From: an uncultured Lachnospiraceae bacterium | GTDB taxonomy: Bacteria > Bacillota > Clostridia > Christensenellales > UBA1242 | Assembly: GCA_964606505.1 (NCBI GenBank) | Contig: CAZSGM010000001.1 | Span: 113,588-177,587 of the forward strand | Length of the DNA: 64,000 nucleotides | Reading direction: 5' to 3' | Shown here: one piece after another, positions 1 through 64,000 of the stretch | Position numbering within the stretch: position 1 is the first letter of the stretch | How the letters are laid out: the number at the start of each line of letters is the position of its first letter | Program-made: the position numbers and the translations under genes | The notes under the pieces: generated by a model | Told to the model about the DNA's origin: nothing | Databases searched by the model: none | The model's input: the letters and a program-made list of their open reading frames with translations, nothing else

Positions 1-2
1 GG

Positions 3-1817
3 ACGGATTGGGTTCCAATTGCTACAAATTTGGATGGAACTACCGCAAAGTATTTTTCGGGCATTTTTGATGGTGCGAACCATACTATAAACATTAGCAA
101 TACAATTTCGGTTGTCGTATCGGGGAGTTCTGGGAATTATGGCTATTTGGGAAGTTTATTTGGGTATGTAGTAACGGGGGAAGTGAAAAATGTTACAATG
201 AATTTTTCACTTGGAGAAAATTCTTTGTTTAGTGCGCCAAGCAGTGGTTATGGATATTTCGGCGGAATAGTAGGGAGATGTCAGAATGCCAGCATAAGTA
301 ACTGTAATGTTGTTGGTAATTCAATTGTGGTAATACCCGAATCAACGAATTTTGTCTATAATTATTTTGGTGGAATATTAGGATGTGGTACTTCTACTAG
401 TACTAGTGGTACAAGCGCAAATACTATAGATAACTGCAGTTTAAGTGCAGATGTATCATTGACTAAATGCCTTGGTGCTGGGATAGTGTATGAATTAGTG
501 GGCAATGTTTCTAATTGTGTGGTAAGGTCTAATTTTATTGTTAATTCTTCTTCTTTCATCCTTCAGGAAGATTATGTTGGCGGGATTGCAGGAAGTGCAA
601 CACATGTTTCAAATTGTAAATTCTTAGGGGGAGGGTTTACAAACAAACGCAGGAATATAATCCGTTCGGGTATTATAGTAGGAGAAGCGACAACGGTTGA
701 AAATTGTGTGGTAGCAAGTGATGGAGATGACGATGCGAATTTTGATATAATTTGTGGGGATGGTGGCAATACAAAAGCCCCAAGATGCGGATTGATTGCA
801 GGTAAAGCAACAACAATCAGTAAATGCAGTGTCGAAGCCACTGGTGTGAAACTACAAGTGGGTGCTGATTATGGCGGGCTAGGGGGAATACTTGCAGGCG
901 AAGTGGGCACAATGAGTAATTGCGTTGCAAATGTGTCTGTTAGTACAATTAGTTTTGATGATGTTAGTGAGTTTGGTTTCATTGTGGGGGAGGCAACGGG
1001 AATTGTGAACAACTGCATTTCAATTGTGTATGCGACAACAGTTGCTGATGCGTGGCGAGAAGGAGCTTGGATTTATTCAATGGGGGCTAGGGGAACATTT
1101 TATAACTGCGTCGTAGTGGGCTGTACGAACTCGCTGACAAGTTCAAACGCGGGAACTGATAGTAACGGAACAGCAAACAGCGATGGCGATGAAGCATTTG
1201 CTAACACTACGGATAAAATGGTAATGGGAACAGGTGGGATTTATGCACTATCTTCCAATGTAACGGGGGCTAATACTAATTTGACTAAATTGAAAACTGC
1301 AACCACATATACGGACACTGCAGCGTACGGAAGCAGTGCAACAACTACTTTCAAATGGGATGCAACCAGCACATACAAGTGGGATTTTAAAAATACTTGG
1401 GCAATAAAAAGCACTATGAATGGTGGGTATCCGATTTTGCAGTTGGCTATAACATCCTACAACATCACGCTCAACGTAACCACCAACCTTAGCGGGTCTA
1501 CTTCGTCCTCGACCAGCGGTTCAACAAGCGGTTCATCCTCAACAACCGCCACGGCAAACCCTGCGCAGTTTATAATCTACCGCTTCGACGAGTCGGGTAA
1601 CGTCGTCAACCAGTTTGTGGTTCGCAACGGCAGCACGGTAACCTTTGAAGTTGACAAAAACAAAGCCTTTACCATAATGATAAACTATAAACTCTATATG
1701 GTAACAACAATTGACGCCGAGTCGACAAACAAGAAAACCTTTACTCCGACTGCCGACACAACAATCAATATATCCATAACCGCGCCTGCAGGTGTCAACA
1801 ACTGGATTGTCGTTTAA
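3..1817 (+). CDS. GLUG-repeat surface protein paralog; 5' end lies outside the window
   Basis: The frame is open from the window edge (codon phase starts at nt 3; track ORF 30-1817). Repeated xGGI[AV]G...SNC motifs are GLUG-like. The FSGIFDGxxHTI motif is shared with ORFs 16872, 29385 and 56942. The last ~125 codons are near-identical in DNA to 19051-19427. Confidence 0.85.
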   Translation, partial: TDWVPIATNLDGTTAKYFSGIFDGANHTINISNTISVVVSGSSGNYGYLGSLFGYVVTGEVKNVTMNFSLGENSLFSAPSSGYGYFGGIVGRCQNASISNCNVVGNSIVVIPESTNFVYNYFGGILGCGTSTSTSGTSANTIDNCSLSADVSLTKCLGAGIVYELVGNVSNCVVRSNFIVNSSSFILQEDYVGGIAGSATHVSNCKFLGGGFTNKRRNIIRSGIIVGEATTVENCVVASDGDDDANFDIICGDGGNTKAPRCGLIAGKATTISKCSVEATGVKLQVGADYGGLGGILAGEVGTMSNCVANVSVSTISFDDVSEFGFIVGEATGIVNNCISIVYATTVADAWREGAWIYSMGARGTFYNCVVVGCTNSLTSSNAGTDSNGTANSDGDEAFANTTDKMVMGTGGIYALSSNVTGANTNLTKLKTATTYTDTAAYGSSATTTFKWDATSTYKWDFKNTWAIKSTMNGGYPILQLAITSYNITLNVTTNLSGSTSSSTSGSTSGSSSTTATANPAQFIIYRFDESGNVVNQFVVRNGSTVTFEVDKNKAFTIMINYKLYMVTTIDAESTNKKTFTPTADTTINISITAPAGVNNWIVV

Positions 1818-2621
1818 TGCGGGATATGAAAATTAAATCATATTAAATAAATTTATTTGTTAGATAAAATAATTATAAATAAAATTAATATATTTTAATT
1901 ATAATTATAAATTTATTAATCATAAATAGGATTATATTAATTACAAATGGGGATATAATTATTAATTAATTATCAATAAAAATACATTAATTAATAATAA
2001 GCATATTCAATTGATAACAAGTATATTTAATTAATAATGAACGCAATTAATAAATATTATTAATAATTAATAGACATATTAAATAATAATTGAGTAATTT
2101 TACTTAATAAGTAATTATTATTTAATTAAAATAAGTAATTAAAACAATAAATTAATATTAATTAAATAATTAAAATATCAATAATAAATAAAATATTAAT
2201 AATAATTGTTTAGTAATTAAATTAATAAATAAAAACCTTATCAATTTAATCGGGGAATAAAAATTTATTTAATTAATTAATAATAATTTAATTAATTAAA
2301 TCAGTAAAATCAATAAAAAAAGTGCGAAAAATCTATATTTTTCACACTTTTTTTGTATTTATTTTTTACTAATATTTATATTTATTTCATAATTACTTAT
2401 TTATTATTAAACTATAATAATTCTTCTAATAATTAACTACATTATTTTTATAATTAATTATTATGTTTTTTCTAATAATTTATTTAATTTTGCATTTATT
2501 ATTTTTTAATTTAATAAACAAATTATAATTGTGGTTAATAAATACAATTAATTATTTTGTGTTTATTAATTAAATATTTTAATAATTATTTAATTGCTCA
2601 TTATCTGTATTTTTTATTCAG
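1818..2621. repeat. ~800-bp extremely AT-rich low-complexity spacer built from degenerate TTAATTAAT/AATAAT words
   Basis: By direct reading there is almost no G/C apart from one hairpin. It lies between convergent genes. Confidence 0.8.
2314..2355. terminator. Bidirectional intrinsic terminator
   Basis: Stem AGTGCGAAAAAT/ATTTTTCACACT (one mismatch) with loop CTAT, an A-run upstream and T6 downstream. Confidence 0.6.
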
Positions 2622-3101
2622 TTATTTGCGCGCATTAAAAATGCAGTTTTTTATTAATTGCAAGTTGGCGGGGGTGATGTGCTTTTTTTCGACGGGGAAT
2701 GCGGAGACTCTGTTAACAAAAAGGAAGAGGTAGTCGGAACTCTCCTTGACTTTTTCAATTTGCGAGTAAAGCACGCGAACGGCGCCAAGGTTTTCCGACT
2801 GCTTAAATGTTACGATTGTAATACCCGTTTCGTCGAACTGATAAATGTTGACGCTGTTTTCTTCCATTGGGCGTTTGTACATCTTGGTTAATGCGCTTAA
2901 GTATACGATTCCAAAACCAAGCGGGAGCGCAAACGCGAGCAGCCAAACCGTCCAGCCGGTTTCATTAAAAATGAAATCGCTAACTAGGTACGTAATCACG
3001 CCTGCCGTGCCAATAATGGTAGCCAGCCACGCGCCGATGTAGAGTTTTTTTGTCATTGACTTGTAAATGCCATTAGTTAAAACTGTTGTTGCTTCTATCA
3101 T
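2622..3101 (-). CDS. Small membrane protein, YcxB-like (two TM helices plus a C-terminal soluble domain)
   Basis: 159-aa ORF with two hydrophobic helices (WLATIIGTAGVITYLV, WTVWLLAFALPLGFGIVYL). The family assignment is from memory only. Confidence 0.55.
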   Translation of the reverse strand: MIEATTVLTNGIYKSMTKKLYIGAWLATIIGTAGVITYLVSDFIFNETGWTVWLLAFALPLGFGIVYLSALTKMYKRPMEENSVNIYQFDETGITIVTFKQSENLGAVRVLYSQIEKVKESSDYLFLFVNRVSAFPVEKKHITPANLQLIKNCIFNARK

Positions 3102-3116
3102 AATAAATTCCTTATT

Positions 3117-4379
3117 TTATTCATTGGTGGGTTTTGTTAGGTGTGTCAGTGAAATGAGAATACCGAGTTTGCCGTATTCGTAAGTCAGTCCGCCCTGCAT
3201 ATACGCGGTGTATGGTGGGCAGATGGGCCCGTCGCAGCTAAGTTCAATTGTTGAGCCTGAGATAAAACTCCCGCTCGCCATAATCTCCTCGTGTGGATAC
3301 CCCGGCATTGGGCTTGGCATAAGCGTTACAAAGTTTTCGAGTGCGACGCCCTTTTGTATCCCGCGGCAAAACTCAATCAGTTCCTCCGCTGAGTGTAGGC
3401 GGATTGTCTGCACAATGTCCGCTCTTTCGTCGTCGAAACGCGGGCTGACGTCGTAACCAAGTTTTTCGAGCAGGCGGCTCGCGAGCGCCATAGTTTTTAG
3501 GCTCGACATAACGACGTTAGGCGCGTGATAAACGCCCTTGAAAAACGACAGCGTTTGGTTGAGGTTCGCGCCGATGTCCTTGCCGACGCACGGCGCAGAA
3601 AAACGTTCCGCAACATCGTTGACGTATTCAGCCTTGCCGACAATGTAACCCCCTGTTTTGGCTTGCCCCGCGCCGAGGTTTTTCATTAGTGAGCCGACCA
3701 AAATGTCCGCGCCAACTTCGGTAGGTTCGCGTTTTTCAACAAAGTCTCCGTAGCAGTTGTCGACCATAATAATGACGTCCTTATCAACCTCGCGAATTGC
3801 GGCGCAGACGCGCTCAATTTTCTCAACGCTGAGGCTTAGGCGTGAACTATAACCGCGGGAGCGTTGGATTTCAACCATTCTGACGCGTTTTTTTTGCAGA
3901 CGCGCAATAATGGCAGGGATGTCGAAGTCGTCGTTTACAAGGTCGATTTGTTCAAAACTTATCCCGTGCGCCTTGAGTGAGTTGCGGCTGTCGCCCGTAA
4001 GCCCGATTATGCTCTTGAGCGAGTCGTAAGGTTCGCCCGTGATTGAAAGCAGTGTGTCCCCGTGTTTGAGCAGCCCGAAAAACGTGAGCGAAAGCGCGTG
4101 CGTGCCCGACATAATTTGCGGGCGGACGAGCGCATCCTCGGTGTGGAAAATCTGGCTGTAAACGCGTTCAAGTTTTTCGCGCCCAATGTCGTAGTAGCCG
4201 TAACCCGTGTTTTCGCAAAAGTCTGTGCAGGTAAGTTTTACGTCCCCAAACGCCTTTAAAACTTTCGCGCTATTAAATAAGCAAACCTCTTCAAACTTTT
4301 TGAATGTAGGTTGCAAGTCCTGCTCCGCCTGCGCGCAGAGCGTCAATAATTCTTCTGAAATATCTAATTCGTTGTACAT
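3117..4379 (-). CDS. ynbB: PLP-dependent methionine gamma-lyase-family protein (YnbB / 'aluminium resistance' family)
   Basis: 420 aa. The N-terminal GYGYYDIGREKLERVYSQIF...ALVRPQIMSGTHAL pattern and length are typical of this family. Confidence 0.8.
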   Translation of the reverse strand: MYNELDISEELLTLCAQAEQDLQPTFKKFEEVCLFNSAKVLKAFGDVKLTCTDFCENTGYGYYDIGREKLERVYSQIFHTEDALVRPQIMSGTHALSLTFFGLLKHGDTLLSITGEPYDSLKSIIGLTGDSRNSLKAHGISFEQIDLVNDDFDIPAIIARLQKKRVRMVEIQRSRGYSSRLSLSVEKIERVCAAIREVDKDVIIMVDNCYGDFVEKREPTEVGADILVGSLMKNLGAGQAKTGGYIVGKAEYVNDVAERFSAPCVGKDIGANLNQTLSFFKGVYHAPNVVMSSLKTMALASRLLEKLGYDVSPRFDDERADIVQTIRLHSAEELIEFCRGIQKGVALENFVTLMPSPMPGYPHEEIMASGSFISGSTIELSCDGPICPPYTAYMQGGLTYEYGKLGILISLTHLTKPTNE

Positions 4380-4708
4380 TTTTGTTCCTTTTTAGTGTTT
4401 TATTTTAATTTTGTAAATATGATAACATATTTTTAAAAATAAGTAAATGAATTGCACACAAATTAATTTTTTTGCGCGGCGGGTGTAACCTTTTGCTGTT
4501 GCGGGCGCGCGGTTGGTGTTTTAGGAACTACTTGAGTGGATGTTTTAGTTCGGTTGAGTTTTGTAGTTGAATGGGGTGTGGCGGCTCGGCGGCGGTTTCT
4601 TTGTTTGCGCGGCTGGTGTGGGAATTTGGACGCGAGTGCGGCGGCAACTTTGGGGAGTTTAAGTTTTGCTAGTAAATTTAATAGCCTAGCGTTTGCGTGG
4701 GCGCGGTG

Positions 4709-4737
4709 TTGACTTAATTTGGCGTAAGTGTTATAAT
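4709..4737 (+). promoter_or_regulatory. Sigma-A-type promoter of the pnuC-like gene
   Basis: TTGACT (4709-4714), 17-nt spacer ending in TGt, TATAAT (4732-4737). Confidence 0.6.
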
Positions 4738-4811
4738 ATGAGAACCTACCGCGACGCAATTGCAGCGGTATTTTAATATTATATATAATAAGGAATAAGA
4801 GGAGAAACAAA

Positions 4812-5882
4812 ATGGATACTAAAGAAAACAAAAACAAGGGGGCTGACCAAGTGTCAGAAACCAGCGAAATTACAAAAGCGGAGGGGAGAGCAGGCGCGAG
4901 CGAGGGGACGCAACAAGGGGCGCAGGCGCAAAGTGTTGTTGAGCCTTTAGACAATCGCGGGCAAGGTGCCGAGCAAAAAGTTTGCGAAGGTGCTGCGCAA
5001 GAGGACGAAACTCAATTAGGCGGCAGCGACGCAAAGGTTGCGGGCAAATTAGAGACGCAAAGCGGTTCTAAAAACGCGTGCAAGTGTTGTGCCTGCAACA
5101 AAAAAGAGAAAACTGCGGGTAAGGGCAACTGGCTCGTGAGGTTGTGGAAATATTATTCGCCGTACGAAAAAATATGGTTATTTTCAATTTGTTCGGTCGG
5201 GATACTGCTCGGGATTTTGTTTCCCGAGGACGCGGGGCAGCCAAACTGGTTGCGCGTGATTGAAATTCTTGTCATCGTCGGCGGTTGCTCGTGTGAGTTG
5301 TTGTTAAGTAAGCAATCACGCTGGGCGTTCATTGTTTCGTTCGTCTTGTACGACACGACGCAGACGATTGTGTATTTTGCAAACGGCTTGTACATAAGCG
5401 CGCTGTTTGAAATTATTTTCTGGATACCGATTTTGTTCGTTTCCTTTTACCAATGGACAAAACAGGCGGACGCGAAAAACGCCACGCTCACGGTTGTTAA
5501 AAACGTCAACTACGCGCGCGACCTTGCGATATTTGTTGGCGTGCTGATTGTTTCCGTCGTAACGGGGCTGCTGTTCACAACAATTGGCGCGCTTGCCGAG
5601 TCAATGCCTGACTGGTGGTACCTTGACGCGCTCGCTAACACGTTTAGCGTTTGCAACGGGCTGTTTTTGGTGTTTAGGTTTAAAGAGCAGTGGTTGCCGT
5701 GGATTGGCGTTGCACTCGTTGAGGCGGTTATGTGGATATTGAGCGGACAGTACATAATGCTCGTGCTTTCTGTCGGGTACTTGATGAACTCGCTGTACGG
5801 GTTGCTAAAATGGCAAAAGTACATAAAAACACACCCTGAAGAGCAGGCAAAACGCAAAACGGGGAAAGTCGAAGGTAAATAA
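4812..5882 (+). CDS. pnuC: PnuC-family nicotinamide riboside transporter with a ~115-aa low-complexity acidic/Gly/Gln-rich N-terminal extension
   Basis: GAGGAG RBS before ATG 4812. The C-terminal 240 aa are polytopic with the Trp-rich PnuC-like pattern (FWIPILFVSFYQW..., WLPWIGVALVEAVMWIL..., GLLKWQKY). Confidence 0.75.
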   Translation: MDTKENKNKGADQVSETSEITKAEGRAGASEGTQQGAQAQSVVEPLDNRGQGAEQKVCEGAAQEDETQLGGSDAKVAGKLETQSGSKNACKCCACNKKEKTAGKGNWLVRLWKYYSPYEKIWLFSICSVGILLGILFPEDAGQPNWLRVIEILVIVGGCSCELLLSKQSRWAFIVSFVLYDTTQTIVYFANGLYISALFEIIFWIPILFVSFYQWTKQADAKNATLTVVKNVNYARDLAIFVGVLIVSVVTGLLFTTIGALAESMPDWWYLDALANTFSVCNGLFLVFRFKEQWLPWIGVALVEAVMWILSGQYIMLVLSVGYLMNSLYGLLKWQKYIKTHPEEQAKRKTGKVEGK

Positions 5883-5928
5883 ATTTACAAAAAAATATAG
5901 CCGCGCCCGACTAATTTAGTGCAAACCC

Positions 5929-5958
5929 TTGACAAAAAGGGGCGCTTTCGGGTAAAAT
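5929..5958 (+). promoter_or_regulatory. Candidate promoter of efp
   Basis: TTGACA (5929-5934), 18-nt spacer, TAAAAT (5953-5958). Confidence 0.5.
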
Positions 5959-5988
5959 ATAATATAAATTTTAGGAGAATGATAACAT

Positions 5989-6543
5989 ATGGAAATATCA
6001 GAGGTAAAAAAAGGTATGCACGTCCTTATTGACGGCGAATTGTATCAAGTTATCGACTTTTTACACGTAAAACCTGGTAAGGGCGCGGCATTTATGAGCA
6101 CAAGAATTAAGAAAGTGCGCACTGGGGTTACTATTGACAGGAACTTCAACACAAACTACAAGATTGAGGAAGCGCACATTTCTAGACGCAACGCTCAATA
6201 TCTTTACAACGATGGCGACACTTATTACTTTATGGATAACGAGAGTTTTGAACAATCGGAAATCCCTGCTGATAAGGTTGCGGACAACAAAAACTTCTTG
6301 ATTGAAAACTCAAGTGTTGATATTGTAACTTTCAACAACGAGTTGCTTGGGATTATTATTCCAGAAAAGATTGAAATGACGGTTGTCAGCATTGACCCTG
6401 CGACGATTGCTTCTACGGCGACAAAGCCTACTGTTGAGGCAATCCTTGAGACAGGACACAAACTTAGAGTGCCTGAATTTATCAAAGAGGGCGAAAAAAT
6501 TATTGTTACAACTAGCGACGGAAAGTATTATTCACGCGCGTAG
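5989..6543 (+). CDS. efp: Elongation factor P
   Basis: 184 aa. VKPGKGAAF loop, typical EF-P length and domain order, AGGAG RBS. Confidence 0.95.
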   Translation: MEISEVKKGMHVLIDGELYQVIDFLHVKPGKGAAFMSTRIKKVRTGVTIDRNFNTNYKIEEAHISRRNAQYLYNDGDTYYFMDNESFEQSEIPADKVADNKNFLIENSSVDIVTFNNELLGIIIPEKIEMTVVSIDPATIASTATKPTVEAILETGHKLRVPEFIKEGEKIIVTTSDGKYYSRA

Positions 6544-6815
6544 GTGTTTGGGCGCTTTTGCTATATGCAAGGGCGCTTTTTGTTAAATGTGGGGCGCGGG
6601 GTATTTGCTAATTAATGGATTGATTAGCAAAAAAATATTGAATTAATAAATTAGTGAAAGCAATGAATTGCGAAAAGCAATTGATTGATTATTAATAAGG
6701 AAAACATTTTTAAAAGGTTGTTTAAGTAAGAAATTATTGCTTAAATAAACATAATGATTAAATTAAACAAAAACGTATTAGCGATTAAATCAATAAAAAC
6801 AATATAGGAGAGAGT

Positions 6816-7559
6816 ATGGCGAAAGTTGCGATGGTTACGGGGGCAAGCCGCGGGATTGGAAGAACGACGGCGCTGGAGTTTGCAAAGAATGGGTATGATG
6901 TTGTGGTTACTTACTTTGAAAACGCGGCGCTCATTGAGGGCGTGCGCGAGGAAGTTGAGAAACTGGGGCGCAGGTGCCTTGCGTTTCAGTGCGACATATC
7001 GGATGAGGAGCGCGTCAAGGAGATTGTTTACAAGGCGGTCAAGGAGTTCAAAAAAATTGACGTGCTCGTCAACAACGCGAGTATTGCAAACGACGCGCTG
7101 TTTGGGCAAAAAAGCGTTGAGGACTTTAGGCGTGTTTTGGACGTTAACTTGGTCGGGACGTTTATTGTCAGCAAAAACGTCGGGGAGTTTATGCTCGAAA
7201 ACAAAAGCGGGAAGATTATCAACATTGCGAGTACAAACGGGATAAATACTTATTACCCTATGTGCGTTGACTACGACGCGTCTAAGGCGGGCATAATTTC
7301 GTTGACGCACAATTTGGCTATGCAGTTTGCGCCCTACATAACAGTGAACGCCGTCGCCCCTGGGTTTATCGCGACGCAAAGCGAAATCAAGGATATGTGC
7401 GAGGAGTTTATCAAGTCGGAAGAGGGAAAAATCTTCTTAAAGCGCGCAGGAACAGAAGAGGACGTTGCAAACTTGGTTTTGTTCTTGGCGTCAAATAAGG
7501 CAAATTTTATCAACAATGAAGTTATCCGCATTGATGGCGGAATGTACGGCGCGTTCTAA
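6816..7559 (+). CDS. SDR-family oxidoreductase, FabG-like
   Basis: TGASRGIG cofactor motif, YDASKAG catalytic motif, NAVAPGFI; 247 aa. Confidence 0.85.
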   Translation: MAKVAMVTGASRGIGRTTALEFAKNGYDVVVTYFENAALIEGVREEVEKLGRRCLAFQCDISDEERVKEIVYKAVKEFKKIDVLVNNASIANDALFGQKSVEDFRRVLDVNLVGTFIVSKNVGEFMLENKSGKIINIASTNGINTYYPMCVDYDASKAGIISLTHNLAMQFAPYITVNAVAPGFIATQSEIKDMCEEFIKSEEGKIFLKRAGTEEDVANLVLFLASNKANFINNEVIRIDGGMYGAF

Positions 7560-7795
7560 CGCTTGCTCGGCGCAACCTCTATATGCGGTCGCGCTACAAC
7601 ACTCGCTTTGAGCAATCTCAGTTTGCGAATTGCTAAACATTTACACGTGGTGCAGGTAGCACAAAAGGGCGGAATTTAAACACTTGCACGCGGGTGCGCG
7701 TCTGCGCAGTTAGTAATGTAATTCATTTAAGTGTACGGCGCGCTAAAACACTTGCACGCGGGCGCAGGAGTTGTTTTTTTTTGAATATAAAATTA

Positions 7796-7838
7796 AGGTT
7801 ATCCACAATGGGTGCAATTTTGTGGATAACCCTTTTTT
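7796..7838 (+). terminator. Hairpin + T6 whose stem is a pair of inverted perfect DnaA boxes
   Basis: GGTTATCCACAA (7796-7807), 11-nt loop, TTGTGGATAACC (7819-7830), then CTTTTTTG. Confidence 0.6.
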
Positions 7839-7954
7839 GTATTTGTCGCGATTGTTTATGTGTAACCCACTTTGCTTTATTGTACGAGTTTGCGCTTTTA
7901 CATAATGAAAAATATTGGTGTTAAGCAACTTAAATATGCGCGGTGGCAAATATT

Positions 7955-7990
7955 CTAGGCAATTCAAGTATTTGAATTGCCTAGTTTTTT
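7955..7990 (+). terminator. Strong intrinsic terminator with no annotated gene immediately upstream
   Basis: CTAGGCAATTCAA / TTGAATTGCCTAG 13-bp stem, loop GTAT, T6. The stem word GCAATTCAA..TTGAATTGC recurs at ~54347-54370. Confidence 0.6.
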
Positions 7991-8040
7991 ATTATTCCTT
8001 TTGTTGGGGTGTCGTGCTTGGATTTGGTGCACTTGTCGGG

Positions 8041-8330
8041 TTTTGTCGCAAATTGTTGAATTTTGACACATTTTGCCAAATCTTGTCAAACTTTGTCAAA
8101 ATTTGGGAGAATATGTCAAAATTTGTAGAATAATGTCAGATTGTGTCAAAATTTGTAGAAATTTGTCGAAAATTTTTAAATTCTGTCGAAATTTAAAATA
8201 TTTTGTCGATTTATAAAATAAATTGTAGAATTATAAAATATTTTGTCGAAAATAATAACATTTTGTCAAAATTTGTCGAAAGATTAAATAATTTGTAGAA
8301 ACTTGTTGAAACGTGTCAAATTTGTCGAAA
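8041..8330. repeat. Array of ~20 TTGTC[AG]AA / TTGTAGAA words in a strict 10-bp register
   Basis: Read directly. The motif falls at the same offset in consecutive 10-nt blocks over ~290 bp. A 17-mer TGTCAAAATTTGTAGAA occurs twice. Confidence 0.8.
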
Positions 8331-8517
8331 AGCAAAAAATAGTAAAGCAGACGGCGCGCGAGAAGTGCTGGGTGTGCGGCGTGTTTAGATTGCAGTGGCA
8401 GACGGGAATTGCGGCGGGTGGGTTTTGATTGGTGCGGGTAAGGCAAACGGCATTGCGGCGAGTGCCACGATTGCAGAGGGGAAGTGCTTTGATTGGTGCG
8501 GGGGTTATTCAATTTGT

Positions 8518-8547
8518 TTGCAAAAAATGTGTCAATTGTGGTATACT
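8518..8547 (+). promoter_or_regulatory. Extended -10 promoter of the Big_2/MBG lipoprotein gene
   Basis: TTGCAA (8518-8523), 18-nt spacer ending in TGg, TATACT (8542-8547). Confidence 0.55.
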
Positions 8548-8575
8548 AAAACAAATGGGAGCGAGTGGGACACAA

Positions 8576-11500
8576 ATGAAGAATTTATTCAAATATTTTG
8601 GGGTTATGTTGGCGGTGATTGTTGCGTCGATTATGTTTGTTGGCTGCGACGAGGTTTCGCTGGAGGGCATAGAAATTGAGGGCTTGCCTAGCGAGGTTGT
8701 TTCGGTGGGCGAAACCTTTGAGTTGCAGGTAGTGTTCAATCCTGAGAACGCGACCGACAAGCGCGTGGAGTTTTGGACGCCGCAAAATGACCTCATCAGG
8801 CTCGAACAAGTAACTGAAACGCTAGTTTCCGTCGAAACAATCGGCGCGGGGCAAATAACGATTTTCGCGCGCGCCCTTGACGGGAACCTCGCCGCGTCCG
8901 TAACTTTCACAATTATCACAGGCTCGCTCAATCTAATGTTCGGGGAGGCAGTTAACGGCGTCATAACTCGCACCTACAACGCGCAGCCGCAGCAGGTTGA
9001 AATCGTCAACCCATTCGACGGCGTTATCTACACTTATATAAAAGAGGGCGAAACACAGGGCAGCACAACCGCCCCAACCGACGTTGGCAGGTACAAGGTT
9101 ACCGCGTCGGTCGATTCAACCAGTTACATCGGGCAGTGTGAGGCGACGCTCGTAGTTTTGCCGCAAACGCTCGAAGTCCGCGCGGACGGCAAAAGTAAGG
9201 TCTACGGCGCGAGCGACGTTGCGCTCACTAAGCGCATTAACGGGCAAATTTTTGACGAGGACGTCGTAATTGACGGCAGCCTCACTCGCGAAATCGGCGA
9301 GGACGCGGGCAACTACAAAATCGTGCAGTCGGAACCGTTTGCGGTCAGGGGCGAGCACGCCGGCAACTACATCGTTAAGTTTGTGGAAGGTAACTTCTTT
9401 ATCTCCAAAGCGCCCGTGCAGGTAAATGTTTATGTTCCCGCGATTTATTACGGGATGGCGCCTACATCTGTTCCGACCTACAGCGTTGAGGGGCTAAAGA
9501 ACGACGACACGGCGGACGAACTTGGGCTGAGTATTGCTTACCCTGATGAAATGAAAAACGCGGGAAGTTATGATTTGGTCATCAACTCAACCAACACCAA
9601 CTACGAGTGCAACTTCTCTACAACTAAGGCGTATGTCTACAAAGCACCAATAACGCTGACCGTTGCTGACGCCGAAAAGGTTTACAAGTTTGACGACCCA
9701 ACATTTAGTTATTCAATCTACAACTCCCGCAACGCGGCAGACACGACGAAATTGTTTTACGACGATACCCTCGATTTGAGTTTCTCAAGGCAAGAGGGCG
9801 AGGACGCGGGGAACTATAATGTAACACTTGTTTGCAACACCGAAAACAGTAACTACAGCCTCACTATTAGAAGCGGAAAACTCAAAATTAAAAAGCGCAA
9901 CATTTTTATAATGCCGCAAGACGCAACTAAGCGTTACGGGCAAGTCGACCCTGAATTTAAGTACGAATATATGCTCTACGAGGGTTATTACGAGCCTGTG
10001 GAGAATGAAGTAATCGTTGAACTATCAAGGGAAGAGGGTGAAGATGTTGGGGAATACCATATTGAGTCAGTCGCAAGTTACAGTGCTAACTATGTTGTTG
10101 ACACGTGGACGGCTACATTTACAATCACTAAGGCGATTGTTTCTATTAAGGTAGACGACGTTACAATCGCGTACAAGGACGCCGAGCCAAGTTACACGTA
10201 CACTGTCGACCCAGAAAAGGACGCTTTGCTTGCAGACAACAAGTTTGTGTTTGAGTTCACGCGCCCTGCAGGCGAGAACGTTGGGAATTACAGCGTTTCA
10301 ATCAATATAAAAACCGACGACAGTAACTACGAACTTTCGACCGAGTCGGGCACGTTGACGATTAGGGAGCGGTATCTATATTACGATATTGGCTCGCTCA
10401 CAATGGCGTATTATCAAAATTTTGACAGCTCAACAATTCGCGTGATTTTAGACACTGAAGTCAGCGACGCAAACATTGAAAACATAGTTGTAACTGAAAA
10501 TATTAATCTCGACATTCCGTGGAGAAACGACATTGGCGAGTATGAGATTACCGCAACTCTGAAAAATCCTGTTCCTAACTACAAGATTGAGTTTTCTAAA
10601 GGCTGCCTTTCGATAAGAACGGCATACGTCCGCATTTATGTTGAAGATTTTGAGGCTTATTTTGGGGACGATATTGATTTCGCTGAGCATTTAATATACG
10701 AAGATGATAGCGCAGTAATTTCGCTTGACAAAACCGCCGACTCAGTTGAGTTTGCTTGCTCATTGTACGACGCAAGTGGCGTGGTAGTGAGTGGATACCC
10801 AACTGTTTTGGGGACGTATACTGCTAGGTGTACGGCGACAACTCCTGAGGGAAAAAATAATTACAACATCACAATTGAGGACGGGCAATTTAACCTCAAG
10901 CAAGCAGAAATTACGTTGGAGTGCGACGACATTACCGTGGTTTACGGGCATCCGATAACTTGTTCGCCAAGAATAACGGACATAAAAGGGCAATTTTTGG
11001 GTAATCAACAACTTGGCAGAGCCATCACGGGCTCGGACGTCGGGGAGCAGACGCTGTATTTCGGGTTGATTGAAAACCTTTACAGCGAGAACTACAAACT
11101 CATTTATACGCCCGTAACTGTTACAATCACGCCTGCGCCTGTAGTTATTGATATTGCAGGAAAACAGTTTAAGTACGGGGACGAGAAAGCCTTTACCTAC
11201 ACGTTTGGCGAGGGTACGGACGAGGTGTTCTTGCAGGATATGCAGAACCTGTTGATTACGTTGAGCGGCGCGGGAACTAATGTCGGCACATACGATATTG
11301 ATTGCCTCTATCTTGAAGTTGGCGACAAACACAACTACGACGTAACCGTGAACGGCGCGCAATACACGATTGTTCCGCGCGAGTACAAAGTGAAAGTTAA
11401 CGACGCTACCAAAAAATACGGCGAGGCTGACCCAACATTTACCTTTGCGCTCACAGAGAGTAGCGACACGCTGCTTGAGGGCGACGTGCTTGAACTCACT

Positions 11501-11896
11501 TACAGTAGGCAGGACGGCGCAACCGTTGGCGTGTACGACATAACGGCGACGGCAGCTGACCTCGGGTCAAACTACGATATTTCTGTGCAAGGCGGGGTAT
11601 TGACAATTACAAAAAGAAGTGTTACAATAACAGCCAACGACCTCACGATAACGGAAGGGCAAACCCCAACATTTACCTACACGTTGAGCGGCGACGCGAT
11701 TTTAAATAATGACATTGAGTTTAGTCTCACGTCTGAGGGGACAACGGCGGGTACGTACGACATAACAATAAATATCACTAAAAACAACGCCAATTACGAC
11801 GTAACTTGCGTTGCGGGCGAACTTACTATTAACCAAAGTTCGACAGACGCTCCCGACGCCCCCGCGTTGCCCAACACGCCGAATGTGTCTGAGTGA
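8576..11896 (+). CDS. Surface lipoprotein: signal peptide with lipobox, one Big_2 domain, ~10 MBG (YGX-type) repeats
   Basis: The internal start MKNLFKYFGVMLAVIVASIMFVGC (lipobox FVGC) is preferred over the track start 8429. Big_2-like segment VGETFELQVVFNPENATDKRVEFW. Repeated K[VK]YGxxDPxF[TS]Y...SR[EQ]EGED[AV]GxYxI modules. Confidence 0.85.
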   Translation: MKNLFKYFGVMLAVIVASIMFVGCDEVSLEGIEIEGLPSEVVSVGETFELQVVFNPENATDKRVEFWTPQNDLIRLEQVTETLVSVETIGAGQITIFARALDGNLAASVTFTIITGSLNLMFGEAVNGVITRTYNAQPQQVEIVNPFDGVIYTYIKEGETQGSTTAPTDVGRYKVTASVDSTSYIGQCEATLVVLPQTLEVRADGKSKVYGASDVALTKRINGQIFDEDVVIDGSLTREIGEDAGNYKIVQSEPFAVRGEHAGNYIVKFVEGNFFISKAPVQVNVYVPAIYYGMAPTSVPTYSVEGLKNDDTADELGLSIAYPDEMKNAGSYDLVINSTNTNYECNFSTTKAYVYKAPITLTVADAEKVYKFDDPTFSYSIYNSRNAADTTKLFYDDTLDLSFSRQEGEDAGNYNVTLVCNTENSNYSLTIRSGKLKIKKRNIFIMPQDATKRYGQVDPEFKYEYMLYEGYYEPVENEVIVELSREEGEDVGEYHIESVASYSANYVVDTWTATFTITKAIVSIKVDDVTIAYKDAEPSYTYTVDPEKDALLADNKFVFEFTRPAGENVGNYSVSINIKTDDSNYELSTESGTLTIRERYLYYDIGSLTMAYYQNFDSSTIRVILDTEVSDANIENIVVTENINLDIPWRNDIGEYEITATLKNPVPNYKIEFSKGCLSIRTAYVRIYVEDFEAYFGDDIDFAEHLIYEDDSAVISLDKTADSVEFACSLYDASGVVVSGYPTVLGTYTARCTATTPEGKNNYNITIEDGQFNLKQAEITLECDDITVVYGHPITCSPRITDIKGQFLGNQQLGRAITGSDVGEQTLYFGLIENLYSENYKLIYTPVTVTITPAPVVIDIAGKQFKYGDEKAFTYTFGEGTDEVFLQDMQNLLITLSGAGTNVGTYDIDCLYLEVGDKHNYDVTVNGAQYTIVPREYKVKVNDATKKYGEADPTFTFALTESSDTLLEGDVLELTYSRQDGATVGVYDITATAADLGSNYDISVQGGVLTITKRSVTITANDLTITEGQTPTFTYTLSGDAILNNDIEFSLTSEGTTAGTYDITINITKNNANYDVTCVAGELTINQSSTDAPDAPALPNTPNVSE

Positions 11897-12250
11897 TTGC
11901 GTAACTGTTGATTATTAAAAAATACAATTAAATTAATAAAAACGCAATTAACGTTTGAATTGATTAAGAAATTCAATTGACGATTAAATCAATTATTCAA
12001 ATAAACGATTAAAATCATTAAAAGGATTAAATTAATTGTTAAAAAGTAAAATTAATTAAAAAAATACAATTAAAATCAAATATAATGTAAGTTGTGAAGT
12101 CTAATTTTTGCGCAGGCGGAGGGATGGTTGACGGCGATTAAAAGCCGACAGGTTAAGCGGCGATAATTTGGCAGATTAATATTTTAATCAAAAAATGAAC
12201 GATTAAATGCGAATTGTTGCATAATTAAAACAAAATACTAAGGAGAGAAG

Positions 12251-12952
12251 ATGTTTCCAATACGACAATCGTGGTTTGATTTGCTGAAGGGGGAGTTTAG
12301 CAAGGACTACTACAGGGATTTGACGAGGTTTTTGACCGACGAGTACAGCAGGCGCACAATTTATCCTAAGCCTGAGAATGTTTTTAACGCACTGAACTAT
12401 GTTCCGTACAGCGATGTTAAGGTGGTTATAATTGGGCAAGACCCCTACCACCAGCCAAATCAAGCGAACGGGCTTTGCTTTTCTGTGCAGCCCGAGGTTG
12501 ACATTCCGCGCAGTTTGCAAAATATCTACAAGGAGTTGCGCGACGACTGTGGGTGTTACATCCCCGACAACGGCGACCTAACTAAGTGGGCAAAGCAAGG
12601 AGTGCTGCTGCTCAACAGTGTGTTGACCGTCAGGCACGGGCAGGCAAACTCGCACAAAGGCAGGGGTTGGGAAAACATTGTTGCGAAAGTGCTGGAACTT
12701 CTTAACAACCGCGCCGCCCCCGTAATATTTTTGCTGTGGGGCAACAACGCCAAGGCACTCGCGAAAAACATCGACGCGACCAAACACTTTGTGCTCACGT
12801 CCGCCCACCCAAGCCCGCTCTCTGCGAGCAACGGCTTCTTCGGCTGCAAGCACTTCTCAAAAACAAACGAGATTTTAAAACAACTCGGCAAAACTCCAAT
12901 CGACTGGCAAATTGAAAATATAAGGAACGACAATGGAAAACAAACAATTTAG
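12251..12952 (+). CDS. ung: Uracil-DNA glycosylase
   Basis: GQDPYH and HPSPLSA motifs, 233 aa, AAGGAG RBS. Confidence 0.95.
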   Translation: MFPIRQSWFDLLKGEFSKDYYRDLTRFLTDEYSRRTIYPKPENVFNALNYVPYSDVKVVIIGQDPYHQPNQANGLCFSVQPEVDIPRSLQNIYKELRDDCGCYIPDNGDLTKWAKQGVLLLNSVLTVRHGQANSHKGRGWENIVAKVLELLNNRAAPVIFLLWGNNAKALAKNIDATKHFVLTSAHPSPLSASNGFFGCKHFSKTNEILKQLGKTPIDWQIENIRNDNGKQTI

Positions 12953-13541
12953 TCATTACTTTACAAACGACGACGCGACCCATAACGAGCACGTAATTTA
13001 CGCGCGCTTTAATGATAAGGAATTTAAGTTTTTGACGCAAGACGGCGTTTTCTCCAAAAGCAAGTTAGATGACGGAACACTATTTTTGCTAAAAACCGTC
13101 ATTGAAATGGAACACCCAAGCGGCGCGGGGTTAGACCTCGGTTGCGGTTACGGAACTATCAGCGTAATACTGCCAAACTTTTGCGACGTGCAAATGACGG
13201 CTTGCGACGTAAACGAGCGCGCCTGCGAACTTACAAAACATAATTTGCAAAGCAACAACGTAAGCGCGCAAGTGCTTGTTTCGGACGTGGCGCAAAATGT
13301 GGATAAGTCCGACTTTGATTTTGTTATAACCAACCCGCCAATTAGGGTTGGAAACGCGATTTTGTTCCGTTTTTTTGAGGAAAGTTATCAAAAATTGCGG
13401 GATAACGGTGCATTTTATGCAGTATTACGTAAAAAACAGGGCGCGGAAACGTATATGAAAAAAATTGCGAGCATTTACGGAAATTGCGAAGTTTTGGACA
13501 AACATAAGGGTTACGTGATTTGTAAAGCGGTAAAAAAATAA
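12933..13541 (+). CDS. Class I SAM-dependent methyltransferase, RsmC/MTS-domain-like
   Basis: LDLGCGYG SAM motif and VITNPPIRVG motif IV. Overlaps the ung stop by 20 nt. Confidence 0.8.
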   Translation: MENKQFSHYFTNDDATHNEHVIYARFNDKEFKFLTQDGVFSKSKLDDGTLFLLKTVIEMEHPSGAGLDLGCGYGTISVILPNFCDVQMTACDVNERACELTKHNLQSNNVSAQVLVSDVAQNVDKSDFDFVITNPPIRVGNAILFRFFEESYQKLRDNGAFYAVLRKKQGAETYMKKIASIYGNCEVLDKHKGYVICKAVKK

Positions 13542-13600
13542 TTTTTGCGTTAAAAAAATATTACAGTAAAAAAATAATTATTGCAGCTAAAAATTATTAT

Positions 13601-13865
13601 TGTGGTAACAAATGTTGTAGTAATAAATTTTGCAGTAAAAAATATTATAGTAACAATTATTGTGGATAAGTTCATAAAAGAAAAATTTAAAAAACAAAGA
13701 AAAAATTATATATAAAAAACAGTTAACAGAAATAAAAAAACAACAAACAAAAACAAAAAATGTGGACAATTAAAAATTGGTACAAAAAAAGTTGATAAGT
13801 AAAAATGTGGATAACTAAAAAAATCGACATTACAAAGAATGTGGAAAAGTAAAAAATGTGGATAA
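13601..13865 (+). promoter_or_regulatory. Co-oriented DnaA-box cluster in an AT-rich spacer upstream of rsmA
   Basis: Perfect TGTGGATAA at 13661, 13806 and 13857. One-mismatch boxes TGTGGACAA (13761) and TGTGGAAAA (13840). Preceded by ~14-bp degenerate TT[GA][CT]AGTAA repeats (13545-13660). Confidence 0.6.
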
Positions 13866-13940
13866 CGTCTTTGCGTTGTCGCCGTGCAAATATGGCGGTG
13901 GGAAACAGCGCGGAGAGTTGTAGAGCAAAGAAGAGGAATT

Positions 13941-14774
13941 ATGATTACAAATTTTGGATTTAAGAAAAAATACGGGCAAAACTTTATTAGCGATAAAAAT
14001 TTATTGAACGCGATTGTTGCCGACGCGGGCATTGACGAGCAAACTCAAGTTTTGGAAATTGGCGCGGGCGCGGGCACACTAACTGCGGCACTTGCCGAGA
14101 AAGCGGAAAAAGTTGTGTCGGTGGAGATTGATGAGGAGTTGAAGCCGTACCTTGAACTTGTAAAACTCTCGCACCCCAATGTTGAGTTTGTGTTCGACGA
14201 CTTTATGGAACTTCCGAGGTACACGCTCGAGGAGCACTTTACAAAACCATTCGCAGTTGTTGCGAACCTGCCGTACTACATAACGACGCCGATAATCTTT
14301 AGGTTTCTTGAAGAGGGGTTTAACGTAAGTTCGCTAACATTGATGGTACAAAAGGAAGTTGCGGAACGTTTTTGCGCGGCACCCGACAGCAAGCAGTACA
14401 GCGCGGTTAGCGTCGCTTTGCAGAGTATGGGCGACATAAAAACTACGCGCGTTGTCGACAGGACTATGTTTTTTCCGCAACCAAAAGTGGATAGCGCGGT
14501 CGTTAATTTTAAAATCGACCTCAACAAATTCGACATTCAAGACCGCAAATTGTTTGGGTCGCTTGTTAAGGTCGCGTTTGCGTGGCGCAGAAAAATGCTT
14601 GTTAACTGCCTGCAAATGGGGTTTGACTTGAAGCGCGACGAAGCGGCAACGGTTATTGAGCGCGCGGGCTTACCTAGCAATGTGCGCGGCGAAAGCCTTT
14701 CGGTTACCGACTTTATTTCGCTTGCAAACGTTATCGACGATTTTGCGCACGCTAGAATATATGTTAAAAATTAG
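13941..14774 (+). CDS. rsmA: 16S rRNA (adenine1518/1519-N6)-dimethyltransferase
   Basis: KKYGQNFISD, EIGAGAGTLT and ANLPYYITTPI motifs. The start was moved to ATG 13941 (MITNFGFKK), which has an upstream AGAGGA. Confidence 0.9.
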   Translation: MITNFGFKKKYGQNFISDKNLLNAIVADAGIDEQTQVLEIGAGAGTLTAALAEKAEKVVSVEIDEELKPYLELVKLSHPNVEFVFDDFMELPRYTLEEHFTKPFAVVANLPYYITTPIIFRFLEEGFNVSSLTLMVQKEVAERFCAAPDSKQYSAVSVALQSMGDIKTTRVVDRTMFFPQPKVDSAVVNFKIDLNKFDIQDRKLFGSLVKVAFAWRRKMLVNCLQMGFDLKRDEAATVIERAGLPSNVRGESLSVTDFISLANVIDDFAHARIYVKN

Positions 14775-14950
14775 TGTTTTTTAATGAAAAAAACAATGTT
14801 TTAAGCCAAAACTTGCAATAAGGGTTGGCTTTTTTATTTTTGTTTAGTTTTTTTTAAGTAGGGCGGGGGATGTGGAAATGTCGACAAAAGTTGTCAAATA
14901 ATAAAATAAGGCGTCATTTTTTTTGGCTAAGAAGTCGTTATAATGGGGGT

Positions 14951-16099
14951 ATGAAACAATTAAAGGAATATTTAATTAAAAACAACATTTATTTGACAAG
15001 CGACGTCGAGGGTGTGTTTGCCGAGATTTTTAAAAATTATCAGAGCCAAGAGGTTGCGATTGTGGGGATGAACCTTGCGGGCGAGTGTGAAAAATTGCGC
15101 AAACTGTACCGCCTGTCCTTTATCGAGACGCCGCCCGAACTTTGCTACAGCCTCGCGGGCGTCAACCTGTCGCGCATTCAAATCAAGGAAAACGTGCGCC
15201 TGCTTGTCGCGTACGGGGACGAGCACGCGCTCAACCTCACTAAGTTACTTGCAAATAAACTTGACGTGCCCTTTGTTTGTGTTACGCGCGGGTATGTGTC
15301 AGTTTACACGCAGTGCAAGTACGCGGTTATCGACGGCGCGCCTGTTTTTGTCAAGCCGCGTCTGCTCGCGACAATTGTTGACGAACGCGCGGAGTTTTGC
15401 ACGGCGAACGCGTTTTGTCAAACAATGTCGCACCTGTTTGGATGTTTCGAGAACTACCTTAATGAGAAGTTTTTTGAAACGCCGTCGACGCTCAACACGA
15501 AGATTGTTTTTGACACTTACTTTGAACTATTGAACACGAACGGGAAGTTTGAGGGCGAAAAAGACAGGCAATACCTCTTGAAACTCAACCTGTTGCTCGC
15601 CGTTCAGTATGGGTTGTTTAGCGGTAACCCCTTTTGCGATTCTTACTACCTTGCGCTTGAGTACCTGTCGCACAACGTGAGGCAGTTTGCCGATTTTGCA
15701 AAAATCAACTTTGTGTTTGCGCAAATGCTCGCGGTTTTGTACGAAATCTATTTCAAAAACGAGTTGCAGTCGCCCCTGTATGTCGTGCGCGACGACCTAG
15801 AAAAAAGTGTTACGCTCGGCAAGTACGCTCAAGCGCTCTCCAAAACGCCCGCGCAGAAAAACGCCAAACTCAACTACATATATAAGGTTTACACCGCGCT
15901 CCTGCAAAAAATGTCCGAGTCCTTTCAGCGACTCTATGATAAAACATCCTTTTACGCAAAAAACCTAATGCCCGACGCGGGGTTTGCGCTCTTTAGCAAA
16001 CTTAGTTGCGAAACACTGATTGAAACAATCAAAAACTGCTCGCTCTTCAACGCCAACACACTGCTCTATAAGTTTGGACTAACCGAGGTGCTGCCGTAA
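14951..16099 (+). CDS. Hypothetical protein (382 aa); weak resemblance to the Fe-ADH/dehydroquinate-synthase-like fold only
   Basis: Long ORF with coding-like composition. Start chosen at MKQLKEYL (ATG 14951). No confident motif. Confidence 0.6.
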   Translation: MKQLKEYLIKNNIYLTSDVEGVFAEIFKNYQSQEVAIVGMNLAGECEKLRKLYRLSFIETPPELCYSLAGVNLSRIQIKENVRLLVAYGDEHALNLTKLLANKLDVPFVCVTRGYVSVYTQCKYAVIDGAPVFVKPRLLATIVDERAEFCTANAFCQTMSHLFGCFENYLNEKFFETPSTLNTKIVFDTYFELLNTNGKFEGEKDRQYLLKLNLLLAVQYGLFSGNPFCDSYYLALEYLSHNVRQFADFAKINFVFAQMLAVLYEIYFKNELQSPLYVVRDDLEKSVTLGKYAQALSKTPAQKNAKLNYIYKVYTALLQKMSESFQRLYDKTSFYAKNLMPDAGFALFSKLSCETLIETIKNCSLFNANTLLYKFGLTEVLP

Positions 16100-16764
16100 C
16101 CTCGCAGCTTGCGCGGTTGAGGAGTAGCGGATTTTGGGAGAAAACAGACACGGCAGGCTTGAGACGTAGACGCGCCATTTTTAAGTGTAGCGTGCCGAGG
16201 TTGTTGCGCGCGCGTTGGTTAGTGCGCGGCATAATTTGCGCAAAGGGCAACTTAAAGATAATAAACGCGAGTGGGGGTGATAACGCACCGTTTGGGAAGG
16301 GACGCCGAGGTTGTTGTGCGTAAGTGGGTTTGTTGTTGTGTTTTGTTAGTGTTAGTGGTAAGTGCGGATGTGTTGCCTGTGGGTTGCAGCGTAAGGGAGT
16401 GATTGTGGAAAAAATAAAAAAGTTTACAAATGGGGTGTAAATAAGTTGAAAAATTTGTTTAAATTGTGTATAATTGCTTTGTAAAATAAAAATAAAAGTT
16501 TACCTTATTTTAGCAAATTTCGCGAGATTGGTTGCACATAATGCAATTATTGCTGTGCGTAAAAATTTTTAATGTGAAGTTTGTAATTGGTGTAAAATTG
16601 TTTTTTTGCGATAGTTGAAACTTAATTGTGAGTGAATATTTTTTGAGTGCGGGAAAACACGCAATAAGTAATTACATTAAAAAATGTAAAATAGAAAACG
16701 TAAACTTGCGCAAAACAATTGCAAAAATGCTAAAAATAAGGGATAAAAAGGAGCGGTTTTTATT

Positions 16765-19427
16765 ATGAATAAAAGCGAATTTGAAAATGTGAAAAAGTTG
16801 GGGGGGGGGGGTATTTAGTTGCTAAAAATAGCGGCTTAACCACTCGAAATGATGCGGACACCTGCAAAAATATGCAGGATAACCCCCATTTTTTGCAATA
16901 TTTGCAAAATTGTGAAAATGTGCAACATAATGGTAATTTCACAAAAAAAATCACTCAAAACAATGCAAAATTGCAATGCAAAAATTCATTTAAAAATAAT
17001 GACGAATTAAATTTAACAAATAATGATTTATCTATTAATTCGCACAATCAAAATAATCGCAAAAATAATAGTGTATCAAATGCGACTAGCAAGTGCGCAC
17101 AAAAAGATACATTAAAGAATATTGCGAGTGAAAATTTTACTCCTTTTAAAAATAGTTATAATAATGTAAGTTATAAAAATAATGCAACTCAAAATGCTAG
17201 TATGAGTTGCAAAAATAGTGTAAGTTGTAAACGCGATGTAAGTTGCCAAAGTAAGGCGGGTTACAAAAGCACAGCGTATTATGAAAACGGGATAAACAAC
17301 AAAATTTGCACGACAAAGTGTTCCGCTACGACAAAAATTTGTTTGTGGATTTTCTTGTTTGTTGCGTGCCTCGCGGTTACGATCGGGTTTGGCTACTTTT
17401 GCGGAAGCAACGGCAGCCTCAAGGTTGCACCTGAAATTGAAACCGCCTCAGCAGCAGGCGAAACTTGGAGCGGTAGCGGCACGCAAGCCGACCCGTACCA
17501 AATTTCAAATTATACCGACTTGCTCGCGCTTTCTACCGCTTGCAACACGCCAACAAGTGGAACAACTTACAATCACTATCAAAGTGTGTATTTTAAATTG
17601 ACAGCAGATATAACAATAGCAGCGGCGGACTTAAATAATACAACGACCTCCACAACTTGGACGCCAATCGCCTGCGATCCAACAGGGGTTAATTATGCTA
17701 ACTGCTATTTTTCGGGTATTTTTGACGGAGATGGGCACACTATAACTTACGCGGGGGATGTAACTGTAAATGTCGGCGTTTCTACTGCTTCAAGTCCAAA
17801 TTTATATTATGGCTTGCTATTTGGATATGTTTTGGGCGACGCTAGTGATACTGCTAGTGCGACGTATGGAATTGTTAAAAATACCAACATAACATTCGGA
17901 GCCGCTAGTAGTTCAGCCACCGCTTTTACTTTGAAACTTGTTGCGGTTAGTTCCAATAACTGCATTGGAACGTCTCAAGTTGGTGGACTTGTTGGCCGTT
18001 TAAGCAATGGCAAGGTTTCACAATGCAAATTTAATGGTAAGCCATTTAATTTTACAGTTGAATGTGATAGTATAAGTGGTTGGGATCGTGGTTTTGCAGG
18101 AATTGTCGGATATACGTCAAGTTCCAGAGTGGACAATTGCGAATTTAATACCGATTATTCATTTTCGGATTTGCCTACTGGGATTTTAGAGGGCGGTGCA
18201 GCCGTAGTTGGGTATGCACCTAATAGCACAATCATCGAAAAATGCAAGGTAAATGGGAATGTAACATTTTTAAAAGAGGCTTCGGGAACTAATCGCGCAG
18301 AACTTGGTGGAATATTGGGGAGTGGCTCAGCAAATGTGAGCAATTGTGGTTTTTATGGTAACTTTGTTTGCAAGTGGCGGTCGGGTTCAGGGACTAAAGC
18401 GGGTGCAATTGCTGGGGGTGCTACTAATATTGAAAATTGTGTTATAGAGGGGGAAGTAACTTTAGGGGAAAAAGGCGGGGCTGCATCCTGCTCGGGGATA
18501 ATAGTCGGTAGCGCTACAAGTGTTTCAAATTGCTATGCTAATGTGAGCAATTCATCACTTTGTATGACTGGCACGGATGGTGAGTTTGGGATAATCGCAG
18601 GTAGTGTAACGAATATGAGCAATTGCGCAATAAATGTGCAATTAATTGATTTAATAAGGGCGACTAGCCTAGTATCCTATGCTAGTGGCACAGTAAACAA
18701 TTGTATAGCAATTGTGGATGTTGGGTCATATAGCGGGACTCTATATCCATTTTCTAATGGGTTTTATAATTGTGTAATAATAGCATCAGGGACAAATGTT
18801 ACTGCAGCGTACCCAATTAAATCCAATACCACCAACACCTCAGATACGACTAACGGGCTTTATTCACTAACATCAACTGACGCAAACCTTAGCGAGTTGA
18901 AAAGTAAAACCACCTATACATCGGGGTCAACTCATTTCACTTGGAACACTGACGGCGATGTTGCGGGGAGCACAACAGGTGGGCACGCGTGGGATTTTGC
19001 AAACACTTGGATGATTAACAGCACTATGAATGATGGGTATCCAACGCTGCAAATGCTGATAACATCCTACAACATCACGCTCAACGTAACCACTAATCTT
19101 AGCGGCTCCACCTTGGGAACAACCACAGGCTCAAGCGGTTCATCCTCAGCAACCGCCACGGCAAACCCTGCCGACCAGTTCATAATTTACCGCCTTGACG
19201 AGTCTGGAAACCTCGTCAACCAGTTTGTCGTCCGAAACGGCAGCACGGTTACCTTTGAAGTCGACAAAAACAAATCCTTTACTATAATGATTAACTACAA
19301 ACTTTATATGGTAACAACAATCGGAACCGAGTCGACAAACAAGAAAACATACACTCCAACTGCCGACACGACAATCGACATCGACATAACCGCCCCTTCA
19401 GGCGTCAACAACTGGATTGTTATTTAA
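16765..19427 (+). CDS. GLUG-repeat surface protein paralog A, interrupted at the 5' poly-G tract (phase OFF as assembled)
   Basis: AAGGAG RBS, then ATG 16765. The leader MNKSEFENVKKLGGGG hits TAG after the 12-G tract. The main frame (track ORF 16872-19427) is open back into the tract and fuses if the tract is 13 or 10 G. Architecture: Asn-rich N-region, TM helix ICLWIFLFVACLAVTIGFGYF, GLUG repeats, conserved C-terminal domain. Confidence 0.8.
16800..16811 (+). repeat. Homopolymeric G12 tract (candidate slipped-strand phase-variation site)
   Basis: Counted directly: the final g of block 16791-16800 plus 11 g. Confidence 0.9.
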
Positions 19428-19475
19428 AAGGATATCTAAAAAAAACAATAATAAATGAATAACGCAAAAAAGGTT

Positions 19476-19506
19476 GAAGAAACGTGCATTTCTTCGCCCT
19501 TTTTTA
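19476..19506. terminator. Candidate terminator between convergent genes
   Basis: GAAGAAA / TTTCTTC stem, 6-nt loop, GCCC then T6. Confidence 0.45.
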
Positions 19507-19529
19507 TTTAATCGCGCGGGTCGCGTTGG

Positions 19530-20615
19530 TTAGTGCGCGGCGGCGGTTTCGGCTTTGAGCAGTTTTTTAAAGTACTCGTAATTGTGGCGTGCGTCCGACG
19601 AAGTTGGGTTCGCCTTGCAGGCTTTGAGCGCAAAGGTTTTGGCGGTCTTATTGTCGCCGAGGCGGTGGTAACAAATCGCGGAGTTATAATAAGGAATAAA
19701 GTCGTAGCACTCGGGCAGCACAAACGCGCCACTGTTAATGTTCGGCGGCTGTACGGCAAGTTTGAGCCAGTAAAGCGCCTCGCGGTAACGCCCCGCGTTT
19801 ATGAGATAGAGCGACAACTCACACAAAACCTCACTCCGCGGCGAGTCGTGCGCGAACGACAAGAACAGCGACTCAATCGCGTGCTCGGGCGCGTTCAGCT
19901 TGTAGTAACACTTGGCGCGGTTGAGGCACGCCTGTATGCGGTTTTCCACAAAACTCCCTCGCTGCAGCAAAAACTCGTCGTAGGCGGCGATTGCCTGCGC
20001 GAAAAGGTCGTTGTAGTAAAGTTCGTTTGCGTAGTAAAACTGCATACGCGGCGAAAACGGGGTGTTGGCGGCGCGCAGTTTTTCAAAAATACGCAAGTTG
20101 CGTCGCGGGTCGGAGGGTTTTATCTTGCGGTGTTCAATGACGATGTCGGTGTACTCAACCCTGCCGCTCGGGGTTATCGCCTCGTGAATGGGGTCGCTGA
20201 AGTGGTAGGCGGGGTCGTTTCGCACAAGCCGCTCGCGCATAAAGCAGAACGTAGGGCGGTTCCTGCCGTCGAACGCGGTCGCGTATTTCATAAAGTAGAC
20301 GTCTGCGGGGTTGTCGCGCCCCTTGATTTCGTTGATTTTTGCCGCGTTTTCGGGCGAAACATAGTCGTCCGCGTCCAGCCACATCATATAATCGTACCGC
20401 GCCTTTGAAAACGCATAGTTGCGCGCGCGTGAAAAGTCGTCGCACCACTCGAAATCGTAGGCCCTGCAGCCGTTGCGCTCCGCAATTGCCTTGGTTTTGT
20501 CTGCGCTCCCTGTGTCAACAACTATTATCTCGTCGGCAAACGCTTTTGCGCAGTGTAAAACCCTCTCAATAACCAATTCTTCGTCTCTCGCTATCAAACA
20601 AACACTTATTTTCAT
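19530..20615 (-). CDS. Family-2 glycosyltransferase with a C-terminal TPR region
   Basis: MKISVCLIARDEE...VVDTGSADKT and WLDADD motifs (GT2 DxD). The C-terminal half is TPR-like. The start was moved to ATG at 20615. Confidence 0.85.
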   Translation of the reverse strand: MKISVCLIARDEELVIERVLHCAKAFADEIIVVDTGSADKTKAIAERNGCRAYDFEWCDDFSRARNYAFSKARYDYMMWLDADDYVSPENAAKINEIKGRDNPADVYFMKYATAFDGRNRPTFCFMRERLVRNDPAYHFSDPIHEAITPSGRVEYTDIVIEHRKIKPSDPRRNLRIFEKLRAANTPFSPRMQFYYANELYYNDLFAQAIAAYDEFLLQRGSFVENRIQACLNRAKCYYKLNAPEHAIESLFLSFAHDSPRSEVLCELSLYLINAGRYREALYWLKLAVQPPNINSGAFVLPECYDFIPYYNSAICYHRLGDNKTAKTFALKACKANPTSSDARHNYEYFKKLLKAETAAAH

Positions 20616-20864
20616 AAAACTAATATATGCACCGTCCGCCCGCGTTGTACTAGGTTTTTGCGTGGATGTGTTGCGTTGAATTTTGCGCACGGTTGAATTT
20701 AGTCCGCCTGTCCGCCGTGTAGTGTGTTTGTCTGTTTATTCGGTTACTCGTCGCTTGCAGTTTTGGGAATGCTTCCTGTCTTGCAACTTGCTGTGCTGTC
20801 CGCGCCGCTACCTGTTTGGCTGTTCGTCCACCTGCCACGGCGTGTCAGGAGTGGGACACCATGG

Positions 20865-20895
20865 GGAGAAAATTCGGGAATTCCGAATTTTCTCC
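20865..20895. repeat. 13-bp perfect inverted repeat with a 5-nt centre, ~115 bp upstream of the recombinase gene
   Basis: GGAGAAAATTCGG GAATT CCGAATTTTCTCC. Confidence 0.7.
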
Positions 20896-21009
20896 TATAT
20901 TTAATTAGGAAGTTGAGTAGAAGTGGGGAATTTTGGGCGCATTTTTTTTAAGGTTGGGGGTTGATTGCGCGAGAAGTTTTTTGATAAAATACGGGAGGAG
21001 GTTATACAA

Positions 21010-21921
21010 ATGAAACTTAATGATTGGATAGAAATTTGGGCACAGACAAGTTTCGTCAACATCAAAGAAAGAAGCCATGACGTTTATAATTACTACCTCA
21101 CTTTTCACATCTTAGAGCGTCTTGGCAATTTGCAAGTCGAGGAAATTTCGCAGGAAACGCTGCAGAGTTATGTTTTGTCGCTTGCACTTGGAGACAAATG
21201 TTTTTCAAGCAACACTATCGCGGAGAGTTTTCGCGTGCTGAAGGCGTGCTTGCTCGATTATTATGAAAAATACGACATTAAGCCTGTGAAGTTCAAGGGT
21301 GTCAAAATTCCTACGACGGCGCGCCGCAAAATTAGGTGTTTTACCGAGGGCGAGCAGCGCAGGATTGAAAACCGCGTCAACCTTGTTCGCAACCCGAGCG
21401 AAATTGGCGTACTGGTCTCGCTTTACACAGGGTTGCGGCTGGGCGAAGTGCTAGCGCTGACGTGGAACGACGTCGACTTTAGCAAAAACCTAATCTACAT
21501 AGATAAGGCGCTATACTATAAAGGGAAACAGATTGTAATTTCGACGCCAAAAACGCCGTCGTCCATTCGCGTAATCCCGATACCGCAGTTTTTGCTGGTG
21601 TTGCTGCGCGAGAGGAAGAAACACGCGGTTGGCGAATACGTTGTTGCGGATGAGTTGGGGTTGCCGATTATACCGCGCACGTACCAGTACAGGTTTTACG
21701 CGCTGCTCAAGCGGGCGAAGGTCGAGAGACGGGGTTTTCACTCGCTGCGCCACACGTTTGCAACGCGCGCCCTTGAGTGTGGTATGGACGTTAAGTCGCT
21801 CGCCGACGTTTTGGGACACGCGAACCCTGTCGTAACACTCAAGCGTTACGCGCACTCAATGCTAGATTACAAAAAAACTATGATGAACAAAATCGGCAAA
21901 TTGTACTCGCGCGAGTATTAA
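21010..21921 (+). CDS. Tyrosine site-specific recombinase (phage integrase family)
   Basis: GLRLGEVLAL (Arg I), HSLRHTFAT (H-x-x-R), LGHANPVVTLKRYAHS (His/Tyr) and an N-terminal SAM-like domain. GGAGG RBS before ATG 21010. Confidence 0.9.
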   Translation: MKLNDWIEIWAQTSFVNIKERSHDVYNYYLTFHILERLGNLQVEEISQETLQSYVLSLALGDKCFSSNTIAESFRVLKACLLDYYEKYDIKPVKFKGVKIPTTARRKIRCFTEGEQRRIENRVNLVRNPSEIGVLVSLYTGLRLGEVLALTWNDVDFSKNLIYIDKALYYKGKQIVISTPKTPSSIRVIPIPQFLLVLLRERKKHAVGEYVVADELGLPIIPRTYQYRFYALLKRAKVERRGFHSLRHTFATRALECGMDVKSLADVLGHANPVVTLKRYAHSMLDYKKTMMNKIGKLYSREY

Positions 21922-22346
21922 CTTGGCAATTTGCAAACAATTAGCGTTTTATTGAAATAATCATTTCCAATTAAAACGCATTTTAACAAAACGAAAAACG
22001 CGTTGCTTGTACCTCCTTATGTTTTGGGGTAAGTAACGCGTTTTTTGTGTGTATTTGAGTAGGTTGCTCGAGTTATTGCATTGGGGAGTGGTTGAGTTGT
22101 TGGTTAATTTTGGCGGTTTCAATGGTGTTTGCTTTGCGCTTGTGAGTGTTTTGTGGGGCGTATAGGGACTTTGAAGATTATAAAAAATTGCAGGGGGCGG
22201 GGGGTGTTCGGGGTATTTATATTGCAGATGTTTTGCACGTGGTTGATTTGCTTGTATTTTTGCGCGTTTTACGGTTTGGTTTTAGGCTTATTTTGGGCGC
22301 ATTTTTGTTTAATTTTTGGGCAGGGGTAAGCCGATTGTAAGAAAAA

Positions 22347-22383
22347 AAATCTTTCGCTTATGTGTCCCATAAGCGAAAGATTT
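22347..22383. repeat. Left recombination-site candidate (IR-L): 16-bp-arm palindrome around the asymmetric core TGTCC
   Basis: AAATCTTTCGCTTATG TGTCC CATAAGCGAAAGATTT, preceded by A8. On the minus strand this reads as a hairpin followed by T8. Confidence 0.85.
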
Positions 22384-22391
22384 ACACCATT

Positions 22392-22420
22392 ATTGTAGCA
22401 AATTAGATAAAAAATATCAA
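22392..22420 (-). promoter_or_regulatory. Near-consensus sigma-A promoter inside the invertible cassette, currently pointing away from gene 22596
   Basis: Minus strand: TTGATA (22420-22415), 17-nt spacer ending in TGc, TACAAT (22397-22392). Confidence 0.6.
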
Positions 22421-22505
22421 ACATTTTGCCAAAATTATTGAAAAATCATTAAAAAATGGTCATTTTTTGCTATTTTTCTCCTCAAAAAATCGAATTTTGA
22501 AGAAT

Positions 22506-22536
22506 ATCTTTCGCTTATGGGACACATAAGCGAAAT
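22506..22536. repeat. Right recombination-site candidate (IR-R): same arms, core GGACA (reverse complement of the IR-L core)
   Basis: 22506-22535 is the exact reverse complement of 22352-22381 (30/30). Confidence 0.85.
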
Positions 22537-22595
22537 AAAATGCCCTGAAAACGCAGATAATAACTGACGGGGCACAAAATAAGGAGTTTTACGCT

Positions 22596-25349
22596 ATGGA
22601 AAAAAATAGGATAGGCAAAACCATACTACTGAATGTGGGGTTGGTTATTGCAGTGATTATGCTTGGGGTGGGCGCGTTTTTTGCGACACGGGCAGAAAGC
22701 GGCGAAGCGGGCGATTTTGTTTTGACGGGCGAAGGTGTTGGGGCAGGCGACTACGTAACTGCAGACGGGGCGCACAAAATAGGTGTTGCAACAGACGAGG
22801 GCGGGGGTACTACAATTGAATATTTCAACACTGCTGCGCCCGAGACGACGTACATGCTAACTGCTAGCACCACGACGTCGGCGGCAGGGGTTGAGACGAC
22901 AACCTTGACAGGAAAACTTGGCACGGACAATAAAAATGCAACGTTTGTTATGTTGAACGATAACGCCATACTTTGCGTTTCACATATTAAGTACGCAACG
23001 GCGAGCGGGAACGTTGTTTTGTGCAGGTACACGCCGTTTGTGAAAACATACACGCCGACAGCGGACGCAAACGGGGTAATTGAGGTTTGGCGCAATGACG
23101 CAAAAGTTAGCGCATTTGCAAACTTCCAAGCCGCGTTCAGCTTTGCGCAAAACAACGACACGATTAAACTAAAAAGCAACTTTTTGGCTTCTGAGGGCGC
23201 GGCGCTCGTTGGTAAAACTCTCACAATTGATGGCGGCAACTACCTGCTCGACAAGTCGCAGTGGGCGAACACGGTTTTTGCCGTTGCAGAGGACGCGCAA
23301 CTCACAATTAACAACCTAGACATAGACGGTGGGGCAACCAACTGGGCGGTCGACTTCGACGCTGTTACTTTTGAAGGCGCGACAATCCCGCTTGTAGCGG
23401 GTTCAGCGGATAATGACCCACAAACAAGTTATCCTGCCGTTACTTCAAAGGGCGAGTTGATTGCTAATAATTTAAACATTAGCAATATTTATTCGTCGAC
23501 AGCTGAGGGGATTGGGTTATTTGTGGCAAAAGGGAAAATAAACATTAGCAATAGCGCATTTTCACACTTAGCTTCAAGTATTGGGGGTGCTATGCGCATA
23601 GGGTGCGATATCATTGAGGAAAGTTTGGATAGTTACCCCGTAGAAAGCGTAGTTTTTAATAGTGTCGATTTTACTAATAATTATGCAGCGGCTTGGGGTG
23701 GTGGTGCAATTTATATCGGAAACATTGGCGAGGGGAGTTTTGAAGATTGCAACTTTGATACAAATGCGGCAAGTGGGTTAAATGGCGGCGGCGCAATTAG
23801 TATGTACACACCAGATTATGCTGCGTACAATTTGGGGCTAACTTATGGCAAAATAGATATAAACAATTCAATTTTTAATAATAATTGGGCAGGGCGCTGT
23901 GGCTTTGCAATTTATAACCGCGATGTAGAATTTACAATAACGAACACAAAGTTCACTGGGAATATCGGCGCATATCGTCCTGATGGGGCTGTCGCCACGT
24001 TTTTTTGTAGAGTAAATAGGTCAAACTATCGTTTCGCTGTGCAGATAATTAAGAATTGTGTATTTGAAAATAACCAAGGAGGTGTTGCCTGCATTGCAGA
24101 CAATGCGGGAGCTGCGGATATTAGAATTTCTGATACTCAATTTAAAAACAATGTGGGGAGTTCGAGCACATTGTTGTATACAGGTGTTGGGGAAATTGAT
24201 AACTGCACATTTGAAAATGAGCAAGTAACTGGAAGTGTAATAAGCGTGCCAATGTACAACGGAGATAGTCGTTATGAAAACGCAGGGCTGACGGGTCCAT
24301 CGCTAACAATCAAAGACACAACTTTCACAGGCACTCCTGACGGCGTTGATGATATTTCAATGAAAAAAGAAGAAGGAAGGGTCGATGTAGCCACAGAGCC
24401 CAAAATAATAATTGAGGGCGAAACAAAGGCAAACATTTCAATGGAGCACGGTGCAGAACTAGATGTTGACGGAATGCTAGATGGTAGTGTTACTTGCGCG
24501 GTGGACACCCCTAGCGATACTAATGTAACAGTTGGCACAAACGGCAGCATAACTGGCGGCGTTGTGCAGTACTATAACCTAACCATAACCTACCCTAACC
24601 CCGACAACGACACCGAAAGCCTAACTGAAACAATAACTATTGCGGGCGGCGCAACCAGTTCGCACGCGATTGAAATGTTGCTCGGCGTGAGCAAGGAAAA
24701 CCACACGCTCGCGCTTTACACAGATAGCGCGTGCACAATTGTGTGGGACTACAACTGCGACGGCGCGGAAACGCTGTACGGCAAATGGGAGTGGTCGGTT
24801 ACCATAAACTATTATGACCAAGGCGGGGTAAGGTTTACCGGAACGCACGGCGCGGCGTTTGCGCAACGACACATCAACGGAAGAAAAACAATTATAGACA
24901 CGCCAACAAAAGGCGGTTACATCTTTGATGGGTGGTACTTGGGCGACTCAACTTGCTCAGACGAAAGCAAAAGGGTTACTGAACTTAGCGCGGACGTGAA
25001 TTACGAAAGCATTTCGCTTTACGCTAAATGGCGAGTTTTTGAACAAACAATCACGCTTACGTGCCAAAATTTCACTACGCAACAGTTTATGGTGTACGTG
25101 TTTATTGGGGACGACCTTGTTATGCAAGTAAAGCCGACCGCAACAACAACCATCACGCTTAGCAGGCTAAAAAACTATGACAAAACGGTTCGCATTTGTT
25201 TTGTGTACGGTTACCACGGCAAAATTGAGTACACAAGTTTGACAGGCGCGAAAGCAAACGGGCGCAGCGTCAACGTTTCGCTTGTCGAAAATACGCAAAT
25301 CAATTACAAAATAACAACTCCAAACGTCAACGCAAGCATAATTGTTTAA
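22596..25349 (+). CDS. Large surface protein: N-terminal signal/anchor, PMP/pectin-lyase-like beta-helix repeats, Listeria-Bacteroides-type repeat, C-terminal domain related to the GLUG paralog tails
   Basis: AAGGAG RBS. GGAIY/GGGAIS-type repeats (NNYAAAWGGGAIYIGN, GLNGGGAISM). GGYIFDGWY motif. The C-terminus ...NVNASIIV aligns with the ...VNNWIV[VI] tails. Confidence 0.85.
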   Translation: MEKNRIGKTILLNVGLVIAVIMLGVGAFFATRAESGEAGDFVLTGEGVGAGDYVTADGAHKIGVATDEGGGTTIEYFNTAAPETTYMLTASTTTSAAGVETTTLTGKLGTDNKNATFVMLNDNAILCVSHIKYATASGNVVLCRYTPFVKTYTPTADANGVIEVWRNDAKVSAFANFQAAFSFAQNNDTIKLKSNFLASEGAALVGKTLTIDGGNYLLDKSQWANTVFAVAEDAQLTINNLDIDGGATNWAVDFDAVTFEGATIPLVAGSADNDPQTSYPAVTSKGELIANNLNISNIYSSTAEGIGLFVAKGKINISNSAFSHLASSIGGAMRIGCDIIEESLDSYPVESVVFNSVDFTNNYAAAWGGGAIYIGNIGEGSFEDCNFDTNAASGLNGGGAISMYTPDYAAYNLGLTYGKIDINNSIFNNNWAGRCGFAIYNRDVEFTITNTKFTGNIGAYRPDGAVATFFCRVNRSNYRFAVQIIKNCVFENNQGGVACIADNAGAADIRISDTQFKNNVGSSSTLLYTGVGEIDNCTFENEQVTGSVISVPMYNGDSRYENAGLTGPSLTIKDTTFTGTPDGVDDISMKKEEGRVDVATEPKIIIEGETKANISMEHGAELDVDGMLDGSVTCAVDTPSDTNVTVGTNGSITGGVVQYYNLTITYPNPDNDTESLTETITIAGGATSSHAIEMLLGVSKENHTLALYTDSACTIVWDYNCDGAETLYGKWEWSVTINYYDQGGVRFTGTHGAAFAQRHINGRKTIIDTPTKGGYIFDGWYLGDSTCSDESKRVTELSADVNYESISLYAKWRVFEQTITLTCQNFTTQQFMVYVFIGDDLVMQVKPTATTTITLSRLKNYDKTVRICFVYGYHGKIEYTSLTGAKANGRSVNVSLVENTQINYKITTPNVNASIIV

Positions 25350-25850
25350 GTTGATACTGTAAAACTACAAGTATAACCCCTTTGAGTTGGCATTTTATAA
25401 AATTAAATAGAATACAGAATTTTCATAAATTAAATTTAAGTAATCACTGTGTATGTGTTTAGCAAAACTATACGGATGTAAAAGCACTTAAAATTACCAA
25501 TAAAATATCTTTCTCCTTATAAATAAAGTTTTCTCCTTTGTATTAAAAATAAATGAAACCTTATTTAAAATGAAGTTTAAAAAAGCAAATGAAGTCTTAA
25601 TAAACCAAGTGAATTTTATTTAAAAATGGAATTCCAATAAAAATAAATGAAACATTATTAAAATAAATATAAATACATCATTCGCACAAATATTTCATTT
25701 GTACAAATACCCCAATAGTGCGCTTATTGGTATAAATACTTAATTATATATTAGTTCAAATATAAGTTATTTACACAAAAACGCGTCAACGTAAAGCCAA
25801 AATTTCCGCAAATGGGGCTATTCCTACTGAACAATTTTCCAAAAATCAAA

Positions 25851-25914
25851 AAATCTTTCAGTAGTACTGAATAATTTTCGCAAAAAAGTAAAATCTTTCA
25901 GTAGTACTGAATAA
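25851..25914. promoter_or_regulatory. Two 24-bp direct repeats, each containing the palindrome TTCAGTA-G-TACTGAA (operator-like), 40 bp apart
   Basis: AAATCTTTCAGTAGTACTGAATAA at 25851-25874 and 25891-25914. Extra half-sites at 25825-25831 and 25938-25944, the latter overlapping the -10. Confidence 0.6.
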
Positions 25915-25919
25915 AAATG

Positions 25920-25948
25920 TTGACAATCGCAAAATTTTTCAGTATAAT
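25920..25948 (+). promoter_or_regulatory. Consensus sigma-A promoter of the AAA-ATPase gene
   Basis: TTGACA (25920-25925), 17 nt, TATAAT (25943-25948). Confidence 0.75.
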
Positions 25949-25966
25949 ATCCCTGAGGTGAAGAAG

Positions 25967-27148
25967 ATGATACGAAGAGAGCACTACATTGAGCAGGTTC
26001 GCCCGTTTTACGATTCGGATTTAATTAAAATCATTACTGGAATTCGCAGGTCTGGCAAGTCGGTTATTATGGAACAAATAATGGACGAGATAAGGCAAAA
26101 GACGGACAACATTATTTATGTCAATTTTGAGGACAAAAAATCCTCGGCGAACATAACGAGCGCGGCTAAGTTGATTGCTTACGCAGAAAACAATAAAAAA
26201 GAGGGCAAGTGCTATGTGTTCTTTGATGAAATCCAGATGTTGTACGGGTGGGAGGAGGCGTGCACGTCTTTAAGGTTGTACGGCTACTCTGTGTTTATCA
26301 CGGGTTCGAACTCAAAACTGCTTTCGAGGGAGTTTGCGCGAGAACTTTCGGGTAGGTACGTTGCGTTTCGCGTGAGGCCGTTTATCTACAAGGAAATTGT
26401 TGAGTACTGCAAGGAGTTGGGGCGCGAGGCAAGTGTTTCAGACTATCTCGTGTGGGGCGGGTTCCCAAAACGTTTTGAGTTTGAGAGCCCCGAGGCGCAA
26501 TATAGGTACCTAAACGATTTGGATGATACGATTGTTATTAACGACCTTATTGCTCGTTACAAGATACGAAAGGAGAGTTTGTTTAAGAGTTTAGTAAACT
26601 ATGTTTTGCGTAGCAACGCGCGCATTTTCTCGGCAAACTCCATTCGCGACTACGTTAAGCAGGAGCACGAGGGTTGTTCGGTCAATACGATAATGAAATA
26701 TCTTTATTATCTGGAAGAAGCGTATATAATTGAGCCGGTTAAGCAGTATTCCACCAAAACAAAAAAAGAACTTTCGTATTATATAAAAATCTATAATGCG
26801 GACGTGTGCTTTAACTCTATCCGCTGTCCAAACAACCGCTTTGACCTCACGCACAACCTTGAAAATATTGTTTATAACGAACTTATTTATATGGGTTATG
26901 AAGTGTATGTTTACAATAATAACGGTAAGGAAATCGACTTTTTAGCGACCAAGGGGACAAAACAGTATTACGTGCAAGTTGCCTATAGCGTGGCAGAAGA
27001 AAAAGCGTATTTGCGCGAGTTTGGGGCGTTTAAAAATTTAGACAACCTTTCTCAAAAAATCATTATCACTAACGACGACATTGACTATTCAACAAGTCTT
27101 GTAAAGCACATAAAATTGAAAGACTTTTTGATGATGGAAAGTTTGTAA
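25967..27148 (+). CDS. AAA+ ATPase with a DUF4143-type C-terminal domain
   Basis: GIRRSGKS Walker A, VFFDEIQ Walker B-like. Start at ATG 25967 after GAGGTG (the track uses GTG 25958). Confidence 0.85.
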   Translation: MIRREHYIEQVRPFYDSDLIKIITGIRRSGKSVIMEQIMDEIRQKTDNIIYVNFEDKKSSANITSAAKLIAYAENNKKEGKCYVFFDEIQMLYGWEEACTSLRLYGYSVFITGSNSKLLSREFARELSGRYVAFRVRPFIYKEIVEYCKELGREASVSDYLVWGGFPKRFEFESPEAQYRYLNDLDDTIVINDLIARYKIRKESLFKSLVNYVLRSNARIFSANSIRDYVKQEHEGCSVNTIMKYLYYLEEAYIIEPVKQYSTKTKKELSYYIKIYNADVCFNSIRCPNNRFDLTHNLENIVYNELIYMGYEVYVYNNNGKEIDFLATKGTKQYYVQVAYSVAEEKAYLREFGAFKNLDNLSQKIIITNDDIDYSTSLVKHIKLKDFLMMESL

Positions 27149-27237
27149 TCAAATTAAAATGTGCAAAATCGCGTTAAAGTGCGTAAAAGGGGGTTAAAAC
27201 GCTTGCAAAGCGCGCGAAAATGTTGTAAATTTTACTT

Positions 27238-27681
27238 ATGAGAAAATTTGAGATTGTTAGCGGGTGCGCGGACGAGGTTAAGTTGCCAAATCGCGCAACA
27301 AAGAATTCGGCGGGTTATGATTTTTATTCGCCCGTGGACGTGGTTATTGAGCCGAGCGCGGCGAAGTTGATTTTTACCAACGTCAAGGCGTGTTTTGGCG
27401 CGGACGAGGTGCTGATTTTGTGTTGCACGAGCGGGATGGGCAAGCGCGGCGTTGTGCTCGCGAACGGTATCGGGGTTATTGACGCCGACTACTATAATAA
27501 TGAGAACAACGAGGGCAACATTGGCTTTATGCTCCGAAATCTAGGCGCGGAACCATATGTTGTTAAGCGCGGCGACAAAATCGGGCAAGGTATATTTACT
27601 AAATTTCTGAAAGTGGACGACGAAGAGGAAATAACAAGCGAGCGCGTCGGCGGGTTTGGCAGCACAGTGAAAAAAGGGTAA
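27238..27681 (+). CDS. dut: dUTP diphosphatase
   Basis: NSAGYDF, GVIDADY and RVGGFGST motifs; 147 aa. Confidence 0.9.
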   Translation: MRKFEIVSGCADEVKLPNRATKNSAGYDFYSPVDVVIEPSAAKLIFTNVKACFGADEVLILCCTSGMGKRGVVLANGIGVIDADYYNNENNEGNIGFMLRNLGAEPYVVKRGDKIGQGIFTKFLKVDDEEEITSERVGGFGSTVKKG

Positions 27682-27784
27682 TACCCTTTTTTTGTTTTTC
27701 GGACAAACAATTAAATCGGGAAACATAAACAATAAGTAAAATTTGTAATAGCAACATAATTTTCAGTTGATGTTACTGCAAAGT

Positions 27785-27824
27785 GCAGACAAATTCGATT
27801 GATTTGAATTTGTCTGCGCTTTTA
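27785..27824 (+). terminator. Intrinsic terminator after dut
   Basis: GCAGACAAATTC / GAATTTGTCTGC 12-bp stem, 9-nt loop, GCTTTTA. Confidence 0.65.
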
Positions 27825-27848
27825 ATGCAATGCTAAGCGGTCGGCGGG

Positions 27849-28067
27849 CTACTTTTGTTGGCTGTGGGGCATAAAGTCTTTGAGGGTGGACTTGACGTCG
27901 TCGAGGTGCTGGGCGTTGAGTTTTTTCTTTAGGTATAACTTTTTCTTTTTTAGTTCGAGGTAGTGGGAGAGTTGGGCTGCCGTCTTTTCCGTGTGTTCGT
28001 CAAGTATTTGTTTTTCGAGCGCGTTTAACTCCTCGTTTGTTTTGTCAATGTTTTCAATTTGTTTCAT
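27849..28067 (-). CDS. Small coiled-coil protein, DUF465/YdcH-like
   Basis: 72 aa with an LELKKKKLYLKKKL heptad-like segment. No clear RBS. Confidence 0.45.
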   Translation of the reverse strand: MKQIENIDKTNEELNALEKQILDEHTEKTAAQLSHYLELKKKKLYLKKKLNAQHLDDVKSTLKDFMPHSQQK

Positions 28068-28607
28068 AACTTTAGTATTTGCGGTTTTTCTTAAATTATC
28101 CTTGTTTTTTGTGGGGAAGAGGGTGGTTTTGTGAAAAGCTTAGTTGGAGCGTGTGGCAGTGGTGGCGCGCTATTTTTTTTGTAACGAGCGGATGTGTGAG
28201 GTAAAAGCGGGCGCGCGCGGCTGAGCGGAGTAATAGGAATAAAAAAATGAGTTTAAGGGCTAAGCGCCAGCGGTGCAAATGTAATTACTGGGTTGAGCGA
28301 AAAGTGCGCGAACTGGGTGTTTTGGGTGCGGAACCCTTGTAAAAGCGTTGCGGCAAGCGGCTTGGGTGTTGGAGCGAGTGCGCGTTGAATTTTAGTGTGG
28401 TGAGTAGAACCGTCGCGCGTGTAATGTGTGCGCGGTGGGGATGTTGGCGCTGCGTGTCAGAGTGCGAAGTTAAATGGCGTGGTGGCGCGCTTTTCGGGTT
28501 GAGTTGAGGGTAACCTGAAAATTGGTTGGGGCGGTGCATAAAATTTTGGGAAATGGAAATAATTGGATAAAGAAGCGGAAGTTAAAAACGGGAAAGGAGA
28601 GGGCGTT

Positions 28608-29093
28608 ATGGAGACGGGCATAAGAGGAAAGGTTTTTGTTGCGGCGGTGGCATTGGTGGTTAGTTTGATTGTTTTGATGCCTAATTACAACTGCACGTTT
28701 GTTTCGTATGTGCGCGCGGACAGCGATGTTTCATTTTATGTGTTGGGCGAGTGCGAGCGCGTACCGCGGTTTTGCACAAGTGTGGATGTTGGCAAGGGCG
28801 CGGTCGTTAAGTGTAAGGGCGCGGTGGCTGAGGATGTTAGCAAGTCGCTGGACGCCGTCGCGGGCGTGAGTTTTTGTTTTTCGGGCGGACAGGATGAGAT
28901 TAACGAGTTTTTGGAACGCGTGGACGCGGTGGTTTTGAAATGTGAAAATATCGCTGACATAACCTCTTATTTCGCGTACTCAAAAAAACTCAAGAACGGC
29001 ATTCGCGTGGACGGCGAACTCGTCAACTTGCAAATTGCTAAGTGTGGCAATACTATAACCATCGGCTCGCCAATTATCTTGGGCGAATATTAA
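28608..29093 (+). CDS. Membrane-anchored protein, possibly YwmB-like
   Basis: AAAGGAGAGGG RBS before ATG 28608, N-terminal TM, and a C-terminal ...NLQIAKCGNTITIGSPIILGEY resembling YwmB-family ends (from memory). Confidence 0.5.
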   Translation: METGIRGKVFVAAVALVVSLIVLMPNYNCTFVSYVRADSDVSFYVLGECERVPRFCTSVDVGKGAVVKCKGAVAEDVSKSLDAVAGVSFCFSGGQDEINEFLERVDAVVLKCENIADITSYFAYSKKLKNGIRVDGELVNLQIAKCGNTITIGSPIILGEY

Positions 29094-29271
29094 TAGAAGA
29101 GTCGGCAACTTAATGAACGGGGGAAAATTTTTTAATAAAAAACAACTTTTGTGTAAATAGACGGCGCAAAATAGTTGTTATTTTTTTTGAAATTGTGTAT
29201 AATAACATGAAATCTAATAAATGATTTTCTTTGTTTTTATGCGCTAAAACAAAGGAGAAAGGAAGGTTTTT

Positions 29272-31754
29272 ATGGTAAATAATGACGAAATGAAAAACGC
29301 GAAAAAACTGGGGGGGGGGGGGGGTATTTAGTTGCTAAAAATAGCAGCTATACTGCCCAAAATGATAAGGATACCTGCAAAAATATGCAGGATAACTCCC
29401 AATTTTTGCAACAATCGCAAAATTGCGAAAATGCGCAAAAAAATAATAATTTAGAAAAAATATCAATCCAAAACAATGAAAAACTGCATTGCAAAAAATT
29501 AATTATTAACACAGAAAGTAATGATGAATTTAATTTAATAAATAATGATTTATTAATTAATTCAAGCAAGCAAAATGATTGCGAAAAAAATATTAATGTA
29601 TCAAATATTTGTAGTAGTAAATGTGCGCAAAGTGATACATGTAAAAATAATACAAGAGAAAATTTTTCTGCTTTAAAAAATAGTTATAACAATGTGAGTC
29701 ATAAAAATAATATAAGTTACAAAAATAATATAAAGGCATATTCCGCTACGACAAAAGTTTGTTTGTGGCTTTTCTTGCTTGTAGCATGCCTCGCGGTTAC
29801 AATTGGTTTTGGTTGCGTTGGCGGAAGTAGTGGGAACGGCAGTTTAAAAGTTGCGCCCGAAATTGAGACTGCCACTGCGGCAGGTTCAAGTTGGAGCGGC
29901 AGCGGAACATCGGGTTCTCCCTATTTGATAAGCAACGAGGCGGAGTTGACCGCGCTGGCTACTGCGTGCAACTCAGGCACAGCGTATTCGGGAACATACT
30001 TTAAACTAACTCAAGATATTTCAATAACATCTACAAACTGGGCGCCAATCGGATTTGACGAAAGTTCGGCGGGTACGCCTACAAATGTTTTTTCGGGGAT
30101 TTTTGACGGCGCGGAACACACAATTACAATAAGCAACACTTTCAGTAAGGCTTTTGATTTGACGGTTGCGGGCGGCTATGCGTATTGTGGTGCAGTATTT
30201 GGATTTGTTCAAAATGGACGAGTGTTAAATCTTAATGTGAAGTTTAATCTTGGCGCAAATTCAATGTTTGATCATTCATCAGCAACAACAACTAAGATGT
30301 ATTATTATATGTATGGGGGGATTGTTGGGGGGTGCCAGTCAGCAGATAGTGAAAATCCCATTATTCAAAATTGTAGTGTTTTAAGTGAAAATAATTCCGA
30401 AATCAAAGTAAATTTTGGTTTTAACAGATACTGTTCTTTTGGTGGGATAGTAGGCAGAGTCATTGGGAATGGAATAATAGATAATTGCTCATTAAACGCT
30501 AGTTTATCTTCTATGGGACACTCTTTTAAGGAGGGGGGGATAGTTGCATACTCAGAAGGTAAGGTTACCAATTGCAGTGTCAATTCAGATATAATTTGTG
30601 GGGGAACCGTAACCTCAGGGGCTTATGTGACTGACCAAAAACGTGGGGGTATTGCAGGGGTGGCAGAAACAATCGAAAATTGCGCATTTAATGGTGGAAG
30701 TTTTACTTGTGATGCTGGAGAAATATATGGAGTTGGAGTTATAGCAGGTGAAGCGACTACTATTAAAAATTGCAAGGTTCTAAAGGGGGCGGATAGCACA
30801 AAGAAAATAAAGATTGAGACTGGGTCAGGGACAAAAAATGGTTTTCCTGCGGGAGTTATAGCGGGGGCTTGTAAATATATTGAGAATTGTTATACTAACG
30901 CAATTATTGATTACGTCAAAACGTGGGGAGATAGCCGCGCATATGCAGGAGTAATTGCAGGGCAAGCAACAACTGTGAAGAACTGCAAAGCTGACGTCTC
31001 TATAGGTAGTTATAGTTCTAATGACATTTGTTACTTTGGGCACATTGTGGGGGCTGTAACCACATCGACATTAAACGGTTCAACCGTAAATCCGAGTATA
31101 ACAAACTGCTTCATACAAGTATCTACAACGGCTAGTCAGCCGACAAATAACGCGCAGGTTTGCTCAAATGTGAGTAGTGGAACCCTCACTACCTACAACT
31201 GCGTATTTATAGGGGTTACGGGGCTAAAATTCACAAGCAGTATTGCGGCAACTGCGGGCGACAGTTACGGGTTATACGCCTCAAGTTCAGATGTTGCTGC
31301 GCTAAAGAAAACATCCACCTACGCGGGAGCGGGCGCAAATGGTTACACTTGGAACTCCGCCGCGCCGTGGGACTTCGAGAGTGCGTGGTGTATTGAAACT
31401 GAGAACGAAACCTATCCAACACTGCAATTTATGAGCGCGCCGTGCACAGTTACAATAAATGTTACAACAAGCGCGGGTGCGGGCGGTGTTGTCGGAACGG
31501 ATAAGTATATCCTCTACAAACTAAATAGCGCGGGCACGGTCGTCAACCAGTTTGTCGTTAGCCACAACAGCGTAGTAACCTTTTTGGCAAAACGCGGCGA
31601 GAAAATAACGCTGCTAACAACTTACAGGTCGTACCTTTATTGGACGGTAGACGGCACGCAGGTTGATAAGTACCAGTTCACGCCGTCAGGCGACACTACA
31701 ATCGCCATACACATAGCCGCGCCTGCCGTCATCAACAATTCAATCGTGATTTAG
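29272..31754 (+). CDS. GLUG-repeat surface protein paralog B, interrupted at the 5' poly-G tract (phase OFF as assembled)
   Basis: The ATG 29272 leader MVNNDEMKNAKKLGGGG hits TAG after the 15-G tract. The main frame (track ORF 29385-31754) fuses with 16 or 13 G. Same architecture as paralog A. Confidence 0.8.
29310..29324 (+). repeat. Homopolymeric G15 tract
   Basis: Counted directly (1+10+4). Confidence 0.9.
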
Positions 31755-31770
31755 GTTGGCGCACAAAATT

Positions 31771-31801
31771 AGGAAGAAAAACTGTTTTCTTCCTTTTTTT
31801 A
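31771..31801 (+). terminator. Intrinsic terminator after paralog B
   Basis: AGGAAGAAAA / TTTTCTTCCT stem, loop ACTG, T7. Confidence 0.7.
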
Positions 31802-32182
31802 TATATAATCCTTTTATTTGTATATGTTTTACATTATTATTGCGCAAATTGTAGACAAATTGCGTGTTTTGTGATACAATAACAAAATAGGGCAAAAATA
31901 GAAAAACAATATTTGTAGCGTTAGCAATTGTGTGGCTGCGTGCGGAGTGTTGAGCTTTAGGCGGCGTCGGCAACCACTACGGCAATAATCGTGGCGTCCG
32001 CAATCGCGGGAGCAGTAGCACGGCGAGGCGAAAATGCGTCGGCGAAAATGCGGCGACATTTGCAAGGTGGCGCAAAACTGATAGGGCGACAATTTAGAGG
32101 ATAGAGGAAAAGTTTATTAATAAGCACTAAGGAAATTGTTGGGGTCTAAATAATTTTATTAAGCACTAAACAATTCGATAAG

Positions 32183-32282
32183 CACAAAGAAAGTTGTTGC
32201 GGGCTAAGGAAATTGTTGGGGCTTGAGAAATTATTAGGGGTCAAAGAAGTTTGTTAGTGGCACAAAGGAAGGGAATGTTATG
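32183..32282 (+). repeat. Five tandem ~19-20-bp degenerate units (AAGGAAATTGTTGGGGC-like) running into the start codon of the mTERF-like gene
   Basis: Units start at ~32183, 32204, 32223, 32242 and 32262, with an extra copy at 32126. Each contains an SD-like AAGGAA/AAAGAA/GAGAAA word. Confidence 0.6.
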
Positions 32283-33569
32283 ACAATAGAAGAAATTTTA
32301 ATGAGCAGATATGGGTGGAAGCAAGAAGATATTGAGGCTAAGCGCGAGGTACTTGCGCACATTTCACATCTAACTGACGATGATAAAGTTTACGCAAAGG
32401 GGAATTTTTACGTAAAAACATTTTTTATGACTTATGCCGACCTTAGGAAGGTGATAAAGGCATTTCCGCAAATGCTGGGGCTGTCGGAAGATTATGTTAT
32501 TAACAAGATAGATTACTATGTATCTATGTTTGGGAACGCCGAAAGTGTTCGGAAAGCGTTTATTAAATTTCCGCAAATTTTAAGCATTTCAAACGAAACA
32601 ATTAACGCGAAAATAGAGAAATACAAGAAGAGATTGCACTGCGAAAGAGCGCACGTTGGGGCTATGTGGGCTGAGTATCCGTCAATTCTTCATTATTCAG
32701 ATAAATATATTGACGGAAAAATTGACTACTTAATAAAAACCTTTGAGGTCGAAGAGTACGAACTTGCTTGTATACTTAAACGTTCGCCACAGATTTTGGG
32801 GTTATCCAGCGAAACCATTACTGCAAAGCGCGACTTTTATTGCGATGAACTTGGGTTTAGCCGCAAAGCCGTCGTTAAGCTTGTTAGGGATTTTCCGACA
32901 ATTTTGGGGCTTTCCAACGAAACGGTTTTGTATAGGTTCAACTTTTTCAAGGCGCAGTATGGGTTGGACGATAAGCATGTCGCGAAGATGTTTACAATGA
33001 TACCGCAGATTGTTGCTCTGCCCGACGAAACCATAATGAACAAGCAACATTTGTTTAGCGATGTGCTCGGCGTAACTAAGGGGGAGTTTGCCTCAATTAT
33101 TAGCAGACACCCGCAGGCGCTCACAATATCGGCGACCGCGCTGAAGTACAAGGCGGACCAACTTGCTTCACTTGGTATTGCGCGAAAGGAACTGCTTAAT
33201 GACCCGATGATTTTGAGTTCGCCTGCCAATATGCTTAAAGTTAGGTACATTATTTTGAGGCAGGTTGCAACGCGCGAAGAGATTTTAAAGTCCAAGGGTT
33301 GGTATATGTTCAACCAAAGCAAGTTGTACTCTAGGTATGCGTATATAAAGGATGTATTAAAAAAAGAGCCTACCTTGTCTGACTTGTTGCGTAGCCAACA
33401 GCGCTTTGAAATGAAGTTTGGATGGATTGGGATTGATGATGACTGGACTGAACCTAAATTTACAATGGCAATAGTTGACGAATTGGCGCAAAAGGTGGCA
33501 AAAGAAGAAAAAATCGAACTTACGCGCAAAGACCGTGAGGTATTAGGCACTTGCATAGAGAAGGAGTAA
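32280..33569 (+). CDS. mTERF-repeat protein (helical ~32-aa repeats)
   Basis: At least eight repeats of the pattern FPQ[IM]L[GS]LSxExIxxKxxxxxxxxGxxxxxVxKxxxxxP (e.g. FPQMLGLSEDYV, FPQILSISNETI, SPQILGLSSETI, FPTILGLSNETV, IPQIVALPDETI, HPQALTISATAL). Confidence 0.75.
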   Translation: MTIEEILMSRYGWKQEDIEAKREVLAHISHLTDDDKVYAKGNFYVKTFFMTYADLRKVIKAFPQMLGLSEDYVINKIDYYVSMFGNAESVRKAFIKFPQILSISNETINAKIEKYKKRLHCERAHVGAMWAEYPSILHYSDKYIDGKIDYLIKTFEVEEYELACILKRSPQILGLSSETITAKRDFYCDELGFSRKAVVKLVRDFPTILGLSNETVLYRFNFFKAQYGLDDKHVAKMFTMIPQIVALPDETIMNKQHLFSDVLGVTKGEFASIISRHPQALTISATALKYKADQLASLGIARKELLNDPMILSSPANMLKVRYIILRQVATREEILKSKGWYMFNQSKLYSRYAYIKDVLKKEPTLSDLLRSQQRFEMKFGWIGIDDDWTEPKFTMAIVDELAQKVAKEEKIELTRKDREVLGTCIEKE

Positions 33570-33572
33570 TAT

Positions 33573-33872
33573 ATGAATTGTGAAGATTTTTTTAGTTCAA
33601 TCATATTCAGTGATGAAAGTATATCTAAAGAGGAACAAACATCGTATGAGTTCTTTCTAGATGGGAGCGTTGTAGATTGGGATGAAGTTTATGAAAATTT
33701 TTATACTCTTCAACGATGCGGAATTAAAAGCGACGAAATGCTTACCTTGTTTTGTGTAAACCCCAACCTCTTTTTTCTTGATAGATGGGTGTTAGATGAT
33801 AAAATTATAGAACTGACTAATTACGACTACGACCTTGAAGCGATGTTAAAAGCAAACCCCACAATTATTTAG
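33573..33872 (+). CDS. Small acidic protein with one or two mTERF-like half repeats
   Basis: Starts 4 nt after the upstream stop with a GGAG RBS. Contains NPNLFFL and ANPTII motifs. Confidence 0.55.
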   Translation: MNCEDFFSSIIFSDESISKEEQTSYEFFLDGSVVDWDEVYENFYTLQRCGIKSDEMLTLFCVNPNLFFLDRWVLDDKIIELTNYDYDLEAMLKANPTII

Positions 33873-33896
33873 TGGGGTTTGCTTTTTGTTTTTTTG
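33853..33896 (+). terminator. Intrinsic terminator overlapping the stop codon of 33573-33872
   Basis: GCAAACCCCAC / GTGGGGTTTGC 11-bp stem followed by a T-rich run. A G7 run follows at 33897-33903. Confidence 0.7.
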
Positions 33897-34130
33897 GGGG
33901 GGGCAAATTTGTGAGCGTGCGGATGTTGTGGCGAGGAAGGCAGGAAATTTTGGGGAAAGACTTGTAAATTTTGTCTTAGTGTGGTATAATTATTTTTAGA
34001 TACTTGCAAAATAATATATTATATAGGTTTTACAATGTGTGAAACTTTACAACAGATGGAGAGTGAGAGTTGTTATCATATAATGGTTAGGTTATTTCGC
34101 AAATTTTAACATAATGGGAATGATGAGGGA

Positions 34131-34712
34131 ATGGCTATGTTGAATGTCAACTTTGATAGTGATATTATCGTGAAAAATGTTAAGGAAACATCCCTTAAGT
34201 ACGAGGAATTTTTGAGTGCTTACACGCAGTATATTAAAGCGGTTGAGGCAGGGAAGGAACTTGACAAGCGCGAAAAAGATGAACTTTACAATGCGTCTCA
34301 ACGCGTGTACGAGATGAGCGATGACATGAACGAGGCGTTTAGGTTTTACAACCACAATTTGCGCACGTTTTCGGAAGATTATCTTGACGTAACATTGCCA
34401 AAGGTTACGGTTAAGGTTAATGAAAACCCTACAAGAAGCAGAATTGGCGAGCCTAGCAAGGAAGTCGACAATGACTCATTGATTGAACAGGCGAGAGAGA
34501 AAGCGGGCGAAAAACTTGATGATGTTCGTAGCCATTTAATCCAGATGGAAAACGAAGAGGTTTGGAACGACAAAATCGGCTACAAATTTTACGAGGGGGC
34601 AAGCGACGCGATTAGACGCAGCGCGGGTTACCTTGATAATGTAGACAACATTGTTGTAAGACACAAAGTTCGCGAAAACAGCGCAGACAAGGAAATTGCG
34701 CGCCGCGGATAG
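34131..34712 (+). CDS. Hypothetical soluble protein (193 aa)
   Basis: ORF with coding-like composition; no motif recognised. ATG 34137 is an alternative start. Confidence 0.6.
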   Translation: MAMLNVNFDSDIIVKNVKETSLKYEEFLSAYTQYIKAVEAGKELDKREKDELYNASQRVYEMSDDMNEAFRFYNHNLRTFSEDYLDVTLPKVTVKVNENPTRSRIGEPSKEVDNDSLIEQAREKAGEKLDDVRSHLIQMENEEVWNDKIGYKFYEGASDAIRRSAGYLDNVDNIVVRHKVRENSADKEIARRG

Positions 34713-35314
34713 TTAAATCTAAAGTTTCTATAACCATTATATCTAAAGTTTTTCTAACAAGAAAACCTTTTGACACTTCAGGCAGAGTTTTATCCGCTTG
34801 GGGTGTTTTTTGTGGTGGGGGCTTTGTTTAGTGGTGTTTTTTAAGGTTTCCTTTTTTTTGAGAACGCGGGCGAGCGGGAGCGTGCGAATGCGACGTTATT
34901 AATGCGTTGCCTTAGGTGCGCGCAATTTTGGGTGGTATTGCGTCGTTTTTTGCGCGCGGGTGCAGCGGCGTTTTGTAGAGGTGGAGCGCGCTTTGTAGTG
35001 TAGTTAATGAGGTATGTGTGGTGCGGGCTGTAGGTGCAGTTTGCGGGGAATAGAGCGGCGCGTTATGTTTGGGCGGCGCGGAGTAGGTGTTTTAGGGCAA
35101 AAAATGAGAGAGAACGCGGGCGGGATGTGCAAAAGTTTTTTTTTAAGCGGGCACGAGTATTTGCGCAACACTTGACAAAAATATCAAAATAAAGTACAAT
35201 AGCAGTAACGGAGTTGTTGCGATGTTTAAAGGTGGATGTTTATTTAAAATTATTACGTCGGTGGCGTTTATCGGGCTTTTGGTTTTCCTGATTGTCAAGT
35301 ATTGGTGATAGGTG

Positions 35315-36145
35315 ATGAAAGGCAAATTTTTGACGTGCGCGGGCTCACTGGTGCTGCTGGTTATTGTGCTGGTTGCAGGTGGGATTGCGGGGTTTAAGTT
35401 GCTGCAGGGCGAGTTTCAGCGCTCAGTTTTGGAAGAAATGGGGTTTGCGTCGCAGGAAGAGTACGACGCGTTTACGGCAAAACTCAATGAGCCGTACGAC
35501 GAGACGGTTTTTTACCAAAACACCTATACCGATGCGGACAAGGTGGCGGTTAGGGAGAGTTTGCGCGGGAGCGTTGTGTTTGCGGACGGGGAGCAACTGT
35601 TTTTGAGCAGCGGCGACTTCAACCTTGCCGCGCTGGAGAAGGAGAACAACGCGAGTCTCACCGGGGCGGTTGCGTTCACTTTTGGCGAGTATAGCTGTTT
35701 TTCGCAACTGCTGCTTTCGTCCATTTACAACTACGACACCGAAAGCAACGCGCAACTCAAGGACATTCAGATTTTGTCGTTTGTCGTGAATGCGGACGAG
35801 ACGCATACGCTTGTTATGAAACTTGCGACCGACACAATGAAAGCGTCCATGAAAACATACGGCGAGGGGTTGCCCGACAAACTTTACCTGACGTTCAACT
35901 ACAGTTTGGTTGTAAACGCGGGGGAGTTTGAGGCGGTCAACGTCGCTATGAGGGTTAACGCGCTCGACGACGCAACAAATGAGAAGTGCAACAGTTTTTT
36001 GAACAATGTTTTTGGCGTGAGGAGTTTCGCGAAAACCTTTGCGAACGTGTTTGTTGACCTGACGAATACGTTTGATTTAACTATCAGCGCAAGCACGACC
36101 TTTGCGGTAGGCGGGGTTACGAAAGCACCTAAGTTGGAAGCGTAA
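35315..36145 (+). CDS. Hypothetical N-terminally membrane-anchored protein
   Basis: MKGKFLTCAGSLVLLVIVLVAGGIAGF signal-anchor; no motif recognised. Confidence 0.65.
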   Translation: MKGKFLTCAGSLVLLVIVLVAGGIAGFKLLQGEFQRSVLEEMGFASQEEYDAFTAKLNEPYDETVFYQNTYTDADKVAVRESLRGSVVFADGEQLFLSSGDFNLAALEKENNASLTGAVAFTFGEYSCFSQLLLSSIYNYDTESNAQLKDIQILSFVVNADETHTLVMKLATDTMKASMKTYGEGLPDKLYLTFNYSLVVNAGEFEAVNVAMRVNALDDATNEKCNSFLNNVFGVRSFAKTFANVFVDLTNTFDLTISASTTFAVGGVTKAPKLEA

Positions 36146-36221
36146 AAAGAAATTAAGGCAAAAATGAGGAATAGCCAAAACAACGGAAACGGAATGGGGG
36201 TTGCCCGCACGAAAGGAGAGG

Positions 36222-36980
36222 ATGATGAAACTTAGTTATAGAGAAGAAATGTTGACATACTACGACGAAGACTATGATGAAGATACTGGGGGCAGTACAT
36301 CTGACTTTGGGCAGGAAGTTGCAGATGGGGCAAGTAGTGCTGCGTCAAGTGTGGGGAATGCCTTAAAAAATCACGCTGCAGGAAGCGGAAAGGCTGAGGC
36401 TGAAAAAAGTAAAAATAGCGATAAGAAGGGAGATAAAGCCAAAGCAGGTGGCGCCGATAAAAAGGGCGCGGCAGGCAAAGATGACAAGAATGGCAAAAAT
36501 AACGCTGCTGCGGCTGGGAAACTTGGTAAGGGCAAAGGCGCAAACGCAAAAAATGAAGTTCAAAAGAGTAAAAACGCTGCTAAAGGTGGAAAAGGTAAAG
36601 TTGGAGCTGCTGCAGGTGGAAAGGCAGGGGCGGCTTCTGCTGCGGGCAAATTGGGAAGTGGCGCAAAGGGCGCAGATGGTAAGGACGTTGACCAAGGCGG
36701 CAAGTACGATATAAAAAAGGCATACCTTAACAAGTTCAAGTTTAAGTTGCAAAAGAACTCGGAAGAGGAAGCAAAGGCGGAGGCAGAGGCAAACCGTTGC
36801 GACCCGTGCAATGAACTAAAGGCGGGTAACGGGCTTGACTTTGGTTGTCTCGACTGGGGCAAGTGCGCGTTCGCGAAGCCGTGTTGTAAAAAGGCACCGT
36901 ATCCGTGCGGGTGTTTTGCGTATATGTGTTTCGGCATAACCTTTGTGGGTGGGCTGATTAGTTCAATGTTCCTATTTTAA
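36222..36980 (+). CDS. Lys/Gly/Ala-rich low-complexity protein with a Cys-rich, tail-anchored C-terminus
   Basis: AAAGGAGAGG RBS. ~150 aa of KGA-rich sequence, then CDPCNELK...CLDWGKCAFAKPCCKKAPYPCGCFAYMCFGITFVGGLISSMFLF. Confidence 0.6.
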   Translation: MMKLSYREEMLTYYDEDYDEDTGGSTSDFGQEVADGASSAASSVGNALKNHAAGSGKAEAEKSKNSDKKGDKAKAGGADKKGAAGKDDKNGKNNAAAAGKLGKGKGANAKNEVQKSKNAAKGGKGKVGAAAGGKAGAASAAGKLGSGAKGADGKDVDQGGKYDIKKAYLNKFKFKLQKNSEEEAKAEAEANRCDPCNELKAGNGLDFGCLDWGKCAFAKPCCKKAPYPCGCFAYMCFGITFVGGLISSMFLF

Positions 36981-37281
36981 AATGTAATTTTAAATTATTC
37001 ATTCCTATGATTATGCTATGAAAAAGGGGAAAATATATACAATATAAAAACTGAAGATTATTTATTTTTGTTGTTCTAGTGAGGATGGGGCAATTTAATT
37101 AGACTATAACGACTCCGCTACATTTAATGATCCCAAAGTAAAATTTTGATATTTTAATGTAAAGTTATCGTTTCCTTTAAAATAAGAGTAGTTAAACATT
37201 TGAAAATAGGTTAAAAATAATTGACTTATTTAGCTATAAAAGGGTATAATAATAAAAATCGAAAAGTTGGAGGCTAGTCAA

Positions 37282-38396
37282 ATGAAAAAGAGAACAAATG
37301 TTCTAATATCGGGGGGGGGGGGGGCTCAGAAGTTGACCAAAATGACAGCGATTTAAAGCCCCAAAAAACTTGTGAAAAAGCAACTTTATTGAGTGCGCGC
37401 CAGCAACAAAATAATAGCGCATCATCTCAAAATGATTTAGGTACAAAAAGCCAAAATGTCAATAATGATTATCCGCAAAGTGGATTGAGTGAAAAACAAT
37501 GCTTGAATGGAAATGCCACTAGCAATGCATACAAACTTGATAATCCAAATTTTGGCAACAATATAAAACGAAGAAATAAAAAGAATTTAATAGCAATACT
37601 AATTTGTTTTGTATTGCTTTTGTCATTTACATTTGGGGTGTGTTGCACTGCAAGTTTGTTGCATGACTCAAAAACTGCAACAGGAACAATCGAGTTTGAG
37701 TTTGAGGAGTTGGGACCAATGGTTAGGTTTTCTTCTTCGCAAGCCTTTTCTCTTTCCACTAATAACAATGCAAAGAATTGGGACGGAACACTTTCATATT
37801 CCGCAAATAGAACTGCATTCACAGAGTGGGACGGCACGACTACTTTGAATGCCGGCAAGAACGGGAGTAAATACTACTTATATTTGGCTGGTGAAAATAA
37901 CACATACCTTTCAGGGACGAGCCAGGGTTCGACTTCTAATAATTGTGGTTGGAAATTGACTGGGAATGCAAACATTTCGTGTTCGGGGAATATTGAAAGC
38001 CTACTTGATTACCCCACAGTTGCTGATGGGGAGCATCCAATGATGGCAAAATTTTGTTATCAGTATTTATTTTATAATTGTAGTAAATTGGTGAGCGCAC
38101 CAACATTGCCCGCAACAACATTGACAGGTGGTTGCTATTTTTATATGTTCAATGGCTGCACTTCGTTAAGGGTAATCAACAGTGAAGCTAAAAGTGGTCT
38201 AAGTGGATATGAAACGGTATATTTGGATATGAGCAAATGTACAGAGGTATCGGGGAGTTGTAATAATATGTTCGCAATACAGCGAATGCTAGTCAATCTG
38301 GATTTAAAGCCACGCCAGAAAGTACTACAATTTACTACATACATAGTAGTAACAGCATTGTGCCAGCAACAAGTAGTTCTTGACGAAGATAAATAA
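37282..38396 (+). CDS. Membrane-anchored LRR-like (BspA-type) surface protein, interrupted at the 5' poly-G tract (phase OFF as assembled)
   Basis: GGAGG RBS, then ATG 37282. The leader MKKRTNVLISGGGG stops at TAA 37354 with 14 G. The main frame (track ORF 37389, TTG) is open back into the tract and fuses with 15 or 12 G. There is no in-frame ATG before the TM helix. Contains the CYQYLFYNCSKLVSAPTLPATTLTGGCYFYMFNGCTSL repeat pattern. The 3' end is uncertain. Confidence 0.7.
37311..37324 (+). repeat. Homopolymeric G14 tract
   Basis: Counted directly (10+4). Confidence 0.9.
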
Positions 38397-38409
38397 GGTA
38401 GACCTTTTA

Positions 38410-38458
38410 ATATATAATAACTAACAAATATATAATAACTGATTAATATATAATAACT
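38410..38458. repeat. Three 18-bp-spaced copies of ATATATAATAACT
   Basis: Copies at 38410, 38428 and 38446. Confidence 0.8.
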
Positions 38459-38477
38459 GACTGGGCGCGTGGAATTC

Positions 38478-38660
38478 AGTGCGTGAACTTGGCAAATTTG
38501 GCGAGCCGACGCGCTACATTCAGTAGATAAGTGTATGCAGGGTATTAGGTAGGTGCGCCAAATTCAATAGGTGGATGTATGAAATTTGACAAGTAGATGT
38601 ACAAATTTTGCTAAGTGGACGTGCAAATTTGATTGAGTGGGGTGGGTAAACAAATTGTGG
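38478..38660. repeat. Iteron-like array: 5-7 degenerate 22-bp units (AGTGGATGTRCAAATTTGAYA-like) in an exact 22-bp register
   Basis: Units start at 38548, 38570, 38592, 38614 and 38636, with weaker copies at ~38480 and 38521. Confidence 0.6.
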
Positions 38661-38684
38661 GGTGAAAGCGGGGGTGGCTTATGT

Positions 38685-39365
38685 TTAGCGGGCGGGGATT
38701 GTTGCGAGCACGGCGGACGTGATGCAGAGGCAGATTTTCTTTTGGTAATCGTGGGATAAAAGCAGATGTTCTTCGTCGGGGTTAGAGAGAAAACCGCACT
38801 CGACTAAGATTGAGGGTTTATCGACACACTTGAGCATAAACAGGTCGCCTGCTTGTGCTTCGCTTCGCGCGTAGGGGAGTTGTTTCTTGAAAACGGCTTG
38901 CAGTGTTTCGGCGAGTGCTTTGCCTGTGCCTTTTTCGTCGTCGTAAAACACTTGCGCGCCGTGCGAGGAACTTGCGGCGTACTTGTTCATATGTATGCTG
39001 ATGACCGCGTCGGGGGCGGCGTCAACAATGATTTGCCTGCGCCGTTGCATATCTTCGCGCTTGAAACCGTTTTTGTACTCGCTGTACAGCCCGCCTTTGT
39101 CCGAGCGCGTCATAACGACGGTTATTCCGTAATCCTCCATAACGCTCTTGAGCATAACGCAGTACTCAAGGTTGAGGTCGCTTTCAATTGTTCCGCTCGC
39201 GCCAACCGCCCCGACGTCAATCCCGCCGTGCCCCGCGTCCAAAACTACGGTTATCGCGCCAATCGGAACGGCGCTAGACGCTGCGACCTTCACGCCAAGA
39301 AAGGGAACTCCCAAGGCAAAAAACACCACCGCAACAACACTTGCAAACAACACAAACTTTTTCAT
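38685..39365 (-). CDS. N-acetylmuramoyl-L-alanine amidase (Amidase_3, CwlD-like)
   Basis: Signal peptide, LDAGHGGIDVGA, ISIHMN and ILVECGFLSNPDEE motifs. Confidence 0.9.
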   Translation of the reverse strand: MKKFVLFASVVAVVFFALGVPFLGVKVAASSAVPIGAITVVLDAGHGGIDVGAVGASGTIESDLNLEYCVMLKSVMEDYGITVVMTRSDKGGLYSEYKNGFKREDMQRRRQIIVDAAPDAVISIHMNKYAASSSHGAQVFYDDEKGTGKALAETLQAVFKKQLPYARSEAQAGDLFMLKCVDKPSILVECGFLSNPDEEHLLLSHDYQKKICLCITSAVLATIPAR

Positions 39366-39885
39366 CCCTCTCCCTCAAAACTCAACTTTCATATTATCCC
39401 CATTAATGCCGCCGCACGCTTGCGCTCGTGCCGCGCTCGTGCCGCGCTTGTTCTCGCGCTCGTGCCTGCACCCGCAACACTGTCATACGCTCGCGCCTGC
39501 GCCTATTAAAATCACTGTGCCCGCCGTGTGCGTGTCTCTATCAAAACCGCCACAGCCCGTTTTGCAACCGCGCGCATAAAACTCATTAAACCTGTGTGTG
39601 CACATCGCCGCAAGTTTGCTTGTTGCGACTTTTGCGCGCCTAAGTGCCACGTCTGCAACGCGCACGTTCGCGTGCATTTGATAAAAACGCCCGTCCGCTA
39701 ACCGCCCTAAATTGCGCCAATTGCCGCGAGTTGATTTATTGCGAGCTCTAAATGTCTGCCACGCGGCAACAAAAAAAGACAAACAACTACAATTTATTAT
39801 ATTTGAGTTGACTGCCCAATATGAAAGATTTAGTTAGAAAAAATGTTTGACTAAATTTGAGAATTTGGTTAAGTACTTAACTAAA
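39221..39885. repeat. Direct repeat DR1, left copy (665 bp): amidase codons 1-48 plus 520 bp upstream
   Basis: Collinear with 43138-43802 at a constant offset of 3917. Six substitutions, all within the first ~135 bp; the rest is identical. It ends 4 bp after the perfect 14-bp palindrome GTTAAGTACTTAAC (39868-39881). Confidence 0.9.
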
Positions 39886-40134
39886 TATAAAAGTATAAAA
39901 TCTCCTAACAAAATAATTGCTGAAGGTTTAATTCCCCAAAAAACAAAGTTTATTTGCCACCAAATATTGAAATTATTTTTAACTTTTAAGATTAATATAA
40001 AGAAATTTTAAAAAACTTTGCAAATAATGATACATAAGTATTGACTTTTAAAAATTACATGTTAAAATGTAAGAAAAAGGATTGAAAAGAATTTTATCTC
40101 TTTCAGTCTTTTTACATTTAGGTGGAGGTGAAAT

Positions 40135-40554
40135 ATGGAAAAATTGAGAAAAGAAATCCTAGAAAACAATAGTAAAGTTGCGCTTGAAATAAAAAGAATA
40201 AATGACGAAATATTGCAAATCCCAAATTATTTAACAGAAGAAGAAAAAGAGACATATGGGGAAATAATAAAAGATTTAAAAGAGAGCATTAAATACAGAT
40301 TATCTCGCAGTGATGTTGAACTAATTTGGCAATATTGTCAATTGAAAATTATGCGAGATAGGGCATGGAGAGAATATAATAAAAATCCAGATAGATATAT
40401 GCGAATTGTGACTGGAATTTGTAGTGACGGGAAAACTCCCAAAGTTATAGTTAAAGAAAATGAACATTACAAAACTTTGATAGATTGCAATAAACAATTA
40501 GAGAAAGTATTAAAAGATTTAAGATTGACTCCAGAGATGAGAAGGGGGAAATAA
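40135..40554 (+). CDS. Phage terminase small subunit, P27-family-like
   Basis: 139 aa. The pattern IPNYLTEEEKETY...DVELIWQYCQ...LRLTPEMRRG matches the P27 TerS layout (from memory). GGAGG RBS. Confidence 0.6.
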   Translation: MEKLRKEILENNSKVALEIKRINDEILQIPNYLTEEEKETYGEIIKDLKESIKYRLSRSDVELIWQYCQLKIMRDRAWREYNKNPDRYMRIVTGICSDGKTPKVIVKENEHYKTLIDCNKQLEKVLKDLRLTPEMRRGK

Positions 40555-40614
40555 TAAAGTCAACGGCTTTTGGTAAATAAAAGGTTATGTTATAATAAAA
40601 ATGGAGGTGTTTAT

Positions 40615-41004
40615 ATGTTTACAGGTTATTTTGGGAAAGTTAAAAGTTATCCCCAAGATAAGGGCTATAGATTTGTGTCTATTGCTAGATTTAATAAGTT
40701 TTGGAATGGAGACGAATATAAAAGGCTTGCTCCACCTGCTGAAATTATTAAAATTGAAGACGAGGAACTTTATACGGATTTATATTATGAAAAAGTTTTA
40801 AATAAACTCAGCCCACAAAAAGTGTATGATGAATTAGGAGATAATGCAGTACTTCTTTGTTATGAAAGATGGTCAGACATAAAAGAAGAGAAAACTTTTT
40901 GTCATAGACGAATTGTTGCAAAATGGTTGGAAGATAATTTAGGAATAAAGGTAGAAGAATTAGAAAATGAGAACAAAAACGATAATGAACAATTGCATTT
41001 TTGA
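40615..41004 (+). CDS. DUF488-like protein
   Basis: 130 aa with an LLCYERW....FCHRRIVAKWL motif typical of DUF488. GGAGG RBS before ATG 40615. Confidence 0.55.
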   Translation: MFTGYFGKVKSYPQDKGYRFVSIARFNKFWNGDEYKRLAPPAEIIKIEDEELYTDLYYEKVLNKLSPQKVYDELGDNAVLLCYERWSDIKEEKTFCHRRIVAKWLEDNLGIKVEELENENKNDNEQLHF

Positions 41005-42181
41005 TGTTGTAAAAACCAATGATTTTGAAAAAGTTTTTGTTTACGCATCAGAAAAATTAGAATTAGAAAAATTAATATATAAATTTACATCGTCCCCGAT
41101 TATTGGTGGCGATGTTGATTTTTGTAATGTTTTGTTTGGGAAATATTTTAGCGATAATAATGATTTAGAATTAGGTAAAGAAATTTATGATGATTTTAAA
41201 TTGGATTCAAATTACATTTTAAGTAACGTTCAAAAACTTGCCTTGTCAATACTATATAAATCATACAGACCACAGCACATAACTGAGCATAATAAAAGAC
41301 TCTTCAAGAATGTGATTAAAAATAAAGACAAACTAATTGACTCAATTTCCAAACAAATAAGTGAAATATCATTACATTTACAAGCCTTTAGAGAATGCAG
41401 CATAGAGGAATTTATAAAAGATATTTCTTATAAGGATTTGCTAGTTATTGATAATCGTAGACTTAATTTTATTGATGATAAATTAATTCGGCAATTGCTT
41501 GATTTTAATATTAAATTTGTCATTTTATCTAAAAAAGATTTATTAACCATAAAACATAATCAAATTTTAAAATCACAAAACTTAAATGCTTACTCCAATA
41601 TTAAAATAAAACCAAAGATAATATCATGTAAGACAAAGACTAATATAGTCCAAAAATTATTTAGTACTATTGAAGATGAAAATATTAAAGATGTAGAAAT
41701 CAAGCAATTAACGTTGGTACAATTTAATGCGTTACGACAAAAATACATGAGTAAACAAATTCATTTTTGGGGAACTCCAAAAATTTGTTGCGGTTTATTT
41801 ACTGACAATAAATTATTTGGAGCTTTTGGATTAACAAATGACTATAGGAATTCACCGCCTAGTGAAATTGAACAACCATGCGTATATTTATTGTCGGATT
41901 TTGTGACGAATTCGAAGATAAGAAAATTGAGCCGATTAGTATTATATTGTTTATTAAGCAAAGAAGTGAAATTATTAGCAGAACGATTATTAAATAAGGA
42001 AATAAAATCAATTTATACTAATGTGTTTACGAAAAATATGTCTTCTATCAAATACAGAGGATTGTTTACATTACAAAGCAGAAATCAAAGGCAAGACGGA
42101 AGTTATAATTTAACATACTTTTCGACAATGGGGGAATGGGATTTAAAGGAGGGATTTGAATTGTGGAAACAGAGATTATAA
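40967..42181 (+). CDS. Hypothetical protein (404 aa), unknown function
   Basis: Long ORF in an AT-rich context. Overlaps neighbours on both sides, suggesting an operon. No motif recognised. Confidence 0.55.
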   Translation: MRTKTIMNNCIFDVVKTNDFEKVFVYASEKLELEKLIYKFTSSPIIGGDVDFCNVLFGKYFSDNNDLELGKEIYDDFKLDSNYILSNVQKLALSILYKSYRPQHITEHNKRLFKNVIKNKDKLIDSISKQISEISLHLQAFRECSIEEFIKDISYKDLLVIDNRRLNFIDDKLIRQLLDFNIKFVILSKKDLLTIKHNQILKSQNLNAYSNIKIKPKIISCKTKTNIVQKLFSTIEDENIKDVEIKQLTLVQFNALRQKYMSKQIHFWGTPKICCGLFTDNKLFGAFGLTNDYRNSPPSEIEQPCVYLLSDFVTNSKIRKLSRLVLYCLLSKEVKLLAERLLNKEIKSIYTNVFTKNMSSIKYRGLFTLQSRNQRQDGSYNLTYFSTMGEWDLKEGFELWKQRL

Positions 42182-43029
42182 AAATAAACCCACGAGATAT
42201 TAAATTATTAAAAGTAAATGCCAGATATATGAAACCTGAAGAATACGAAAAACTTGTTTCAAATATTAAAAAAGATGGACAACTAACATCTGTTCCATTT
42301 TGTTTTTATAATGAAAATCACGAAATTGAGGTTTTGTCTGGTAATCATAGGGTTATGGCATCTATCGATGCCGGACTTAATGAAATTGAAGTTATGCTAT
42401 GCAAGGACAAGTTATCAAAAGAACAAGCATTGGCTATTCAATTAAGTCATAATTCTATTTCTGGTCAAGATGATGAAGAATTGTTAAGAAGATTATACGG
42501 AGAATTAGAAAGTTTAGAATATAAGGAATATTCGGGTTTAACAGATGAATTCATCAATTATTGTAAAGAGATTGAAAAAGATTTTAAAGTACCAACTTTA
42601 TCATATCAAGCACTAAATTTATTATTTCTTCCCGAAGAAATTGAAGAGATAAAACAAGTTCTTGAAAGCATACCCTATTTATTAAGCTCTAACCACATCT
42701 TGTCAAACAAGAAGGATTATGACAACTATTTAGAATCCACAACGACAATATCAAAGTGTTTAAATATTAAAAATCCATCAACAACTTTTCTTGCCATGAT
42801 TAGATTAGCAAAAGAAAATATAGACAAATTGAAAGAACTTGCACTTAACAATGAAGATATTGATTATATTCCACTTTCCATAATTCTAGGACGAAGCGAT
42901 ATAAACAAAGATGATGCGATGATTATTGATAAAGCCTTAAACAAACTGATAAGCAAAGGTGAGATTAAAAAAAATAATAAGGAGAAGGGTTTGGCAATAT
43001 TGGCTAATTTATATCTGGAACATAAATAA
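42163..43029 (+). CDS. ParB N-terminal (ParB/sulfiredoxin nuclease-like) domain protein
   Basis: INPRDIKLLKVNARYM...VLSGNHRVMASIDAG pattern. GTG start after GGAGGG. Confidence 0.7.
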   Translation: METEIIKINPRDIKLLKVNARYMKPEEYEKLVSNIKKDGQLTSVPFCFYNENHEIEVLSGNHRVMASIDAGLNEIEVMLCKDKLSKEQALAIQLSHNSISGQDDEELLRRLYGELESLEYKEYSGLTDEFINYCKEIEKDFKVPTLSYQALNLLFLPEEIEEIKQVLESIPYLLSSNHILSNKKDYDNYLESTTTISKCLNIKNPSTTFLAMIRLAKENIDKLKELALNNEDIDYIPLSIILGRSDINKDDAMIIDKALNKLISKGEIKKNNKEKGLAILANLYLEHK

Positions 43030-43058
43030 GTATTCTATTTTATTGTGAACACACAAAA

Positions 43059-43097
43059 GCCATATATCCGATTTTGAGATATATGGCAATTTTTTTT
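43059..43097 (+). terminator. Intrinsic terminator at the right end of the cassette
   Basis: GCCATATATC / GATATATGGC stem, 9-nt loop, AA then T8. Confidence 0.7.
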
Positions 43098-43137
43098 GAA
43101 AAAATTAAAATAATTGACAGTCTTTACTTGGCATCGC

Positions 43138-43282
43138 TCCCGCCGTGCCCCGCGTCCAAAACTACGGTTATCGCGCCAATCGGAACGCCGCTAGACGCTG
43201 CGACCTTCACGCCTAGAAGGGGAACTCCCAAAGCAAAAAACGCCACCGCAACAACACTTGCAAACAATACAAACTTTTTCAT
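43138..43282 (-). pseudogene. Orphan 5' fragment (48 codons) of a second amidase allele
   Basis: Minus-strand translation is MKKFVLFASVVAVAFFALGVPLLGVKVAASSGVPIGAITVVLDAGHGG, then it diverges. It differs from the intact gene by 3 nonsynonymous and 3 synonymous changes. Confidence 0.8.
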
Positions 43283-43802
43283 CCCTCTCCCTCAAAACTC
43301 AACTTTCATATTATCCCCATTAATGCCGCCGCACGCTTGCGCTCGTGCCGCGCTCGTGCCGCGCTTGTTCTCGCGCTCGTGCCTGCACCCGCAACACTGT
43401 CATACGCTCGCGCCTGCGCCTATTAAAATCACTGTGCCCGCCGTGTGCGTGTCTCTATCAAAACCGCCACAGCCCGTTTTGCAACCGCGCGCATAAAACT
43501 CATTAAACCTGTGTGTGCACATCGCCGCAAGTTTGCTTGTTGCGACTTTTGCGCGCCTAAGTGCCACGTCTGCAACGCGCACGTTCGCGTGCATTTGATA
43601 AAAACGCCCGTCCGCTAACCGCCCTAAATTGCGCCAATTGCCGCGAGTTGATTTATTGCGAGCTCTAAATGTCTGCCACGCGGCAACAAAAAAAGACAAA
43701 CAACTACAATTTATTATATTTGAGTTGACTGCCCAATATGAAAGATTTAGTTAGAAAAAATGTTTGACTAAATTTGAGAATTTGGTTAAGTACTTAACTA
43801 AA
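43138..43802. repeat. Direct repeat DR1, right copy (665 bp)
   Basis: See the left copy. Confidence 0.9.
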
Positions 43803-43854
43803 ATTGTTGGTATATATGCACAAATAATTGCGCAAAAAAGGTCGAAAACGCGAG

Positions 43855-43914
43855 TTATCCACAAAGTTATCCACATTTTCGCAAAAACTGTGGATAACTT
43901 CCCACTTTTCCACA
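43855..43914. promoter_or_regulatory. Tight DnaA-box cluster
   Basis: Perfect TTATCCACA at 43855 and 43867, perfect TGTGGATAA at 43889, and TTTTCCACA at 43906. Confidence 0.6.
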
Positions 43915-43937
43915 CTATTTTCAAACCTGCTCAAAAT

Positions 43938-44061
43938 GTAGAAAGGGAGTTTCGGGGGGTGATGCAAATAAAAAAAATCTAAGTAATTTACAATCGAACT
44001 ATTTAGATACTAAAAACAAACTAATTTCAAGTGAAATGTTTTTTTGCTAGGCACAAAACTT
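43938..44061. repeat. Direct repeat DR2, copy a (~124 bp)
   Basis: Matches 45974-46096 with a handful of substitutions/indels. Contains a G6 run and the hairpin ATCTAAGTA-14 nt-TA[TC]TTAGAT. Confidence 0.85.
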
Positions 44062-44321
44062 CGCGCGCCAACCGCTCGAAACGTAAAATTATCGCCAACT
44101 GGCAATTGTTTGGAACGCAAAATATCACTAATTGCGAATTGTGTCCGCAGCAAAATGTTGCTGGCGGCGTACCGTGCGCGATGTAATAGACTGACCGCTT
44201 CAAACCCTTCCGCGTTGCGCAGAAATCCATCATTTGACCCTGCAACCTCACGCTTTCGACTTGTACACGACCTTAAAAACGCAAACAACTTGTAGTTTTT
44301 GTTTGCGTTTTTTAAATTGAG

Positions 44322-45540
44322 CTAAATATACCAAACTGGAACAATCAAAGTATCCTTATTAAGGGCTGTTAATGTTTCTTTCATACAAATGATTGCGCCG
44401 TGCCCGACCTCAACTTGCGCGTTTTTTAGAATGTCGAAGTTTTTAACCATAGCAGTATTTGGGTTGGACGTTTTTTTGATTTCAATTGGTTGTAAAACAT
44501 TGTTTGATTCAAGTATAATATCAATTTCGCGTTGTAGTTTATCTCGGTAGTAATACATAAATGGTTCTTTGCCTGTATTTAGATACGACTTGCGAATTTC
44601 AGCGACGATATAGTTTTCAAGTAGCGCGCCGTTTATAGAGCCGTTTTGCAAAATTTCCGCGCTTGAATATCTTGTTAAATAGCAAACCAGCCCTGTATCA
44701 AAAAAGTAGAGTTTGGGAGTTTTAACAACCTTCTTTAAAATATTATTGGAATATGGGTGTAAATAAAAAATAATTTCTGATTTTTCAAGCATTCCCAACC
44801 ATCTTTTGACCGTGTCATCGCTGACTTCAATATCTACAGCGATTGAATGGACATTTAACTCCTGTCCAACCCTGCACGCCACAGCTCGAATAAAGTCAAT
44901 AAATTTTGTGTCGTCTTTAACTGCTATCTCATCTTTAACATCTCGCGACAAATATGTTTGCAGGTAACTAGAGTAATAAATATCTCTGTTTGTGTATTTT
45001 CCACTTGAAAGTGCGGGCAATCCACCGTTCCAAATTCGCGCAAAAATCTCGTCAACTCCCGCGGGTGTGTTGTGTTCTGAACGCAACTGCAGGGTTTCTA
45101 AGCAAACCTCAAATGGCTGCAAGTCGTTTTTTGCAAACAACTCGTGTTGCGACAGTGAAGTCAAATTCAAGATTGCAATGCGTCCTGCCAAACTCTCTTG
45201 CGCAAGCGTCATTAACTTGTAACTTTGCGACCCAGTCAGCCAGTAACTTCCCGCGTCCGCGCCGTTGTCTATCGCAATTTTTATACGAAAACAATTCGGG
45301 CGCATACTGAACCTCGTCAATCAAAACTGGTGGCTTGTGTAACTGCAGGAACATCTCGGGGTCGCTTCTTGCGAGGTTTCGCTCTTGCAAATCGTCAAGC
45401 GTAACCCGTTTTCGTTCTCCGTCGATATGCTCAAGCATTGTACTTTTCCCAACTTGCTTTGGTCCCGTAATCAAAATGCACGCGTACTCTTTTGTTAGGT
45501 TCTTAATGACGTCCTCCATATCTCTTTTGATGTAATCCAT
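44322..45540 (-). pseudogene. AAA+ ATPase (DUF4143 family) split by a frameshift
   Basis: Two overlapping minus-strand ORFs (45109-45540 with the GPKQVGKST Walker A; 44322-45320 with the rest). Reading ...LIDEVQYAPELFSY then KIAIDNGADAGSYWLTGSQ is restored by removing one T from the T5 run at 45278-45282. A TTGACA-17-TAAAAT promoter lies on the minus strand at 45722-45694. Confidence 0.8.
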
Positions 45541-45973
45541 AACTTTTTCTCCTTTTAATTTTTATGTTAATTCATCCAATTAAGTTTTTTTCTTATTTTT
45601 ATATGGTTCATTCACTTTTTGTTTTTTGCCTATTTTCTCCCGAAAACTAGGTTTTTACTGCATTATTTTTGGACGAAAATGCGATACAATCTTATTTTAG
45701 TCCATTTTTAACAAAATGTCAACCTATTTTTGCAATGTTTTTTAGTTGACAATAGGGGAATGGGGCAAAATCGCGTTGGGCGTAATAATGCTAGGTGCAA
45801 CTAGGTTAGTTGCATTGCGGCGAGCGCAGTGGTGTTGAGTTTGATTAGGTTAGACGCATTGCGGCGAGAATAATTAAGTTGGATATAGTTAAATTGAGAA
45901 AATGTCGCAAAAGATTATATGTTAAAGTATAAGCGGCAATTAAGTATAGGGCGTTGGGTGGGCGCGAAAAAAC

Positions 45974-46096
45974 GTAGAAAGGGAGTTTCGGGGGGTGTTG
46001 CAAATAAAAAAAATCTAAGTAATTTACAATCGAACTACTTAGATACTAAAAACAACTAATTTCAAGTGGAATGTTTTGTTGCTAGGCACAAAACTT
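45974..46096. repeat. Direct repeat DR2, copy b
   Basis: See copy a. Confidence 0.85.
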
Positions 46097-46179
46097 GCCG
46101 CATAGTCGTTTTGTCGGCGCAAACATTGTTTTATTGCGTCGTATTCGATTTGCTAAACTACTTAGATATTAAAATATGT

Positions 46180-46743
46180 TTATTTAATGCACATAGGAAC
46201 AATTATTCCGACGACAATTATCAGCATAATCATCACGTACAAAACTTTCCAAACCATTTGCTTAGGGCGGACATACTTCCAGCCGAGCACGCCAACAACG
46301 CAAATCATCATTGCGGTCGCCAGCGCTTGCAAAATTGTAACGGCGGTCGCAAGTTTTGTAGCGTCGATTGCCGCCAAAACTAGCCCGATGAGGTACAAAA
46401 TTGCAACGGCACCCAAAAGGTAAAATGAAATTTTATTCAAACCCCACATAACCCTTTTTCTTGGGGAACTCTTTTTTGCACTTGACTTACTTTGCGTGCT
46501 AGTTTTAGCGGGTGCGCTAGGTGCGCTTGACTTAGCCGGTGCCGAACTGCTTGCTGTGCTTGTTTTTGTAGCAGGCTTTGCAGTTGTTTTAGCAGCGCTT
46601 GATTTAGCGGCAGCAGGCGCGGTTGACTTGGTTGCGCTCGCCGTCTTTTTAGGGGCTGCGCTCGCCGAAGTTTTGCTCTTAGCAGCAGTTGACTTAGTCG
46701 TAGTTGCCTTTGCGCTAGATGTTGTTTTCTTTGTTTCAGCCAT
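46180..46743 (-). CDS. Membrane protein with a ~100-aa Ala/Lys/Ser/Thr-rich N-terminal tail and three C-terminal TM helices
   Basis: GGAG RBS before ATG at 46743 (MAETKKTTSSAKATTTK...). The track start 46812 is less likely. Confidence 0.65.
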   Translation of the reverse strand: MAETKKTTSSAKATTTKSTAAKSKTSASAAPKKTASATKSTAPAAAKSSAAKTTAKPATKTSTASSSAPAKSSAPSAPAKTSTQSKSSAKKSSPRKRVMWGLNKISFYLLGAVAILYLIGLVLAAIDATKLATAVTILQALATAMMICVVGVLGWKYVRPKQMVWKVLYVMIMLIIVVGIIVPMCIK

Positions 46744-46934
46744 AATTAACTCCTTTATAAATTTCGCTAATATTATACTATTTTCGCAAAAAAATGTAAA
46801 GAGTTTTTGCAAAAAAACATTCTCGTCGGCGTATTTTGTAAAGTTTTACGCTGATGTCGAATGGGAAAACAATGTTTTTTGTTTTTAGTTATTTTGCTTT
46901 CGTTAGTTTGTTAGTTCGTTAATTACTTAATTAC

Positions 46935-47797
46935 TTAATTATTTTCGTCGTTTTCGTTGTTGGTGGTTAATGGGGTGGATGTTTTGGTGTTCAGTAGTTG
47001 CGGGTTGTTGGCGTTTATTGGCGTAACGACCGAATGCCCGAGTTTGTTTTCAATGCCCGTTCTTGCGTTTTTCGCGATTTGTCCGCCATCCCTTGCAACT
47101 TTTTTGTTTTCGTCGAGCGACTGTGGCTGCAGTTGTTTACTAATGGCGGTCGTTGAAACCTCTGCAGCATATTGAGAACCAATTCAATGTCGGTCATATT
47201 GTCGCGCAGGTTTTCCTTTTTGAGCCCTTTGAGTTGTTTGTATTCTTGAACGGACAGCCCCGACCACGCCCTCGTCATCTCGTTTGTTAGGATTGCGTAA
47301 TCCTTTTCTTGCGTTATGCCTCGATCTTGCCATTCTGCCGTGAGTTCTTTGCGTGTCTTGATTGTCATCATCCTTTGCGTAATCCAATCCTCAGGATAAC
47401 CCTTTGCGCGGTAGGTGGCAATTGCCCTGTCTATCACTTTTTGCGGGTCAGCAATTTCGTCTAGGCGCTCGCTCCCGACTTGCGCAAGCCAAACTTTAAA
47501 CGGTTCTGCTTTTGGGGAAGGGATAGATTGAATGAGGCGCAACAACCATTTCGTATTTAACAAATCGGTTTTATATAATTTACCATCTGGAGAAGGTAAT
47601 TTCAGTTGCACGAGATTTTCGTGCAACTCACTTCCTTCTTGTTTTAGTTTTCTTTTTAAGTCGCTCCAATAGTTGCGAGGTGTCTTGCTGTCGCTAAAAA
47701 CAGCGCAAACGTCAACGACGGAAAAATACCAATCTTCCTCTTGCGCGTTCCACTCTGTTCGAATTTTCTTGTCTTCAAAAATTTTGATGTTTGGCAT
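46935..47797 (-). pseudogene. BRO-N domain (DinD-like/antirepressor-like) gene with a 1-nt frameshift near 47165
   Basis: The N-terminal 210 aa are intact (KIRTEWNAQEEDWYFSVVDV..., SPKAEPFKVWLAQVG, KGLKKENLRDNMT). After ...LVLNML the family-typical continuation AEVSTTAISKQLQPQSLDENKKVARDGGQIAKNARTGIENKLGHSVVTPINANN... is found in the adjacent frame, running to a stop at 46935-46937. Confidence 0.75.
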
Positions 47798-47979
47798 ACT
47801 TTTCTCCTGTGCTATTATTATAACATAACTTAGGTAGTTTTGTATTGAATTTGTTTTGATTTTAAATAAAAATTTGTTATACTTTTATTAAGTTTATCGT
47901 TGCATTGTTTGCGTCCAAAGTTTTGGCTAAAAATAATAATTTTTTGCTCGACGCAAATAATAGTTGCAAAGGAGTAAGT

Positions 47980-50900
47980 ATGCTTAGTCTTGAAACACAG
48001 AAGAAAAGTACGGCTGTCGCAAAAGTCCTAATCGCGCTTGCGGTTGTGATGTTCTCGTTTTTCGCGTTTTGTGCGTGCGGCGAGGGCGACGGAAAAACGA
48101 TTGATAAAATCGTTATAACGCAGTCCAAAATACAACTTGTTGTTGGCACGTCAGAGCAGTTGACGCTCACGTTAACGCCGTCTAATGCGACCGACGTCAG
48201 CCTCGCGTTTGTTAGCGCGGATACGAGCGTTGCGACAGTTAGCCGCGAGGGTATCGTCCAAGCAATCGGCGTTGGTTCAACCACTGTTTCGGTAACGGCA
48301 ACCAAGGGCGGCGCGAGTGCGGTCGTTCCTGTCGTCGTAACCAACACGCCTGTTGAACTTAGCAAGGTCAGCGGCGTGCAGTTCGACGGCGAAAAGGTTG
48401 TCTGGGACAGGGTCGACAACAACTACGGCTACGAGGTTACGCTCAACGACACAGTCTACGACAAAACGCTAGTAACCGAGTACTTTACCGACTTTGAAGT
48501 GGGCGTTGAAAACAAAATCAGCGTCCGCGCGCTCGGCAACTCAAAGGCTTACCTTGATTCAGAGCCATCCGACGATTTTGTGTTCACGCAACTATCTACG
48601 CCAACAATCTCAATCGAACAGGGCGAAATTGTTATCGTGCCAAACTCGGACGCGACTATTTTTGAGATACTGATGAATGGGCAGACGCACAAAAACAGGT
48701 TTACCTCGCAAAGGTATATCATTGAGAGCGACCTTGAGGCGGGTTTCTACGCCTTTAAAGTGCGCTCGCTCGGCAACACCAGCCAAAACACCTACAACTC
48801 AAGTTTTTCTAACACGATAACAGTTACAAAACTCTCCGCGCCAACAAGCGCACAGGTCGAGGACAGGGTTCTAACCTTTGAAAGCGTCGTCGGCGCACAG
48901 AGTTACGACATAAAGATAGTTAATAACGAAAACAATGAAACATCACTGCAGTCCATTCCTGCCGCCTCGTCATTTGTTGAGTACAACCTCGGCGAGGGGT
49001 ATCAGGCGGGGGCATACGACATTTTCATTATGGCAAAGGGCGACAAGCACACAACGCTTGACTCGGCGTTCTCTACACAGTTTGCCGTCGACAAACTTTC
49101 GAAGCCTGCAAACTTTAAGATTACCAACGGGCTTCTTACGTGGGACACGGTCGACAATGCGACGGGTTACGCGCTAAGTGTCGAGCACAACGGCGAAGTT
49201 GTTTTGGAGGAAGAAATTGTTGACCCACAGTTTGAGTTTGCTAAGAAATATATCGACGCGGGCAAGTACAAACTGACCGTTACCGCAACGGGCGGCAACG
49301 TGGGCGACGTCAATAGGTTCGTGAACTCGGACGCGTCGGACGAACTCGAGGTTACAAAACTCCCAATGCCGGAAAGTTTTGCCATTAGGGGCGACGACAT
49401 TGTTTGGGGTACGGTTGAGCAAAGCACGGGTTACTCGATTTTGCTTGACGACAGCCTCCCACTTCCAGTGCAAGCGCACAATTATATCGACCTATTTGAT
49501 ACCGCGACCCAAACTTTTGTTGCGAAAAAATACTCAATTCGCACAAAAGCGATGGGAAACAATAAGGAAATCATTGATTCAGAATACAGCCAAACATTTG
49601 AGTGCAAGAAAATCGGCACAGTCGACCCCGACCAAACAATGCTTAGCGGCGGCGTGGTTACGTGGCAAGGGCTTGCAGATGTGCTCATCTACGACGTGTT
49701 TATCAATGGCGCAGAAACGCCTCTTCGCGTGAGCGGAAACTCAATTGATTTCTCAAATTCGATTTACGCTTCAGGAAACTACAGTATTAAAGTTCAAGCA
49801 ATCAGTTCAGATAACCTCTCCGTTAGCGGCGAGCAATCTAGTGCAATAACATTTACAAAGCTACCTAGTCCAAGCGGCTTTAAAGTGGATGGCGGCGTGC
49901 TTTATTACGAAATGCCTAGCGGCGCAAGTTACAGTGGCTACAACTTACTCGTGGGCAGAACCGAGTACGCGGCAATTTCTGACGAGTACCTTGATTTTGA
50001 TAAGTACTTAAGCGACGACGAGCAGCAAAATGTTTGCCTGCAAGCAATCGGCGACGGGCAAACGACGATTACATCCAACTATAGCGACCCTATCTCGCTT
50101 CACAAGGTTTCTAGCGACATCGGGCTTAAAGTTGAAAACGGGATTTTGAGCTGGAACGCGCAAACGGGCGCGACAGGCTACGAAATCGAAATTGCCTACA
50201 CAGTGGGCGAACTCACGACTGTTCAAACCAAGGCAATAGACGGTGCGAACGCAACAATGCTCAACCTGCAAAGCGACTCAATGTTTGAGAGTGCGGGCGA
50301 CTACAGCGTCAGCATTAAGGCTATGGGGGTTACGAGTCTTGTTTCGGGTTCAACAACCTACACTTACGACATAACGAGTCGCAGTTCGGCGGCAGTGTCT
50401 GTGAAGAAGTTGGCGGCGATTACCGAGTTGAAGGTTGTCGGCGGGCAAATCACGTGGGAAGCGGTAGACGGCGTTACTTACTATGAAGTGGTTGTCGACG
50501 GCGTTTCGCGCGGGAGTGAGTGCGGGGCGGCAAACTTCTACTTCATCGCGGGCAGCGCGGGCGCGCACACGGTCTGCGTATATGCGCGCGGCGACCAAGC
50601 GAATGTTTTGGATGCAAAGATTGTCGATAACACAATCTCCGTTACAAAACTTTCCAACGTGTTTAATATGAGCATAGTTGGCGCCGCCGTAAGGTGGAGT
50701 TCAATTGTCGGCGCAAACACGTACGATGTCGAGGTGCGCAACGAACAAAACGAAGTTGTTAAGAGTGCGCAATCCATCGCAGCAACAACATATACATTCT
50801 ACGGCCTAGAGGGTGGCAAGTCCTATTACGTGCGCTTAAGAGCAAACGGTAACAACACAAACATCGTCAGCGGCGACTTTGGCGCGCAGGCAGGGACTCA

Positions 50901-53900
50901 AACTTACCAAGTAAAAATCCTCGAAGAGCCTCGCAATATTAGAATTGAAGACAATATTCTTTATTTTGGCTACGTTGAAAACGCGGTCAAGTACCAAGTA
51001 GTTTTCTCAACGCCTAGAAGTCAAGACACAATAGACGTTGCGCCACTAGAAGGGCAAACGCAAGGTACGTTTGACGTCAGCGAATACCTAAGCGGCAAAA
51101 GCGCAGGCAGTTACTCAATCTTTATGCGCTCAATCGACGACTCGACATCGCAGGCGTTTGTAAACAGTTCCTACACTTCGTCAACAAGTATCGAAAAATT
51201 GGGCGTTCCTGTGTTCTCAGTCGTTAACGGCGTGCTCACTTACACGCAAATTTATTCGGCAGTTGAATACGAACTCGGCATTAAGAGCGCGAGCGCGGCG
51301 ACGCCTACAATGTTCACAAACGATAAGGACGAAACAACTTTCTTACTTGACAACCGTTTCACAGCGGGCGAATACACGGCGATAATTACCGCAAAGGGTA
51401 ACGGTTCCTCAACTTTCTCAAGCGAAACAAGTACAGAGTTTACGCTCGAAAAACTGAGAACACCTGTTGCGTCAACATCCACAACGCCTGACCTCGAGGT
51501 CAAAAACGGGCAACTCGTCTGGAACGCGGTCGACAACGCTTCACTATACGTGATTTCCGTCTACAAGTACGACCCGCTAGACGACGAGTATAAACTATCT
51601 TACGATATGCAGCTGCAACCTAAGGAGCAGAACACCTACCTGCCTTCCGGCGACCTTGGCTACTATAAGATTGAAATTAGCGTCAAAGGCGACGACACAA
51701 AATATGTCGACTCGGACATCTATAAATACGACAAACGGCTCAGCAAGTTGAACGCGCCAAGCGGGCTTAACGTCAAAAACGGCGCCCTCGCGTGGACGAG
51801 TAACGCAACCGCGCTGCAGGGTTACGAACTTATTATCAATGGCGCGTATGTGTCAGTTGGAAGCGTCAACGCCTATGCACTCGCAGAGGGTTATAGCGCG
51901 ATAACTTACACGGTTATGATTAGAAGCGTCGGCGACAACACCGACACGCTGACGAGCGACTCGTCTGACCCGATTTCCGCAAAGAAACTCGAGAAGATTG
52001 CGTTGCAGACGAAAAACGGAATACTGACGTGGACGGACACGGGCGCGCGCGGTTACAACATTATTGTCAAGAACAGCGAGGACGTGGCGGTTCAAAACTT
52101 TGAGACGCAGGAAACATCGTACTCACTTGCAGGCATTGACGAGGGCTGCTACTATGTTTCAATTACGCAACTTGGCACATTAGTTGGCGACGAAACGGCT
52201 TATTACCTTAACTCGGACACATCGGACGAGTTTAGCGCGTATAAGTTGAGTAAGCCAAACAACTTGCACATCAACTCCGACTTCACGACTACCGACGCGG
52301 CACAGCTCGCGCGAAGTGGTTACCTTGAGTGGGAAGCGGTGGAAAACACTACATCGTATTACGTAAACTATGCGTACCAAACGATGTTGGGCGAAGCGGT
52401 TGCGGTCGACAAAACTTACTACAAGTTTGACGACGACACGCTTTGGGTCGGCGAGTATCAGTTGTCGGTTTACGCAGGCGGCGATAATGTTATTGTTGGA
52501 ACGAGCGAGTTTAAGTGTATTAACTCGGACGCAGCGGTTATTGACGCCGCAAAACTCGCCGCGCCACAGGGACTGAGTGTTTCAAACGGCGTGTTCCGTT
52601 GGGACGACATCGAAACGAGCGCTGACCTCGACGTCAACTATATGTTCTGTTACTATTACGCAGAGGACGGGCAGGAGTTTGATATGTCGCAAATTAACAT
52701 TGAGTTTGCAGGCGACATCAACTTCCACACGCTGAACAAACTCGGCAAGTACAAACTGCTTGTGTATGCCGTTGGTGCGAACTGTATCCAAAGCGATAGG
52801 TCGGAACTTGATGGTGAGTACCTGTTCAACCTGTTTAGCGCAGGCAGTGGTTCACGTAGCGACCCATATATAATTAAGACATTCACTGTTGACGAGGGTT
52901 CGCTTACGGCAAAAACTTACACAGCTTACGAGCAACTTAAATATATTAACTACCTTTACGACAAGCACTTTAAACTTGAGGAGAGCATAACCATCGACTC
53001 GACATACAAGCCGCTCGGCACTTACGACGAGTTGAGTTTCGCAAACCTTGGCGACGGCTTCAAGTTTGAGGGGACAATCGACGGGGGCAACAACACAATC
53101 TACTTTGATAACGCAGGCGGCACGGCAGCGTTCGGTAACGTCGGCAACTTCGGGCTGGTTTCCGCGATTAGTGAAAAAGGTATCGTTAGAAACCTTACGC
53201 TTAGCAACTTCATCGTCAGCGGTTCGTACAACAAAATCGGTATTGTAACTGCGACAAACTACGGCACGATTAGAAACGTTAAAGTCTCCAACACGTCGGG
53301 CGGTATAACCTCGAACTTCACGGGAAGAAACGAGGAAACGTACGTCGGCGGGATTGCGGGCGAAAACTACGGCACGATTAACGGTTGTGCTTCACAGATT
53401 TTAATAAACGCAACAAACAATGAAACGTACGTGTATGCGGGCGGAATTGTGGGTTACAATATGGGTATTGTAATCGACAGCCAAACGCTTGCGATGTACG
53501 ACGGGGTTAAACCGCTTGATAAGCAAATCCGCGGCGCGTATGTCGGCGGGATTGCGGGTTATAACTCGGGTAACACCGCCAAGATTGACGGTTGTAAGAA
53601 TGCGGCGTCATTGTACGCGACGACAAACCGCGGGCAGTACGGGCAGGCAGTTGCGCGCGCGGGCGGTATTGTTGGCGTGCAGAAGTTTGAGGAAGTGTCC
53701 GATACGGGCGTCGTTATGCCGATTGTGAGCAATTGTTACAACGTCGGGCTGGTTAACGCGCTGGCAAGTGGTTCCGACTCGGGCGAGGACGGCTCCAAGG
53801 CGGGCGGTATCCTCGGGCTGATTTCGGGCGGAACGGTTCATAGTTGTTACAACGCCGGCAGCGTTTACACAACCAACGATAGGGGCGAAAACTTTGATAC

Positions 53901-54159
53901 CACTATCGGTGCGATTGTCGGCTGGAACAACAACAGTGAGCAATCGTATGTGTACAACTGCTACTATGTCGACTATCAAGGCATACCTGTCAATTGTACG
54001 CAAAGTATGAAAGCAAGCGAGATGACTAAGGTTTCCGAAGCGCAGTTAAAAGCGGACGGAACTCAAGCAGACGACATTATCAACAAACTTAACGAAGAAT
54101 ACGCAAAGTTTGAATACCGCGAGGGTGGCTATCCAAAACTCGACTGGGAAACCGCCTAA
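47980..54159 (+). CDS. Giant surface lipoprotein (2060 aa): lipobox, Big_2 domain, ~17 FN3-like ~90-aa modules, C-terminal GLUG-repeat domain
   Basis: AAAGGAG RBS before ATG 47980. Signal LIALAVVMFSFFAFCAC. Modules begin with KL[SP]xP and contain [LV]xWxxVxxAxxYxV. The last ~430 aa have SDPYIIKTF, FEGTIDGGNNTI, YVGGIAGEN and AGGIVGYN motifs like the paralogs. Confidence 0.9.
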   Translation: MLSLETQKKSTAVAKVLIALAVVMFSFFAFCACGEGDGKTIDKIVITQSKIQLVVGTSEQLTLTLTPSNATDVSLAFVSADTSVATVSREGIVQAIGVGSTTVSVTATKGGASAVVPVVVTNTPVELSKVSGVQFDGEKVVWDRVDNNYGYEVTLNDTVYDKTLVTEYFTDFEVGVENKISVRALGNSKAYLDSEPSDDFVFTQLSTPTISIEQGEIVIVPNSDATIFEILMNGQTHKNRFTSQRYIIESDLEAGFYAFKVRSLGNTSQNTYNSSFSNTITVTKLSAPTSAQVEDRVLTFESVVGAQSYDIKIVNNENNETSLQSIPAASSFVEYNLGEGYQAGAYDIFIMAKGDKHTTLDSAFSTQFAVDKLSKPANFKITNGLLTWDTVDNATGYALSVEHNGEVVLEEEIVDPQFEFAKKYIDAGKYKLTVTATGGNVGDVNRFVNSDASDELEVTKLPMPESFAIRGDDIVWGTVEQSTGYSILLDDSLPLPVQAHNYIDLFDTATQTFVAKKYSIRTKAMGNNKEIIDSEYSQTFECKKIGTVDPDQTMLSGGVVTWQGLADVLIYDVFINGAETPLRVSGNSIDFSNSIYASGNYSIKVQAISSDNLSVSGEQSSAITFTKLPSPSGFKVDGGVLYYEMPSGASYSGYNLLVGRTEYAAISDEYLDFDKYLSDDEQQNVCLQAIGDGQTTITSNYSDPISLHKVSSDIGLKVENGILSWNAQTGATGYEIEIAYTVGELTTVQTKAIDGANATMLNLQSDSMFESAGDYSVSIKAMGVTSLVSGSTTYTYDITSRSSAAVSVKKLAAITELKVVGGQITWEAVDGVTYYEVVVDGVSRGSECGAANFYFIAGSAGAHTVCVYARGDQANVLDAKIVDNTISVTKLSNVFNMSIVGAAVRWSSIVGANTYDVEVRNEQNEVVKSAQSIAATTYTFYGLEGGKSYYVRLRANGNNTNIVSGDFGAQAGTQTYQVKILEEPRNIRIEDNILYFGYVENAVKYQVVFSTPRSQDTIDVAPLEGQTQGTFDVSEYLSGKSAGSYSIFMRSIDDSTSQAFVNSSYTSSTSIEKLGVPVFSVVNGVLTYTQIYSAVEYELGIKSASAATPTMFTNDKDETTFLLDNRFTAGEYTAIITAKGNGSSTFSSETSTEFTLEKLRTPVASTSTTPDLEVKNGQLVWNAVDNASLYVISVYKYDPLDDEYKLSYDMQLQPKEQNTYLPSGDLGYYKIEISVKGDDTKYVDSDIYKYDKRLSKLNAPSGLNVKNGALAWTSNATALQGYELIINGAYVSVGSVNAYALAEGYSAITYTVMIRSVGDNTDTLTSDSSDPISAKKLEKIALQTKNGILTWTDTGARGYNIIVKNSEDVAVQNFETQETSYSLAGIDEGCYYVSITQLGTLVGDETAYYLNSDTSDEFSAYKLSKPNNLHINSDFTTTDAAQLARSGYLEWEAVENTTSYYVNYAYQTMLGEAVAVDKTYYKFDDDTLWVGEYQLSVYAGGDNVIVGTSEFKCINSDAAVIDAAKLAAPQGLSVSNGVFRWDDIETSADLDVNYMFCYYYAEDGQEFDMSQINIEFAGDINFHTLNKLGKYKLLVYAVGANCIQSDRSELDGEYLFNLFSAGSGSRSDPYIIKTFTVDEGSLTAKTYTAYEQLKYINYLYDKHFKLEESITIDSTYKPLGTYDELSFANLGDGFKFEGTIDGGNNTIYFDNAGGTAAFGNVGNFGLVSAISEKGIVRNLTLSNFIVSGSYNKIGIVTATNYGTIRNVKVSNTSGGITSNFTGRNEETYVGGIAGENYGTINGCASQILINATNNETYVYAGGIVGYNMGIVIDSQTLAMYDGVKPLDKQIRGAYVGGIAGYNSGNTAKIDGCKNAASLYATTNRGQYGQAVARAGGIVGVQKFEEVSDTGVVMPIVSNCYNVGLVNALASGSDSGEDGSKAGGILGLISGGTVHSCYNAGSVYTTNDRGENFDTTIGAIVGWNNNSEQSYVYNCYYVDYQGIPVNCTQSMKASEMTKVSEAQLKADGTQADDIINKLNEEYAKFEYREGGYPKLDWETA

Positions 54160-54250
54160 CGCACAATGTGTTGCACGCATACAAGTGTCAAAACAACGGA
54201 TTGCATATACAATTGTTGGCACACGTACAAGTGTTAGTATACAATAACGA

Positions 54251-54285
54251 AAAAGCCACTAGCAAAATTGCTAGCGGCTTTTTTG
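54251..54285 (+). terminator. Intrinsic terminator after the giant gene
   Basis: GCCACTAGCA / TGCTAGCGGC stem (one mismatch), loop AAAT, T6. Confidence 0.7.
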
Positions 54286-54568
54286 TTGCTCAATAAATGT
54301 TGCTCAATAAATGTTGGGGAATGGGGAGAGGGGGTAAAAAAAATAAGCAATTCAAGTGGTTGAATTGCTTAGATAAAAAGGTCAAGGTTGAGGTTAAGGT
54401 TGGAATTAGGTTTGGGGTGGGGTTTAATTTAAGAAATGGGCATTAGATAGAAAAATGTGTTTAGTATGCAAAATACATTTAAGTGGTAAATATATTAAGC
54501 AGTTAAAATATATTAAGCAGTTAAAATGTTTTTAGTTGTTAAATGGGGTTTGGAAGATAGAAAACAGT

Positions 54569-56134
54569 TTAACTTTGTTTAGGGTTTGCGGCTTGCAGGC
54601 GTTCCGCCTCAATTCGGGCTATGCGCGCCTTGGTTTTCTCAATTTTCTTGTTTCCGTGCAGGACGTCGTAAGCCATAACTCCCAAGCCTTGGATTAGGTA
54701 CATATAGTACTGGAACACGCGGTAAATCAGCATTGCCCAGACGACTGTACCCGCGCTCAGGTCGAAGTAATAGAACATTGTAACGTATGTAATCTCCGCA
54801 ACACCTGCCGCCCCTGGCCAAGGTATGTACGAGAGCACTGACTCAATCAGCACGCACCAAATGAATACCGCCGCGTATGTGTCCCAGTCGAGTTGTCCGC
54901 CGTTGAACATACAAACGACGCACGCGGGGATTAGGAAGCGTAGGCACGTAACCAAGAACGTTGACAGCAACATCTCAAGCATTACGAAAATGTTTGACAT
55001 AAAGTAGCGGAAGGTCTTTTGATATTCATTAACGAACCGCATAACTTTCCTAAACAGTGCCGTGTAGTTTTTGACGATGTGCATTTTGTGCAGCAGTTTA
55101 AGACCCCAAATTGTGAGCGTTGGCGCAATTTTCTTACTGAACGACAGGAAGAAAATGAACACCATAATCGCTGTATTGAGTATAACCCCGATTACCGCCG
55201 CAGTGTAAACCGTTGGGTCAAGCCCGCCCGCGATTTTCTTGCTGAAAATTAGCACGCTCACGGAAACGAGGGCAGTTACAAGCTGGTTAAAAATGTAAAG
55301 CGCAAACGGAACGGACGACGCCGTGCTGCCCTTAATTCCGCGCTTGGTCATATAATAAATTTGGAACGGTTGCCCGCCTGTCGAAAGTGGGGTAATGCTG
55401 TCGTAATAACGCCCCGTCGCCATAACTTTGTAACTCAAAAACGGTCGCGAAATTTTTGTCGAGCGGAAAATCAATGCCCAGTACCTAAAGGAATCGGCTG
55501 CCATTAACAGCGCAAACGCCGCGATTGCGCCCAGCAAATACCAAAAGTTTGCAACCGCGAACATATCGCCGATTGACGCCATACTGTCGTCTGATAGGCT
55601 TTGCGTAATTATGATAATCGCGATAATTGCGAGGTTCAAAATGAGGAAGCACGCGCTCATAATCTTTGTTTTCTTGTGCTTGCGTTTCTTCGTCGACTCC
55701 TCCGCCTCAACAAGCGCCTCTTTCGCAAACTCCTCGGTCTGCGCCAGTTCCTCAGAAGTTTGGTAGGACGTCAACATCTCGTCCGAAATCTGTGTTGTTT
55801 TACTGTAGAAAATGTGAACGCAACCCGCGCGCTTAACCTTAAGTTTTTCCTTTAAAAGCGGGTGTTGTGGTTTCGCTTTAATTTTAGGGGTGGTTTCGGC
55901 AGGCTCTGCGTGAGCGGCTTGCGTTGCAGACTCTTGCGCGGTTTCAACTTGTACATTTTGTGGTTGCGCGGCGGCTGTTTGGGAGCCTTCCTCTTGTGGC
56001 TCGGAACCCGTCGCTTGCGCAGTTTGCGTTTGAACCTCAGCGGCTTGCGCTTGTTCCGCTAAACCTTGCGTTTCCTGAACTTGCTCTTGCGGCGTCAAAA
56101 CCTTTTCTTCGCTTTTTTCCTCTATTTTTGACAT
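54569..56134 (-). CDS. Flippase-like (LPG-synthase-TM/UPF0104) membrane protein with a ~170-aa Gln/Glu/Ala/Thr-rich N-terminal tail
   Basis: GRYYDSITPLSTGGQPFQIYYM motif, ~8 TM helices. Confidence 0.85.
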   Translation of the reverse strand: MSKIEEKSEEKVLTPQEQVQETQGLAEQAQAAEVQTQTAQATGSEPQEEGSQTAAAQPQNVQVETAQESATQAAHAEPAETTPKIKAKPQHPLLKEKLKVKRAGCVHIFYSKTTQISDEMLTSYQTSEELAQTEEFAKEALVEAEESTKKRKHKKTKIMSACFLILNLAIIAIIIITQSLSDDSMASIGDMFAVANFWYLLGAIAAFALLMAADSFRYWALIFRSTKISRPFLSYKVMATGRYYDSITPLSTGGQPFQIYYMTKRGIKGSTASSVPFALYIFNQLVTALVSVSVLIFSKKIAGGLDPTVYTAAVIGVILNTAIMVFIFFLSFSKKIAPTLTIWGLKLLHKMHIVKNYTALFRKVMRFVNEYQKTFRYFMSNIFVMLEMLLSTFLVTCLRFLIPACVVCMFNGGQLDWDTYAAVFIWCVLIESVLSYIPWPGAAGVAEITYVTMFYYFDLSAGTVVWAMLIYRVFQYYMYLIQGLGVMAYDVLHGNKKIEKTKARIARIEAERLQAANPKQS

Positions 56135-56941
56135 TGTACCTATCGACCTTTTTGTTTTAGTAGTATAATAGCAAATAAAACTTTTTTTGTCAACACAATT
56201 TTAGTTTAGTTGCGAACTTTCGCTAAATAACTCGCTTTTTCGCCGCGAAATGCGTTGTTTTTCGGAAAACTTTGGCATTGAGCGGGGGAACGCTCGGGGC
56301 TTGTGAAAGGAATGCGGGCGAAAATTAGCAATTGACAGCGCGTGTTAATTGGTGGGTGGTTTATATAAAAACCGACTGCGACTCGGGGCAACAACGGGGA
56401 AAGTAAAAGTTAACTCAAAAAAATGAGCGGATAACTTAAAAAGAATAAAGAATACCTAATAAAAATGAAAACAATAAAGTAATATATTAAAATAAGGCAA
56501 ACAATAAAATAATGCCTTAAAATAAAGCAAGACCCATAAAAAAAGTAATACCTTAATATAAAATAAATAAATACATTAATAACAAATACACATTTCAAAA
56601 AGAAAGGAAAGCGGTTACTTCTTGTTTGCTTATCTTTATGCAAGTATTTATTTGAATAATTAAAACATTTAAAATGTCGCAAATGTGTTTGGATTGGTAC
56701 AAAAAATAAAAAAAGAAAAGCAAAGTAAAAGTTCGCTTGATAATCTGTGAAAAACCGCAGAATATGGCAATATATTAAAAAATAAAAAAGTAAAAATCCG
56801 TAGGACGTTGCAAAAATATTAGAAGGATATAAAATTATTTTAAAGGGGGTTAAAATGTTTGATATTTTTTTGCGGGTGTGATATACTAAAAAATGATAAA
56901 AATGCAATTTTTTAAAGAAATTTGTTAAGGAGTTTTTTATT

Positions 56942-59419
56942 ATGATTAAAAGCGAATTAGAAAACGTGAAAAAAGTGGGGGGGGGGGGTATAACTGCTAA
57001 AAACAGCAGTATACCCGCAAAAAATAGCAGTTATCCTGCAGATTTTGACAAAAACTGCAAAAATTCACAATATTTAGATAATACGAAAGAAAAAATAAAA
57101 AATGCACATATTACCTATAATGAATGTACTACAAAAACCATGTGTGCAGAAAAGGTGGGTAATATTATGTCAATTGAAAATAAAAATAAATATAAAACTA
57201 AAAATGGAAATAATAAAGTAAGCGTTCCTCAAGTATCCCATAATGAAAGCGCGATAAACTGCGCGTGTGTTACGAGTGTGGGTTGCGAACAAAATCACGG
57301 CGAGAAAAAAGTTTCAAAACACGTATGCGATAATTGTGAAGAGTTTTGGCGTAGGAATTGCGAAGCGGGTTGCGCGAACGCTATTAAGCCGAATGATACT
57401 AAGTTTAATAGGGATGAACGGGCGGAAGCAAAAGTTCGAAACGCGTTCACGGCGAAACTTTGCTTGTGCCTTTTTGCAATCGTTGCGTGCGTTGCGTGTG
57501 CGCTTGGGTTTTGCTTTGCGAGTTTGAGTGAGAGTTCCGAGTCAAATGTTATTAGCGCAGCGGCAGCATTTGGCGGTGGGACGGGGACTGAGGCTGACCC
57601 GTACTTGATAAGTTCGTTTGCAAATTTGAAGTCGCTGGCAACTAGCTGCAACGGCAACACGACTTATGTGGACAATTATTTTAAACTTACCGCCGATATA
57701 ACAATTAGTGGAACTGACTTAAGCAGTTGGACTCCAATTGGTTGTGATACAACAGGCAACAATACGGATAACCGCTACTTTTCAGGTATCTTTGACGGCG
57801 ATGACCACACAATCACTTATCAGGGCGCTGTAAATAGAAGCATAGGGGGCAAAACTATATATTGGGGGCTGCTGTTTGGGTATGTAAAGGGCAATGCTAC
57901 AAGCACAGTGGCAGCAACCAACGGCATTGTAAAAAATATAAATATTGTGCTTGTTGGTAATGAAACAACTACCCCCGATGAATTTCAGATGACGTTTACT
58001 GGTGGGGCCCTGCTTATTGGGGGGATTGTGGGTCGTTCCAATGCGGGGGTAGTGGATAACTGCAATCTCTCAGGCAGCGCAATGTCAGTTACATTTTCTT
58101 CTGGTAATGATAACTACGTTGGCGGCATTGTTGCTTCCGCTTCATACGTTAACAGCTGTAAATTTTATGCGGATTTCAAAGCGGAAGGTGGTGTATATTG
58201 TTGTGGCGCAATATGCGGAAATGCCTCTACTTACATGTCGACAATTCAGAATTGTGAAGTTATTAGTAAGGTAAACATATCAAAAACAGATAGCGGGTCT
58301 GATTGCTTGGGTATAGGAGTAATTGGGGGATTCGTGGAAGAAGATATCTTAAATTGTTATGTTAAAATAAAGGAAAATTCCTCAATAAGTGCTACTGGAT
58401 TTAATTATGCGAGATGTGGATTGATTGCGGGGCTGGCGAGTAAAAAAATCGACAACTGTTATGTTGAGGCTGATATGGCGTCATTTGTAATTGTTGCTGA
58501 TGACACGTATGCTGGGCTACTTTGCGGGGCTAATGGCGCAGCAAAGGTGTCAAATTGTCTTGTCAATGCAACAATTGACACGGCGTCAGTAGGGAACGGC
58601 TTTTATTTTATTGCCAACCACGGAACGACAAATAACTGTGTAATTATTGCAGATATTGGAACATTAACAGCGTCAAGTGGACCATATCTCCTTGCTCCCT
58701 CATACGCAACCGCCTACAATTGCGTAGTAATTACAAAAGTTGGGGGCGTCGGCACAACTTATCAAATTTCAAGTTCAAACGCAGGCACGACAGCAGACGG
58801 GATGATTTACGACGCAACTAACGGGCTCTACTCCGTGGCTTGGAACAGCAACAGCGTCCTTGTAAACGAACTCAAGCAAACGAGCACCTACACGAGCGGA
58901 ACAGCCAACTTTGCGTGGAACACCGCGGGCGGAACGACAGGCGGAACGGCTTGGAGTTTCGCACCTACCTATGGAAGTGAAACGGGGGTATGGTTCATCG
59001 CAGGTCAAGAAAACGACGGCTTCCCGTTACTAAAACAATTTTACGTGCCGTCGATAATCAGCGTAACAATTAACGTTACAACCAACCTAGGCGGCTCAAC
59101 CACGGGTAGCGGCACAACGGGTTCAATGGGCTCGGCGAGCGCGGGCGGAACCGCGGGCGCAGTCAACAAATTCATTCTCTACAAACTAGACGGACTAGGA
59201 AACGTCGTCAACCAGTACGTTGTCGAGAGTGGCAGCACCATACAATTTGAAAGCACAGCCTGCGACGCCTTTACAATAATGATAAACTACAAACTTTATA
59301 TGGTAACGACAATCGACGGCGAAAATGCCCTGCAAAAAACATTTACTCCGTCCGAAAATAAAACAATTAACATATCCATAACCGCTCCCGCAAACGTCAA
59401 CAATTGGATTGTTATTTAA
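56942..59419 (+). CDS. GLUG-repeat surface protein paralog C, in frame through its poly-G tract (phase ON as assembled)
   Basis: AAGGAG RBS. The single 825-aa ORF MIKSELENVKKVGGGGITAKNSS... has the same architecture (Asn/Lys/Cys-rich N-region, TM, GLUG repeats, C-terminal domain ending NNWIVI). Confidence 0.9.
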   Translation: MIKSELENVKKVGGGGITAKNSSIPAKNSSYPADFDKNCKNSQYLDNTKEKIKNAHITYNECTTKTMCAEKVGNIMSIENKNKYKTKNGNNKVSVPQVSHNESAINCACVTSVGCEQNHGEKKVSKHVCDNCEEFWRRNCEAGCANAIKPNDTKFNRDERAEAKVRNAFTAKLCLCLFAIVACVACALGFCFASLSESSESNVISAAAAFGGGTGTEADPYLISSFANLKSLATSCNGNTTYVDNYFKLTADITISGTDLSSWTPIGCDTTGNNTDNRYFSGIFDGDDHTITYQGAVNRSIGGKTIYWGLLFGYVKGNATSTVAATNGIVKNINIVLVGNETTTPDEFQMTFTGGALLIGGIVGRSNAGVVDNCNLSGSAMSVTFSSGNDNYVGGIVASASYVNSCKFYADFKAEGGVYCCGAICGNASTYMSTIQNCEVISKVNISKTDSGSDCLGIGVIGGFVEEDILNCYVKIKENSSISATGFNYARCGLIAGLASKKIDNCYVEADMASFVIVADDTYAGLLCGANGAAKVSNCLVNATIDTASVGNGFYFIANHGTTNNCVIIADIGTLTASSGPYLLAPSYATAYNCVVITKVGGVGTTYQISSSNAGTTADGMIYDATNGLYSVAWNSNSVLVNELKQTSTYTSGTANFAWNTAGGTTGGTAWSFAPTYGSETGVWFIAGQENDGFPLLKQFYVPSIISVTINVTTNLGGSTTGSGTTGSMGSASAGGTAGAVNKFILYKLDGLGNVVNQYVVESGSTIQFESTACDAFTIMINYKLYMVTTIDGENALQKTFTPSENKTINISITAPANVNNWIVI
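56977..56988 (+). repeat. Homopolymeric G12 tract
   Basis: Counted directly (4+8). Confidence 0.9.
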
Positions 59420-59451
59420 GTTGCAAAATATAAATAAAAACACACTACAAA

Positions 59452-59481
59452 AAGAGGAGAAAATGTTTTCTTCTCTTTTTA
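59452..59481 (+). terminator. Intrinsic terminator after paralog C
   Basis: AGAGGAGAAAA / TTTTCTTCTCT stem (one G-U pair) then T5. Confidence 0.6.
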
Positions 59482-59857
59482 AAATTTATTTAGTCGCGCT
59501 TGTGAAGGGTGCTTGCACGCCGCGCTTGCGCGAAAATGTTTGCACGCGGGGATTGTGCAGACAGGCGCGCGTTTGCGGCGAATACTCGGGGATTGTGTTT
59601 GTTGGAGCGCGCAAATAATTTTTGTTGTCGCTGCCGCTTTTTGCAGGTCGAAGGGGGTGCGGGGCAATGCGTACGAAAGGGCGTCAGGCGTATAAAAAGG
59701 GCGGAAATGCAAAGAATAATTAATAAAGTGGATTTTATGGCGCTTTGTACTTGTATTTTTTCTAAAAGTATGGTAAACTCTACTTTAGTACAGTTTAGTG
59801 GTGGTTTTTGCTATCTATTGCTGTTAGGGGCGATTTGACGGCTAAATGGGGGATTTT

Positions 59858-59932
59858 GCGGGATAACTTTGTTTTTTACGCAGGATAACCGCAGTTTTCT
59901 GCGGGATAACTGACAATTTTTGCAAATTTGCC
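59858..59932 (+). repeat. Three GC[GA]GGATAAC words plus a CAATTTTTGCAA tail, homologous to the 5' coding region of paralogs A and B
   Basis: GCGGGATAAC (59858), GCAGGATAAC (59880) and GCGGGATAACTGACAATTTTTGCAAATTTGCC (59901). Compare GCAGGATAACCCCCATTTTTTGCAATATTTGC at 16874 and GCAGGATAACTCCCAATTTTTGCAA at 29387. Confidence 0.5.
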
Positions 59933-60372
59933 AACAAATACGCGGTTGAATGAGTAGCTTTGTGGCTGCGTGCCCCAATCGTGCCTACTCAAACTTTGCG
60001 CCAGTGTACATAATTATTGTGTGCGTTTGCGCGTGCCTGTGCGAATACGGACTGAGTAACGGAGAGGCAGTTTTGCGGTTATGCGCGAATGCGTGGCGGT
60101 TGCAAAACTCTAACTTCTGCGCGTCCGTGCGAATGCGGTTACATAATTACATTACGGCGTCCACACGCGAATTGTGCCTGCGCCCGTGCGCGTAACGCGT
60201 AATTTAAACACGTACGTGCCTACGCGAAAGTTGCGCCTCCACATGGGGTGCGAATTGTGCGGGAGAACGCGTTAAGTTGTGATTGCAATTTTACAGTTTA
60301 TTGTTCAACTTTGTGCAGCGCGTGAAAAGCGGCTGCTAAAAATAAAAAACTAAAGAAAAATGAAGGTTAAGG

Positions 60373-62397
60373 ATGATTTATAACATTTTTATTGTGGCAT
60401 TTGTAGTGCTTGCCGCGATTATACCGCTTGTTATTTACAAAAACAAGATTGGCGAAGATAGGTTTAGATTAATACTGAAGATTTTGACAGTGGCGCTGTT
60501 CTGCCTTGCGATTTTGAGGCAATACCTTAACGACAGTTTTATTTGGGTCATTAACGGCGGTACGTATGATATGATGTACTTTGAGACGACGGACGTATTC
60601 CAGTCGCTGCTTAGGTGGGGGATGTTGTTTGCGTTTGTTGTGTATCCGTGCAGTGCGTTTTTCAAAACAAAGACGCTTAAAAACTTCGCGATGTACTTCT
60701 GTTTTCCCGTGGCGCTTATAAGCCTGTGTTGTTACGACACGTTCTTGGAGTACTTTACAACGCCGTCTGGGCGCGCGATTATGACGGGCGACGTGTTTAG
60801 GCACATTGAGTTTTCGCTTGAGTTAATCTTGTTGTTGCTCGTGCCGCTGATTATGCGTTTCTGCCTCGGCGAAAAGTTTGACGTGAAAAACAAAACTGAG
60901 TGGATTAACTTCTTCGTGTTGCTCCCGCTTGGGCTGCTGGTAACCGTTCCTGTTGTGCTTCCGCAGTCGCTGTTCGGGTTCACGGATATGTTTATGCTTC
61001 CGCTTTCAATGCAAAACTTCTTGTGGATTGCGGTAATTTTCGGGCTGCTCATCGGGATATACTTTGGGTTCCGCTTCAAAGACCGCGAAACGCGCGTAAT
61101 GATATGTACGTTCTTGGCGCTGTTTTTGTTCCTGCACTACAACTCGATTTACCTGATGGACTTCAAGATGAGTAGGTTGCCGTTCCAGTTGTGTAACCTC
61201 GGCTCGTACCTCGTGCTGATAGCGTTGCTTATCAAAAAGCAGAGTTTCTTTAACTTCGTGCTCGTGGCAAACGTCGCGGGGGCGATGATAGCGTTCTGCG
61301 TGCCGGACATCTCGGAGGGGATGTTGTCGTTCTGGAACATCCACTTCTACATTGAGCACACGTGGGTGTTTGTCGTGCCGCTGCTTATGGTTGCGCTGCG
61401 CGTTATGGAAAGGCCAAAGATGAACGCAATCAAGCACTTCTTCATTGGTTTCAGTATATACTTTGCGTTCTGCGTTGTCGCGGGCATAATCGCAAACTGT
61501 TTCCTTTACATCCCTTACCATCCATTCTACAATAAAGTTAACTACTTCTACATATTCGACACGACCGTGTTGAGTGCGCTGCCAGTGTTGAGTTTCACGA
61601 TGAAATGGGCAGTTACAATTAACGGCTACACATTCTATCCAATCTATATGGCAGTTATCTACGTGCTGTATTCAATATATTGTTTGGCGTTCTTCTTCAT
61701 TTTTAGGCAACTGTGCAAGATGGGCGACGACCACTTCAAAGCGCGTCAAATCCGTATCGACCTGTATAACAAACGCGGCCGCTACCAAAATAGACGCATA
61801 CCTAAAAAGGAGTACGACCCAGAAACGCCTACTCCAAAACTTTCTCTCCCGCTCGGGAACACCCCCGCGCTCGCCGCGGCTGCCGTAGCAGGGGAACTCG
61901 CGCCGTCTCTAATTGATACCAAAACACTTGAGCGCTCGCAAGCGGTTGTTGACGCCGCGCAATTTTCGGTACAAAACCCACAAAGCGAGCCACGCGCAAA
62001 ACCCTATCACCGCGCGGACGGGCTCGCACCACAAAATGATGAGGCGCAAACCGCGGCAGCCACCGAAACGGTAGCCGCGCAAACCGCCGCGCCGCTTGAT
62101 ACGGACAAAGGGCAGAAACCTGTAGATAAATCTCCAAAATCTACAACATCCAAATCTTCTGCCCAAACCGCTGCAATCCCTGAGCAGCAACCTAAGCAAG
62201 CGGCGTGTCTCGGGCAAGAGCCCCAGTCTGAACAGCCTCCCCTGACTGAGCAGACTGCGGAAACAGAACAAGCGCAACTTAAACAAGTTGCGCAGCCTGA
62301 GAAAACAAAGTCGTCTGCAAAAACTAAGCGGAATTCCTCCGTTAAAAGAAAAGCAGGCGCAAATAAAAAAAGTGCAAAAAACACATCAAAAAAATGA
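60373..62397 (+). CDS. Polytopic membrane protein (possibly YwaF/TMEM164-like) with a ~200-aa Pro/Gln/Ala/Lys-rich C-terminal tail
   Basis: At least 10 hydrophobic helices and an RLPFQLCNLGSY motif. The family call is from memory and is weak. Confidence 0.7.
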   Translation: MIYNIFIVAFVVLAAIIPLVIYKNKIGEDRFRLILKILTVALFCLAILRQYLNDSFIWVINGGTYDMMYFETTDVFQSLLRWGMLFAFVVYPCSAFFKTKTLKNFAMYFCFPVALISLCCYDTFLEYFTTPSGRAIMTGDVFRHIEFSLELILLLLVPLIMRFCLGEKFDVKNKTEWINFFVLLPLGLLVTVPVVLPQSLFGFTDMFMLPLSMQNFLWIAVIFGLLIGIYFGFRFKDRETRVMICTFLALFLFLHYNSIYLMDFKMSRLPFQLCNLGSYLVLIALLIKKQSFFNFVLVANVAGAMIAFCVPDISEGMLSFWNIHFYIEHTWVFVVPLLMVALRVMERPKMNAIKHFFIGFSIYFAFCVVAGIIANCFLYIPYHPFYNKVNYFYIFDTTVLSALPVLSFTMKWAVTINGYTFYPIYMAVIYVLYSIYCLAFFFIFRQLCKMGDDHFKARQIRIDLYNKRGRYQNRRIPKKEYDPETPTPKLSLPLGNTPALAAAAVAGELAPSLIDTKTLERSQAVVDAAQFSVQNPQSEPRAKPYHRADGLAPQNDEAQTAAATETVAAQTAAPLDTDKGQKPVDKSPKSTTSKSSAQTAAIPEQQPKQAACLGQEPQSEQPPLTEQTAETEQAQLKQVAQPEKTKSSAKTKRNSSVKRKAGANKKSAKNTSKK

Positions 62398-62816
62398 AAA
62401 AATTTAACCCAACCCAAATGAAATTAGTTGAAAAGATTATCCCCAATAATCTTAAAAAGGGTAAACTTTGTAATTCTAATAAAAGACCCTAAAAACAAAA
62501 TTATCTCCAAAATCTAAAACCCTATAAAAAGCCCAAAAAAAATTTAAAATGAATACCCTAAAATAATTAAAGCCCAAAAACTTAAAACCCCCAAACCCTA
62601 AATCTAAAATGATTAAATTACCCAACCCAAATGAAATTAGTTGAAAAAAATAAGCCCAAAAAATAAAAAACAAAAATAAAAACCCCAAAATGAAAAAAGA
62701 CCCTAAAACTTAAAAAAACAAAAAGACCCAAAGACCCCAAAATTAAAAGGAACTCCCTCAAAAGTGAGGGCGAACAACACAAAGCGAGAAAACTTGAATA
62801 AACAAGAGGAAGAACT
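62398..62816. repeat. A/C-rich, G/T-poor low-complexity spacer with CCCAAAA/CCCTAAA words and a 28-bp direct repeat
   Basis: ACCCAACCCAAATGAAATTAGTTGAAAA occurs at ~62405 and ~62620. Strong strand asymmetry by direct reading. Confidence 0.7.
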
Positions 62817-63533
62817 ATGTTAAAAATAACGAATTTATCTAAAAGATACGGCAAGAGCACGGTTAAGTCGGTTGACGGTATGTCGCTGGAACTTAGGGAA
62901 GGCGAAGTTTTTGGCTTTCTTGGACCCAACGGCGCGGGCAAGAGCACGACGATAAAGTGTATTGTTGGCATATTGCCGTTTGAAGAGGGCGAAATAAGTG
63001 TTTGCGGCGTAGACTTACTCAAAGACCCGCTCAAAGCCAAGCAAAACATCGGCTACGTTCCTGATAACCACGCCGTTTTTGAGAGGCTTACGGGGCGCGA
63101 GTACGTTAACCACATCGCGAACTTATACAACGTTCCTGTCGACCAAATGGAGAAAATCAGCAGCCATTACGTGAAAATGTTTAAACTTGAGCACGCGTTT
63201 GATAACCCCATCAAAAGCTACTCGCACGGTATGAAACAAAAGATTTCCGTAATTGCGGCGCTTGTTCACAACCCAAAACTTTGGATACTTGACGAGCCGC
63301 TAACAGGGCTTGACCCGCAGAGCGCGTACCAACTTAAGACCGCAATGCGCAAACACGCCGATGCGGGAAACACGGTGTTCTTTAGTTCGCACATTCTCGA
63401 CGTTGTCGAAAACCTTTGCGACCGTGTCTGCATTATAAAGAAGGGAAAACTGCAAACAATCCTCGACATTCACGAATTGAAAGCAAACAATCAGTCGCTT
63501 GAAAAAATGTTTATGGAAATAATAGGAGAATAA
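62817..63533 (+). CDS. ABC transporter ATP-binding protein
   Basis: GPNGAGKST Walker A, YSHGMKQK signature, LWILDEP Walker B. Confidence 0.9.
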   Translation: MLKITNLSKRYGKSTVKSVDGMSLELREGEVFGFLGPNGAGKSTTIKCIVGILPFEEGEISVCGVDLLKDPLKAKQNIGYVPDNHAVFERLTGREYVNHIANLYNVPVDQMEKISSHYVKMFKLEHAFDNPIKSYSHGMKQKISVIAALVHNPKLWILDEPLTGLDPQSAYQLKTAMRKHADAGNTVFFSSHILDVVENLCDRVCIIKKGKLQTILDIHELKANNQSLEKMFMEIIGE

Positions 63534-63534
63534 A

Positions 63535-64000
63535 GTGGAAAAATCGCAAATTTCAAAGTTATTTAAGCTGCAGTTAGATAACAAGTACACGCTTTTTAAG
63601 CAAAAAGACTGGAAATCTGCGCTAAAGCAAGTGGGCAAGTACGCGGTACTTGTTGCGCTCATAACGCTCGCGCTGTATCTAATCTTGAACAAAATTGTTT
63701 TCTTACTTGCAATAAACATTAACGCGCAACTGATTGCCGTCGTGATATTGTTTACACAAGCAGTTACCTTTTTCTTCGCGCTGGGGAACATAATTCGGAC
63801 GATGTATCTGTCAAAAGATAACGAGCTGCTTATGGTTCTGCCAGTTACGTTTAACCAGCTGTTTATTTCAAAGACAATCCTTTTGTATGTATCAGAACTT
63901 ATTTTCTCGATTAAGTTCGTGCTGCCCGTGTTTTTGACGCTCGGCATATTGGGCGGACTGCCAGTATTGTATTTTGCAATGATTGTGCTAGTCATCCCGA
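63535..64000 (+). CDS. Putative ABC-exporter permease; 3' end lies outside the window (absent from the ORF track)
   Basis: GGAG RBS, then GTG 63535 two nt after the ATPase stop. The frame is open to the window end, translating VEKSQISKLFKLQLDNKYTLFKQKDWKSALKQVGKYAVLVALITLALYLILNKIVFLLAI... with several TM helices. Confidence 0.7.
   Translation, partial: MEKSQISKLFKLQLDNKYTLFKQKDWKSALKQVGKYAVLVALITLALYLILNKIVFLLAININAQLIAVVILFTQAVTFFFALGNIIRTMYLSKDNELLMVLPVTFNQLFISKTILLYVSELIFSIKFVLPVFLTLGILGGLPVLYFAMIVLVIP

Follow-up and report, generated by a model that had tools for sequence, protein, structure and literature searches.

A strain-variable tandem array of putative Spo0A-binding boxes upstream of a surface-lipoprotein gene in an uncultured Clostridia bacterium

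Biofilm formation, cannibalism and sporulation are governed by Spo0A at graded thresholds, and Spo0A~P acts on DNA as a dimer. The element that it recognizes, the 0A box, has a 7-bp core, TGTCGAA, that is usually flanked by A/T and is contacted at G2, C4 and G5, and the C. difficile protein recognizes the same box as its B. subtilis counterpart. Footprinted sites in phages Nf and phi29 comprise two boxes 3 bp apart, and imperfect TGTtGAA pairs are found among the footprinted phage sites. The extended consensus is reportedly TTTGTCRAA. In the early/late promoter region of phi29, TGTTGAA and TGTCGAA stand at 5008 and 4998 and TGTAAAA and TGTCGAA at 5040 and 5030, the members of each pair exactly 10 bp apart, with a further consensus box near A3. 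Same-strand repeats with a 10-bp period are at the same time a generic signature of tandem head-to-tail binders (e.g., OmpR F1-F3, PhoB boxes). Type II centromeres (parC of R1 and pSK41) are likewise built of tandem 10-11-bp iterons (20-bp in pSK41) that the small protein ParR coats cooperatively into a superhelical filament, and the phased A-tract curved DNA of C. perfringens plc and B. subtilis Alu156 consists of 3-6 tracts immediately upstream of the -35 element. Here we describe a chromosomal array that, judged from its sequence, is probably an unusually large and strain-variable docking site for Spo0A, together with shorter phased arrays of putative 0A boxes that appear to occupy the upstream regions of surface genes and the early/late switch of phi29-like phages.

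The array lies in a 64,000-nucleotide stretch of DNA (hereafter the window) from an uncultured bacterium, and its context is chromosomal. The genes that precede it are YcxB-like, methionine gamma-lyase, NMN transporter, EF-P (5989-6543) and a FabG-like SDR (6816-7559); after a 1-kb intergenic region follow an MBG-repeat lipoprotein gene (8576-11896), UDG, a methyltransferase and KsgA. The closest named relatives of both the FabG-like SDR and a CwlD-like amidase are annotated "Clostridia bacterium." The top NCBIfam match of the amidase is spore_cwlD (7e-52), at 176 bits against a family cut-off of 221, and about 5-6 kb past the window end lie two adjacent small Gate-domain genes that are spmA/spmB-like in domain architecture only, as no NCBIfam model matched them. 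The Clostridia affiliation, the amidase and this gene pair are weak, indirect hints of Spo0A in the host. The 10 kb beyond the right end of the window contain no spo0A. We infer that the host possesses Spo0A, that the protein binds the array and that binding has an effect. On the plus strand between FabG and the array lie two terminator hairpins. The stems of the first (7790-7838) are perfect DnaA boxes, GTTATCCACA and TGTGGATAAC, and the hairpin is kept after FabG in all relatives; the second (at about 7955-7994), with a 13-bp stem and a T-run, marks the end of a small unit, 7850-7995, that immediately precedes the array.

The array itself extends from 8031 to 8329 on the plus strand and comprises 30 ten-base blocks. 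As the first-pass annotation had stated, the motif recurs at a fixed offset in successive 10-nt blocks: all 30, from 8031 onward, share one register, and its sole break is a 1-nt slip ahead of the last copy, at 8320. Motif blocks account for 24 of the 30, on the plus strand only, with TG at block positions 4-5 and the consensus (A/T)TT TGTC(G/A)AA; the other six (8171, 8191, 8211, 8231, 8251 and 8281) are pure A/T filler. The left section (8031-8170) is an uninterrupted run of 14 motif blocks, every 10-mer of which is different, and contains an inverted box-like TTTGACA at 8062-8068. In the middle section (8171-8260) box blocks and A/T filler blocks take turns, producing the 20-bp period that had been described there and that we confirm over 8161-8260; it is this section that expands and contracts between strains. 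The right section (8261-8329) holds six boxes and one filler block, with the slip before its last box. The most common of the 24 cores is TGTCAAA (six copies) and not TGTCGAA (five), followed by TGTAGAA (four), TGTTGAA (two) and seven singletons. The earlier count of about 20 words needs qualification, in that exact matches number only 11 (TTGTC[AG]AA seven times, TTGTAGAA four times), and 20-24 are reached only if one or two mismatches are allowed.

An accumulation of this kind is far beyond chance. A position weight matrix (PWM) scan returned 19-20 hits per 300 bp in the array and at most three elsewhere in the 64-kb window, and the self-identity of the array at lag 10 (0.57) and lag 20 (0.68) is the window maximum; Tandem Repeats Finder (TRF) reports periods of 10, 20 and 40. 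Perfect TGTCGAA cores occur at 8164-8170, 8184-8190, 8244-8250, 8274-8280 and 8323-8329, all on the plus strand, so that five fall within 166 bp, compared to 11 on both strands of the other 63.7 kb. PWM, perfect-core and self-identity scans found no second array of the motif elsewhere in the 64 kb. Many other A/T-rich tandem repeats are present in the intergenic regions of the window.

The unit of the array, (A/T)TT-TGTCGAA, is the extended 0A box, five times with a perfect core, and the direct orientation and 3-bp spacer (10-bp period) of the units are those of Spo0A sites. The non-perfect cores (19) carry one to four mismatches to TGTCGAA and retain (A/T)TT and A as flanks, and the minor cores TGTCAAA, TGTAGAA and TGTTGAA resemble the imperfect boxes of footprinted Spo0A sites. 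The proportion of perfect cores is nonetheless low (5/24), and 17 of the 19 others deviate at the Spo0A-contacting C4, G5 or both. Our preferred reading, to which we give roughly even chances, is that the array consists of about 24 direct, putative Spo0A~P-binding boxes at 10-bp dimer spacing, in a number that varies between strains. The first-pass annotation had predicted either strong DNA curvature or an array to which a regulator or nucleoid protein binds cooperatively; the second of these ideas can be sharpened in silico to the Spo0A 0A box at its native 10-bp dimer spacing.

Close strains, here contigs encoding a FabG 97-100% identical to that of the window, retain the locus and differ in the array. 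One contig (L001) is identical to the window, and another (L006) has the same 30 blocks with three substitutions. Three more (L003, L004 and L005) have 24 blocks, lacking 20 and 40 bp that correspond to whole 20-bp units of the middle section, and L007 retains about 10 blocks, corresponding to the right section; the contig of L002 ends within the array. In more distant relatives, namely L008 (FabG 81% identical) and L009-L011 (79%), there is no array at all, and the DnaA-box hairpin and the lipoprotein promoter are kept; in L009 both are found inside a FabG-MBG gap of only 138 bp. With head-to-tail units in 30, 24 or about 10 blocks the array is a variable-number tandem repeat (VNTR), and because copy number differs among close strains and relatives at 79-81% FabG identity lack it, we consider it a young and species-restricted one. 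Such behavior would be expected if the array were a neutral or structural A/T-rich minisatellite, that is, a slippage-expanded 10/20-bp unit containing a TGTCGAA-like word by chance and served by no dedicated binder, any effect of which would arise through intrinsic curvature or easy melting. The whole-unit length differences between alleles, the assembly that breaks within the array and the array-less relatives all speak for this explanation, as do the other A/T-rich tandem repeats of the intergenic regions and the neighboring G+C-rich spacer, which is likewise a VNTR. Moreover, between-strain divergence of the array (5.0%) equals that of the flanks (4.1% in the left flanking non-coding DNA), with about 3% in coding sequence; that the array diverges overall as fast as its surroundings, and that it is restricted to one species while relatives with the same gene order and promoter do without it, also count against the Spo0A reading. 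The substitutions themselves, however, are unevenly placed. Motif blocks show 15 of them in the 3-nt spacers and eight in the 7-nt cores, so that, position for position, a spacer changed 4.4-fold more often (binomial p = 5e-4). This comparison rests on few events and on L007 block correspondences assigned by eye, and the substitution-poor segment coincides with the boundaries of the 0A box. The 24 motif blocks represent 20 different 10-mers and 11 different spacers, and most of the array is consequently not a product of recent slippage; these diverged units still hold the register and the TGT core. Further, a given 7-mer would be met in a random 10-bp unit, in any rotation and on either strand, with a probability of about 1e-3 (estimated as 20/4^7), and the variant cores are of the sort known from footprinted Spo0A sites. 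On balance we judge the minisatellite explanation, the main rival of the Spo0A reading, unlikely.

The shape of the DNA yields a more mixed picture. In two wedge models 8041-8220 falls within the 0.2-0.4% of 120-bp windows with the greatest predicted curvature, and a strongly curved left half would again suit a minisatellite. By the same calculation, 8141-8280 reaches only the top 4-13%, the middle part with its 20-bp period is ordinary, and a region elsewhere in the window (22340-22520) is predicted to be more curved than the array. The curvature proposed at first pass survives in silico, as a prediction. The further statement that every copy points to one side of the helix is true only approximately: at a helical repeat of 10.4-10.5 bp/turn, each 10-bp step turns the next unit by -15 to -17 degrees, amounting to about one full turn or more over the array. 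Given the mismatch between the 10.0-bp period and 10.4-10.5 bp per turn, a superhelical path is therefore predicted, not a planar bend.

A repeat of about one helical turn could also serve another direct-repeat binder, with an OmpR/PhoB-family regulator, a ribbon-helix-helix protein of the ParR/omega type, DnaA at low-affinity sites and a nucleoid protein that prefers curved A/T-rich DNA as the candidates. Same-strand 10-bp repeats fit tandem head-to-tail binders generally, and a ResD-like site, as an example from the OmpR/PhoB family, reads TTTGTGAAT. The Spo0A box resembles the DnaA box TGTGNATAA, the genome is rich in perfect DnaA boxes (nine in the window compared to 0.43 expected, with one pair only 200 bp upstream of the array), and TGTCAAA outnumbers TGTCGAA among the cores. 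PhoB/WalR-type sites, however, have an 11-bp period, which differs from the 10 of the array, and the array carries C, A or T at the invariant G of the DnaA box, whereas this genome has true DnaA boxes that match perfectly. Neither beside the array nor elsewhere in the window was a regulator, parM/parR, rep or partition gene recognized, no plasmid or phage record showed similarity, and among known motifs none matches core and spacing together so closely as the 0A box. We therefore hold a different binder to be rather improbable. A DnaA-box cluster proper (TTATCCACA or TGTGNAWAA) was rejected, as the cores read TGTC, TGTA or TGTT instead of TGTG; those DnaA boxes of the window that are perfect lie outside the array, and a DnaA-box cluster is found 5.3 kb downstream of it.

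Several other classes of element were considered for the array and set aside. The statement that it is not coding holds, in that the only open reading frames are of 93 aa or fewer and strains differ by indels of 20 and 40 bp. Nor is it a CRISPR array, for which repeats of 23-50 bp with unique spacers of similar length would be expected; as had been said, there are no spacers, and the 10-bp units stand head to tail or are separated by 10-bp A/T filler. Searches of the array region recovered no Rfam family at the gathering threshold (at E<=1 there were only spurious miRNA matches) and no tRNA. A plasmid or phage centromere, Rep iterons (parC, tubC) and a phage remnant were rejected for want of a nearby partition or rep gene and of plasmid or phage similarity; blastn of the array found no match among 72,556 plasmids or 50,697 phages, a result to which the low-complexity filter may contribute. 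Origin features are absent at the array.

Downstream of its last box the array is followed by elements of differing constancy. The sequence AATAGTAAAGCAG (8338-8350, plus strand) starts 8 nt past the last box, and the weak -10-like TAGTAA within it begins 9-10 nt past that box, close to the 6-14 nt that separate last box and -10 element in the metagenomic arrays L224 and L243 (see below). It is conserved in L003 and L006, and also in L007 despite differing flanks, which makes it, by inference only, a candidate for the weak -10/start region of an array-dependent promoter. Next comes a G+C-rich spacer (8346-8510, plus strand) of degenerate 45-50-bp repeats (GCARACGG...), of which L006 has 46 bp less and in place of which L007 has about 350 bp; it has no Rfam match and folds no better than shuffled sequences (z = +0.84). 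The nearest sigma-70-type promoter, that of the lipoprotein gene, occupies 8518-8547 on the plus strand (TTGCAA-18-TATACT with a TG extension); every relative has kept it, with or without an array. The first-pass annotation had put the end of the array about 190 bp before this promoter, and the gap measures 189 bp (8329 to 8518). Its description of the gene (8576-11896, plus strand) as a Big_2/MBG lipoprotein is right as to the lipoprotein-type N-terminus (MKNLFKYFGVMLAVIVASIMFVGC) and the MBG repeats, with seven MBG_2 stretches and MBG_3; Big_2 was not detected. What becomes doubtful is a direct link between array and promoter: because the length of the spacer varies between strains and relatives use the promoter without any array, an effect on the 8518 promoter that depends on precise geometry is unlikely. 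The 189-bp, non-conserved distance also counts against the Spo0A reading, whereas other phased arrays abut their promoters.

Transcription might instead run the other way. The reverse complement of the box is -35-like (TTGACA/TCGACA) and the filler blocks supply -10-like hexamers, so that the array could be a cluster of minus-strand promoters that loads RNA polymerase and drives leftward non-coding transcription, with or without Spo0A. Between 7400 and 8700 there are 18 promoter-like sites compared to 2.8 +/- 1.6 in shuffles, and 10 minus-strand sites lie inside the array, five of them scoring 10/12 (e.g., TCGACA-16-TATTAT with TG), while the DnaA-box hairpin at 7790-7838 would act as a bidirectional terminator. 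The excess of promoter-like sites arises, however, because the repeated word resembles TTGACA, and sites overlapping every 10-20 bp would interfere with one another. A conserved leftward product is lacking, in that the 7850-7995 unit is missing in L007 and there is no Rfam match. To this explanation we assign a very slight chance.

Returning to the array as a run of putative Spo0A~P-binding boxes, the following course of events may be envisaged. During growth the A/T-rich, partly curved DNA of the array would be unoccupied. Once the level of Spo0A~P climbs, when cells enter stationary phase or begin to sporulate, dimers would first fill the five perfect boxes and their in-phase neighbors and would then spread cooperatively along the uninterrupted runs 8031-8170 and 8261-8329, until about 300 bp are coated. 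The likeliest consequence would be local control of transcription, either through a weak promoter just past the last box, at AATAGTAAAGCAG, with read-through of the G+C-rich leader into the lipoprotein gene, or through the -35-like TTGACA/TCGACA hexamers that the boxes form on the minus strand. The number of boxes would in either case set the Spo0A~P threshold.

Related arrays were sought in viral, metagenomic and GTDB sequences. Viral contigs were scanned for three perfect boxes at 10-bp spacing, a pattern of 21 specified bases for which we estimate less than one chance match, and 23 contigs contained it; the spacers differ in 15 of these, mostly contigs of 26-39% G+C. Five contigs (L141, L142, L150, L152 and L154) are phi29-like, with a capsid protein 71% identical to gp8, and bear four or five phased boxes, including TGTAGAA, between the gp7 and gp6 homologues, which is the region of the phi29 0A sites. 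Four perfect boxes were found in about 115 metagenome contigs, with two or more different spacers in 26. The majority of the metagenome matches are plain microsatellites with identical spacers on contigs of mid or high G+C, and identical-spacer microsatellites say nothing about binding. Long arrays with variable spacers include those of 12 boxes (L224), about 11 (L252), 10 (L219), seven (L243) and six (L192). In the contigs with readable flanking genes, variable-spacer arrays abut the promoters of an SH3_3 membrane protein in L224 and of a Cu_amine_oxidN1/RHS protein in L243, in both of which the last box lies 6-14 nt from the -10 element; in L061, a Clostridia MAG, a box triplet precedes the gene of a MucBP adhesin, and an array stands upstream of a ParA-type gene in L215. 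The surface-gene setting of these arrays is an anecdotal parallel to the lipoprotein gene of the window.

Less can be drawn from the GTDB scan. Its pattern, three copies of TTGTCRAA with N2-12 between them, admitted variable gaps and returned a flood of tandem repeats with every period from 8 to 20, for which reason it is unfit as a phyletic test; many of the matches, those with periods that are a multiple of three, are probably coding. Among the matches listed, about 14 are in 10/20-bp register, and again among those listed, in-register TGTCGAA triplets with A/T context belong to Clostridia or Bacilli MAGs, while repeats that are of the TTGTCAAA type or G+C-flanked belong to cyanobacteria, a Bathyarchaeon, Aquimarina and others. 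Sequences that cannot have Spo0A, from cyanobacteria, Bacteroidota and an archaeon and on contigs of high G+C, also carry 10-mers with TGTCGAA or TTGTCAAA as plain tandem microsatellites, which counts against the Spo0A reading; their occurrence in unrelated phyla is a further point in favor of the minisatellite explanation. Given these occurrences, the bare word in a tandem repeat is not diagnostic alone. The shorter arrays upstream of surface genes and in phi29-like phages nonetheless suggest that uncultured Firmicutes and their viruses use phased 0A boxes more widely than has been catalogued.

A bolder proposal can be made by analogy with datA and the DnaA-box clusters (DBCs), in which the array would act, independently of position, as a chromosomal sink for Spo0A~P and its box number, from 8 to 24, would tune the amount of Spo0A~P needed before high-threshold sporulation genes are switched on. 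Compared with the number of regulator molecules to be expected, two dozen sites are few, and for this reason we give a buffering role a slim chance. Just as doubtful is the extension that long phased 0A-box arrays (that of the window, the 12-box array of L224, and those of L252 and L219) would constitute an unrecognized class of regulatory element. A literature search returned no paper linking Spo0A, 0A boxes and a decoy role. Were the sink proposal true, the array would be a heritable and rapidly evolving dial for the sporulation/biofilm decision in gut Clostridia. If the main reading is right, no docking site for Spo0A has been described that is larger than this 24-box, in-phase array of variable copy number, and nature would here have varied the number of boxes so as to show how a threshold depends on it and on cooperativity, whether the threshold concerns a surface protein gene or the pool of free Spo0A~P. 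Phased 0A boxes could, moreover, serve to forecast links between sporulation and particular phages or surface antigens. Should the array prove to be only a curved VNTR, it would still be a useful strain marker and a site of assembly breaks.

The array can be set against several known systems. Phased A-tract elements have in common with it AAAATTT tracts recurring every 10 bp, but the array stands 189 bp from the promoter and its conserved part is the G/C-containing core. Unlike the type II centromeres, which have an iteron period much like its own, it is chromosomal, lies between FabG and a lipoprotein gene, has no parM/parR nearby and matches no plasmid. The DnaA-box clusters (the DBCs of B. 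subtilis and datA of E. coli) are likewise chromosomal multi-site clusters away from the classical targets of their regulator, yet the boxes of DBCs are irregularly spaced and involve another protein and motif, whereas the array is a strict tandem repeat for which titration is only a hypothesis. The B. subtilis and phage 0A sites (abrB, spo0A and spoIIG; 0A-1, 0A-2 and 0A-3 of phi29 and Nf; oriC) have the core, the A/T flanks, the direct orientation and the 3-bp spacer seen in the array, and tolerate variants, such as TGTTGAA, that are similar to its own; they consist, however, of one to four boxes at or inside a promoter or origin, compared to about 24 putative boxes spread over 300 bp in strain-variable number. 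Between these extremes, the other phased arrays (the phi29-like contigs, L224, L243, L192 and L061) also present direct TGTCGAA cores with a 10-bp period and variable spacers in low-G+C, Firmicutes-type contexts, but as 3-12 boxes with mostly perfect cores placed directly against the -35/-10 elements. The array of the window is two to eight times longer than these and more degenerate, has A/T filler between its boxes and lies far from its promoter.

The array is one of many A/T-rich intergenic tandem repeats in the window, which vary in both unit and period and include those at 1864-2517, 11927-12031, 25568-25914, 38407-38630, 54284-54527, 56469-56588 and 62658-62748. The 0A-like motif was found in none of the window's other A/T-rich intergenic tandem repeats. 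The G+C content of positions 2001-3000 falls to 23%, and the peak of predicted curvature for the whole window lies at 22340-22520, where the modeled end-to-end/contour ratio is 0.59 over 120 bp; this putatively curved site is directly upstream of a gene encoding a 917-aa product, which starts at 22596.

Between the array and the lipoprotein promoter lies a G+C-rich, G-skewed non-coding stretch (8346-8510) composed of degenerate 45-50-bp repeats, for which no RNA structure signal was detected. Among close strains it is 46 bp shorter in contig L006, and in contig L007 approximately 350 bp stands in its place. Non-coding DNA of this kind, long and G+C-rich, seems to be present between genes elsewhere in the window as well. 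On the other side of the array is a small unit (7850-7995) bounded at each end by a terminator hairpin and containing a 17-codon ORF (MKNIGVKQLKYARWQIF), which is kept in L006 and in a further close-strain contig, L003, and is missing from L007. This unit may encode a small RNA or a peptide; a search of Rfam returned a single weak, sub-threshold match to it. The same sequence was assembled independently in contig L002 (from SRR14160765), which ends inside the array, near window position 8273. Such a break is consistent either with a failure of assembly caused by the repeats or with a mixture of copy numbers in that sample.

Perfect DnaA boxes form both stems (GTTATCCACA / TGTGGATAAC) of the terminator hairpin that follows the FabG-like gene (7790-7838). 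The equivalent hairpin is present in L007 (5930-5975) and in two relatives that do not carry the array, L008 (5061-5100) and L009 (6748-6785). The stems are retained even where protein identity is as low as 79%, but the loop sequence is different in each relative compared. The perfect box TTATCCACA occurs nine times in the window vs. an expected 0.43. Roughly eight TGTGGATAA-like boxes in a single orientation, three of them perfect, lie in the A/T-rich DNA that separates the MTS methyltransferase gene from ksgA (13590-13870). This looks like a DnaA-box cluster outside of oriC; GC skew displays no origin-type switch there. A further intergenic trio of perfect DnaA boxes, two direct and one inverted (43853-43897), sits at the right edge of an A/T-rich island (39400-43500; 26-29% G+C) that encodes a small terminase subunit together with phage GNAT-like and DAM-like genes. 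This island carries direct repeats at both ends, with GCGCTCGTGCC present four times at 39422-39466 and 43339-43383, and a further duplicated segment has copies at approximately 39847 and 43764. The island may represent a phage satellite or else a prophage that has become defective.

Phased boxes were also encountered in metagenome contigs. In L215 (309-450), five phased TGTCGAA boxes are followed by parS-like TGTTTCACA repeats, the whole lying upstream of a gene for a ParA/Soj-type ATPase. A (CCATGTCGAA)n microsatellite recurs in L164, L187, L190, L214, L223, L259, L265, L270 and other contigs from a few environmental metagenomes; it is preceded by TCTTGTCGAA, adjoins other tandem repeats and usually lies <100 bp from contig ends. 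These copies look like a single repeated element from an abundant organism that is not a Firmicute.

Certain protein-coding genes also merit mention. The mTERF family is mainly known from organelles and is unusual among bacteria; a 429-aa ORF at 32280-33569 strongly matches its domain, in three stretches (PF02536, E = 3e-45). Approximately 5-6 kb past the right end of the window, on contig L155 (12638-13760), two small Gate-domain genes encoding 170 and 186 aa lie side by side, adjoining an Eco47II-type restriction-modification system and resembling the spmA/spmB spore-maturation pair.

Follow-up and report, generated by a model that had tools for sequence, protein, structure and literature searches.

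Does the run of G residues near the 5' end of paralog A, which leaves the gene one base out of frame as assembled, act as a switch for the long reading frame behind it? An earlier note, drawn from the letters of this DNA, had read the run as a contingency tract subject to slipped-strand phase variation. Within the 64-kb stretch of DNA analysed here (the window), every element that the note had named, namely a tract of exactly twelve G, a ribosome-binding site (RBS), the leader ATG and the TAG that closes the leader, is present (Table 1). The tract falls at codons 12-16 after the Shine-Dalgarno (SD)-preceded ATG, and the gain of one G or the loss of two (G13 or G10) does join the leader to the 851-codon body, as had been claimed. 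On frame translation the main frame reads ..GGGGYLVAKNSGLTTRNDADTCKNMQDN.., and 3' of the tract it runs for 2,640 nt without any interruption; the body corresponds to the protein P0001 (100% identity). Both wrong frames reach a stop within one to five codons of the tract, in paralog A and in the homologous loci described below. Contingency loci are marked by an unbroken tract of G or C that is long enough, from some 8 nt upwards, to be hypermutable, and by the position of that tract inside the frame, 3' of a functional start, where indels not divisible by three lead to an early stop; paralog A has both features.

Table 1. Positions in the window of the leader, tract and body of paralog A, and of the other genes with long G tracts.
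Feature	Position	Strand	Details
Shine-Dalgarno AAGGAG, paralog A	16748..16753	+	11 nt 5' of leader ATG; placed by duplex energy and six-locus alignment
Leader frame, paralog A (OFF as assembled)	16765..16818	+	MNKSEFENVKKLGGGGI, then TAG 16816-16818
Poly-G tract, paralog A	16800..16811	+	G12 exactly; in frame at G13, G10 or G16
Body, paralog A	16812..19427	+	frame open from 16785; stop 19425-19427; 851 aa from ATG 16872
Single TM helix (signal anchor), predicted, paralog A	17328..17387	+	residues 153-172 of P0001; AlphaFold; hydrophobic stretch ICLWIFLFVACLAVTIGFGYF
Paralog B	29272..31754	+	leader MVNNDEMKNAKKLGGGGGI, TAG 29329; G15 29310-29324 out of frame; body from ATG 29385 = P0015
Paralog C	56942..59419	+	G12 56977-56988 in frame (ON); uninterrupted 825-aa ORF from leader ATG
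Gene D, BspA/LRR_5-type leucine-rich-repeat surface protein	37282..38396	+	unrelated to A, B and C; same layout

The sequence makes it likely, in our view, that the G12 tract is a hypermutable simple-sequence repeat and a candidate translational phase-variation (contingency) switch. Translation would start at the SD-preceded ATG 16765, and slipped-strand mispairing during replication, through the gain or loss of a single G, would decide the outcome. At G13, G10 or G16 ribosomes would go on into the 871-codon body (ON), and at G12, G11 or G14 they would stop within two to five codons (OFF), a state expected to give no protein. Tract length would change at high frequency within the population, and the product would be exposed on the cell surface and subject to selection by host or phage. 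The earlier interpretation of the tract is supported in this by the tracts of the paralogs, by homologs in which leader and body are fused, by the variation in tract length, by the premature stops and by the weakness of the internal start.

This last point bears on an alternative, in which the body is made at any tract length and the tract tunes only the amount of product or its first 36 residues, whether by RNA-polymerase slippage on the G run, by ribosomal frameshifting or by (re)initiation at ATG 16872. Long homopolymers support transcriptional slippage, and the leader stop at 16816 lies only 54 nt upstream of ATG 16872, a distance that would permit reinitiation. Moreover, this ATG is in frame and 5' of the TM helix, so that a truncated product starting there would be anchored and complete outside the cell. 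The predicted anti-Shine-Dalgarno duplexes, however, argue for the upstream start, with -9.0 kcal/mol at the leader ATG 16765 versus -3.2 kcal/mol at ATG 16872, the latter a weak SD that agrees with the earlier description of this in-frame Met as having no recognisable RBS. Ten other gene starts in the window range from -4.9 to -16.1 kcal/mol by the same prediction; the leader ATGs of all four genes with long tracts lie between -7.7 and -13.8 kcal/mol, and internal in-frame starts, at +1.5 to -4.1 kcal/mol, have weak SDs. Since the internal Met is replaced by L in P0008 and by V in P0014, and is absent from C-type members, it is not a conserved start. The RBS, the ATG, the leader codons, the tract and about 100 nt after it can be aligned across six loci, and 5' of the RBS the sequences of these loci do not align. 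The leader peptide itself is kept in relatives (MIKSELENVKKV in paralog C, MNKSELENVKKL in P0005 and MNKSEFKNVKKL in L068), and the conservation of both leader peptide and SD across paralogs implies that selection acts on the upstream start. We therefore regard a tract that only modulates the level or the N-terminus of the product as unlikely. With the tract as a translational switch, an OFF copy may still yield some protein, by low-level transcriptional slippage on G12 or by reinitiation at ATG 16872, and a product from that ATG would keep the TM helix and the whole ectodomain.

An upstream start in the body's own frame was also considered for paralog A and was rejected, as this frame has stops at 16782-16784 and further 5'. 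P0002 seems to have an upstream start in the body frame. An Rfam scan of the whole window gave no match, and the 5' region is thus not explained by any known RNA element.

The long G runs in the window are not a product of chance. Four runs of at least 12 G were found (G12, G15, G14 and G12), against 0.0018 expected per 64-kb window under a first-order Markov model; the longest G run after these four is 8 nt, and C runs never exceed 5. All four long runs lie on the coding strand, 29-38 nt 3' of a strongly SD-preceded ATG, and each belongs to a gene whose product is predicted to be a surface protein anchored in the membrane. The Gly codons of the tracts are all GGG, though GGG makes up 29% of Gly codons, and the other Gly runs of three or more in 14,043 codons (four in number) use mixed codons, none of them all GGG. 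This exclusive use of GGG indicates that selection favours the homopolymer itself and not glycine as such, and selection on the sequence of a repeat beyond what the amino acids need, seen here in codon usage, is a further mark of contingency loci. Spurious poly-G from two-colour Illumina chemistry was rejected as a source, since the tracts are internal to their contigs, sit at a conserved codon position within homologous flanks and recur in independent assemblies.

The source contig (321,128 bp) carries at least seven paralogs (P0001, P0004, P0007, P0011, P0013, P0014 and P0015), three of which lie in the window; P0011 was matched to paralog C by its 825 aa and by its location on the same contig. 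In paralogs B and C the tract occupies the same codon position as in A, behind a conserved RBS, ATG and leader, and that of B would be in frame at 16 or 13 G. P0005, from another genome, begins MNKSELENVKKLGGGGYLVAKN, which is exactly the fusion predicted for leader and body, and the tract is also read through in frame in P0013 and P0014, both on the window's contig, and in P0006 and P0008. For P0001, P0004, P0007 and P0015 the called start is an internal Met, as is expected of gene calling on an OFF copy. Of the paralogs on the source contig about three are thus ON and four OFF, with those outside the window judged indirectly, from gene-caller start sites. P0002, P0005, P0008, P0009 and P0012 belong to other NCBI MAGs.

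Seven homologous leader tracts could be read as DNA, two in frame and five out of frame, with lengths of 12-15 G. In the window, A has G12 (OFF), B has G15 (OFF) and C has G12 (ON); in ENA sample ERZ27271042, L001 has G15 (ON), L002 has G13, and L068 and L070 have G14 each (all three OFF). A comparison of tract lengths in related loci, which the earlier note had put forward as a check, therefore returns 12, 12, 13, 14, 14, 15 and 15 G. Tract lengths that differ among homologous loci, with in-frame and out-of-frame states both present, characterise contingency loci and are found here. In more distant relatives, G12 and G13 were seen between promoter-like hexamers. A scan of GTDB species representatives with the family alignment found no relative, and exact-protein look-ups for paralogs A and C, P0005, P0002 and the neighbouring 409-aa ORF returned no record; a cluster look-up yielded neither names nor accessions. 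Six JGI metagenome matches to a DNA pattern (nine G, a gap and GCTAAAAAYAGC) were discarded as unrelated chance matches. The 917-aa gene at 22596 was also weighed as belonging to the family, with a tract that had degenerated; an ordinary signal peptide and the lack of any homology to the leader led to its rejection.

These lengths also speak to the possibility that the real tract of A is a stable, in-frame G13, and that its frameshift is a homopolymer-calling artefact of assembly or sequencing. A 12-nt homopolymer is error-prone on every platform, one-base miscounts are common in assemblies, the defect in A is exactly one base, and the only same-strain contig for A ends before its tract. Two conserved neighbouring genes, for Ung and a glycosyltransferase, led to same-strain Logan contigs: one breaks off at window position 16752, short of the leader ATG by 13 nt, the other is only 3 kb long, and the tracts of paralogs A and B are spanned by neither. 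Contigs of SRR22923250, SRR22923249 and SRR14160765 are 99.6-100% identical to the window. A miscount has to reckon, however, with three of the four long G tracts of the window being out of frame, each of them one base short (A, B and D), whereas all four A/T runs of at least 8 nt inside long ORFs are in frame, and with independent assemblies in which loci with G13 and G14 are out of frame and one with G15 is in frame. Even with one length wrong, uninterrupted all-GGG tracts of 12-15 nt would stay, and G tracts of 12-15 nt are hypermutable in Campylobacter, Neisseria and Haemophilus. A stable tract that was merely miscounted thus appears distinctly improbable.

Although dead copies are frequent in multigene families, and internal starts are called for four of the contig's seven paralogs, we give very little credence to paralog A being a decaying pseudogene, with one frameshift in a poly-glycine linker tract and no adaptive switching, given that its frame is fully open 3' of the tract, that all family-invariant residues are retained and the beta-helix is confidently modelled, that the frameshifts of A, B, L002, L068 and L070 all fall exactly in the tract and none elsewhere, and that GGG-only codons point to selection for the homopolymer.

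If the tract is a switch, what would it control? The product of A is predicted to be a type-II (N-in) membrane protein, and the AlphaFold model divides it into a disordered cytoplasmic tail of about 190 residues, one TM helix, a parallel beta-helix ectodomain of about 500 residues, modelled at high pLDDT, and a C-terminal beta-sandwich. The leader is not a signal peptide; it forms the first 16 residues of the predicted cytoplasmic tail that precedes the TM helix. This tail, rich in N, K and C and disordered by prediction, would tolerate the four or five glycines that the tract encodes. Across the family, the TM region contains invariant and nearly invariant alignment columns, the C-terminal beta-sandwich is conserved, and the ectodomain carries GLUG-type repeats of the form GGIVG-x-NC. 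The description of A as a surface gene in the earlier note has its basis in a predicted TM helix and a predicted beta-helix ectodomain. Its GLUG label fits only in part: against the gathering threshold of 20.5 bits for Pfam GLUG (PF07581), paralog C scores 23.5 bits and A falls short at 17.7 bits. The PF07581 search of paralog B gave no match, and precomputed PF07581 matches are listed for the homologs P0006, P0008 and P0010.

A profile of the family matches 16,340 proteins at E<=1e-10. The top matches listed are proteins of 1,100-7,800 aa with several matched stretches each, aligned via profile positions of about 190-490; among the 150 top-scoring representatives listed, only a handful match over nearly the full length, including tail, TM helix and C-terminal domain. 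An NCBIfam search of A, C and D gave no match. In a fold search against the PDB the top-ranked matches are all parallel beta-helices, among them the PfbA adhesin and IgA1 protease; with a best E of 0.15 none of them reaches significance, and the fold search therefore assigns neither an enzymatic nor an adhesin role. Our best reading of these sequence comparisons is that the locus belongs to a multigene family of predicted beta-helix surface proteins in an uncultured gut Clostridia lineage, possibly a relative of Christensenella. With at least seven paralogs, each with its own tract, the set on display would differ from one cell lineage to the next.

Gene D, whose homologs carry PF13306, places its parts in the order ATG, 10 codons, G14, disordered tail, TM helix and ectodomain. 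Its tract (37311-37324) is out of frame, and would be in frame at 15 or 12 G. The length of this tract varies within the species: a strain whose DNA is 97.9% identical has G7 where the window has G14. This G7 ortholog is itself out of frame, however, and an upstream A run is different too, so that decay of D, or a start further downstream, could also account for the difference. In the same neighbourhood, at 22352-22535, there is a candidate recombinase-driven invertible element 5' of another surface-protein gene.

More speculatively, the at least seven beta-helix paralogs and unrelated LRR proteins could together form an Opa-like combinatorial coat, its members switching independently on one modular 'slippage-tolerant anchor', a possibility that we judge less likely than not. 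In such an anchor, an SD-ATG and about 10 codons may be followed by a poly-G tract translated as poly-Gly, then by a disordered tail in the cytoplasm and by a TM helix. Were this so, simple-sequence-repeat phase variation would be a main surface-diversification strategy in a commensal anaerobic Firmicute, a group in which mostly invertons have been described.

The proposed mechanism is a known one in an unfamiliar host. In a few Gram-negative mucosal pathogens, contingency loci with poly-G tracts are textbook knowledge. In gut Firmicutes that live as anaerobes they have, to our knowledge, hardly been described, and invertible promoters are the usual explanation of phase variation in that group; literature searches turned up no account of phase variation at poly-G tracts in Christensenellales-like Clostridia. 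The window provides a clean test case, a whole predicted surface-protein family with conserved leaders and with tracts in different states, which would imply surface heterogeneity within a strain, possibly from phage, immune or niche pressure. There is a consequence for annotation too, in that the arbitrary internal starts given by gene callers hide both the true N-terminus and the switch.

Among known systems, the Neisseria opa family is similar in its logic. Each opa copy has its own CTCTT repeat in the signal-peptide coding region and switches independently, giving combinatorial repertoires; here, likewise, one genome has several paralogs, and every one of them carries a repeat of its own early in the coding sequence. 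The opa repeat, however, is a pentanucleotide in a cleaved signal peptide, as opposed to a homopolymer in a cytoplasmic tail, and its product is a beta-barrel outer-membrane protein, as opposed to a predicted single-TM beta-helix protein, with no sequence relationship between the two. The likeness is therefore an analogy of logic only and not one of membership. The ectodomain resembles in repeat type the GLUG (PF07581) beta-helix modules of large bacterial surface proteins and of streptococcal IgA1 protease, from which paralog A differs in scoring below the Pfam cut-off and in lacking a significant fold match.

In Listeria monocytogenes inlA, as described by Orsi et al. 2010 (PMC2831843), a homopolymer lies a few codons after the start, and a frameshift yields an 8-aa peptide. 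This is likewise a Firmicute surface-protein gene with a very short frameshift peptide (8 aa versus 17 aa here), but in that account the repeat is a short poly(A) rather than G12-15, in a single locus, and is seen mainly as a means of reversible inactivation. The sortase-dependent pilus clusters of Bifidobacterium breve carry an intragenic G tract that acts as a replication-slippage ON/OFF switch, according to Penno et al. 2022 (PMC9187656), who report that the reference genome has a non-productive length and that slippage restores expression. As in the present case, the host is a Gram-positive gut commensal and the G tract is intragenic, in a gene for a surface structure. B. breve differs in being one of the Actinobacteria, in that its pilin genes are exported with a signal peptide, and in having two loci in that report, compared with at least seven family members here; its slippage was measured by maximum-depth sequencing, and slippage in paralog A is inferred.

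The poly-G/C loci of Campylobacter jejuni, Helicobacter, Neisseria and Haemophilus, of which the Campylobacter loci are reviewed in PMC8355987, resemble those described here: in genes for surface structures, some 8-15 G follow one another without interruption near the 5' end of the coding sequence, a one-base change shifts the frame, both wrong frames run into premature stops, and a genome has several such loci. The host here, however, is an uncultured gut Clostridia lineage and not a Gram-negative mucosal pathogen, and the tract lies in the predicted cytoplasmic tail of an N-terminally anchored protein, as part of a candidate switch. The tract genes here, furthermore, form one paralogous family with a conserved leader.

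Twelve uninterrupted Gs (G12) lie within the leader of paralog A, a short reading frame that, as the earlier note had described, opens from an ATG preceded by AAGGAG, runs through the tract and ends at a TAG, and we found all of these elements in place. The long frame downstream, here called the body, is open upstream as far as 16785 and reads across the tract as ..GGGGYLVAKNSGLTTRNDADTCKNMQDN.., and the frames confirmed that gain of one G or loss of two (G13 or G10) fuses leader to body. We refer to tract lengths that join the two in frame as ON, and to the others as OFF. A homologue on another NCBI contig (P0005) starts with MNKSELENVKKLGGGGYLVAKNGSL, exactly the fusion predicted for A. The poly-G feature of paralog A is genuine, and its interpretation as a phase-variation tract is supported.

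In the window, which has a G+C content of 42.7%, four G runs of at least 12 were observed (G12, G15, G14, G12) where a first-order Markov model predicts 0.0018; the G12 of paralog A is therefore not due to chance. The remaining G runs reach 8 nt at most, and all C runs are 5 or shorter. Since GGG makes up 29% of glycine codons (14,043 codons analysed) and none of the four other glycine runs in this set is all GGG, it is the homopolymer that is maintained in the tracts, and not just a glycine linker. A poly-G artefact of sequencing chemistry was ruled out: the tracts are contig-internal, codon-registered and recur in independent assemblies.

The tracts of two paralogous surface-protein genes, B and C, share the sequence context of that of A, with an identical 21-mer (TATTTAGTTGCTAAAAATAGC) directly 3' of the G15 of B. 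In six aligned homologous 5' regions, conservation sets in at the Shine-Dalgarno (SD) sequence and extends over the ATG, the leader codons and the tract into the coding sequence beyond, whereas the sequence upstream of the ribosome-binding site (RBS) diverges. Gene D, whose homologues carry a BspA-type LRR_5 domain, is unrelated to A-C and has the same layout: short leader, poly-G, low-complexity tail, TM helix and ectodomain. At the D site, a different strain (L069; Logan SRR27361839; 97.9% identical to the window over 4.9 kb) has G7 versus G14. The same locus also has A4 versus A5 upstream, and is likewise out of frame.

Poly-G loci compared and neighbouring features (window coordinates)
Feature	Position	Strand	Tract	State	Details
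Paralog A	ATG 16765		G12, 16800-16811	OFF	AAGGAG 16748-16753; leader MNKSEFENVKKLGGGGI, stop TAG 16816-16818; body 851-aa ORF, ATG 16872 to 19427 (ORF listing)
Paralog B	ATG 29272		G15, 29310-29324	OFF	leader MVNNDEMKNAKKL; body called from ATG 29385
Paralog C	ATG 56942		G12, 56977-56988	ON	leader MIKSELENVKKV; uninterrupted 825-aa ORF
Gene D	37282-38396		G14, 37311-37324		tract ten codons in; one base short of in frame
L001 / P0006			G15	ON	
L002 / P0028			G13	OFF	
L068 / P0010			G14	OFF	leader MNKSEFKNVKKL, nearest to A
L070 / P0003			G14	OFF	
Tyrosine recombinase/integrase ORF	21010-21921				
Inverted repeat	22352-22394, 22493-22535				43-nt arms, 86% complementary, 98 nt between
Surface-protein gene	22596-25349				917 aa; signal peptide, Listeria-Bacteroides repeat
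mTERF-domain gene	32280-33569				429 aa; Pfam mTERF, E = 2.9e-45
Intergenic G run	33896-33903		G8		
Amidase_3	38685-39365	minus			phage-like cluster
Phage GNAT-like + DAM-like domains	40967-42181				phage-like cluster
Direct repeat	43933-44066, 45969-46101				~140 nt; 89-97% identical, spacing 2,036 nt
DUF4143 ORF	44322-45320	minus			332 aa; AAA_14 tail only
Bro-N	47015-47797	minus			phage-like cluster
Big_2/fn3 surface protein	47905-54159				2,084 aa; adjoins phage-like cluster

The comparison of tract lengths in related genomes proposed in the earlier note was made at the DNA level, using four homologous loci from ENA sample ERZ27271042 together with the three window loci, and every length from 12 to 15 was found among these seven. 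In the OFF loci the tract is the sole defect, with a stop 1-5 codons after it. Near A there is just one same-strain contig (L003, with 99.993% identity across 14.5 kb); it breaks off at 16752, which is 13 nt short of the ATG and coincides with the start of the sequence common to the paralogs. L006, a second contig of that run (SRR22923250), has 98.6-98.9% identity across the glycosyltransferase-integrase region (19382-22113), versus 99.993% for L003, a hint of mixed strains or of a variable segment at this site.

A database search with the fused A protein as query found only 15 close relatives. Among the homologues, P0001 is the 851-aa ORF of A, P0015 is B, and P0011 agrees with C by length and contig. 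The 321,128-bp NCBI contig of the window paralogs carries four more (P0004, P0007, P0013 and P0014), which brings the genome's total to at least seven. The tract is read through in the called proteins P0013 (..MKKDELENTKKVGGGGITAKN..) and P0014 (..MKKLGGGGYLVAKN..), and likewise in C from window DNA, while P0001, P0004, P0007 and P0015 are called from an internal Met (MQDN.., MQDS..), which is the gene caller's rendering of a frameshifted copy. Of the proteins encoded on different NCBI contigs, P0002 has its called start at an ATG in an alternative leader frame (MLWKKTNWKTRKKWGGGGITAKN), which raises the possibility of starts in two frames in some copies, and P0009 is called from a Val/GTG codon abutting the tract (MGGGGITAKN).

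Slipped-strand mispairing at the tract, which would toggle full-length translation of each paralog independently through its own tract, is the best-supported mechanism and in our view a probable one. An alternative compatible with it, in which transcriptional slippage, or reinitiation at ATG 16872, lets the tract modulate level or isoform, gains from the fact that a product truncated there would remain anchored. However, this internal start is weak and unconserved, making such a role unlikely. The leader ATGs have predicted anti-SD duplexes with the 16S tail of -9.0 (A), -13.8 (B), -7.7 (C) and -9.3 (D) kcal/mol; for 10 other window genes the values are -4.9 to -16.1 kcal/mol. The possible in-frame starts that follow tract A, up to the TM helix, reach just -4.1 to +1.5 kcal/mol. 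For ATG 16872, where the earlier note saw no recognisable RBS, a weak SD duplex (-3.2 kcal/mol) is predicted. The Met position is Leu in P0008 and Val in P0014, with no Met in C-type members, and the body frame of A has no start codon between an upstream stop (16782-16784) and the tract. Because of its stronger SD, the unconserved Met 16872 and the lack of another upstream start, the leader ATG is the start under selection.

It is distinctly unlikely that the tract of A was miscounted and is truly in frame and stable, a reading weakened by the comparative tract data; a one-base miscount at A alone would in any case leave the nature of the element unchanged. Three of the four window tracts are out of frame. 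All four A/T runs of at least 8 nt inside long window ORFs keep the frame, which shows that the assembly has no general problem with homopolymers. That A is a decaying pseudogene is highly improbable, given an intact 2.6-kb frame with defects only in the tract.

The fused A product (887 aa) has four parts: an N-terminal stretch of ~190 residues in which N, K, S and C are abundant and disorder is predicted (pLDDT <50); a single predicted TM helix (residues 153-172 of P0001); a ~500-residue beta-rich region modelled with high confidence as stacked strands; and a conserved C-terminal beta-sandwich. Lysines before the helix and acidic residues after it suggest an N-in signal anchor. Pfam yielded a short GLUG motif alone (below threshold in A, at 17.7 vs 20.5 bits, above it in C, none in B), and NCBIfam had no match for A, C or D. 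Foldseek gave no significant match in the PDB (best E = 0.15), and its top-ranked structures were all right-handed parallel beta-helices (PfbA adhesin, phage tailspikes, polysaccharide lyases, IgA1 protease). At E<=1e-10, a family profile matched 16,340 proteins; the top matches listed, mostly of 1,100-7,800 aa, aligned over profile positions ~190-490 in several stretches each, and only a handful of representatives among the best 150 of the 16,340 matched over nearly the full length. Based on the TM helix, the model, and the fold and profile matches, we predict a membrane-anchored beta-helix surface protein.

The inverted repeat between the integrase ORF and the 917-aa surface-protein gene, each arm of which holds a palindrome (loops TGTCC and GGACA, mutually reverse-complementary), is a candidate invertible promoter switch; if true, a different type of phase variation would stand beside the poly-G genes. 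The intergenic G8, located 3' of the mTERF-domain gene, comes directly after a hairpin resembling a terminator and a T run (AAACCCCAC..GTGGGGTTT..TTTTTTT). The mTERF domain is mainly known from transcription termination factors of organelles. The phage-like cluster (38685-47797) is possibly a prophage remnant, and the 332-aa ORF flanked by the direct repeat may be a truncated ATPase in a duplicated or mobile segment.

Chromosomal housekeeping functions are represented in the window by efp, ung, rsmA and a fabG-like gene. Compared with GTDB species representatives, EF-P is closest to that of uncultured Clostridia MAGs (87-88% identity; one from a Hadza gut sample); its identity to that of a 'Christensenella sp. 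UBA7584' MAG is 68%. The paralog family was absent from those representatives in a family-alignment scan, and a DNA-pattern scan did not find it in JGI metagenomes. In two more distant Clostridia MAGs, a G13 (L017, 2055-2067) and a G12 (L023, 4556-4567) lie between TTGACA and TAATAT or TATAAT, with spacers of 20-21 nt as assembled, upstream of small membrane-protein genes. This looks like promoter-spacer phase variation, and poly-G tracts seem to occur at promoters too in the wider group. L001 has an intergenic G12 (2800-2811) after a T run, downstream of P0006 and upstream of a 49-aa gene.

By its working principle, the poly-G element of A would be a standard homopolymeric-tract contingency locus. 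Poly-G contingency genes are known from Campylobacter, Helicobacter and Neisseria, and the logic of Neisseria opa is analogous to the family-wide arrangement here, although the window family lacks the features that define opa. We found no description in the literature of such tracts in Christensenellales-like Clostridia. Close precedents are the poly-G genes of Campylobacter (PMC8355987), Helicobacter and Neisseria, the pilus genes of Bifidobacterium breve with their intragenic G-tract switch (PMC9187656) and Listeria inlA with its 5' poly(A) tract (PMC2831843).

Follow-up and report, generated by a model that had tools for sequence, protein, structure and literature searches.

An uncultured Clostridia lineage carries, within the 64,000-nt stretch of DNA analysed here (the window), a tyrosine recombinase gene, a pair of long inverted repeats and a gene for a large, presumably surface-located protein, and the question raised by this locus is whether the short segment between the repeats is an invertible promoter that switches the downstream gene on and off. 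The initial annotation had read it in this way, with the recombinase as the driver and with the switch standing in the OFF position. The conserved architecture of the locus, a half-site motif common to its relatives and a promoter directed outward from the segment support that reading, which is also backed by the presence of both orientations among collinear relatives and by a flipped cassette at one related locus (L086). In our assessment the locus is very probably a promoter inverton, that is, a phase-variation switch for a cell-surface protein. Invertible promoter switches are already well established as a general phenomenon; what is found here is a concrete, testable switch of this kind in an uncultured, gut-associated lineage of Clostridia.

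Inverted sites and the adjacent recombinase gene

Inspection of the DNA confirmed that TTTCGCTTATGTGTCCCATAAGCGAAAGAT (22352-22381) recurs as its exact reverse complement at 22506-22535, and that 124 bp lie between the two 30-bp copies. This 30-bp portion, common to both sites, is part of a longer palindrome on the left, where the recombination site (22347-22383, no strand) is composed of a 16-bp arm, the centre TGTCC (22363-22367) and a second 16-bp arm. The right recombination site (22506-22535, no strand) consists of a 14-bp inner arm, the centre GGACA (22520-22524) and an outer arm of 11 bp, so that the 14-bp arms originally ascribed to both sites hold except for this last one. Inverted arms, an asymmetric spacer and an opposed pair of sites, the elements of a minimal lox/FRT-like system, are all present, and the two centres do face opposite ways as had been described. 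The arm-N5-arm pattern occurs twice in the 64 kb, as the left and right sites, and in 0 of 100 dinucleotide-preserving shuffles, and the runner-up among exact inverted repeats of the window (gap of 20-3000 nt) is a 15-nt repeat in low-complexity DNA made of A and T only. Overlap regions of characterised tyrosine recombinases span 6-8 bp. The strictly asymmetric centre is shorter than that, 5 nt in the window sites and 3 nt in those of many relatives, and the cleavage points at the 5-nt centre would need to fall in the flanking palindromic G/C pair.

The gene located 430 bp upstream (21010-21921, plus strand) encodes a protein of 303 amino acids that matches PF00589 (2.6e-24) and the SAM-like N-domain PF14659, and is presumed to produce the invertase of the switch. 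Its earlier assignment to the phage-integrase family was borne out: core-binding and catalytic domains are both recognised, and the R-K-H-R-H/W-Y set is intact, with R143, K181, H244, R247, H270 and Y280 invariant in an alignment of 24 relatives. The best PDB match is the Int protein of Tn1549 (E = 6.7e-16), followed by XerA. Scores stay below the cut-offs of the more specialised classes that were considered, namely FimB/FimE-type invertases (NF007370, 19.1 bits vs 221), XerA (84.4 vs 220), XerC (60.8 vs 335), XerD (35.4 vs 330) and integron integrases (51.2 vs 265). A role as phage or mobile-element integrase was rejected, given an identity of at most 33% to phage records and the lack of an N-terminal arm-binding domain, the match to the phrog_1 profile covering positions 171-450 of 611; none of the neighbouring genes examined encodes phage or transfer domains. 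The nearest relatives of the recombinase in genomes are found in Oscillospiraceae and Christensenellales MAGs. On the 3' side of the recombinase gene there is an inverted repeat of terminator-like appearance on both strands (21991-22048), with an A-run, a stem of 18-nt arms that are 89% complementary and a T-run, which might function as a terminator.

The putative invertible segment, its predicted promoter and the gene presumed to be controlled

Between the repeats lies an AT-rich, non-coding segment of 124 bp (22382-22505, no strand), which carries on its minus strand a predicted sigma-70-type promoter, TTGATA-17(TG)-TACAAT (22392-22420), matching 10 of 12 consensus positions. As had been annotated, and as far as can be judged from its sequence, this promoter is directed away from the ATG at 22596 and would fire outward over the left repeat, its -10 element ending 10 nt from it. 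A scan of the plus strand between 21800 and 22800 called no promoter. In DNA so rich in A and T, promoter-like matches are about as frequent as expected (3 observed vs 2.2 expected), and a single match is not above chance, so that the support for this promoter comes from its conservation in relatives; the -35/-10 region aligns with those of L086 and L088. The general organisation of a promoter inverton, i.e. a repeat pair around a short non-coding segment, a promoter inside it and an associated site-specific recombinase gene, is found at the locus. The promoter-distal end of the segment contains a dyad-symmetric element that was spotted by eye (22463-22499, no strand), which resembles an element at positions 1165-1197 of L086 and is possibly a site for an accessory factor.

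Downstream of the right site, the presence of the ribosome-binding site AAGGAG (22581-22586, plus strand), 9 nt 5' of the ATG at 22596, could be confirmed. The gene that would be controlled (22596-25349, plus strand) encodes a protein of 917 amino acids that has a signal/anchor helix at its N-terminus and contains a Listeria-Bacteroides repeat (TIGR02543, 28.3 bits vs a cut-off of 20.95; PF09479 weak), features from which it is presumed to be a cell-surface protein. Homologues with 41-58% identity adjoin relatives of the switch or of the recombinase. Exact look-ups of the surface protein, of a neighbouring ATPase and of the protein P0121 matched no record, and scanning the window for Rfam families and tRNAs gave no matches.

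From these elements a mechanism can be proposed in which dimers of the product of 21010-21921 would occupy two core-type sites, each made of two inverted half-sites around an asymmetric centre. Since the centres TGTCC and GGACA face each other, strand exchange would invert the 124-bp segment. In the OFF state, which is that of the window, transcription from the leftward promoter would start near 22385 and at once enter the left site, where the 16-bp hairpin followed by U8 should end a transcript of ca. 45 nt before the convergent recombinase gene is reached. In the ON state the promoter would adjoin the right site, where the hairpin has 11 bp and is followed by UAAAAUG rather than a U-run, so that transcription should continue, through a leader of ca. 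95 nt, to the ribosome-binding site and the ATG at 22596.

A family of cassettes in uncultured gut Clostridia

The arrangement was compared in 70 genome loci carrying recombinase relatives with 39-53% identity and at least 300 nt of downstream sequence, in which an exact inverted repeat of at least 11 nt, with a gap of 80-260 nt, was searched for within 600 nt past the recombinase stop codon. Such a pair follows the recombinase gene at 50 of the 70 loci, compared with 8 of 58 upstream control regions and 3 of 54 regions located 2 kb further on; when the minimum length is raised to 13 nt the counts are 39/70, 1/58 and 0/54, respectively. Alignment of the sites on their dyad centre rendered one half-site motif, which read towards the centre is T-K-T-N-C-A-Y-N-K-A-W-T-A, with A at -5 in all 66 half-sites, T at -12 in 60 of them and C at -10 in 59. 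The left site of the window conforms to it, with T, C, A and T at positions -12, -10, -5 and -4, respectively. The best promoter match within the segment scores 10-12 of 12 in most of 37 loci, with a spacer that is nearly always 17 nt, and usually it is directed outward, its -10 element ending 3-27 nt away from one of the repeats. The downstream genes of the family are co-directional, and many of them encode proteins with signal-peptide or lipoprotein-type N-termini, two being pilin-like.

The cassette of the window belongs to a large family in uncultured gut Clostridia that has been little described, a literature search having returned no paper on this recombinase family or on switches in Christensenellales. 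The family comprises at least 50 cassettes whose enzyme, core sites and regulated promoter are all legible in the DNA itself. It could improve the annotation of invertons in Firmicutes, where surveys based on reads find few, and could account for contig breaks beside these genes. Possibly it also offers compact recombinase/site pairs for genetic circuits, with a gene for ca. 300 amino acids and sites of ca. 29 bp.

Whether the adjacent recombinase is the enzyme that acts on the sites is a separate matter, since an invertase encoded elsewhere could work in trans, as RecV of C. difficile and Mpi of Bacteroides do, with the neighbouring gene as a bystander. Our examination extended over 64 kb of the genome, which leaves room for such an enzyme; however, the tight adjacency of recombinase gene and cassette is kept in very different genomic contexts (e.g. 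L003 vs L004), several MAGs that contain two cassettes have one recombinase for each of them, and the more alike two recombinases are, the more alike their half-sites tend to be (Spearman 0.58, Mantel p about 0.0005). The correlation could reflect mere linked inheritance. Considering all of this, action in trans seems very improbable, and the adjacent gene is the preferred source of the invertase. A broader proposal, which we regard as tentative and somewhat short of an even chance, would be that recombinase and promoter segment (ca. 100-180 bp, with lox-like sites) form a self-contained portable module, often in multiple copies per genome, that has spread in front of unrelated genes for surface proteins, lipoproteins and pilins in uncultured gut Clostridia, with orthogonal pairs of recombinase and half-site that co-diverge and, in the lineage of the window, with a site that would also serve as an orientation-specific terminator insulating the recombinase gene from the OFF-state promoter.

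Orientation of the segment in relatives and in the window

Inversion was looked for by comparing the segments of loci with collinear flanks, each pair being scored for identity in the forward and in the reverse-complement alignment. Reverse-complement identity is the higher one for L039 vs L058 (0.87, against 0.61 forward), L021 vs L025 (0.79 against 0.60), L013 vs L053 (0.66 against 0.16), L040 vs L048 (0.77 against 0.48) and vs L067 (0.69 against 0.42), and L056 vs L054 (0.75 against 0.55) and vs L062 (0.76 against 0.40), and in these pairs the predicted direction of the promoter flips along with the segment. Closer to the window is L086, whose recombinase and surface protein have 56% and 41% identity, respectively, to those of the window, and whose sites read CTTTCATTTAT-CTACTAG-ATAAGTGAAAA and ATTTCGTTTAT-CTAGTAG-TTAAGCGAAAT. 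Its segment matches that of the window with an identity of 0.70 as reverse complement and 0.28 forward, from which it follows that the promoter of L086 points at the gene and that the window, being flipped relative to it, is in the OFF state.

These flipped segments bear on another explanation, according to which the palindromes would be ordinary hairpins, either terminators or a small repeated element, lying by coincidence near the integrase of a mobile element. In its favour, a simple scan picks out both sites as possible terminators of minus-strand transcription, and phages and elements of the Tn1549 type have integrases akin to the recombinase. Yet ordinary hairpins would leave unexplained not only the segments found in opposite orientations but also the loops, each matching the reverse complement of the other base for base within otherwise identical arms, and the association of recombinase, paired sites and promoter in 50 of the 70 relatives, against 3-8 occurrences in the controls. 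The missing arm-binding domain, the neighbourhood free of phage and transfer domains in the genes examined and the absence of further copies of the palindrome in the 64 kb argue in the same direction. There is very little chance, in our opinion, that no inversion is involved, and a promoter inverton is retained as the reading of the locus.

Within the species itself, the closest comparison is with the strain locus L095 (recombinase 98% identical), where the segment is nearly identical and has the same orientation. Window and L095, the two assemblies that span the locus, are both OFF, and no flipped copy was found in them. Exact-site scans (TTTCGCTTATG-N5-CATAAGCGAAA) of JGI metagenome contigs and of viral contigs gave 0 matches, and when metagenome contigs were searched with the recombinase protein, only relatives with 29-30% identity came up. 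The switch could accordingly be suspected of being locked or decayed, in which case it would no longer flip and the surface-protein gene would be constitutively silent or driven by read-through from upstream; the shared OFF orientation and the failure to recover the flipped sequence in the metagenome and viral scans are what would be expected of it. Decay is, on the other hand, hard to reconcile with an inverted repeat that is perfect over 30 bp in the window and over 27 bp in L095, and with a recombinase in which the six catalytic residues are all intact and whose conservation among strains is 97-100%. Moreover, consensus assemblies give the majority orientation only, and most relatives have been assembled with the promoter pointing left, as expected for a phase-variable antigen that is OFF most of the time. 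A locked switch is for these reasons unlikely, and this copy would probably still be able to flip. The ends of Logan contigs, considered as a further indication of inversion, were dropped: in a graph simulation with k=31 the 30-nt repeat of the window breaks the graph at 22381 whether one or both orientations are present, a 27-nt repeat gives a break at the repeat end only when both are present, and the Logan contigs end at 22373 in all runs, which fits neither simulated break.

The left site as a putative terminator of the OFF state

Just beyond the left-site hairpin, a run of eight A on the plus strand (22342-22349) becomes U8 in leftward transcripts, which are read from the minus strand. 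The predicted OFF-state RNA at this site has a 16-bp stem with 5 G-C pairs, a 5-nt loop and the U8 tract (-21.7 kcal/mol, z = -6.3), the anatomy of an intrinsic, Rho-independent terminator, as recognised on paper. The ON-state RNA at the right site would fold into an 11-bp stem of -18 kcal/mol, and TAAAATG, devoid of a U-run, follows directly. Hairpin, T8 and the sequence after the right site all agree with what the initial annotation had recorded. Its proposal that the recombination site doubles as the terminator of the OFF state fits this lineage, for which it is predicted from stem and U8; as a trait of the family it did not hold. The A-run is A7 in the strain L095, A5 in L092 and A8 in L006, and is absent in L086; at least 5 T within the 8 nt beyond the site are present in 7 of 37 loci, and the mean outward T count in the family is 3.0 on the left and 2.2 on the right. 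A terminator as a family-wide design feature was rejected on these counts, which indicate that the role is not conserved. A recombination site that also stops transcription in one direction would, if confirmed, be an elegant principle of design.

A different use of the leftward transcript can be envisaged, in which the flip is real but its main output goes beyond turning the surface protein on and off: the convergent recombinase gene would be modulated by a short or antisense RNA, so that switching would be controlled by orientation, as with fimE. In most relatives the leftward promoter indeed faces the recombinase gene across 10-70 nt from its 3' end, with no U-run past the site. In the window, however, two terminator-like elements, the left site with its U8 and the hairpin at 21991-22048, are placed between promoter and recombinase gene within a stretch of 430 bp, which argues for insulation and against antisense control. 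Such control appears improbable here, and the OFF-state transcript is better seen as one that would simply be terminated.

Comparison with known switches

Inverted arms around an asymmetric centre set the directionality of Cre/loxP and FLP/FRT recombination, in which inverted pairs of sites lead to inversion and no arm-type sites are needed. The window sites are built and paired in the same manner, but the centre in the family is of 3-5 nt (ca. 7 bp with the flanking symmetric pairs) instead of 8 bp, and the arms have 11-16 bp. The recombinase has no close sequence relation to Cre or FLP, its best PDB matches being Tn1549 Int and XerA.

In its logic the locus is closer to E. coli fimS, a short invertible segment that carries the promoter for a surface structure, is bounded by inverted repeats and is served by the adjacent tyrosine recombinases FimB and FimE (PMC2784873). 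Both have an internal promoter, inverted repeats that bear half-sites, and tyrosine recombinase genes at hand, immediately upstream. The window has, in contrast, one recombinase instead of two, which is outside the FimB/FimE family (NF007370, see above), a segment of 124 bp instead of 314 bp, and near-perfect palindromic arms of 14-16 bp where fimS has 9-bp repeats with imperfect flanking half-sites; no evidence of accessory sites of the IHF/Lrp type was found at the window locus.

The resemblance to the cwpV/RecV system of C. difficile that had been put forward stands in part. Both come from Firmicutes and combine a tyrosine recombinase, a large cell-wall or surface protein and, in their logic, an intrinsic terminator in one orientation. 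In cwpV, however, the promoter is outside the 195-bp segment and recV is distant from cwpV, whereas in the window the promoter is inside and the recombinase gene adjacent; also, the OFF terminator of cwpV forms where the left repeat meets the inverted DNA and halts the cwpV transcript itself (PMC2784873), while the terminator predicted in the window consists of the site and a fixed U-run outside it and would act on a divergent OFF-state transcript. A terminator switch of the cwpV type is also not indicated by the promoter scan, which called nothing upstream on the plus strand, the only strong promoter being the one inside the segment.

A survey of the hCom2 community (Microbiome 2025) describes in Clostridia an inverton group 139, associated with tyrosine invertase group 35, that is intergenic, has a recombinase within 5 kb, and for which flipping was shown by read mapping, the orientation ratio shifting over culture passages (PMC11892184). 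The window cassette, intergenic and with a tyrosine recombinase nearby, is alike by description. How the sites are built, a motif of their halves and a use as terminator are not among the features described in the passages compared (PMC11892184). The published segments measure about 205-227 bp between the repeats, compared with 124 bp in the window (PMC11892184).

Paired putative recombination sites and the adjacent recombinase

The sequence at 22352-22381 (TTTCGCTTATGTGTCCCATAAGCGAAAGAT) is the perfect reverse complement of that at 22506-22535, with a spacing of 124 bp, and both copies are themselves palindromic around an asymmetric centre of 5 nt. The left site (22347-22383) has a 16+5+16 structure with the centre TGTCC, and the right site (22506-22535) a 14+5+11 structure with the centre GGACA. 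The initial annotation had described these elements exactly, with one exception: on its outer side the right site has an arm of 11 bp, not 14 bp. The arm-N5-arm pattern occurs in 64 kb just at these two sites and in 0 of 100 dinucleotide-preserving shuffles; at a similar gap, the runner-up among the exact inverted repeats of the window is an AT-only sequence of 15 nt. The asymmetric centre is strictly 5 nt in the window and 3 nt in many relatives. The overlap region of tyrosine recombinases is typically 6-8 bp, and a region of that length would have to take in symmetric flanking pairs in addition to the 5-nt centre. A dyad-symmetric AT-rich element (TTTTTTGC.ATTTTTC..G/CAAAAAAT.G..AAAA), which could be an accessory-protein site, is found at the promoter-distal end of the segment (22463-22499) and is conserved in the related locus L086 (1165-1197).

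The neighbouring gene (21010-21921) encodes a tyrosine recombinase of 303 aa (PF00589, 2.6e-24, plus the SAM-like core-binding domain PF14659), whose catalytic residues R143, K181, H244, R247, H270 and Y280 show no variation when it is aligned with 23 relatives. The protein falls below every curated NCBIfam cut-off tried (XerA, XerC, XerD, integron integrase and FimB/E-type invertase); among solved structures, those of the Tn1549 integrase (6.7e-16) and XerA are nearest to it. Its match to a large phage-integrase profile is limited to the core and catalytic part (positions 171-450 of 611), and identity to proteins of the phage collection is at most 33%. About 170 bp between this gene and the switch (window ca. 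22097-22270), flanked by the copies of a degenerate direct repeat (GTGGTTGAGTTG... / GTGGTTGATTTG..., 151 nt apart), are missing from strains L001 and L095, so that the spacer between recombinase gene and switch varies between strains. Also situated between them, at 21991-22048, is an A-run followed by an 18-nt imperfect stem and a T-run, which looks like a bidirectional intrinsic terminator.

A family of recombinase-linked promoter cassettes

A scan of a genome collection with the recombinase alignment rendered 80 loci encoding relatives 39-53% identical, nearly all from metagenome-assembled genomes (MAGs) of Christensenellales, Oscillospiraceae and other uncultured gut Clostridia. Sequence of at least 300 nt past the gene was present at 70 loci, of which 50 carry an exact inverted repeat of at least 11 nt, with a gap of 80-260 nt, within 600 nt downstream, compared with 8 of 58 in the 600 nt upstream and 3 of 54 in a stretch 2 kb further on; for repeats of at least 13 nt the figures are 39/70, 1/58 and 0/54, respectively. 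At 36 loci the repeat is 15-27 nt long, usually starts 7-70 nt past the stop codon and encloses 102-176 bp. Each repeat copy belongs to an imperfect palindrome, and alignment of the sites on their dyad centres gave the half-site motif T-K-T-N-C-A-Y-N-K-A-W-T-A (from outside to centre), in which A(-5) is conserved in 66/66, T(-12) in 60/66 and C(-10) in 59/66. The window's arm CTTTCGCTTATG agrees with the conserved positions. Recombinase identity correlates with half-site similarity (Spearman 0.58, Mantel p ca. 0.0005), as would be expected if the two are cognate; linked descent on its own could, however, produce such a correlation.

In most of 37 family loci, the highest-scoring sigma-70 match within the segment reaches 10-12 of 12; its spacer is nearly always 17 nt, and the end of its -10 element is usually 3-27 nt away from one repeat, in an outward-firing arrangement. 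This match points toward the recombinase gene in about 23-26 loci and toward the downstream gene in 6-8 (L022, L039, L040, L053, L056, L077, and probably L025 and L010); in these public assemblies the recombinase-facing state, OFF for the cargo, is thus ca. 3-4 times commoner than the cargo-facing one. The downstream genes share the strand of the recombinase gene and encode proteins of several hundred to more than 1200 aa, many with signal-peptide or lipoprotein-type N-termini and two of them prepilin-like.

Several MAGs contain two family recombinase genes on separate contigs (L039 and L067, with a full switch visible at both; L015 and L032; L011 and L084; L023 and L071), and L003 and L004 are almost the same in their 3' flanks while the genes upstream are unrelated, which suggests that recombinase and switch duplicate or move as a module.

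Opposite orientations among related loci

Pairs of related loci with collinear flanks were compared for segment identity, forward versus reverse complement. For L039 and L058, whose flanks are 0.93 and 0.71 identical, the values were 0.61 and 0.87. The reverse complement was likewise the better match for L021 and L025 (0.60 forward, 0.79 reversed), L013 and L053 (0.16, 0.66), L040 and L048 (0.48, 0.77), L040 and L067 (0.42, 0.69), L056 and L054 (0.55, 0.75), and L056 and L062 (0.40, 0.76). The predicted promoter direction switches with the segment in all seven pairs.

Reversal is also seen in the window's own lineage: the L086 contig, which spans the switch, encodes a recombinase 56% identical and a surface-protein homologue 41% identical to those of the window. 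Its sites, CTTTCATTTAT-CTACTAG-ATAAGTGAAAA and ATTTCGTTTAT-CTAGTAG-TTAAGCGAAAT, lie ca. 120 bp apart; its segment matches that of the window at 0.70 as reverse complement versus 0.28 forward, and the promoter-equivalent stretch (CAAAATGTTTG...TATACT) is directed at the surface-protein gene. L086 is thus in the ON state and the window in the OFF state, with the promoter directed away from that gene. The window's orientation is also found in L095, a megahit contig from a strain with a 98% identical recombinase that reads through the switch (27-nt repeat, A7), and in L092 and L088, from one sequencing run (recombinase 69%, surface protein 47% identical), with the sites ATCTTTCGCTTATG-TGAAC-CATAAGTGAAAGAT and TTTTCACTTATG-GTTCA-CATAAGCGAAAA. 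For the window's own species no flipped-state read or contig was found, exact-site scans of metagenome and viral collections being empty.

Seven k=31 Logan contigs, from seven sequencing runs, carry the window's recombinase or variants 98-100% identical to it. Those of L001, L002 and L093, for which the ends were read, terminate at one common base, equivalent to 22373, which lies six nt inside the left site's inner arm and 5-8 nt short of the end of the inverted repeat; L094 and L096-L098 end at the matching distance past the stop codon, and in the 69% relative (L092/L088) neighbouring contigs overlap by 2 nt at nearly the same place. A graph simulation placed the stop at 22381 given the 30-nt repeat of the window; given the 27-nt repeat of L095, it predicted no stop with one orientation present and a stop at the repeat end with both. 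The observed ends match none of these predictions; the shared stop is unexplained and carries no weight as evidence of inversion.

Proposed mechanism and the left site as a putative terminator

The invertible-promoter interpretation put forward initially is supported by the paired repeats in 50 of 70 relatives and by the segments reversed between related loci, L086 included. Judging from sequence, the element is most likely a fimS-like promoter inverton driven by the adjacent recombinase (21010-21921), which would be the enzyme acting on both sites, and the opposed asymmetric centres would lead to inversion rather than deletion.

A simple promoter scan recovered the enclosed minus-strand promoter claimed earlier (22420..22392, TTGATA-17-TACAAT with an extended-minus-10 TG, 10/12), called none on the plus strand in 21800-22800, and identified the left site, in minus-strand reading, as a stem of 16 pairs with T8 behind it. 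In the window's orientation the transcript would start at ca. 22385 and at once fold into the hairpin of 16 bp (-21.7 kcal/mol, z = -6.3, a stability reached by 0/200 shuffles), with U8 next. In the inverted state, an identical 5' sequence would lead into the right site's shorter outer arm, giving an 11-bp stem (-18 kcal/mol) followed by UAAAAUG, with no U-run. The idea that the left site, with a fixed U-tract outside it, serves as a one-way terminator of the OFF state thus holds at the sequence level. The T-run beyond the left site is kept in L095 (A7), L092 and L006, but is absent in L086, and of the 37 family loci just 7 show 5 or more T among the 8 nt past the site; on this distribution, the one-way terminator is taken as a plausible refinement specific to the lineage, with roughly an even chance of being real, rather than as a design trait of the family.

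Relation to known systems

The switch shares the logic of E. coli fimS, with a promoter within the segment, an adjoining tyrosine recombinase and control of a surface structure, although its recombinase, unlike the E. coli fim enzymes, is outside the FimB/E family. Clostridioides difficile cwpV differs in promoter place, terminated transcript and recombinase distance: its promoter lies beyond the 195-bp segment, its terminator arises within the cwpV transcript, and recV is encoded far away (PMC2784873). A study published in 2025 on a defined gut community reported a Clostridia-dominated inverton group 139, with read-verified flipping, tightly linked to the adjacent tyrosine recombinase group 35 (PMC11892184); by that description, these groups may represent the same family as the window's or a sister family. 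A literature search found no paper on the family of the window's recombinase, on the half-site motif of that family or on switches in Christensenellales. The switch belongs to a known kind and adds no new mechanism; what exceeds expectation is how large and regular the cassette family is, that its recombinase/site code is readable, and that a recombination site may double as a terminator.

The presumed surface-protein gene and its neighbourhood

The gene downstream of the switch (22596-25349), preceded by an AAGGAG ribosome-binding site, encodes a 917-aa protein with a hydrophobic N-terminal signal/anchor and a Listeria-Bacteroides repeat. Very large proteins with MBG, GLUG and Big_2 domains are abundant across the window, and very large putative surface proteins occur at high density (8429-11896, 16872-19427, 47905-54159, 56942-59419), a switch of the kind described being present just at 22596. 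An AT-rich stretch at 1800-2600 (23% GC) is dense in AT-only direct and inverted repeats and has no ORF. The 429-aa product of 32280-33569 has a strong match to the mTERF domain (PF02536, 2.9e-45, three stretches), a family known mainly from organelles and unusual in a bacterial window. A low-GC island (40000-43000, 26-29% versus ca. 44%), which may have been horizontally acquired, includes a gene (40967-42181) whose 404-aa product has a phage GNAT-like and a weak DAM-like domain.

Follow-up and report, generated by a model that had tools for sequence, protein, structure and literature searches.

We propose that locus B, a paralogous gene within the 64,000-nucleotide stretch of DNA analysed here (the window), is very likely a translational phase-variation switch (a contingency locus) that works by slipped-strand mispairing and forms part of a multi-gene phasome. 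A run of 15 guanines (G15), lying 38 nt downstream of the ATG at 29272, separates a short leader from an otherwise open gene, and the following features, all on the forward strand, make up the locus.

29175..29203, + strand: putative promoter-like site TTGTTA-17 nt-TATAAT (consensus scan, 10/12 matches, the best in the region)
29181-29188, + strand: T8 run in the spacer of the promoter-like site (sequence)
29252..29266, + strand: Shine-Dalgarno (SD) region AAGGAG ... AGGAAGG, serving the leader ATG 29272 (sequence, anti-SD duplex)
29272..29331, + strand: leader ORF as sequenced (OFF), MVNNDEMKNAKKLGGGGGI, with the stop TAG at 29329-31 (sequence, frame arithmetic)
29310..29324, + strand: poly-G tract G15, the proposed switch, in frame at G13 or G16 (sequence)
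29325..29345, + strand: post-tract block TATTTAGTTGCTAAAAATAGC, reading YLVAKNS in the ON frame and containing TAG and TAA in the two OFF frames (sequence)
29325..31754, + strand: main reading frame of paralog B, open from tract to stop with no lesion except the tract (sequence)
29757..29813, + strand: predicted single transmembrane segment VCLWLFLLVACLAVTIGFG, residues 163-181 of the 827-aa form (hydropathy 2.52, Lys-rich N-side flank)
29898..31220, + strand: predicted GLUG-type right-handed beta-helix ectodomain, about residues 210-650 (AF2 pLDDT mostly 80-95, Foldseek)
31503..31715, + strand: conserved C-terminal beta-rich domain, about residues 745-815, which defines a narrow family (alignment, AF2 strands with pLDDT 50-65)
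31771..31802, + strand: putative intrinsic-terminator-like hairpin followed by a T run (sequence)

As sequenced, the leader runs for 19 codons through the tract and then meets TAG, leaving the downstream gene out of frame as the initial annotation had stated; the leader peptide, which had been written with four glycines, contains five. In-silico replacement of the tract bears out the predicted fusion at 13 or 16 G: both G13 and G16 yield a single ORF (826 and 827 aa, respectively) ending at 31754, whereas G12, G14, G15, G17 and G18 give peptides of 18-22 aa only. The repeat therefore lies inside the reading frame, where a change of one G toggles between a full-length ORF and an early stop, and with either leader type a stop closes each OFF frame no more than 12 nt beyond the tract. 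At 15 nt the tract is well above the instability threshold of about 7-8 for poly-G/C; PhasomeIt uses a G/C length of 7-8 to define phase-variable tracts (PMC6321876), and prokaryotic genes in general contain fewer poly-G/C tracts than expected (PMC2831843).

Locus B is one of four such loci in the window (A with G12, B with G15, C with G14, D with G12), in each of which the tract lies on the coding strand, 10-13 codons from the start of a surface-protein gene; D alone is in frame. The other loci, together with a partial paralog, are as follows.

16765..19427, + strand: sister locus A, leader ATG 16765, G12 at 16800-16811, OFF; ON at G10 or G13, with 886/887 aa (sequence)
37282..38396, + strand: locus C, encoding a small membrane-anchored protein unrelated to the others, with a leader of its own (MKKRTNVLIS), G14 at 37311-37324, OFF (sequence)
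56942..59419, + strand: sister locus D, G12 at 56977-56988, ON, 825 aa (sequence)
3..1817, + strand: further paralog (P0009), truncated at the edge of the window so that its 3' part remains (sequence)

Locus C would be in frame at G12 or G15. The window holds 17 G10 windows, forming these four tracts, against 0.07 expected from dinucleotide-preserving shuffles, and apart from the tracts its G or C runs are no longer than 8 nt. Since GGG accounts for only 29% of Gly codons, what the all-G run shows is conservation of the DNA itself and not a need for glycine.

The GLUG loci share a 5' module consisting of an SD sequence, a leader about 12 codons long whose last residues are Lys-Lys-Leu/Val, a tract of G12-G15 and stops in both wrong frames; the leader of locus B is homologous to the MNKSELENVKK[LV] of other family members. 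The 24 nt past the tract had been described as almost identical at loci A and B, and indeed the first 21 nt are identical (the block TATTTAGTTGCTAAAAATAGC is shared by B, A and L033) and, of the 24 nt that follow, 23 match. The further claim that the switch module is conserved as DNA holds in that identity peaks at the SD-leader-tract segment for the B-D and A-D pairs, but for A-B the conservation is not specific to the switch, nucleotide identity being about 80% across the whole 5' 630 nt (tail and transmembrane segment).

The same arrangement recurs beyond the window. In all close homologues with readable DNA a homologous 12-codon leader is followed by G12-G15, the frames being mixed: this is so for A, B, D and five leaders from ERZ27271042, and locus C, with G14 after its own leader, is counted with them as regards retention of tract position. 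The gene calls P0002, P0004, P0012 and P0007 from other genomes read ...KKLGGGGYLVAKNS... in frame, while those of other homologues begin at a downstream Met. No G/C run of 9 or more was present in 227 kb around 31 distant GLUG homologues, so the tract appears to be a lineage-specific acquisition. Exact-protein look-ups of the NCBI-only proteins B, P0002 and P0003, of the upstream SpoIIT-like gene and of the ORF at 14870-16099 gave no match; a scan of genome contigs returned distant GLUG relatives only; scans of JGI metagenomes for the tract with its post-tract motif and of viral contigs for leader plus tract produced 8 and 2 chance matches, respectively, and no module in the metagenomes; and a profile search with a 60-aa leader alignment found no match even at E <=10, probably because the query is short and of low complexity.

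Tract length also differs between independent assemblies. Locus B has G13, the in-frame length, in contig L039 (Logan, SRR22923250), and agrees with the window at all 45 nt preceding and 15 nt following the tract; since L039 stems from a slightly different strain (~98% identity), the contrast of G13 with G15 is one between strains. Three other contigs come from the same or a nearly identical strain. Locus C has G13 in L036 against G14 in the window (6,910 nt, 0 mismatches) and locus D has G11 (OFF) in L049 against G12 (6,124 nt, 3 mismatches), in each case with the tract as the sole indel, and in L037 the sole indel is an intergenic G8; the C and D tracts are thus polymorphic between samples within 6-7 kb of flanking sequence with 0-3 mismatches. 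Across these same-strain contigs, G runs of at least 8 differ in 4/5 comparisons, as against 3/41 for A/T runs of at least 7 (Fisher p = 0.001); some A/T runs differ between samples as well. These differences at B, C and D, together with G12-G15 in all close homologues, support the contingency-locus reading of the initial annotation.

All lengths compared here are assembly consensus lengths, and every sequencing platform is prone to error when sizing homopolymers of 12-15. It is accordingly conceivable, if unlikely, that the tract is real but its true length is 13 or 16, the gene being simply on and the sample differences homopolymer miscalls. Long G runs are hard to size, contigs from Logan often end at or inside tracts (L048 and L051 at or inside that of D), and the four G-tract differences all run in one direction, the window tract being the longer, so that a technical bias may be at work (n=4, not significant). 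Against this, lengths from G11 to G15 are seen across several short-read assemblies made independently of one another, ERZ27271042 contributing both G15 and G14; 4/12 tracts from the window and other assemblies are in frame, and such mixed frames, with about one third in frame, are expected of free-running tracts; a stable linker of 4-5 glycines would not need an all-GGG run; and the hypermutable design of the tract stands even if the state called here is wrong.

Rescue at the level of RNA or the ribosome is similarly improbable as the whole explanation. Polymerase slippage on G15, or ribosomal frameshifting, would let the OFF allele yield some full-length protein, the tract tuning the level of expression instead of acting as a binary switch. 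For long homopolymers, transcriptional slippage is established in the case of the poly-A tracts of endosymbionts (discussed in PMC2831843), and a 9-bp RNA-DNA hybrid lying wholly within G15 could presumably realign at no energy cost. Such rescue nevertheless leaves the DNA length differences between samples unexplained, and it is compatible with DNA slippage, to which it would add some leakiness of the switch. We dropped a reading as riboswitch or attenuator because Rfam and tRNA scans of the window returned no known RNA element and the fold of the 5'UTR plus leader has no significant overall structure (z = -0.5). In that fold the first AAGGAG lies within a 13-bp hairpin. We also set aside a role of G15 as a G-quadruplex, the data being explained without one.

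We consider it very improbable that the tract has no control over the protein, with translation starting at ATG 29385 and the leader being a separate or spurious small ORF. This ATG is the first in the main frame and was chosen by gene callers (P0001, 789 aa), its Met (in ..CKNMQDN..) is conserved in A-type paralogs, and the 38 residues lost belong to the disordered tail. Its SD-like motif, however, is weak and badly spaced (anti-SD duplex of -4.9 kcal/mol versus -8.8 at the leader ATG), from the tract on the frame stays open and its protein sequence (YLVAKNS...) is conserved, the in-frame P0002, P0012, P0007 and D read through from the leader, and the SD-leader-tract segment is the most strongly conserved DNA among paralogs (as a peak for B-D and A-D only). 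Decay of a redundant paralog is extremely improbable: the sequenced copy is out of frame and has many paralogs, but about 800 codons remain open, every family-invariant residue is kept in the family alignment, the tract is the sole lesion, and locus B is in frame in another sample.

The G13/G16 form of locus B has the full family architecture, with a predicted disordered N-terminal tail, one transmembrane helix (residues 160-178 in the AF2 model), a GLUG-type beta-helix and a C-terminal beta domain. The AF2 model and Foldseek together predict a right-handed beta-helix fold like that of solved GLUG-type structures: the top PDB match of the beta-helix model is 3n6z (E 6.8e-4, probability 1.00), the structure of BACOVA_03286, a 'putative IgA1 protease', followed by tailspikes, IgA1 protease and SRRP, with IgA1 protease chains scoring below 3n6z. 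Of 1.84 billion proteins, only about 8 representatives matched the profile over its full length. The initial label of 'GLUG paralog' is only partly sustained, as B misses the Pfam GLUG (PF07581) gathering threshold (15.3 bits, E 0.028, against 20.5), as does A with 17.7 bits; for B the label rests on the score of paralog D (23.5 bits, above threshold), on homologues carrying PF07581 (P0004, P0005 and P0007) and on the modelled beta-helix that matches 3n6z.

On the phase-variation reading, locus B would be a single transcription unit running from the promoter-like site through the SD, ATG 29272, a 13-codon leader, G15 and an ORF of about 800 codons to the terminator. The long G run would misalign at replication, so that G's are gained or lost. 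At G13 or G16 the leader would be fused to the full protein, giving a protein that crosses the membrane once, with its N-terminus inside and its GLUG-type beta-helix exposed at the cell surface; at any other length, G15 among them, ribosomes would halt 2-5 codons past the tract at TAG or TAA and no protein would be made. We infer that locus B switches reversibly within the population, with on/off expression of its protein, that slippage is the cause, and that the switching rate is high and the tracts are of selective benefit. The contigs that break at tracts are at most a hint of such switching, and the weak SD of ATG 29385 and the stops in both OFF frames are indirect evidence that the OFF state lacks the protein. 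With at least six paralogs on the source contig and the unrelated surface protein C each carrying its own tract, independent switching would therefore provide the population with many surface-protein combinations, which may be a form of bet-hedging in the face of phage, host immunity or shifts in substrate.

At a larger scale, there is about an even chance that these loci constitute a multi-locus poly-G phasome, that of a Christensenellales-like, uncultured Clostridium of the gut, in which one 5' module is reused at the head of at least six paralogous beta-helix surface proteins and a differently worded poly-G leader heads the unrelated locus C, the GLUG module being kept similar by recombination or gene conversion and combinatorial surface variation being the outcome.

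The slippage mechanism itself is well known, and homopolymer contingency loci are textbook examples in Campylobacter, Neisseria, Haemophilus and Helicobacter; what is new is its occurrence in a lineage near Christensenellales and the leader module that the loci share. Phase variation in gut commensals and other commensal anaerobes has so far been studied mainly as DNA inversion (invertible promoters), and here an uncultured Clostridia-type gut bacterium appears to place a whole beta-helix surface family under very long poly-G tracts. There are practical consequences: gene callers truncate or mis-start such genes (P0001 is called from an internal Met), short-read assemblies break up at the tracts, and strain-level comparisons would score switch states as 'frameshifted pseudogenes'. 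The poly-G design also offers a testable handle on surface proteins relevant to phage or host interaction in this lineage.

Among GLUG-motif beta-helix proteins (PF07581, 3n6z, the beta-helix domain of streptococcal IgA1 protease), the right-handed beta-helix is shared with the fold predicted here; the locus B protein differs in that it has no protease domain and that its family is very narrow, being defined by an N-terminal disordered tail, a transmembrane anchor and a C-terminal domain. Outside the classic Gram-negative models, homopolymer switches are described for Streptococcus pyogenes mga (poly-C), Gardnerella NanH3 (poly-C), Listeria inlA (poly-A) and the variable surface protein families of Mycoplasma (PMC11868660, PMC2831843); they likewise involve slipped-strand switching in Gram-positive or wall-less lineages and often concern surface proteins, but are mostly single loci or promoter tracts. 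The phasome of Campylobacter jejuni and C. coli resembles the present one in its intragenic poly-G frameshift ON/OFF control at many independent loci per genome, which affect mostly surface structures and vary in tract length between isolates (PMC6321876). It differs in that Campylobacter is an epsilonproteobacterium whereas the host here is a Clostridia-type (Bacillota) gut bacterium, the tracts here (G12-G15) are longer than Campylobacter poly-G, the tract of the GLUG paralogs always follows a conserved leader of 12-13 codons, and most targets belong to one paralogous family. Keyword searches of the open-access literature found no example of a multi-locus poly-G phasome in commensal Clostridia (which is not proof of absence) and no report of poly-G switches in Christensenellales or GLUG proteins. 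The opa genes of Neisseria, cited in the review PMC11868660, which carry CTCTT repeats in the leader-peptide coding region and encode outer-membrane beta-barrels with a cleaved signal peptide, are the closest in design: they too are paralogous, adhesin-like surface proteins, each with its own repeat in the 5' leader coding region, and they show independent slipped-strand switching per gene with combinatorial surface states, as predicted here from sequence. Their repeat is a pentanucleotide and not a homopolymer, and unlike the Opa beta-barrels the protein of locus B is predicted to have a long cytoplasmic tail, a single transmembrane anchor and a beta-helix ectodomain.

Long poly-G runs occur at exactly four places in the window, and each lies on the + strand in a gene for a surface protein (loci A to D, of which A, B and D are GLUG-type paralogs). 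These runs, the locus C gene and the signals around locus B are as follows:

16800-16811, + strand: locus A tract, G12
29175-29203: promoter-like site TTGTTA-17-TATAAT, 69 nt upstream of the locus B ATG
29310-29324, + strand: locus B tract, G15
31771-31802: terminator-like hairpin and T run, 3' of the locus B stop
37282-38396: locus C, membrane-anchored protein, 370 aa when repaired
37311-37324, + strand: locus C tract, G14
56977-56988, + strand: locus D tract, G12

The next longest run of G or C is G8, and G10 windows number 17 against 0.07 in dinucleotide-preserving shuffles of the window. At locus B, the ATG at 29272 is preceded by AAGGAG...AGGAAGG (29252-29266) and opens the leader MVNNDEMKNAKKLGGGGGI, which ends at TAG 29329-31. 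In silico, a tract of G13 or G16 fuses the leader into a single ORF of 826 or 827 aa ending at 31754 (ON), and the remaining lengths within G12-G18 give peptides of 18-22 aa (OFF). In the block after the tract, each of the two wrong frames meets a stop (TAG at +5, TAA and TAG at +12 and +18), and the D-type block TATAACTGCTAAAAA likewise has stop triplets in both. Since GGG accounts for only 29% of the Gly codons in the window, the all-G run is conserved as DNA and not through a requirement for glycine. On rechecking, the coordinates, SD and ATG, TAG stop and G13/G16 fusion given in the initial annotation proved accurate, as did the likeness to locus A after the tract (the 21 nt directly 3' are identical); the leader has five Gly codons, not the four reported.

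Flanked by a promoter-like site and a terminator-like hairpin, the locus B gene looks monocistronic. The 17-nt promoter spacer contains a T8 run (29181-29188; same length in contig L039, from another sample), and a change in its length would alter promoter spacing. The 5'UTR and leader of locus B have no significant RNA structure (z = -0.5), and neither Rfam families nor tRNAs were found in the window.

At least six paralogs lie on the source contig (321 kb, NCBI): P0009 (its 3' part is window 3-1817), A (P0011), B (P0001), D (P0242), P0002 and P0013. The gene calls for P0002 (73% identical to B) and D open MLMKNMKKLGGGGYLVAKNSS... and MIKSELENVKKVGGGGITAKNSS..., with the tract read in frame; those for P0001, P0009, P0011 and P0013 start at a downstream Met (MQD...), as expected with tracts out of frame. 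Both patterns recur among homologues of other genomes, with P0004, P0007 and P0012 in frame. The P0006 call begins at a GTG that the tract itself creates, and P0010 uses the leader in another frame. Homologue DNA was read on four contigs of ENA assembly ERZ27271042, in each of which AAGGAG and an ATG precede a homologous leader (MNKSELENVKK[LV] or a variant of it) that runs into poly-G. Of the five leaders, two are in frame, with G15 and with G12 (the latter as far as its contig extends), and three are not, with G14, G13 and G14. Across the window and all other assemblies 4/12 tracts are in frame, close to the one third expected if tract lengths drift freely. The neighbourhoods of 31 distant GLUG homologues of other genomes, 227 kb in all, contain no G/C run of at least 9, which marks the tract as a feature of this clade. 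One ENA contig, L032, also has an intergenic G12 after T8 (2800-2811), downstream of the homologue gene and without a leader ATG, which may be a promoter-associated tract.

The claim that the switch module is conserved as DNA is borne out for B-D and A-D, where nucleotide identity peaks at 0.8-0.9 exactly at the SD-leader-tract segment and then falls to 0.35-0.6. For A-B it must be qualified: the two share about 80% identity over a 5' block of about 630 nt that takes in the leader, all of the tail and the TM segment (to about 29900), and about 45-50% over the ectodomain. Recombination between paralogs could produce such a mosaic.

Exact-protein look-up of neighbouring genes yielded Logan contigs, from other sequencing runs, of the same strain or one nearly identical to it; they compare with the window as follows:

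L039 (SRR22923250): window 27165-29339, about 98% identity; locus B G13, the in-frame length
L036 (SRR22923250): 31660-38570, 6,910 nt, 0 mismatches; sole indel the locus C tract, G13 vs window G14
L049 (SRR14160765): 6,124 nt, 3 mismatches; sole indel the locus D tract, G11 vs window G12, turning D off
L037 (SRR14160761): 2,780 nt; sole difference the intergenic G8 at 33896 (G7 in L037)
L048 (SRR22923250): 6,408 nt, identical; stops one base short of the D tract
L051 (SRR14160761): 2,624 nt; breaks off 11 G's into the D tract

In L039, 45 nt 5' and 15 nt 3' of the locus B tract are identical to the window. The comparisons cover about 32 kb, and in them G runs of at least 8 differ in 4/5 cases (the three long tracts in 3/3), against 3/41 for A/T runs of at least 7 (Fisher p = 0.001). 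We read this excess as a signature of localised hypermutation, with the caveats that the lengths are assembly consensus and long homopolymers are hard to size, that the window tract is the longer in all four G-tract differences (n = 4, not significant), and that the L039 strain is slightly divergent from that of the window. An A7 at 56417-56423, intergenic or upstream relative to locus D, reads A8 in two further samples (L050, L051), so some A/T runs vary too, far less often than G tracts. The G8 belongs to an intergenic T7G8 (33889-33903) that follows a terminator-like hairpin and lies upstream of gene 34131-34712, and is also G8 in L036. The AAA_14/DUF4143 ATPase gene upstream of the dUTPase (25958-27148) has no counterpart in L039, where homology begins near 27165, which suggests a strain-specific insertion; L039 also has deletions of 14 nt and 11 nt at 28567-28596, at the 5' end of a SpoIIT-like gene. 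Locus C, unrelated to the GLUG paralogs and without a Pfam match, has the same poly-G design behind its own leader (MKKRTNVLIS), and is out of frame both in the window (G14) and in SRR22923250 (G13).

Every feature of a simple-sequence repeat (SSR) contingency locus that can be sought in sequence was found at locus B. We consider it highly probable that slipped-strand mispairing at the poly-G tract alters tract length, which would switch the surface beta-helix protein ON and OFF heritably and probably reversibly, with B as a single unit of a multi-locus phasome. There is a small chance that the tract is real and its length in the window miscalled; as a full explanation, this is opposed by the tract differences between independent assemblies. 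Just as improbable is that OFF alleles leak through RNA-level slippage or ribosomal frameshifting, which can coexist with slipped-strand switching. It is more doubtful still that translation starts at ATG 29385, the next in-frame ATG and the gene callers' start for the 789-aa P0001, making the tract irrelevant: its AAGGA is weak and badly spaced (-4.9) against the strong SD of the leader ATG (-8.8 kcal/mol), and homologues read through the tract in frame. A decaying pseudogene is very improbable, since the 800-codon frame is intact and another sample has an in-frame allele.

The repaired 827-aa protein B, which slipped-strand switching would control, comprises:

N-terminal tail, 162 residues: Asn/Lys/Ser/Cys-rich, predicted disordered
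163-181: single hydrophobic segment, Lys enriched on its N side
about 210-650: beta-rich region, confident model (pLDDT 80-95)
C-terminal beta domain: modelled with lower confidence

By the positive-inside rule, the Lys-rich side of the segment would imply an N-in/C-out topology. The best PDB match (Foldseek) is 3n6z (E 6.8e-4), the GLUG-type beta-helix BACOVA_03286 ('putative IgA1 protease'), followed by phage tailspikes, IgA1 protease chains and the L. reuteri SRRP adhesin. Against a Pfam GLUG threshold of 20.5 bits, B (15.3) and A (17.7) fall below and D (23.5) above. Only about eight among 1.84 billion representatives match the family profile at full length (tail, TM segment and C-terminal domain), but more than 23,000, many of them giant surface proteins, match its beta-helix module; the family is thus narrow and lineage-specific, built on a widespread surface beta-helix.

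Context genes point to Bacillota (SpoIIT/DUF1779 in the window, DegV and YjzC on L032), and the nearest named relatives of a PLP enzyme (3117-4379), at about 67-71% identity, are MAGs labelled Christensenellales, Candidatus Caccovivens and 'Clostridiales', allowing no more than an order-level guess at the host. Elsewhere in the window, a palindrome of about 40 nt, AAATCTTTCGCTTATG-tgtcc-CATAAGCGAAAGATTT, occurs twice (22347-22394 and 22493-22535, about 100 nt apart) between genes for a tyrosine recombinase (20965-21921) and a 917-aa surface protein with a Listeria-Bacteroides repeat (22596-25349), a layout that resembles an invertible promoter. Protein 32280-33569, identical in several Logan assemblies, strongly matches Pfam mTERF (PF02536, E 2.9e-45, three stretches), a family known chiefly from mitochondria and plastids. 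A low-GC island (40000-43500; 27% GC at 40-42 kb) codes for proteins with phage GNAT-like and DAM-like domains and is probably what remains of a mobile element or prophage.

The poly-G tract of locus B is a real and well-supported feature, a new member of a kind already known. A keyword search of the open-access literature found no earlier report of such a poly-G system, which leaves its absence unproven. Mechanistically it belongs with the poly-G phasome of Campylobacter (PMC6321876); the closest layout is that of the Neisseria opa family, paralogous surface proteins each with its own leader-coding repeat (cited in review PMC11868660). What is new is the host lineage (an uncultured Clostridia-type commensal), tracts as long as G12-G15, and the stereotyped leader module common to a narrow beta-helix family.
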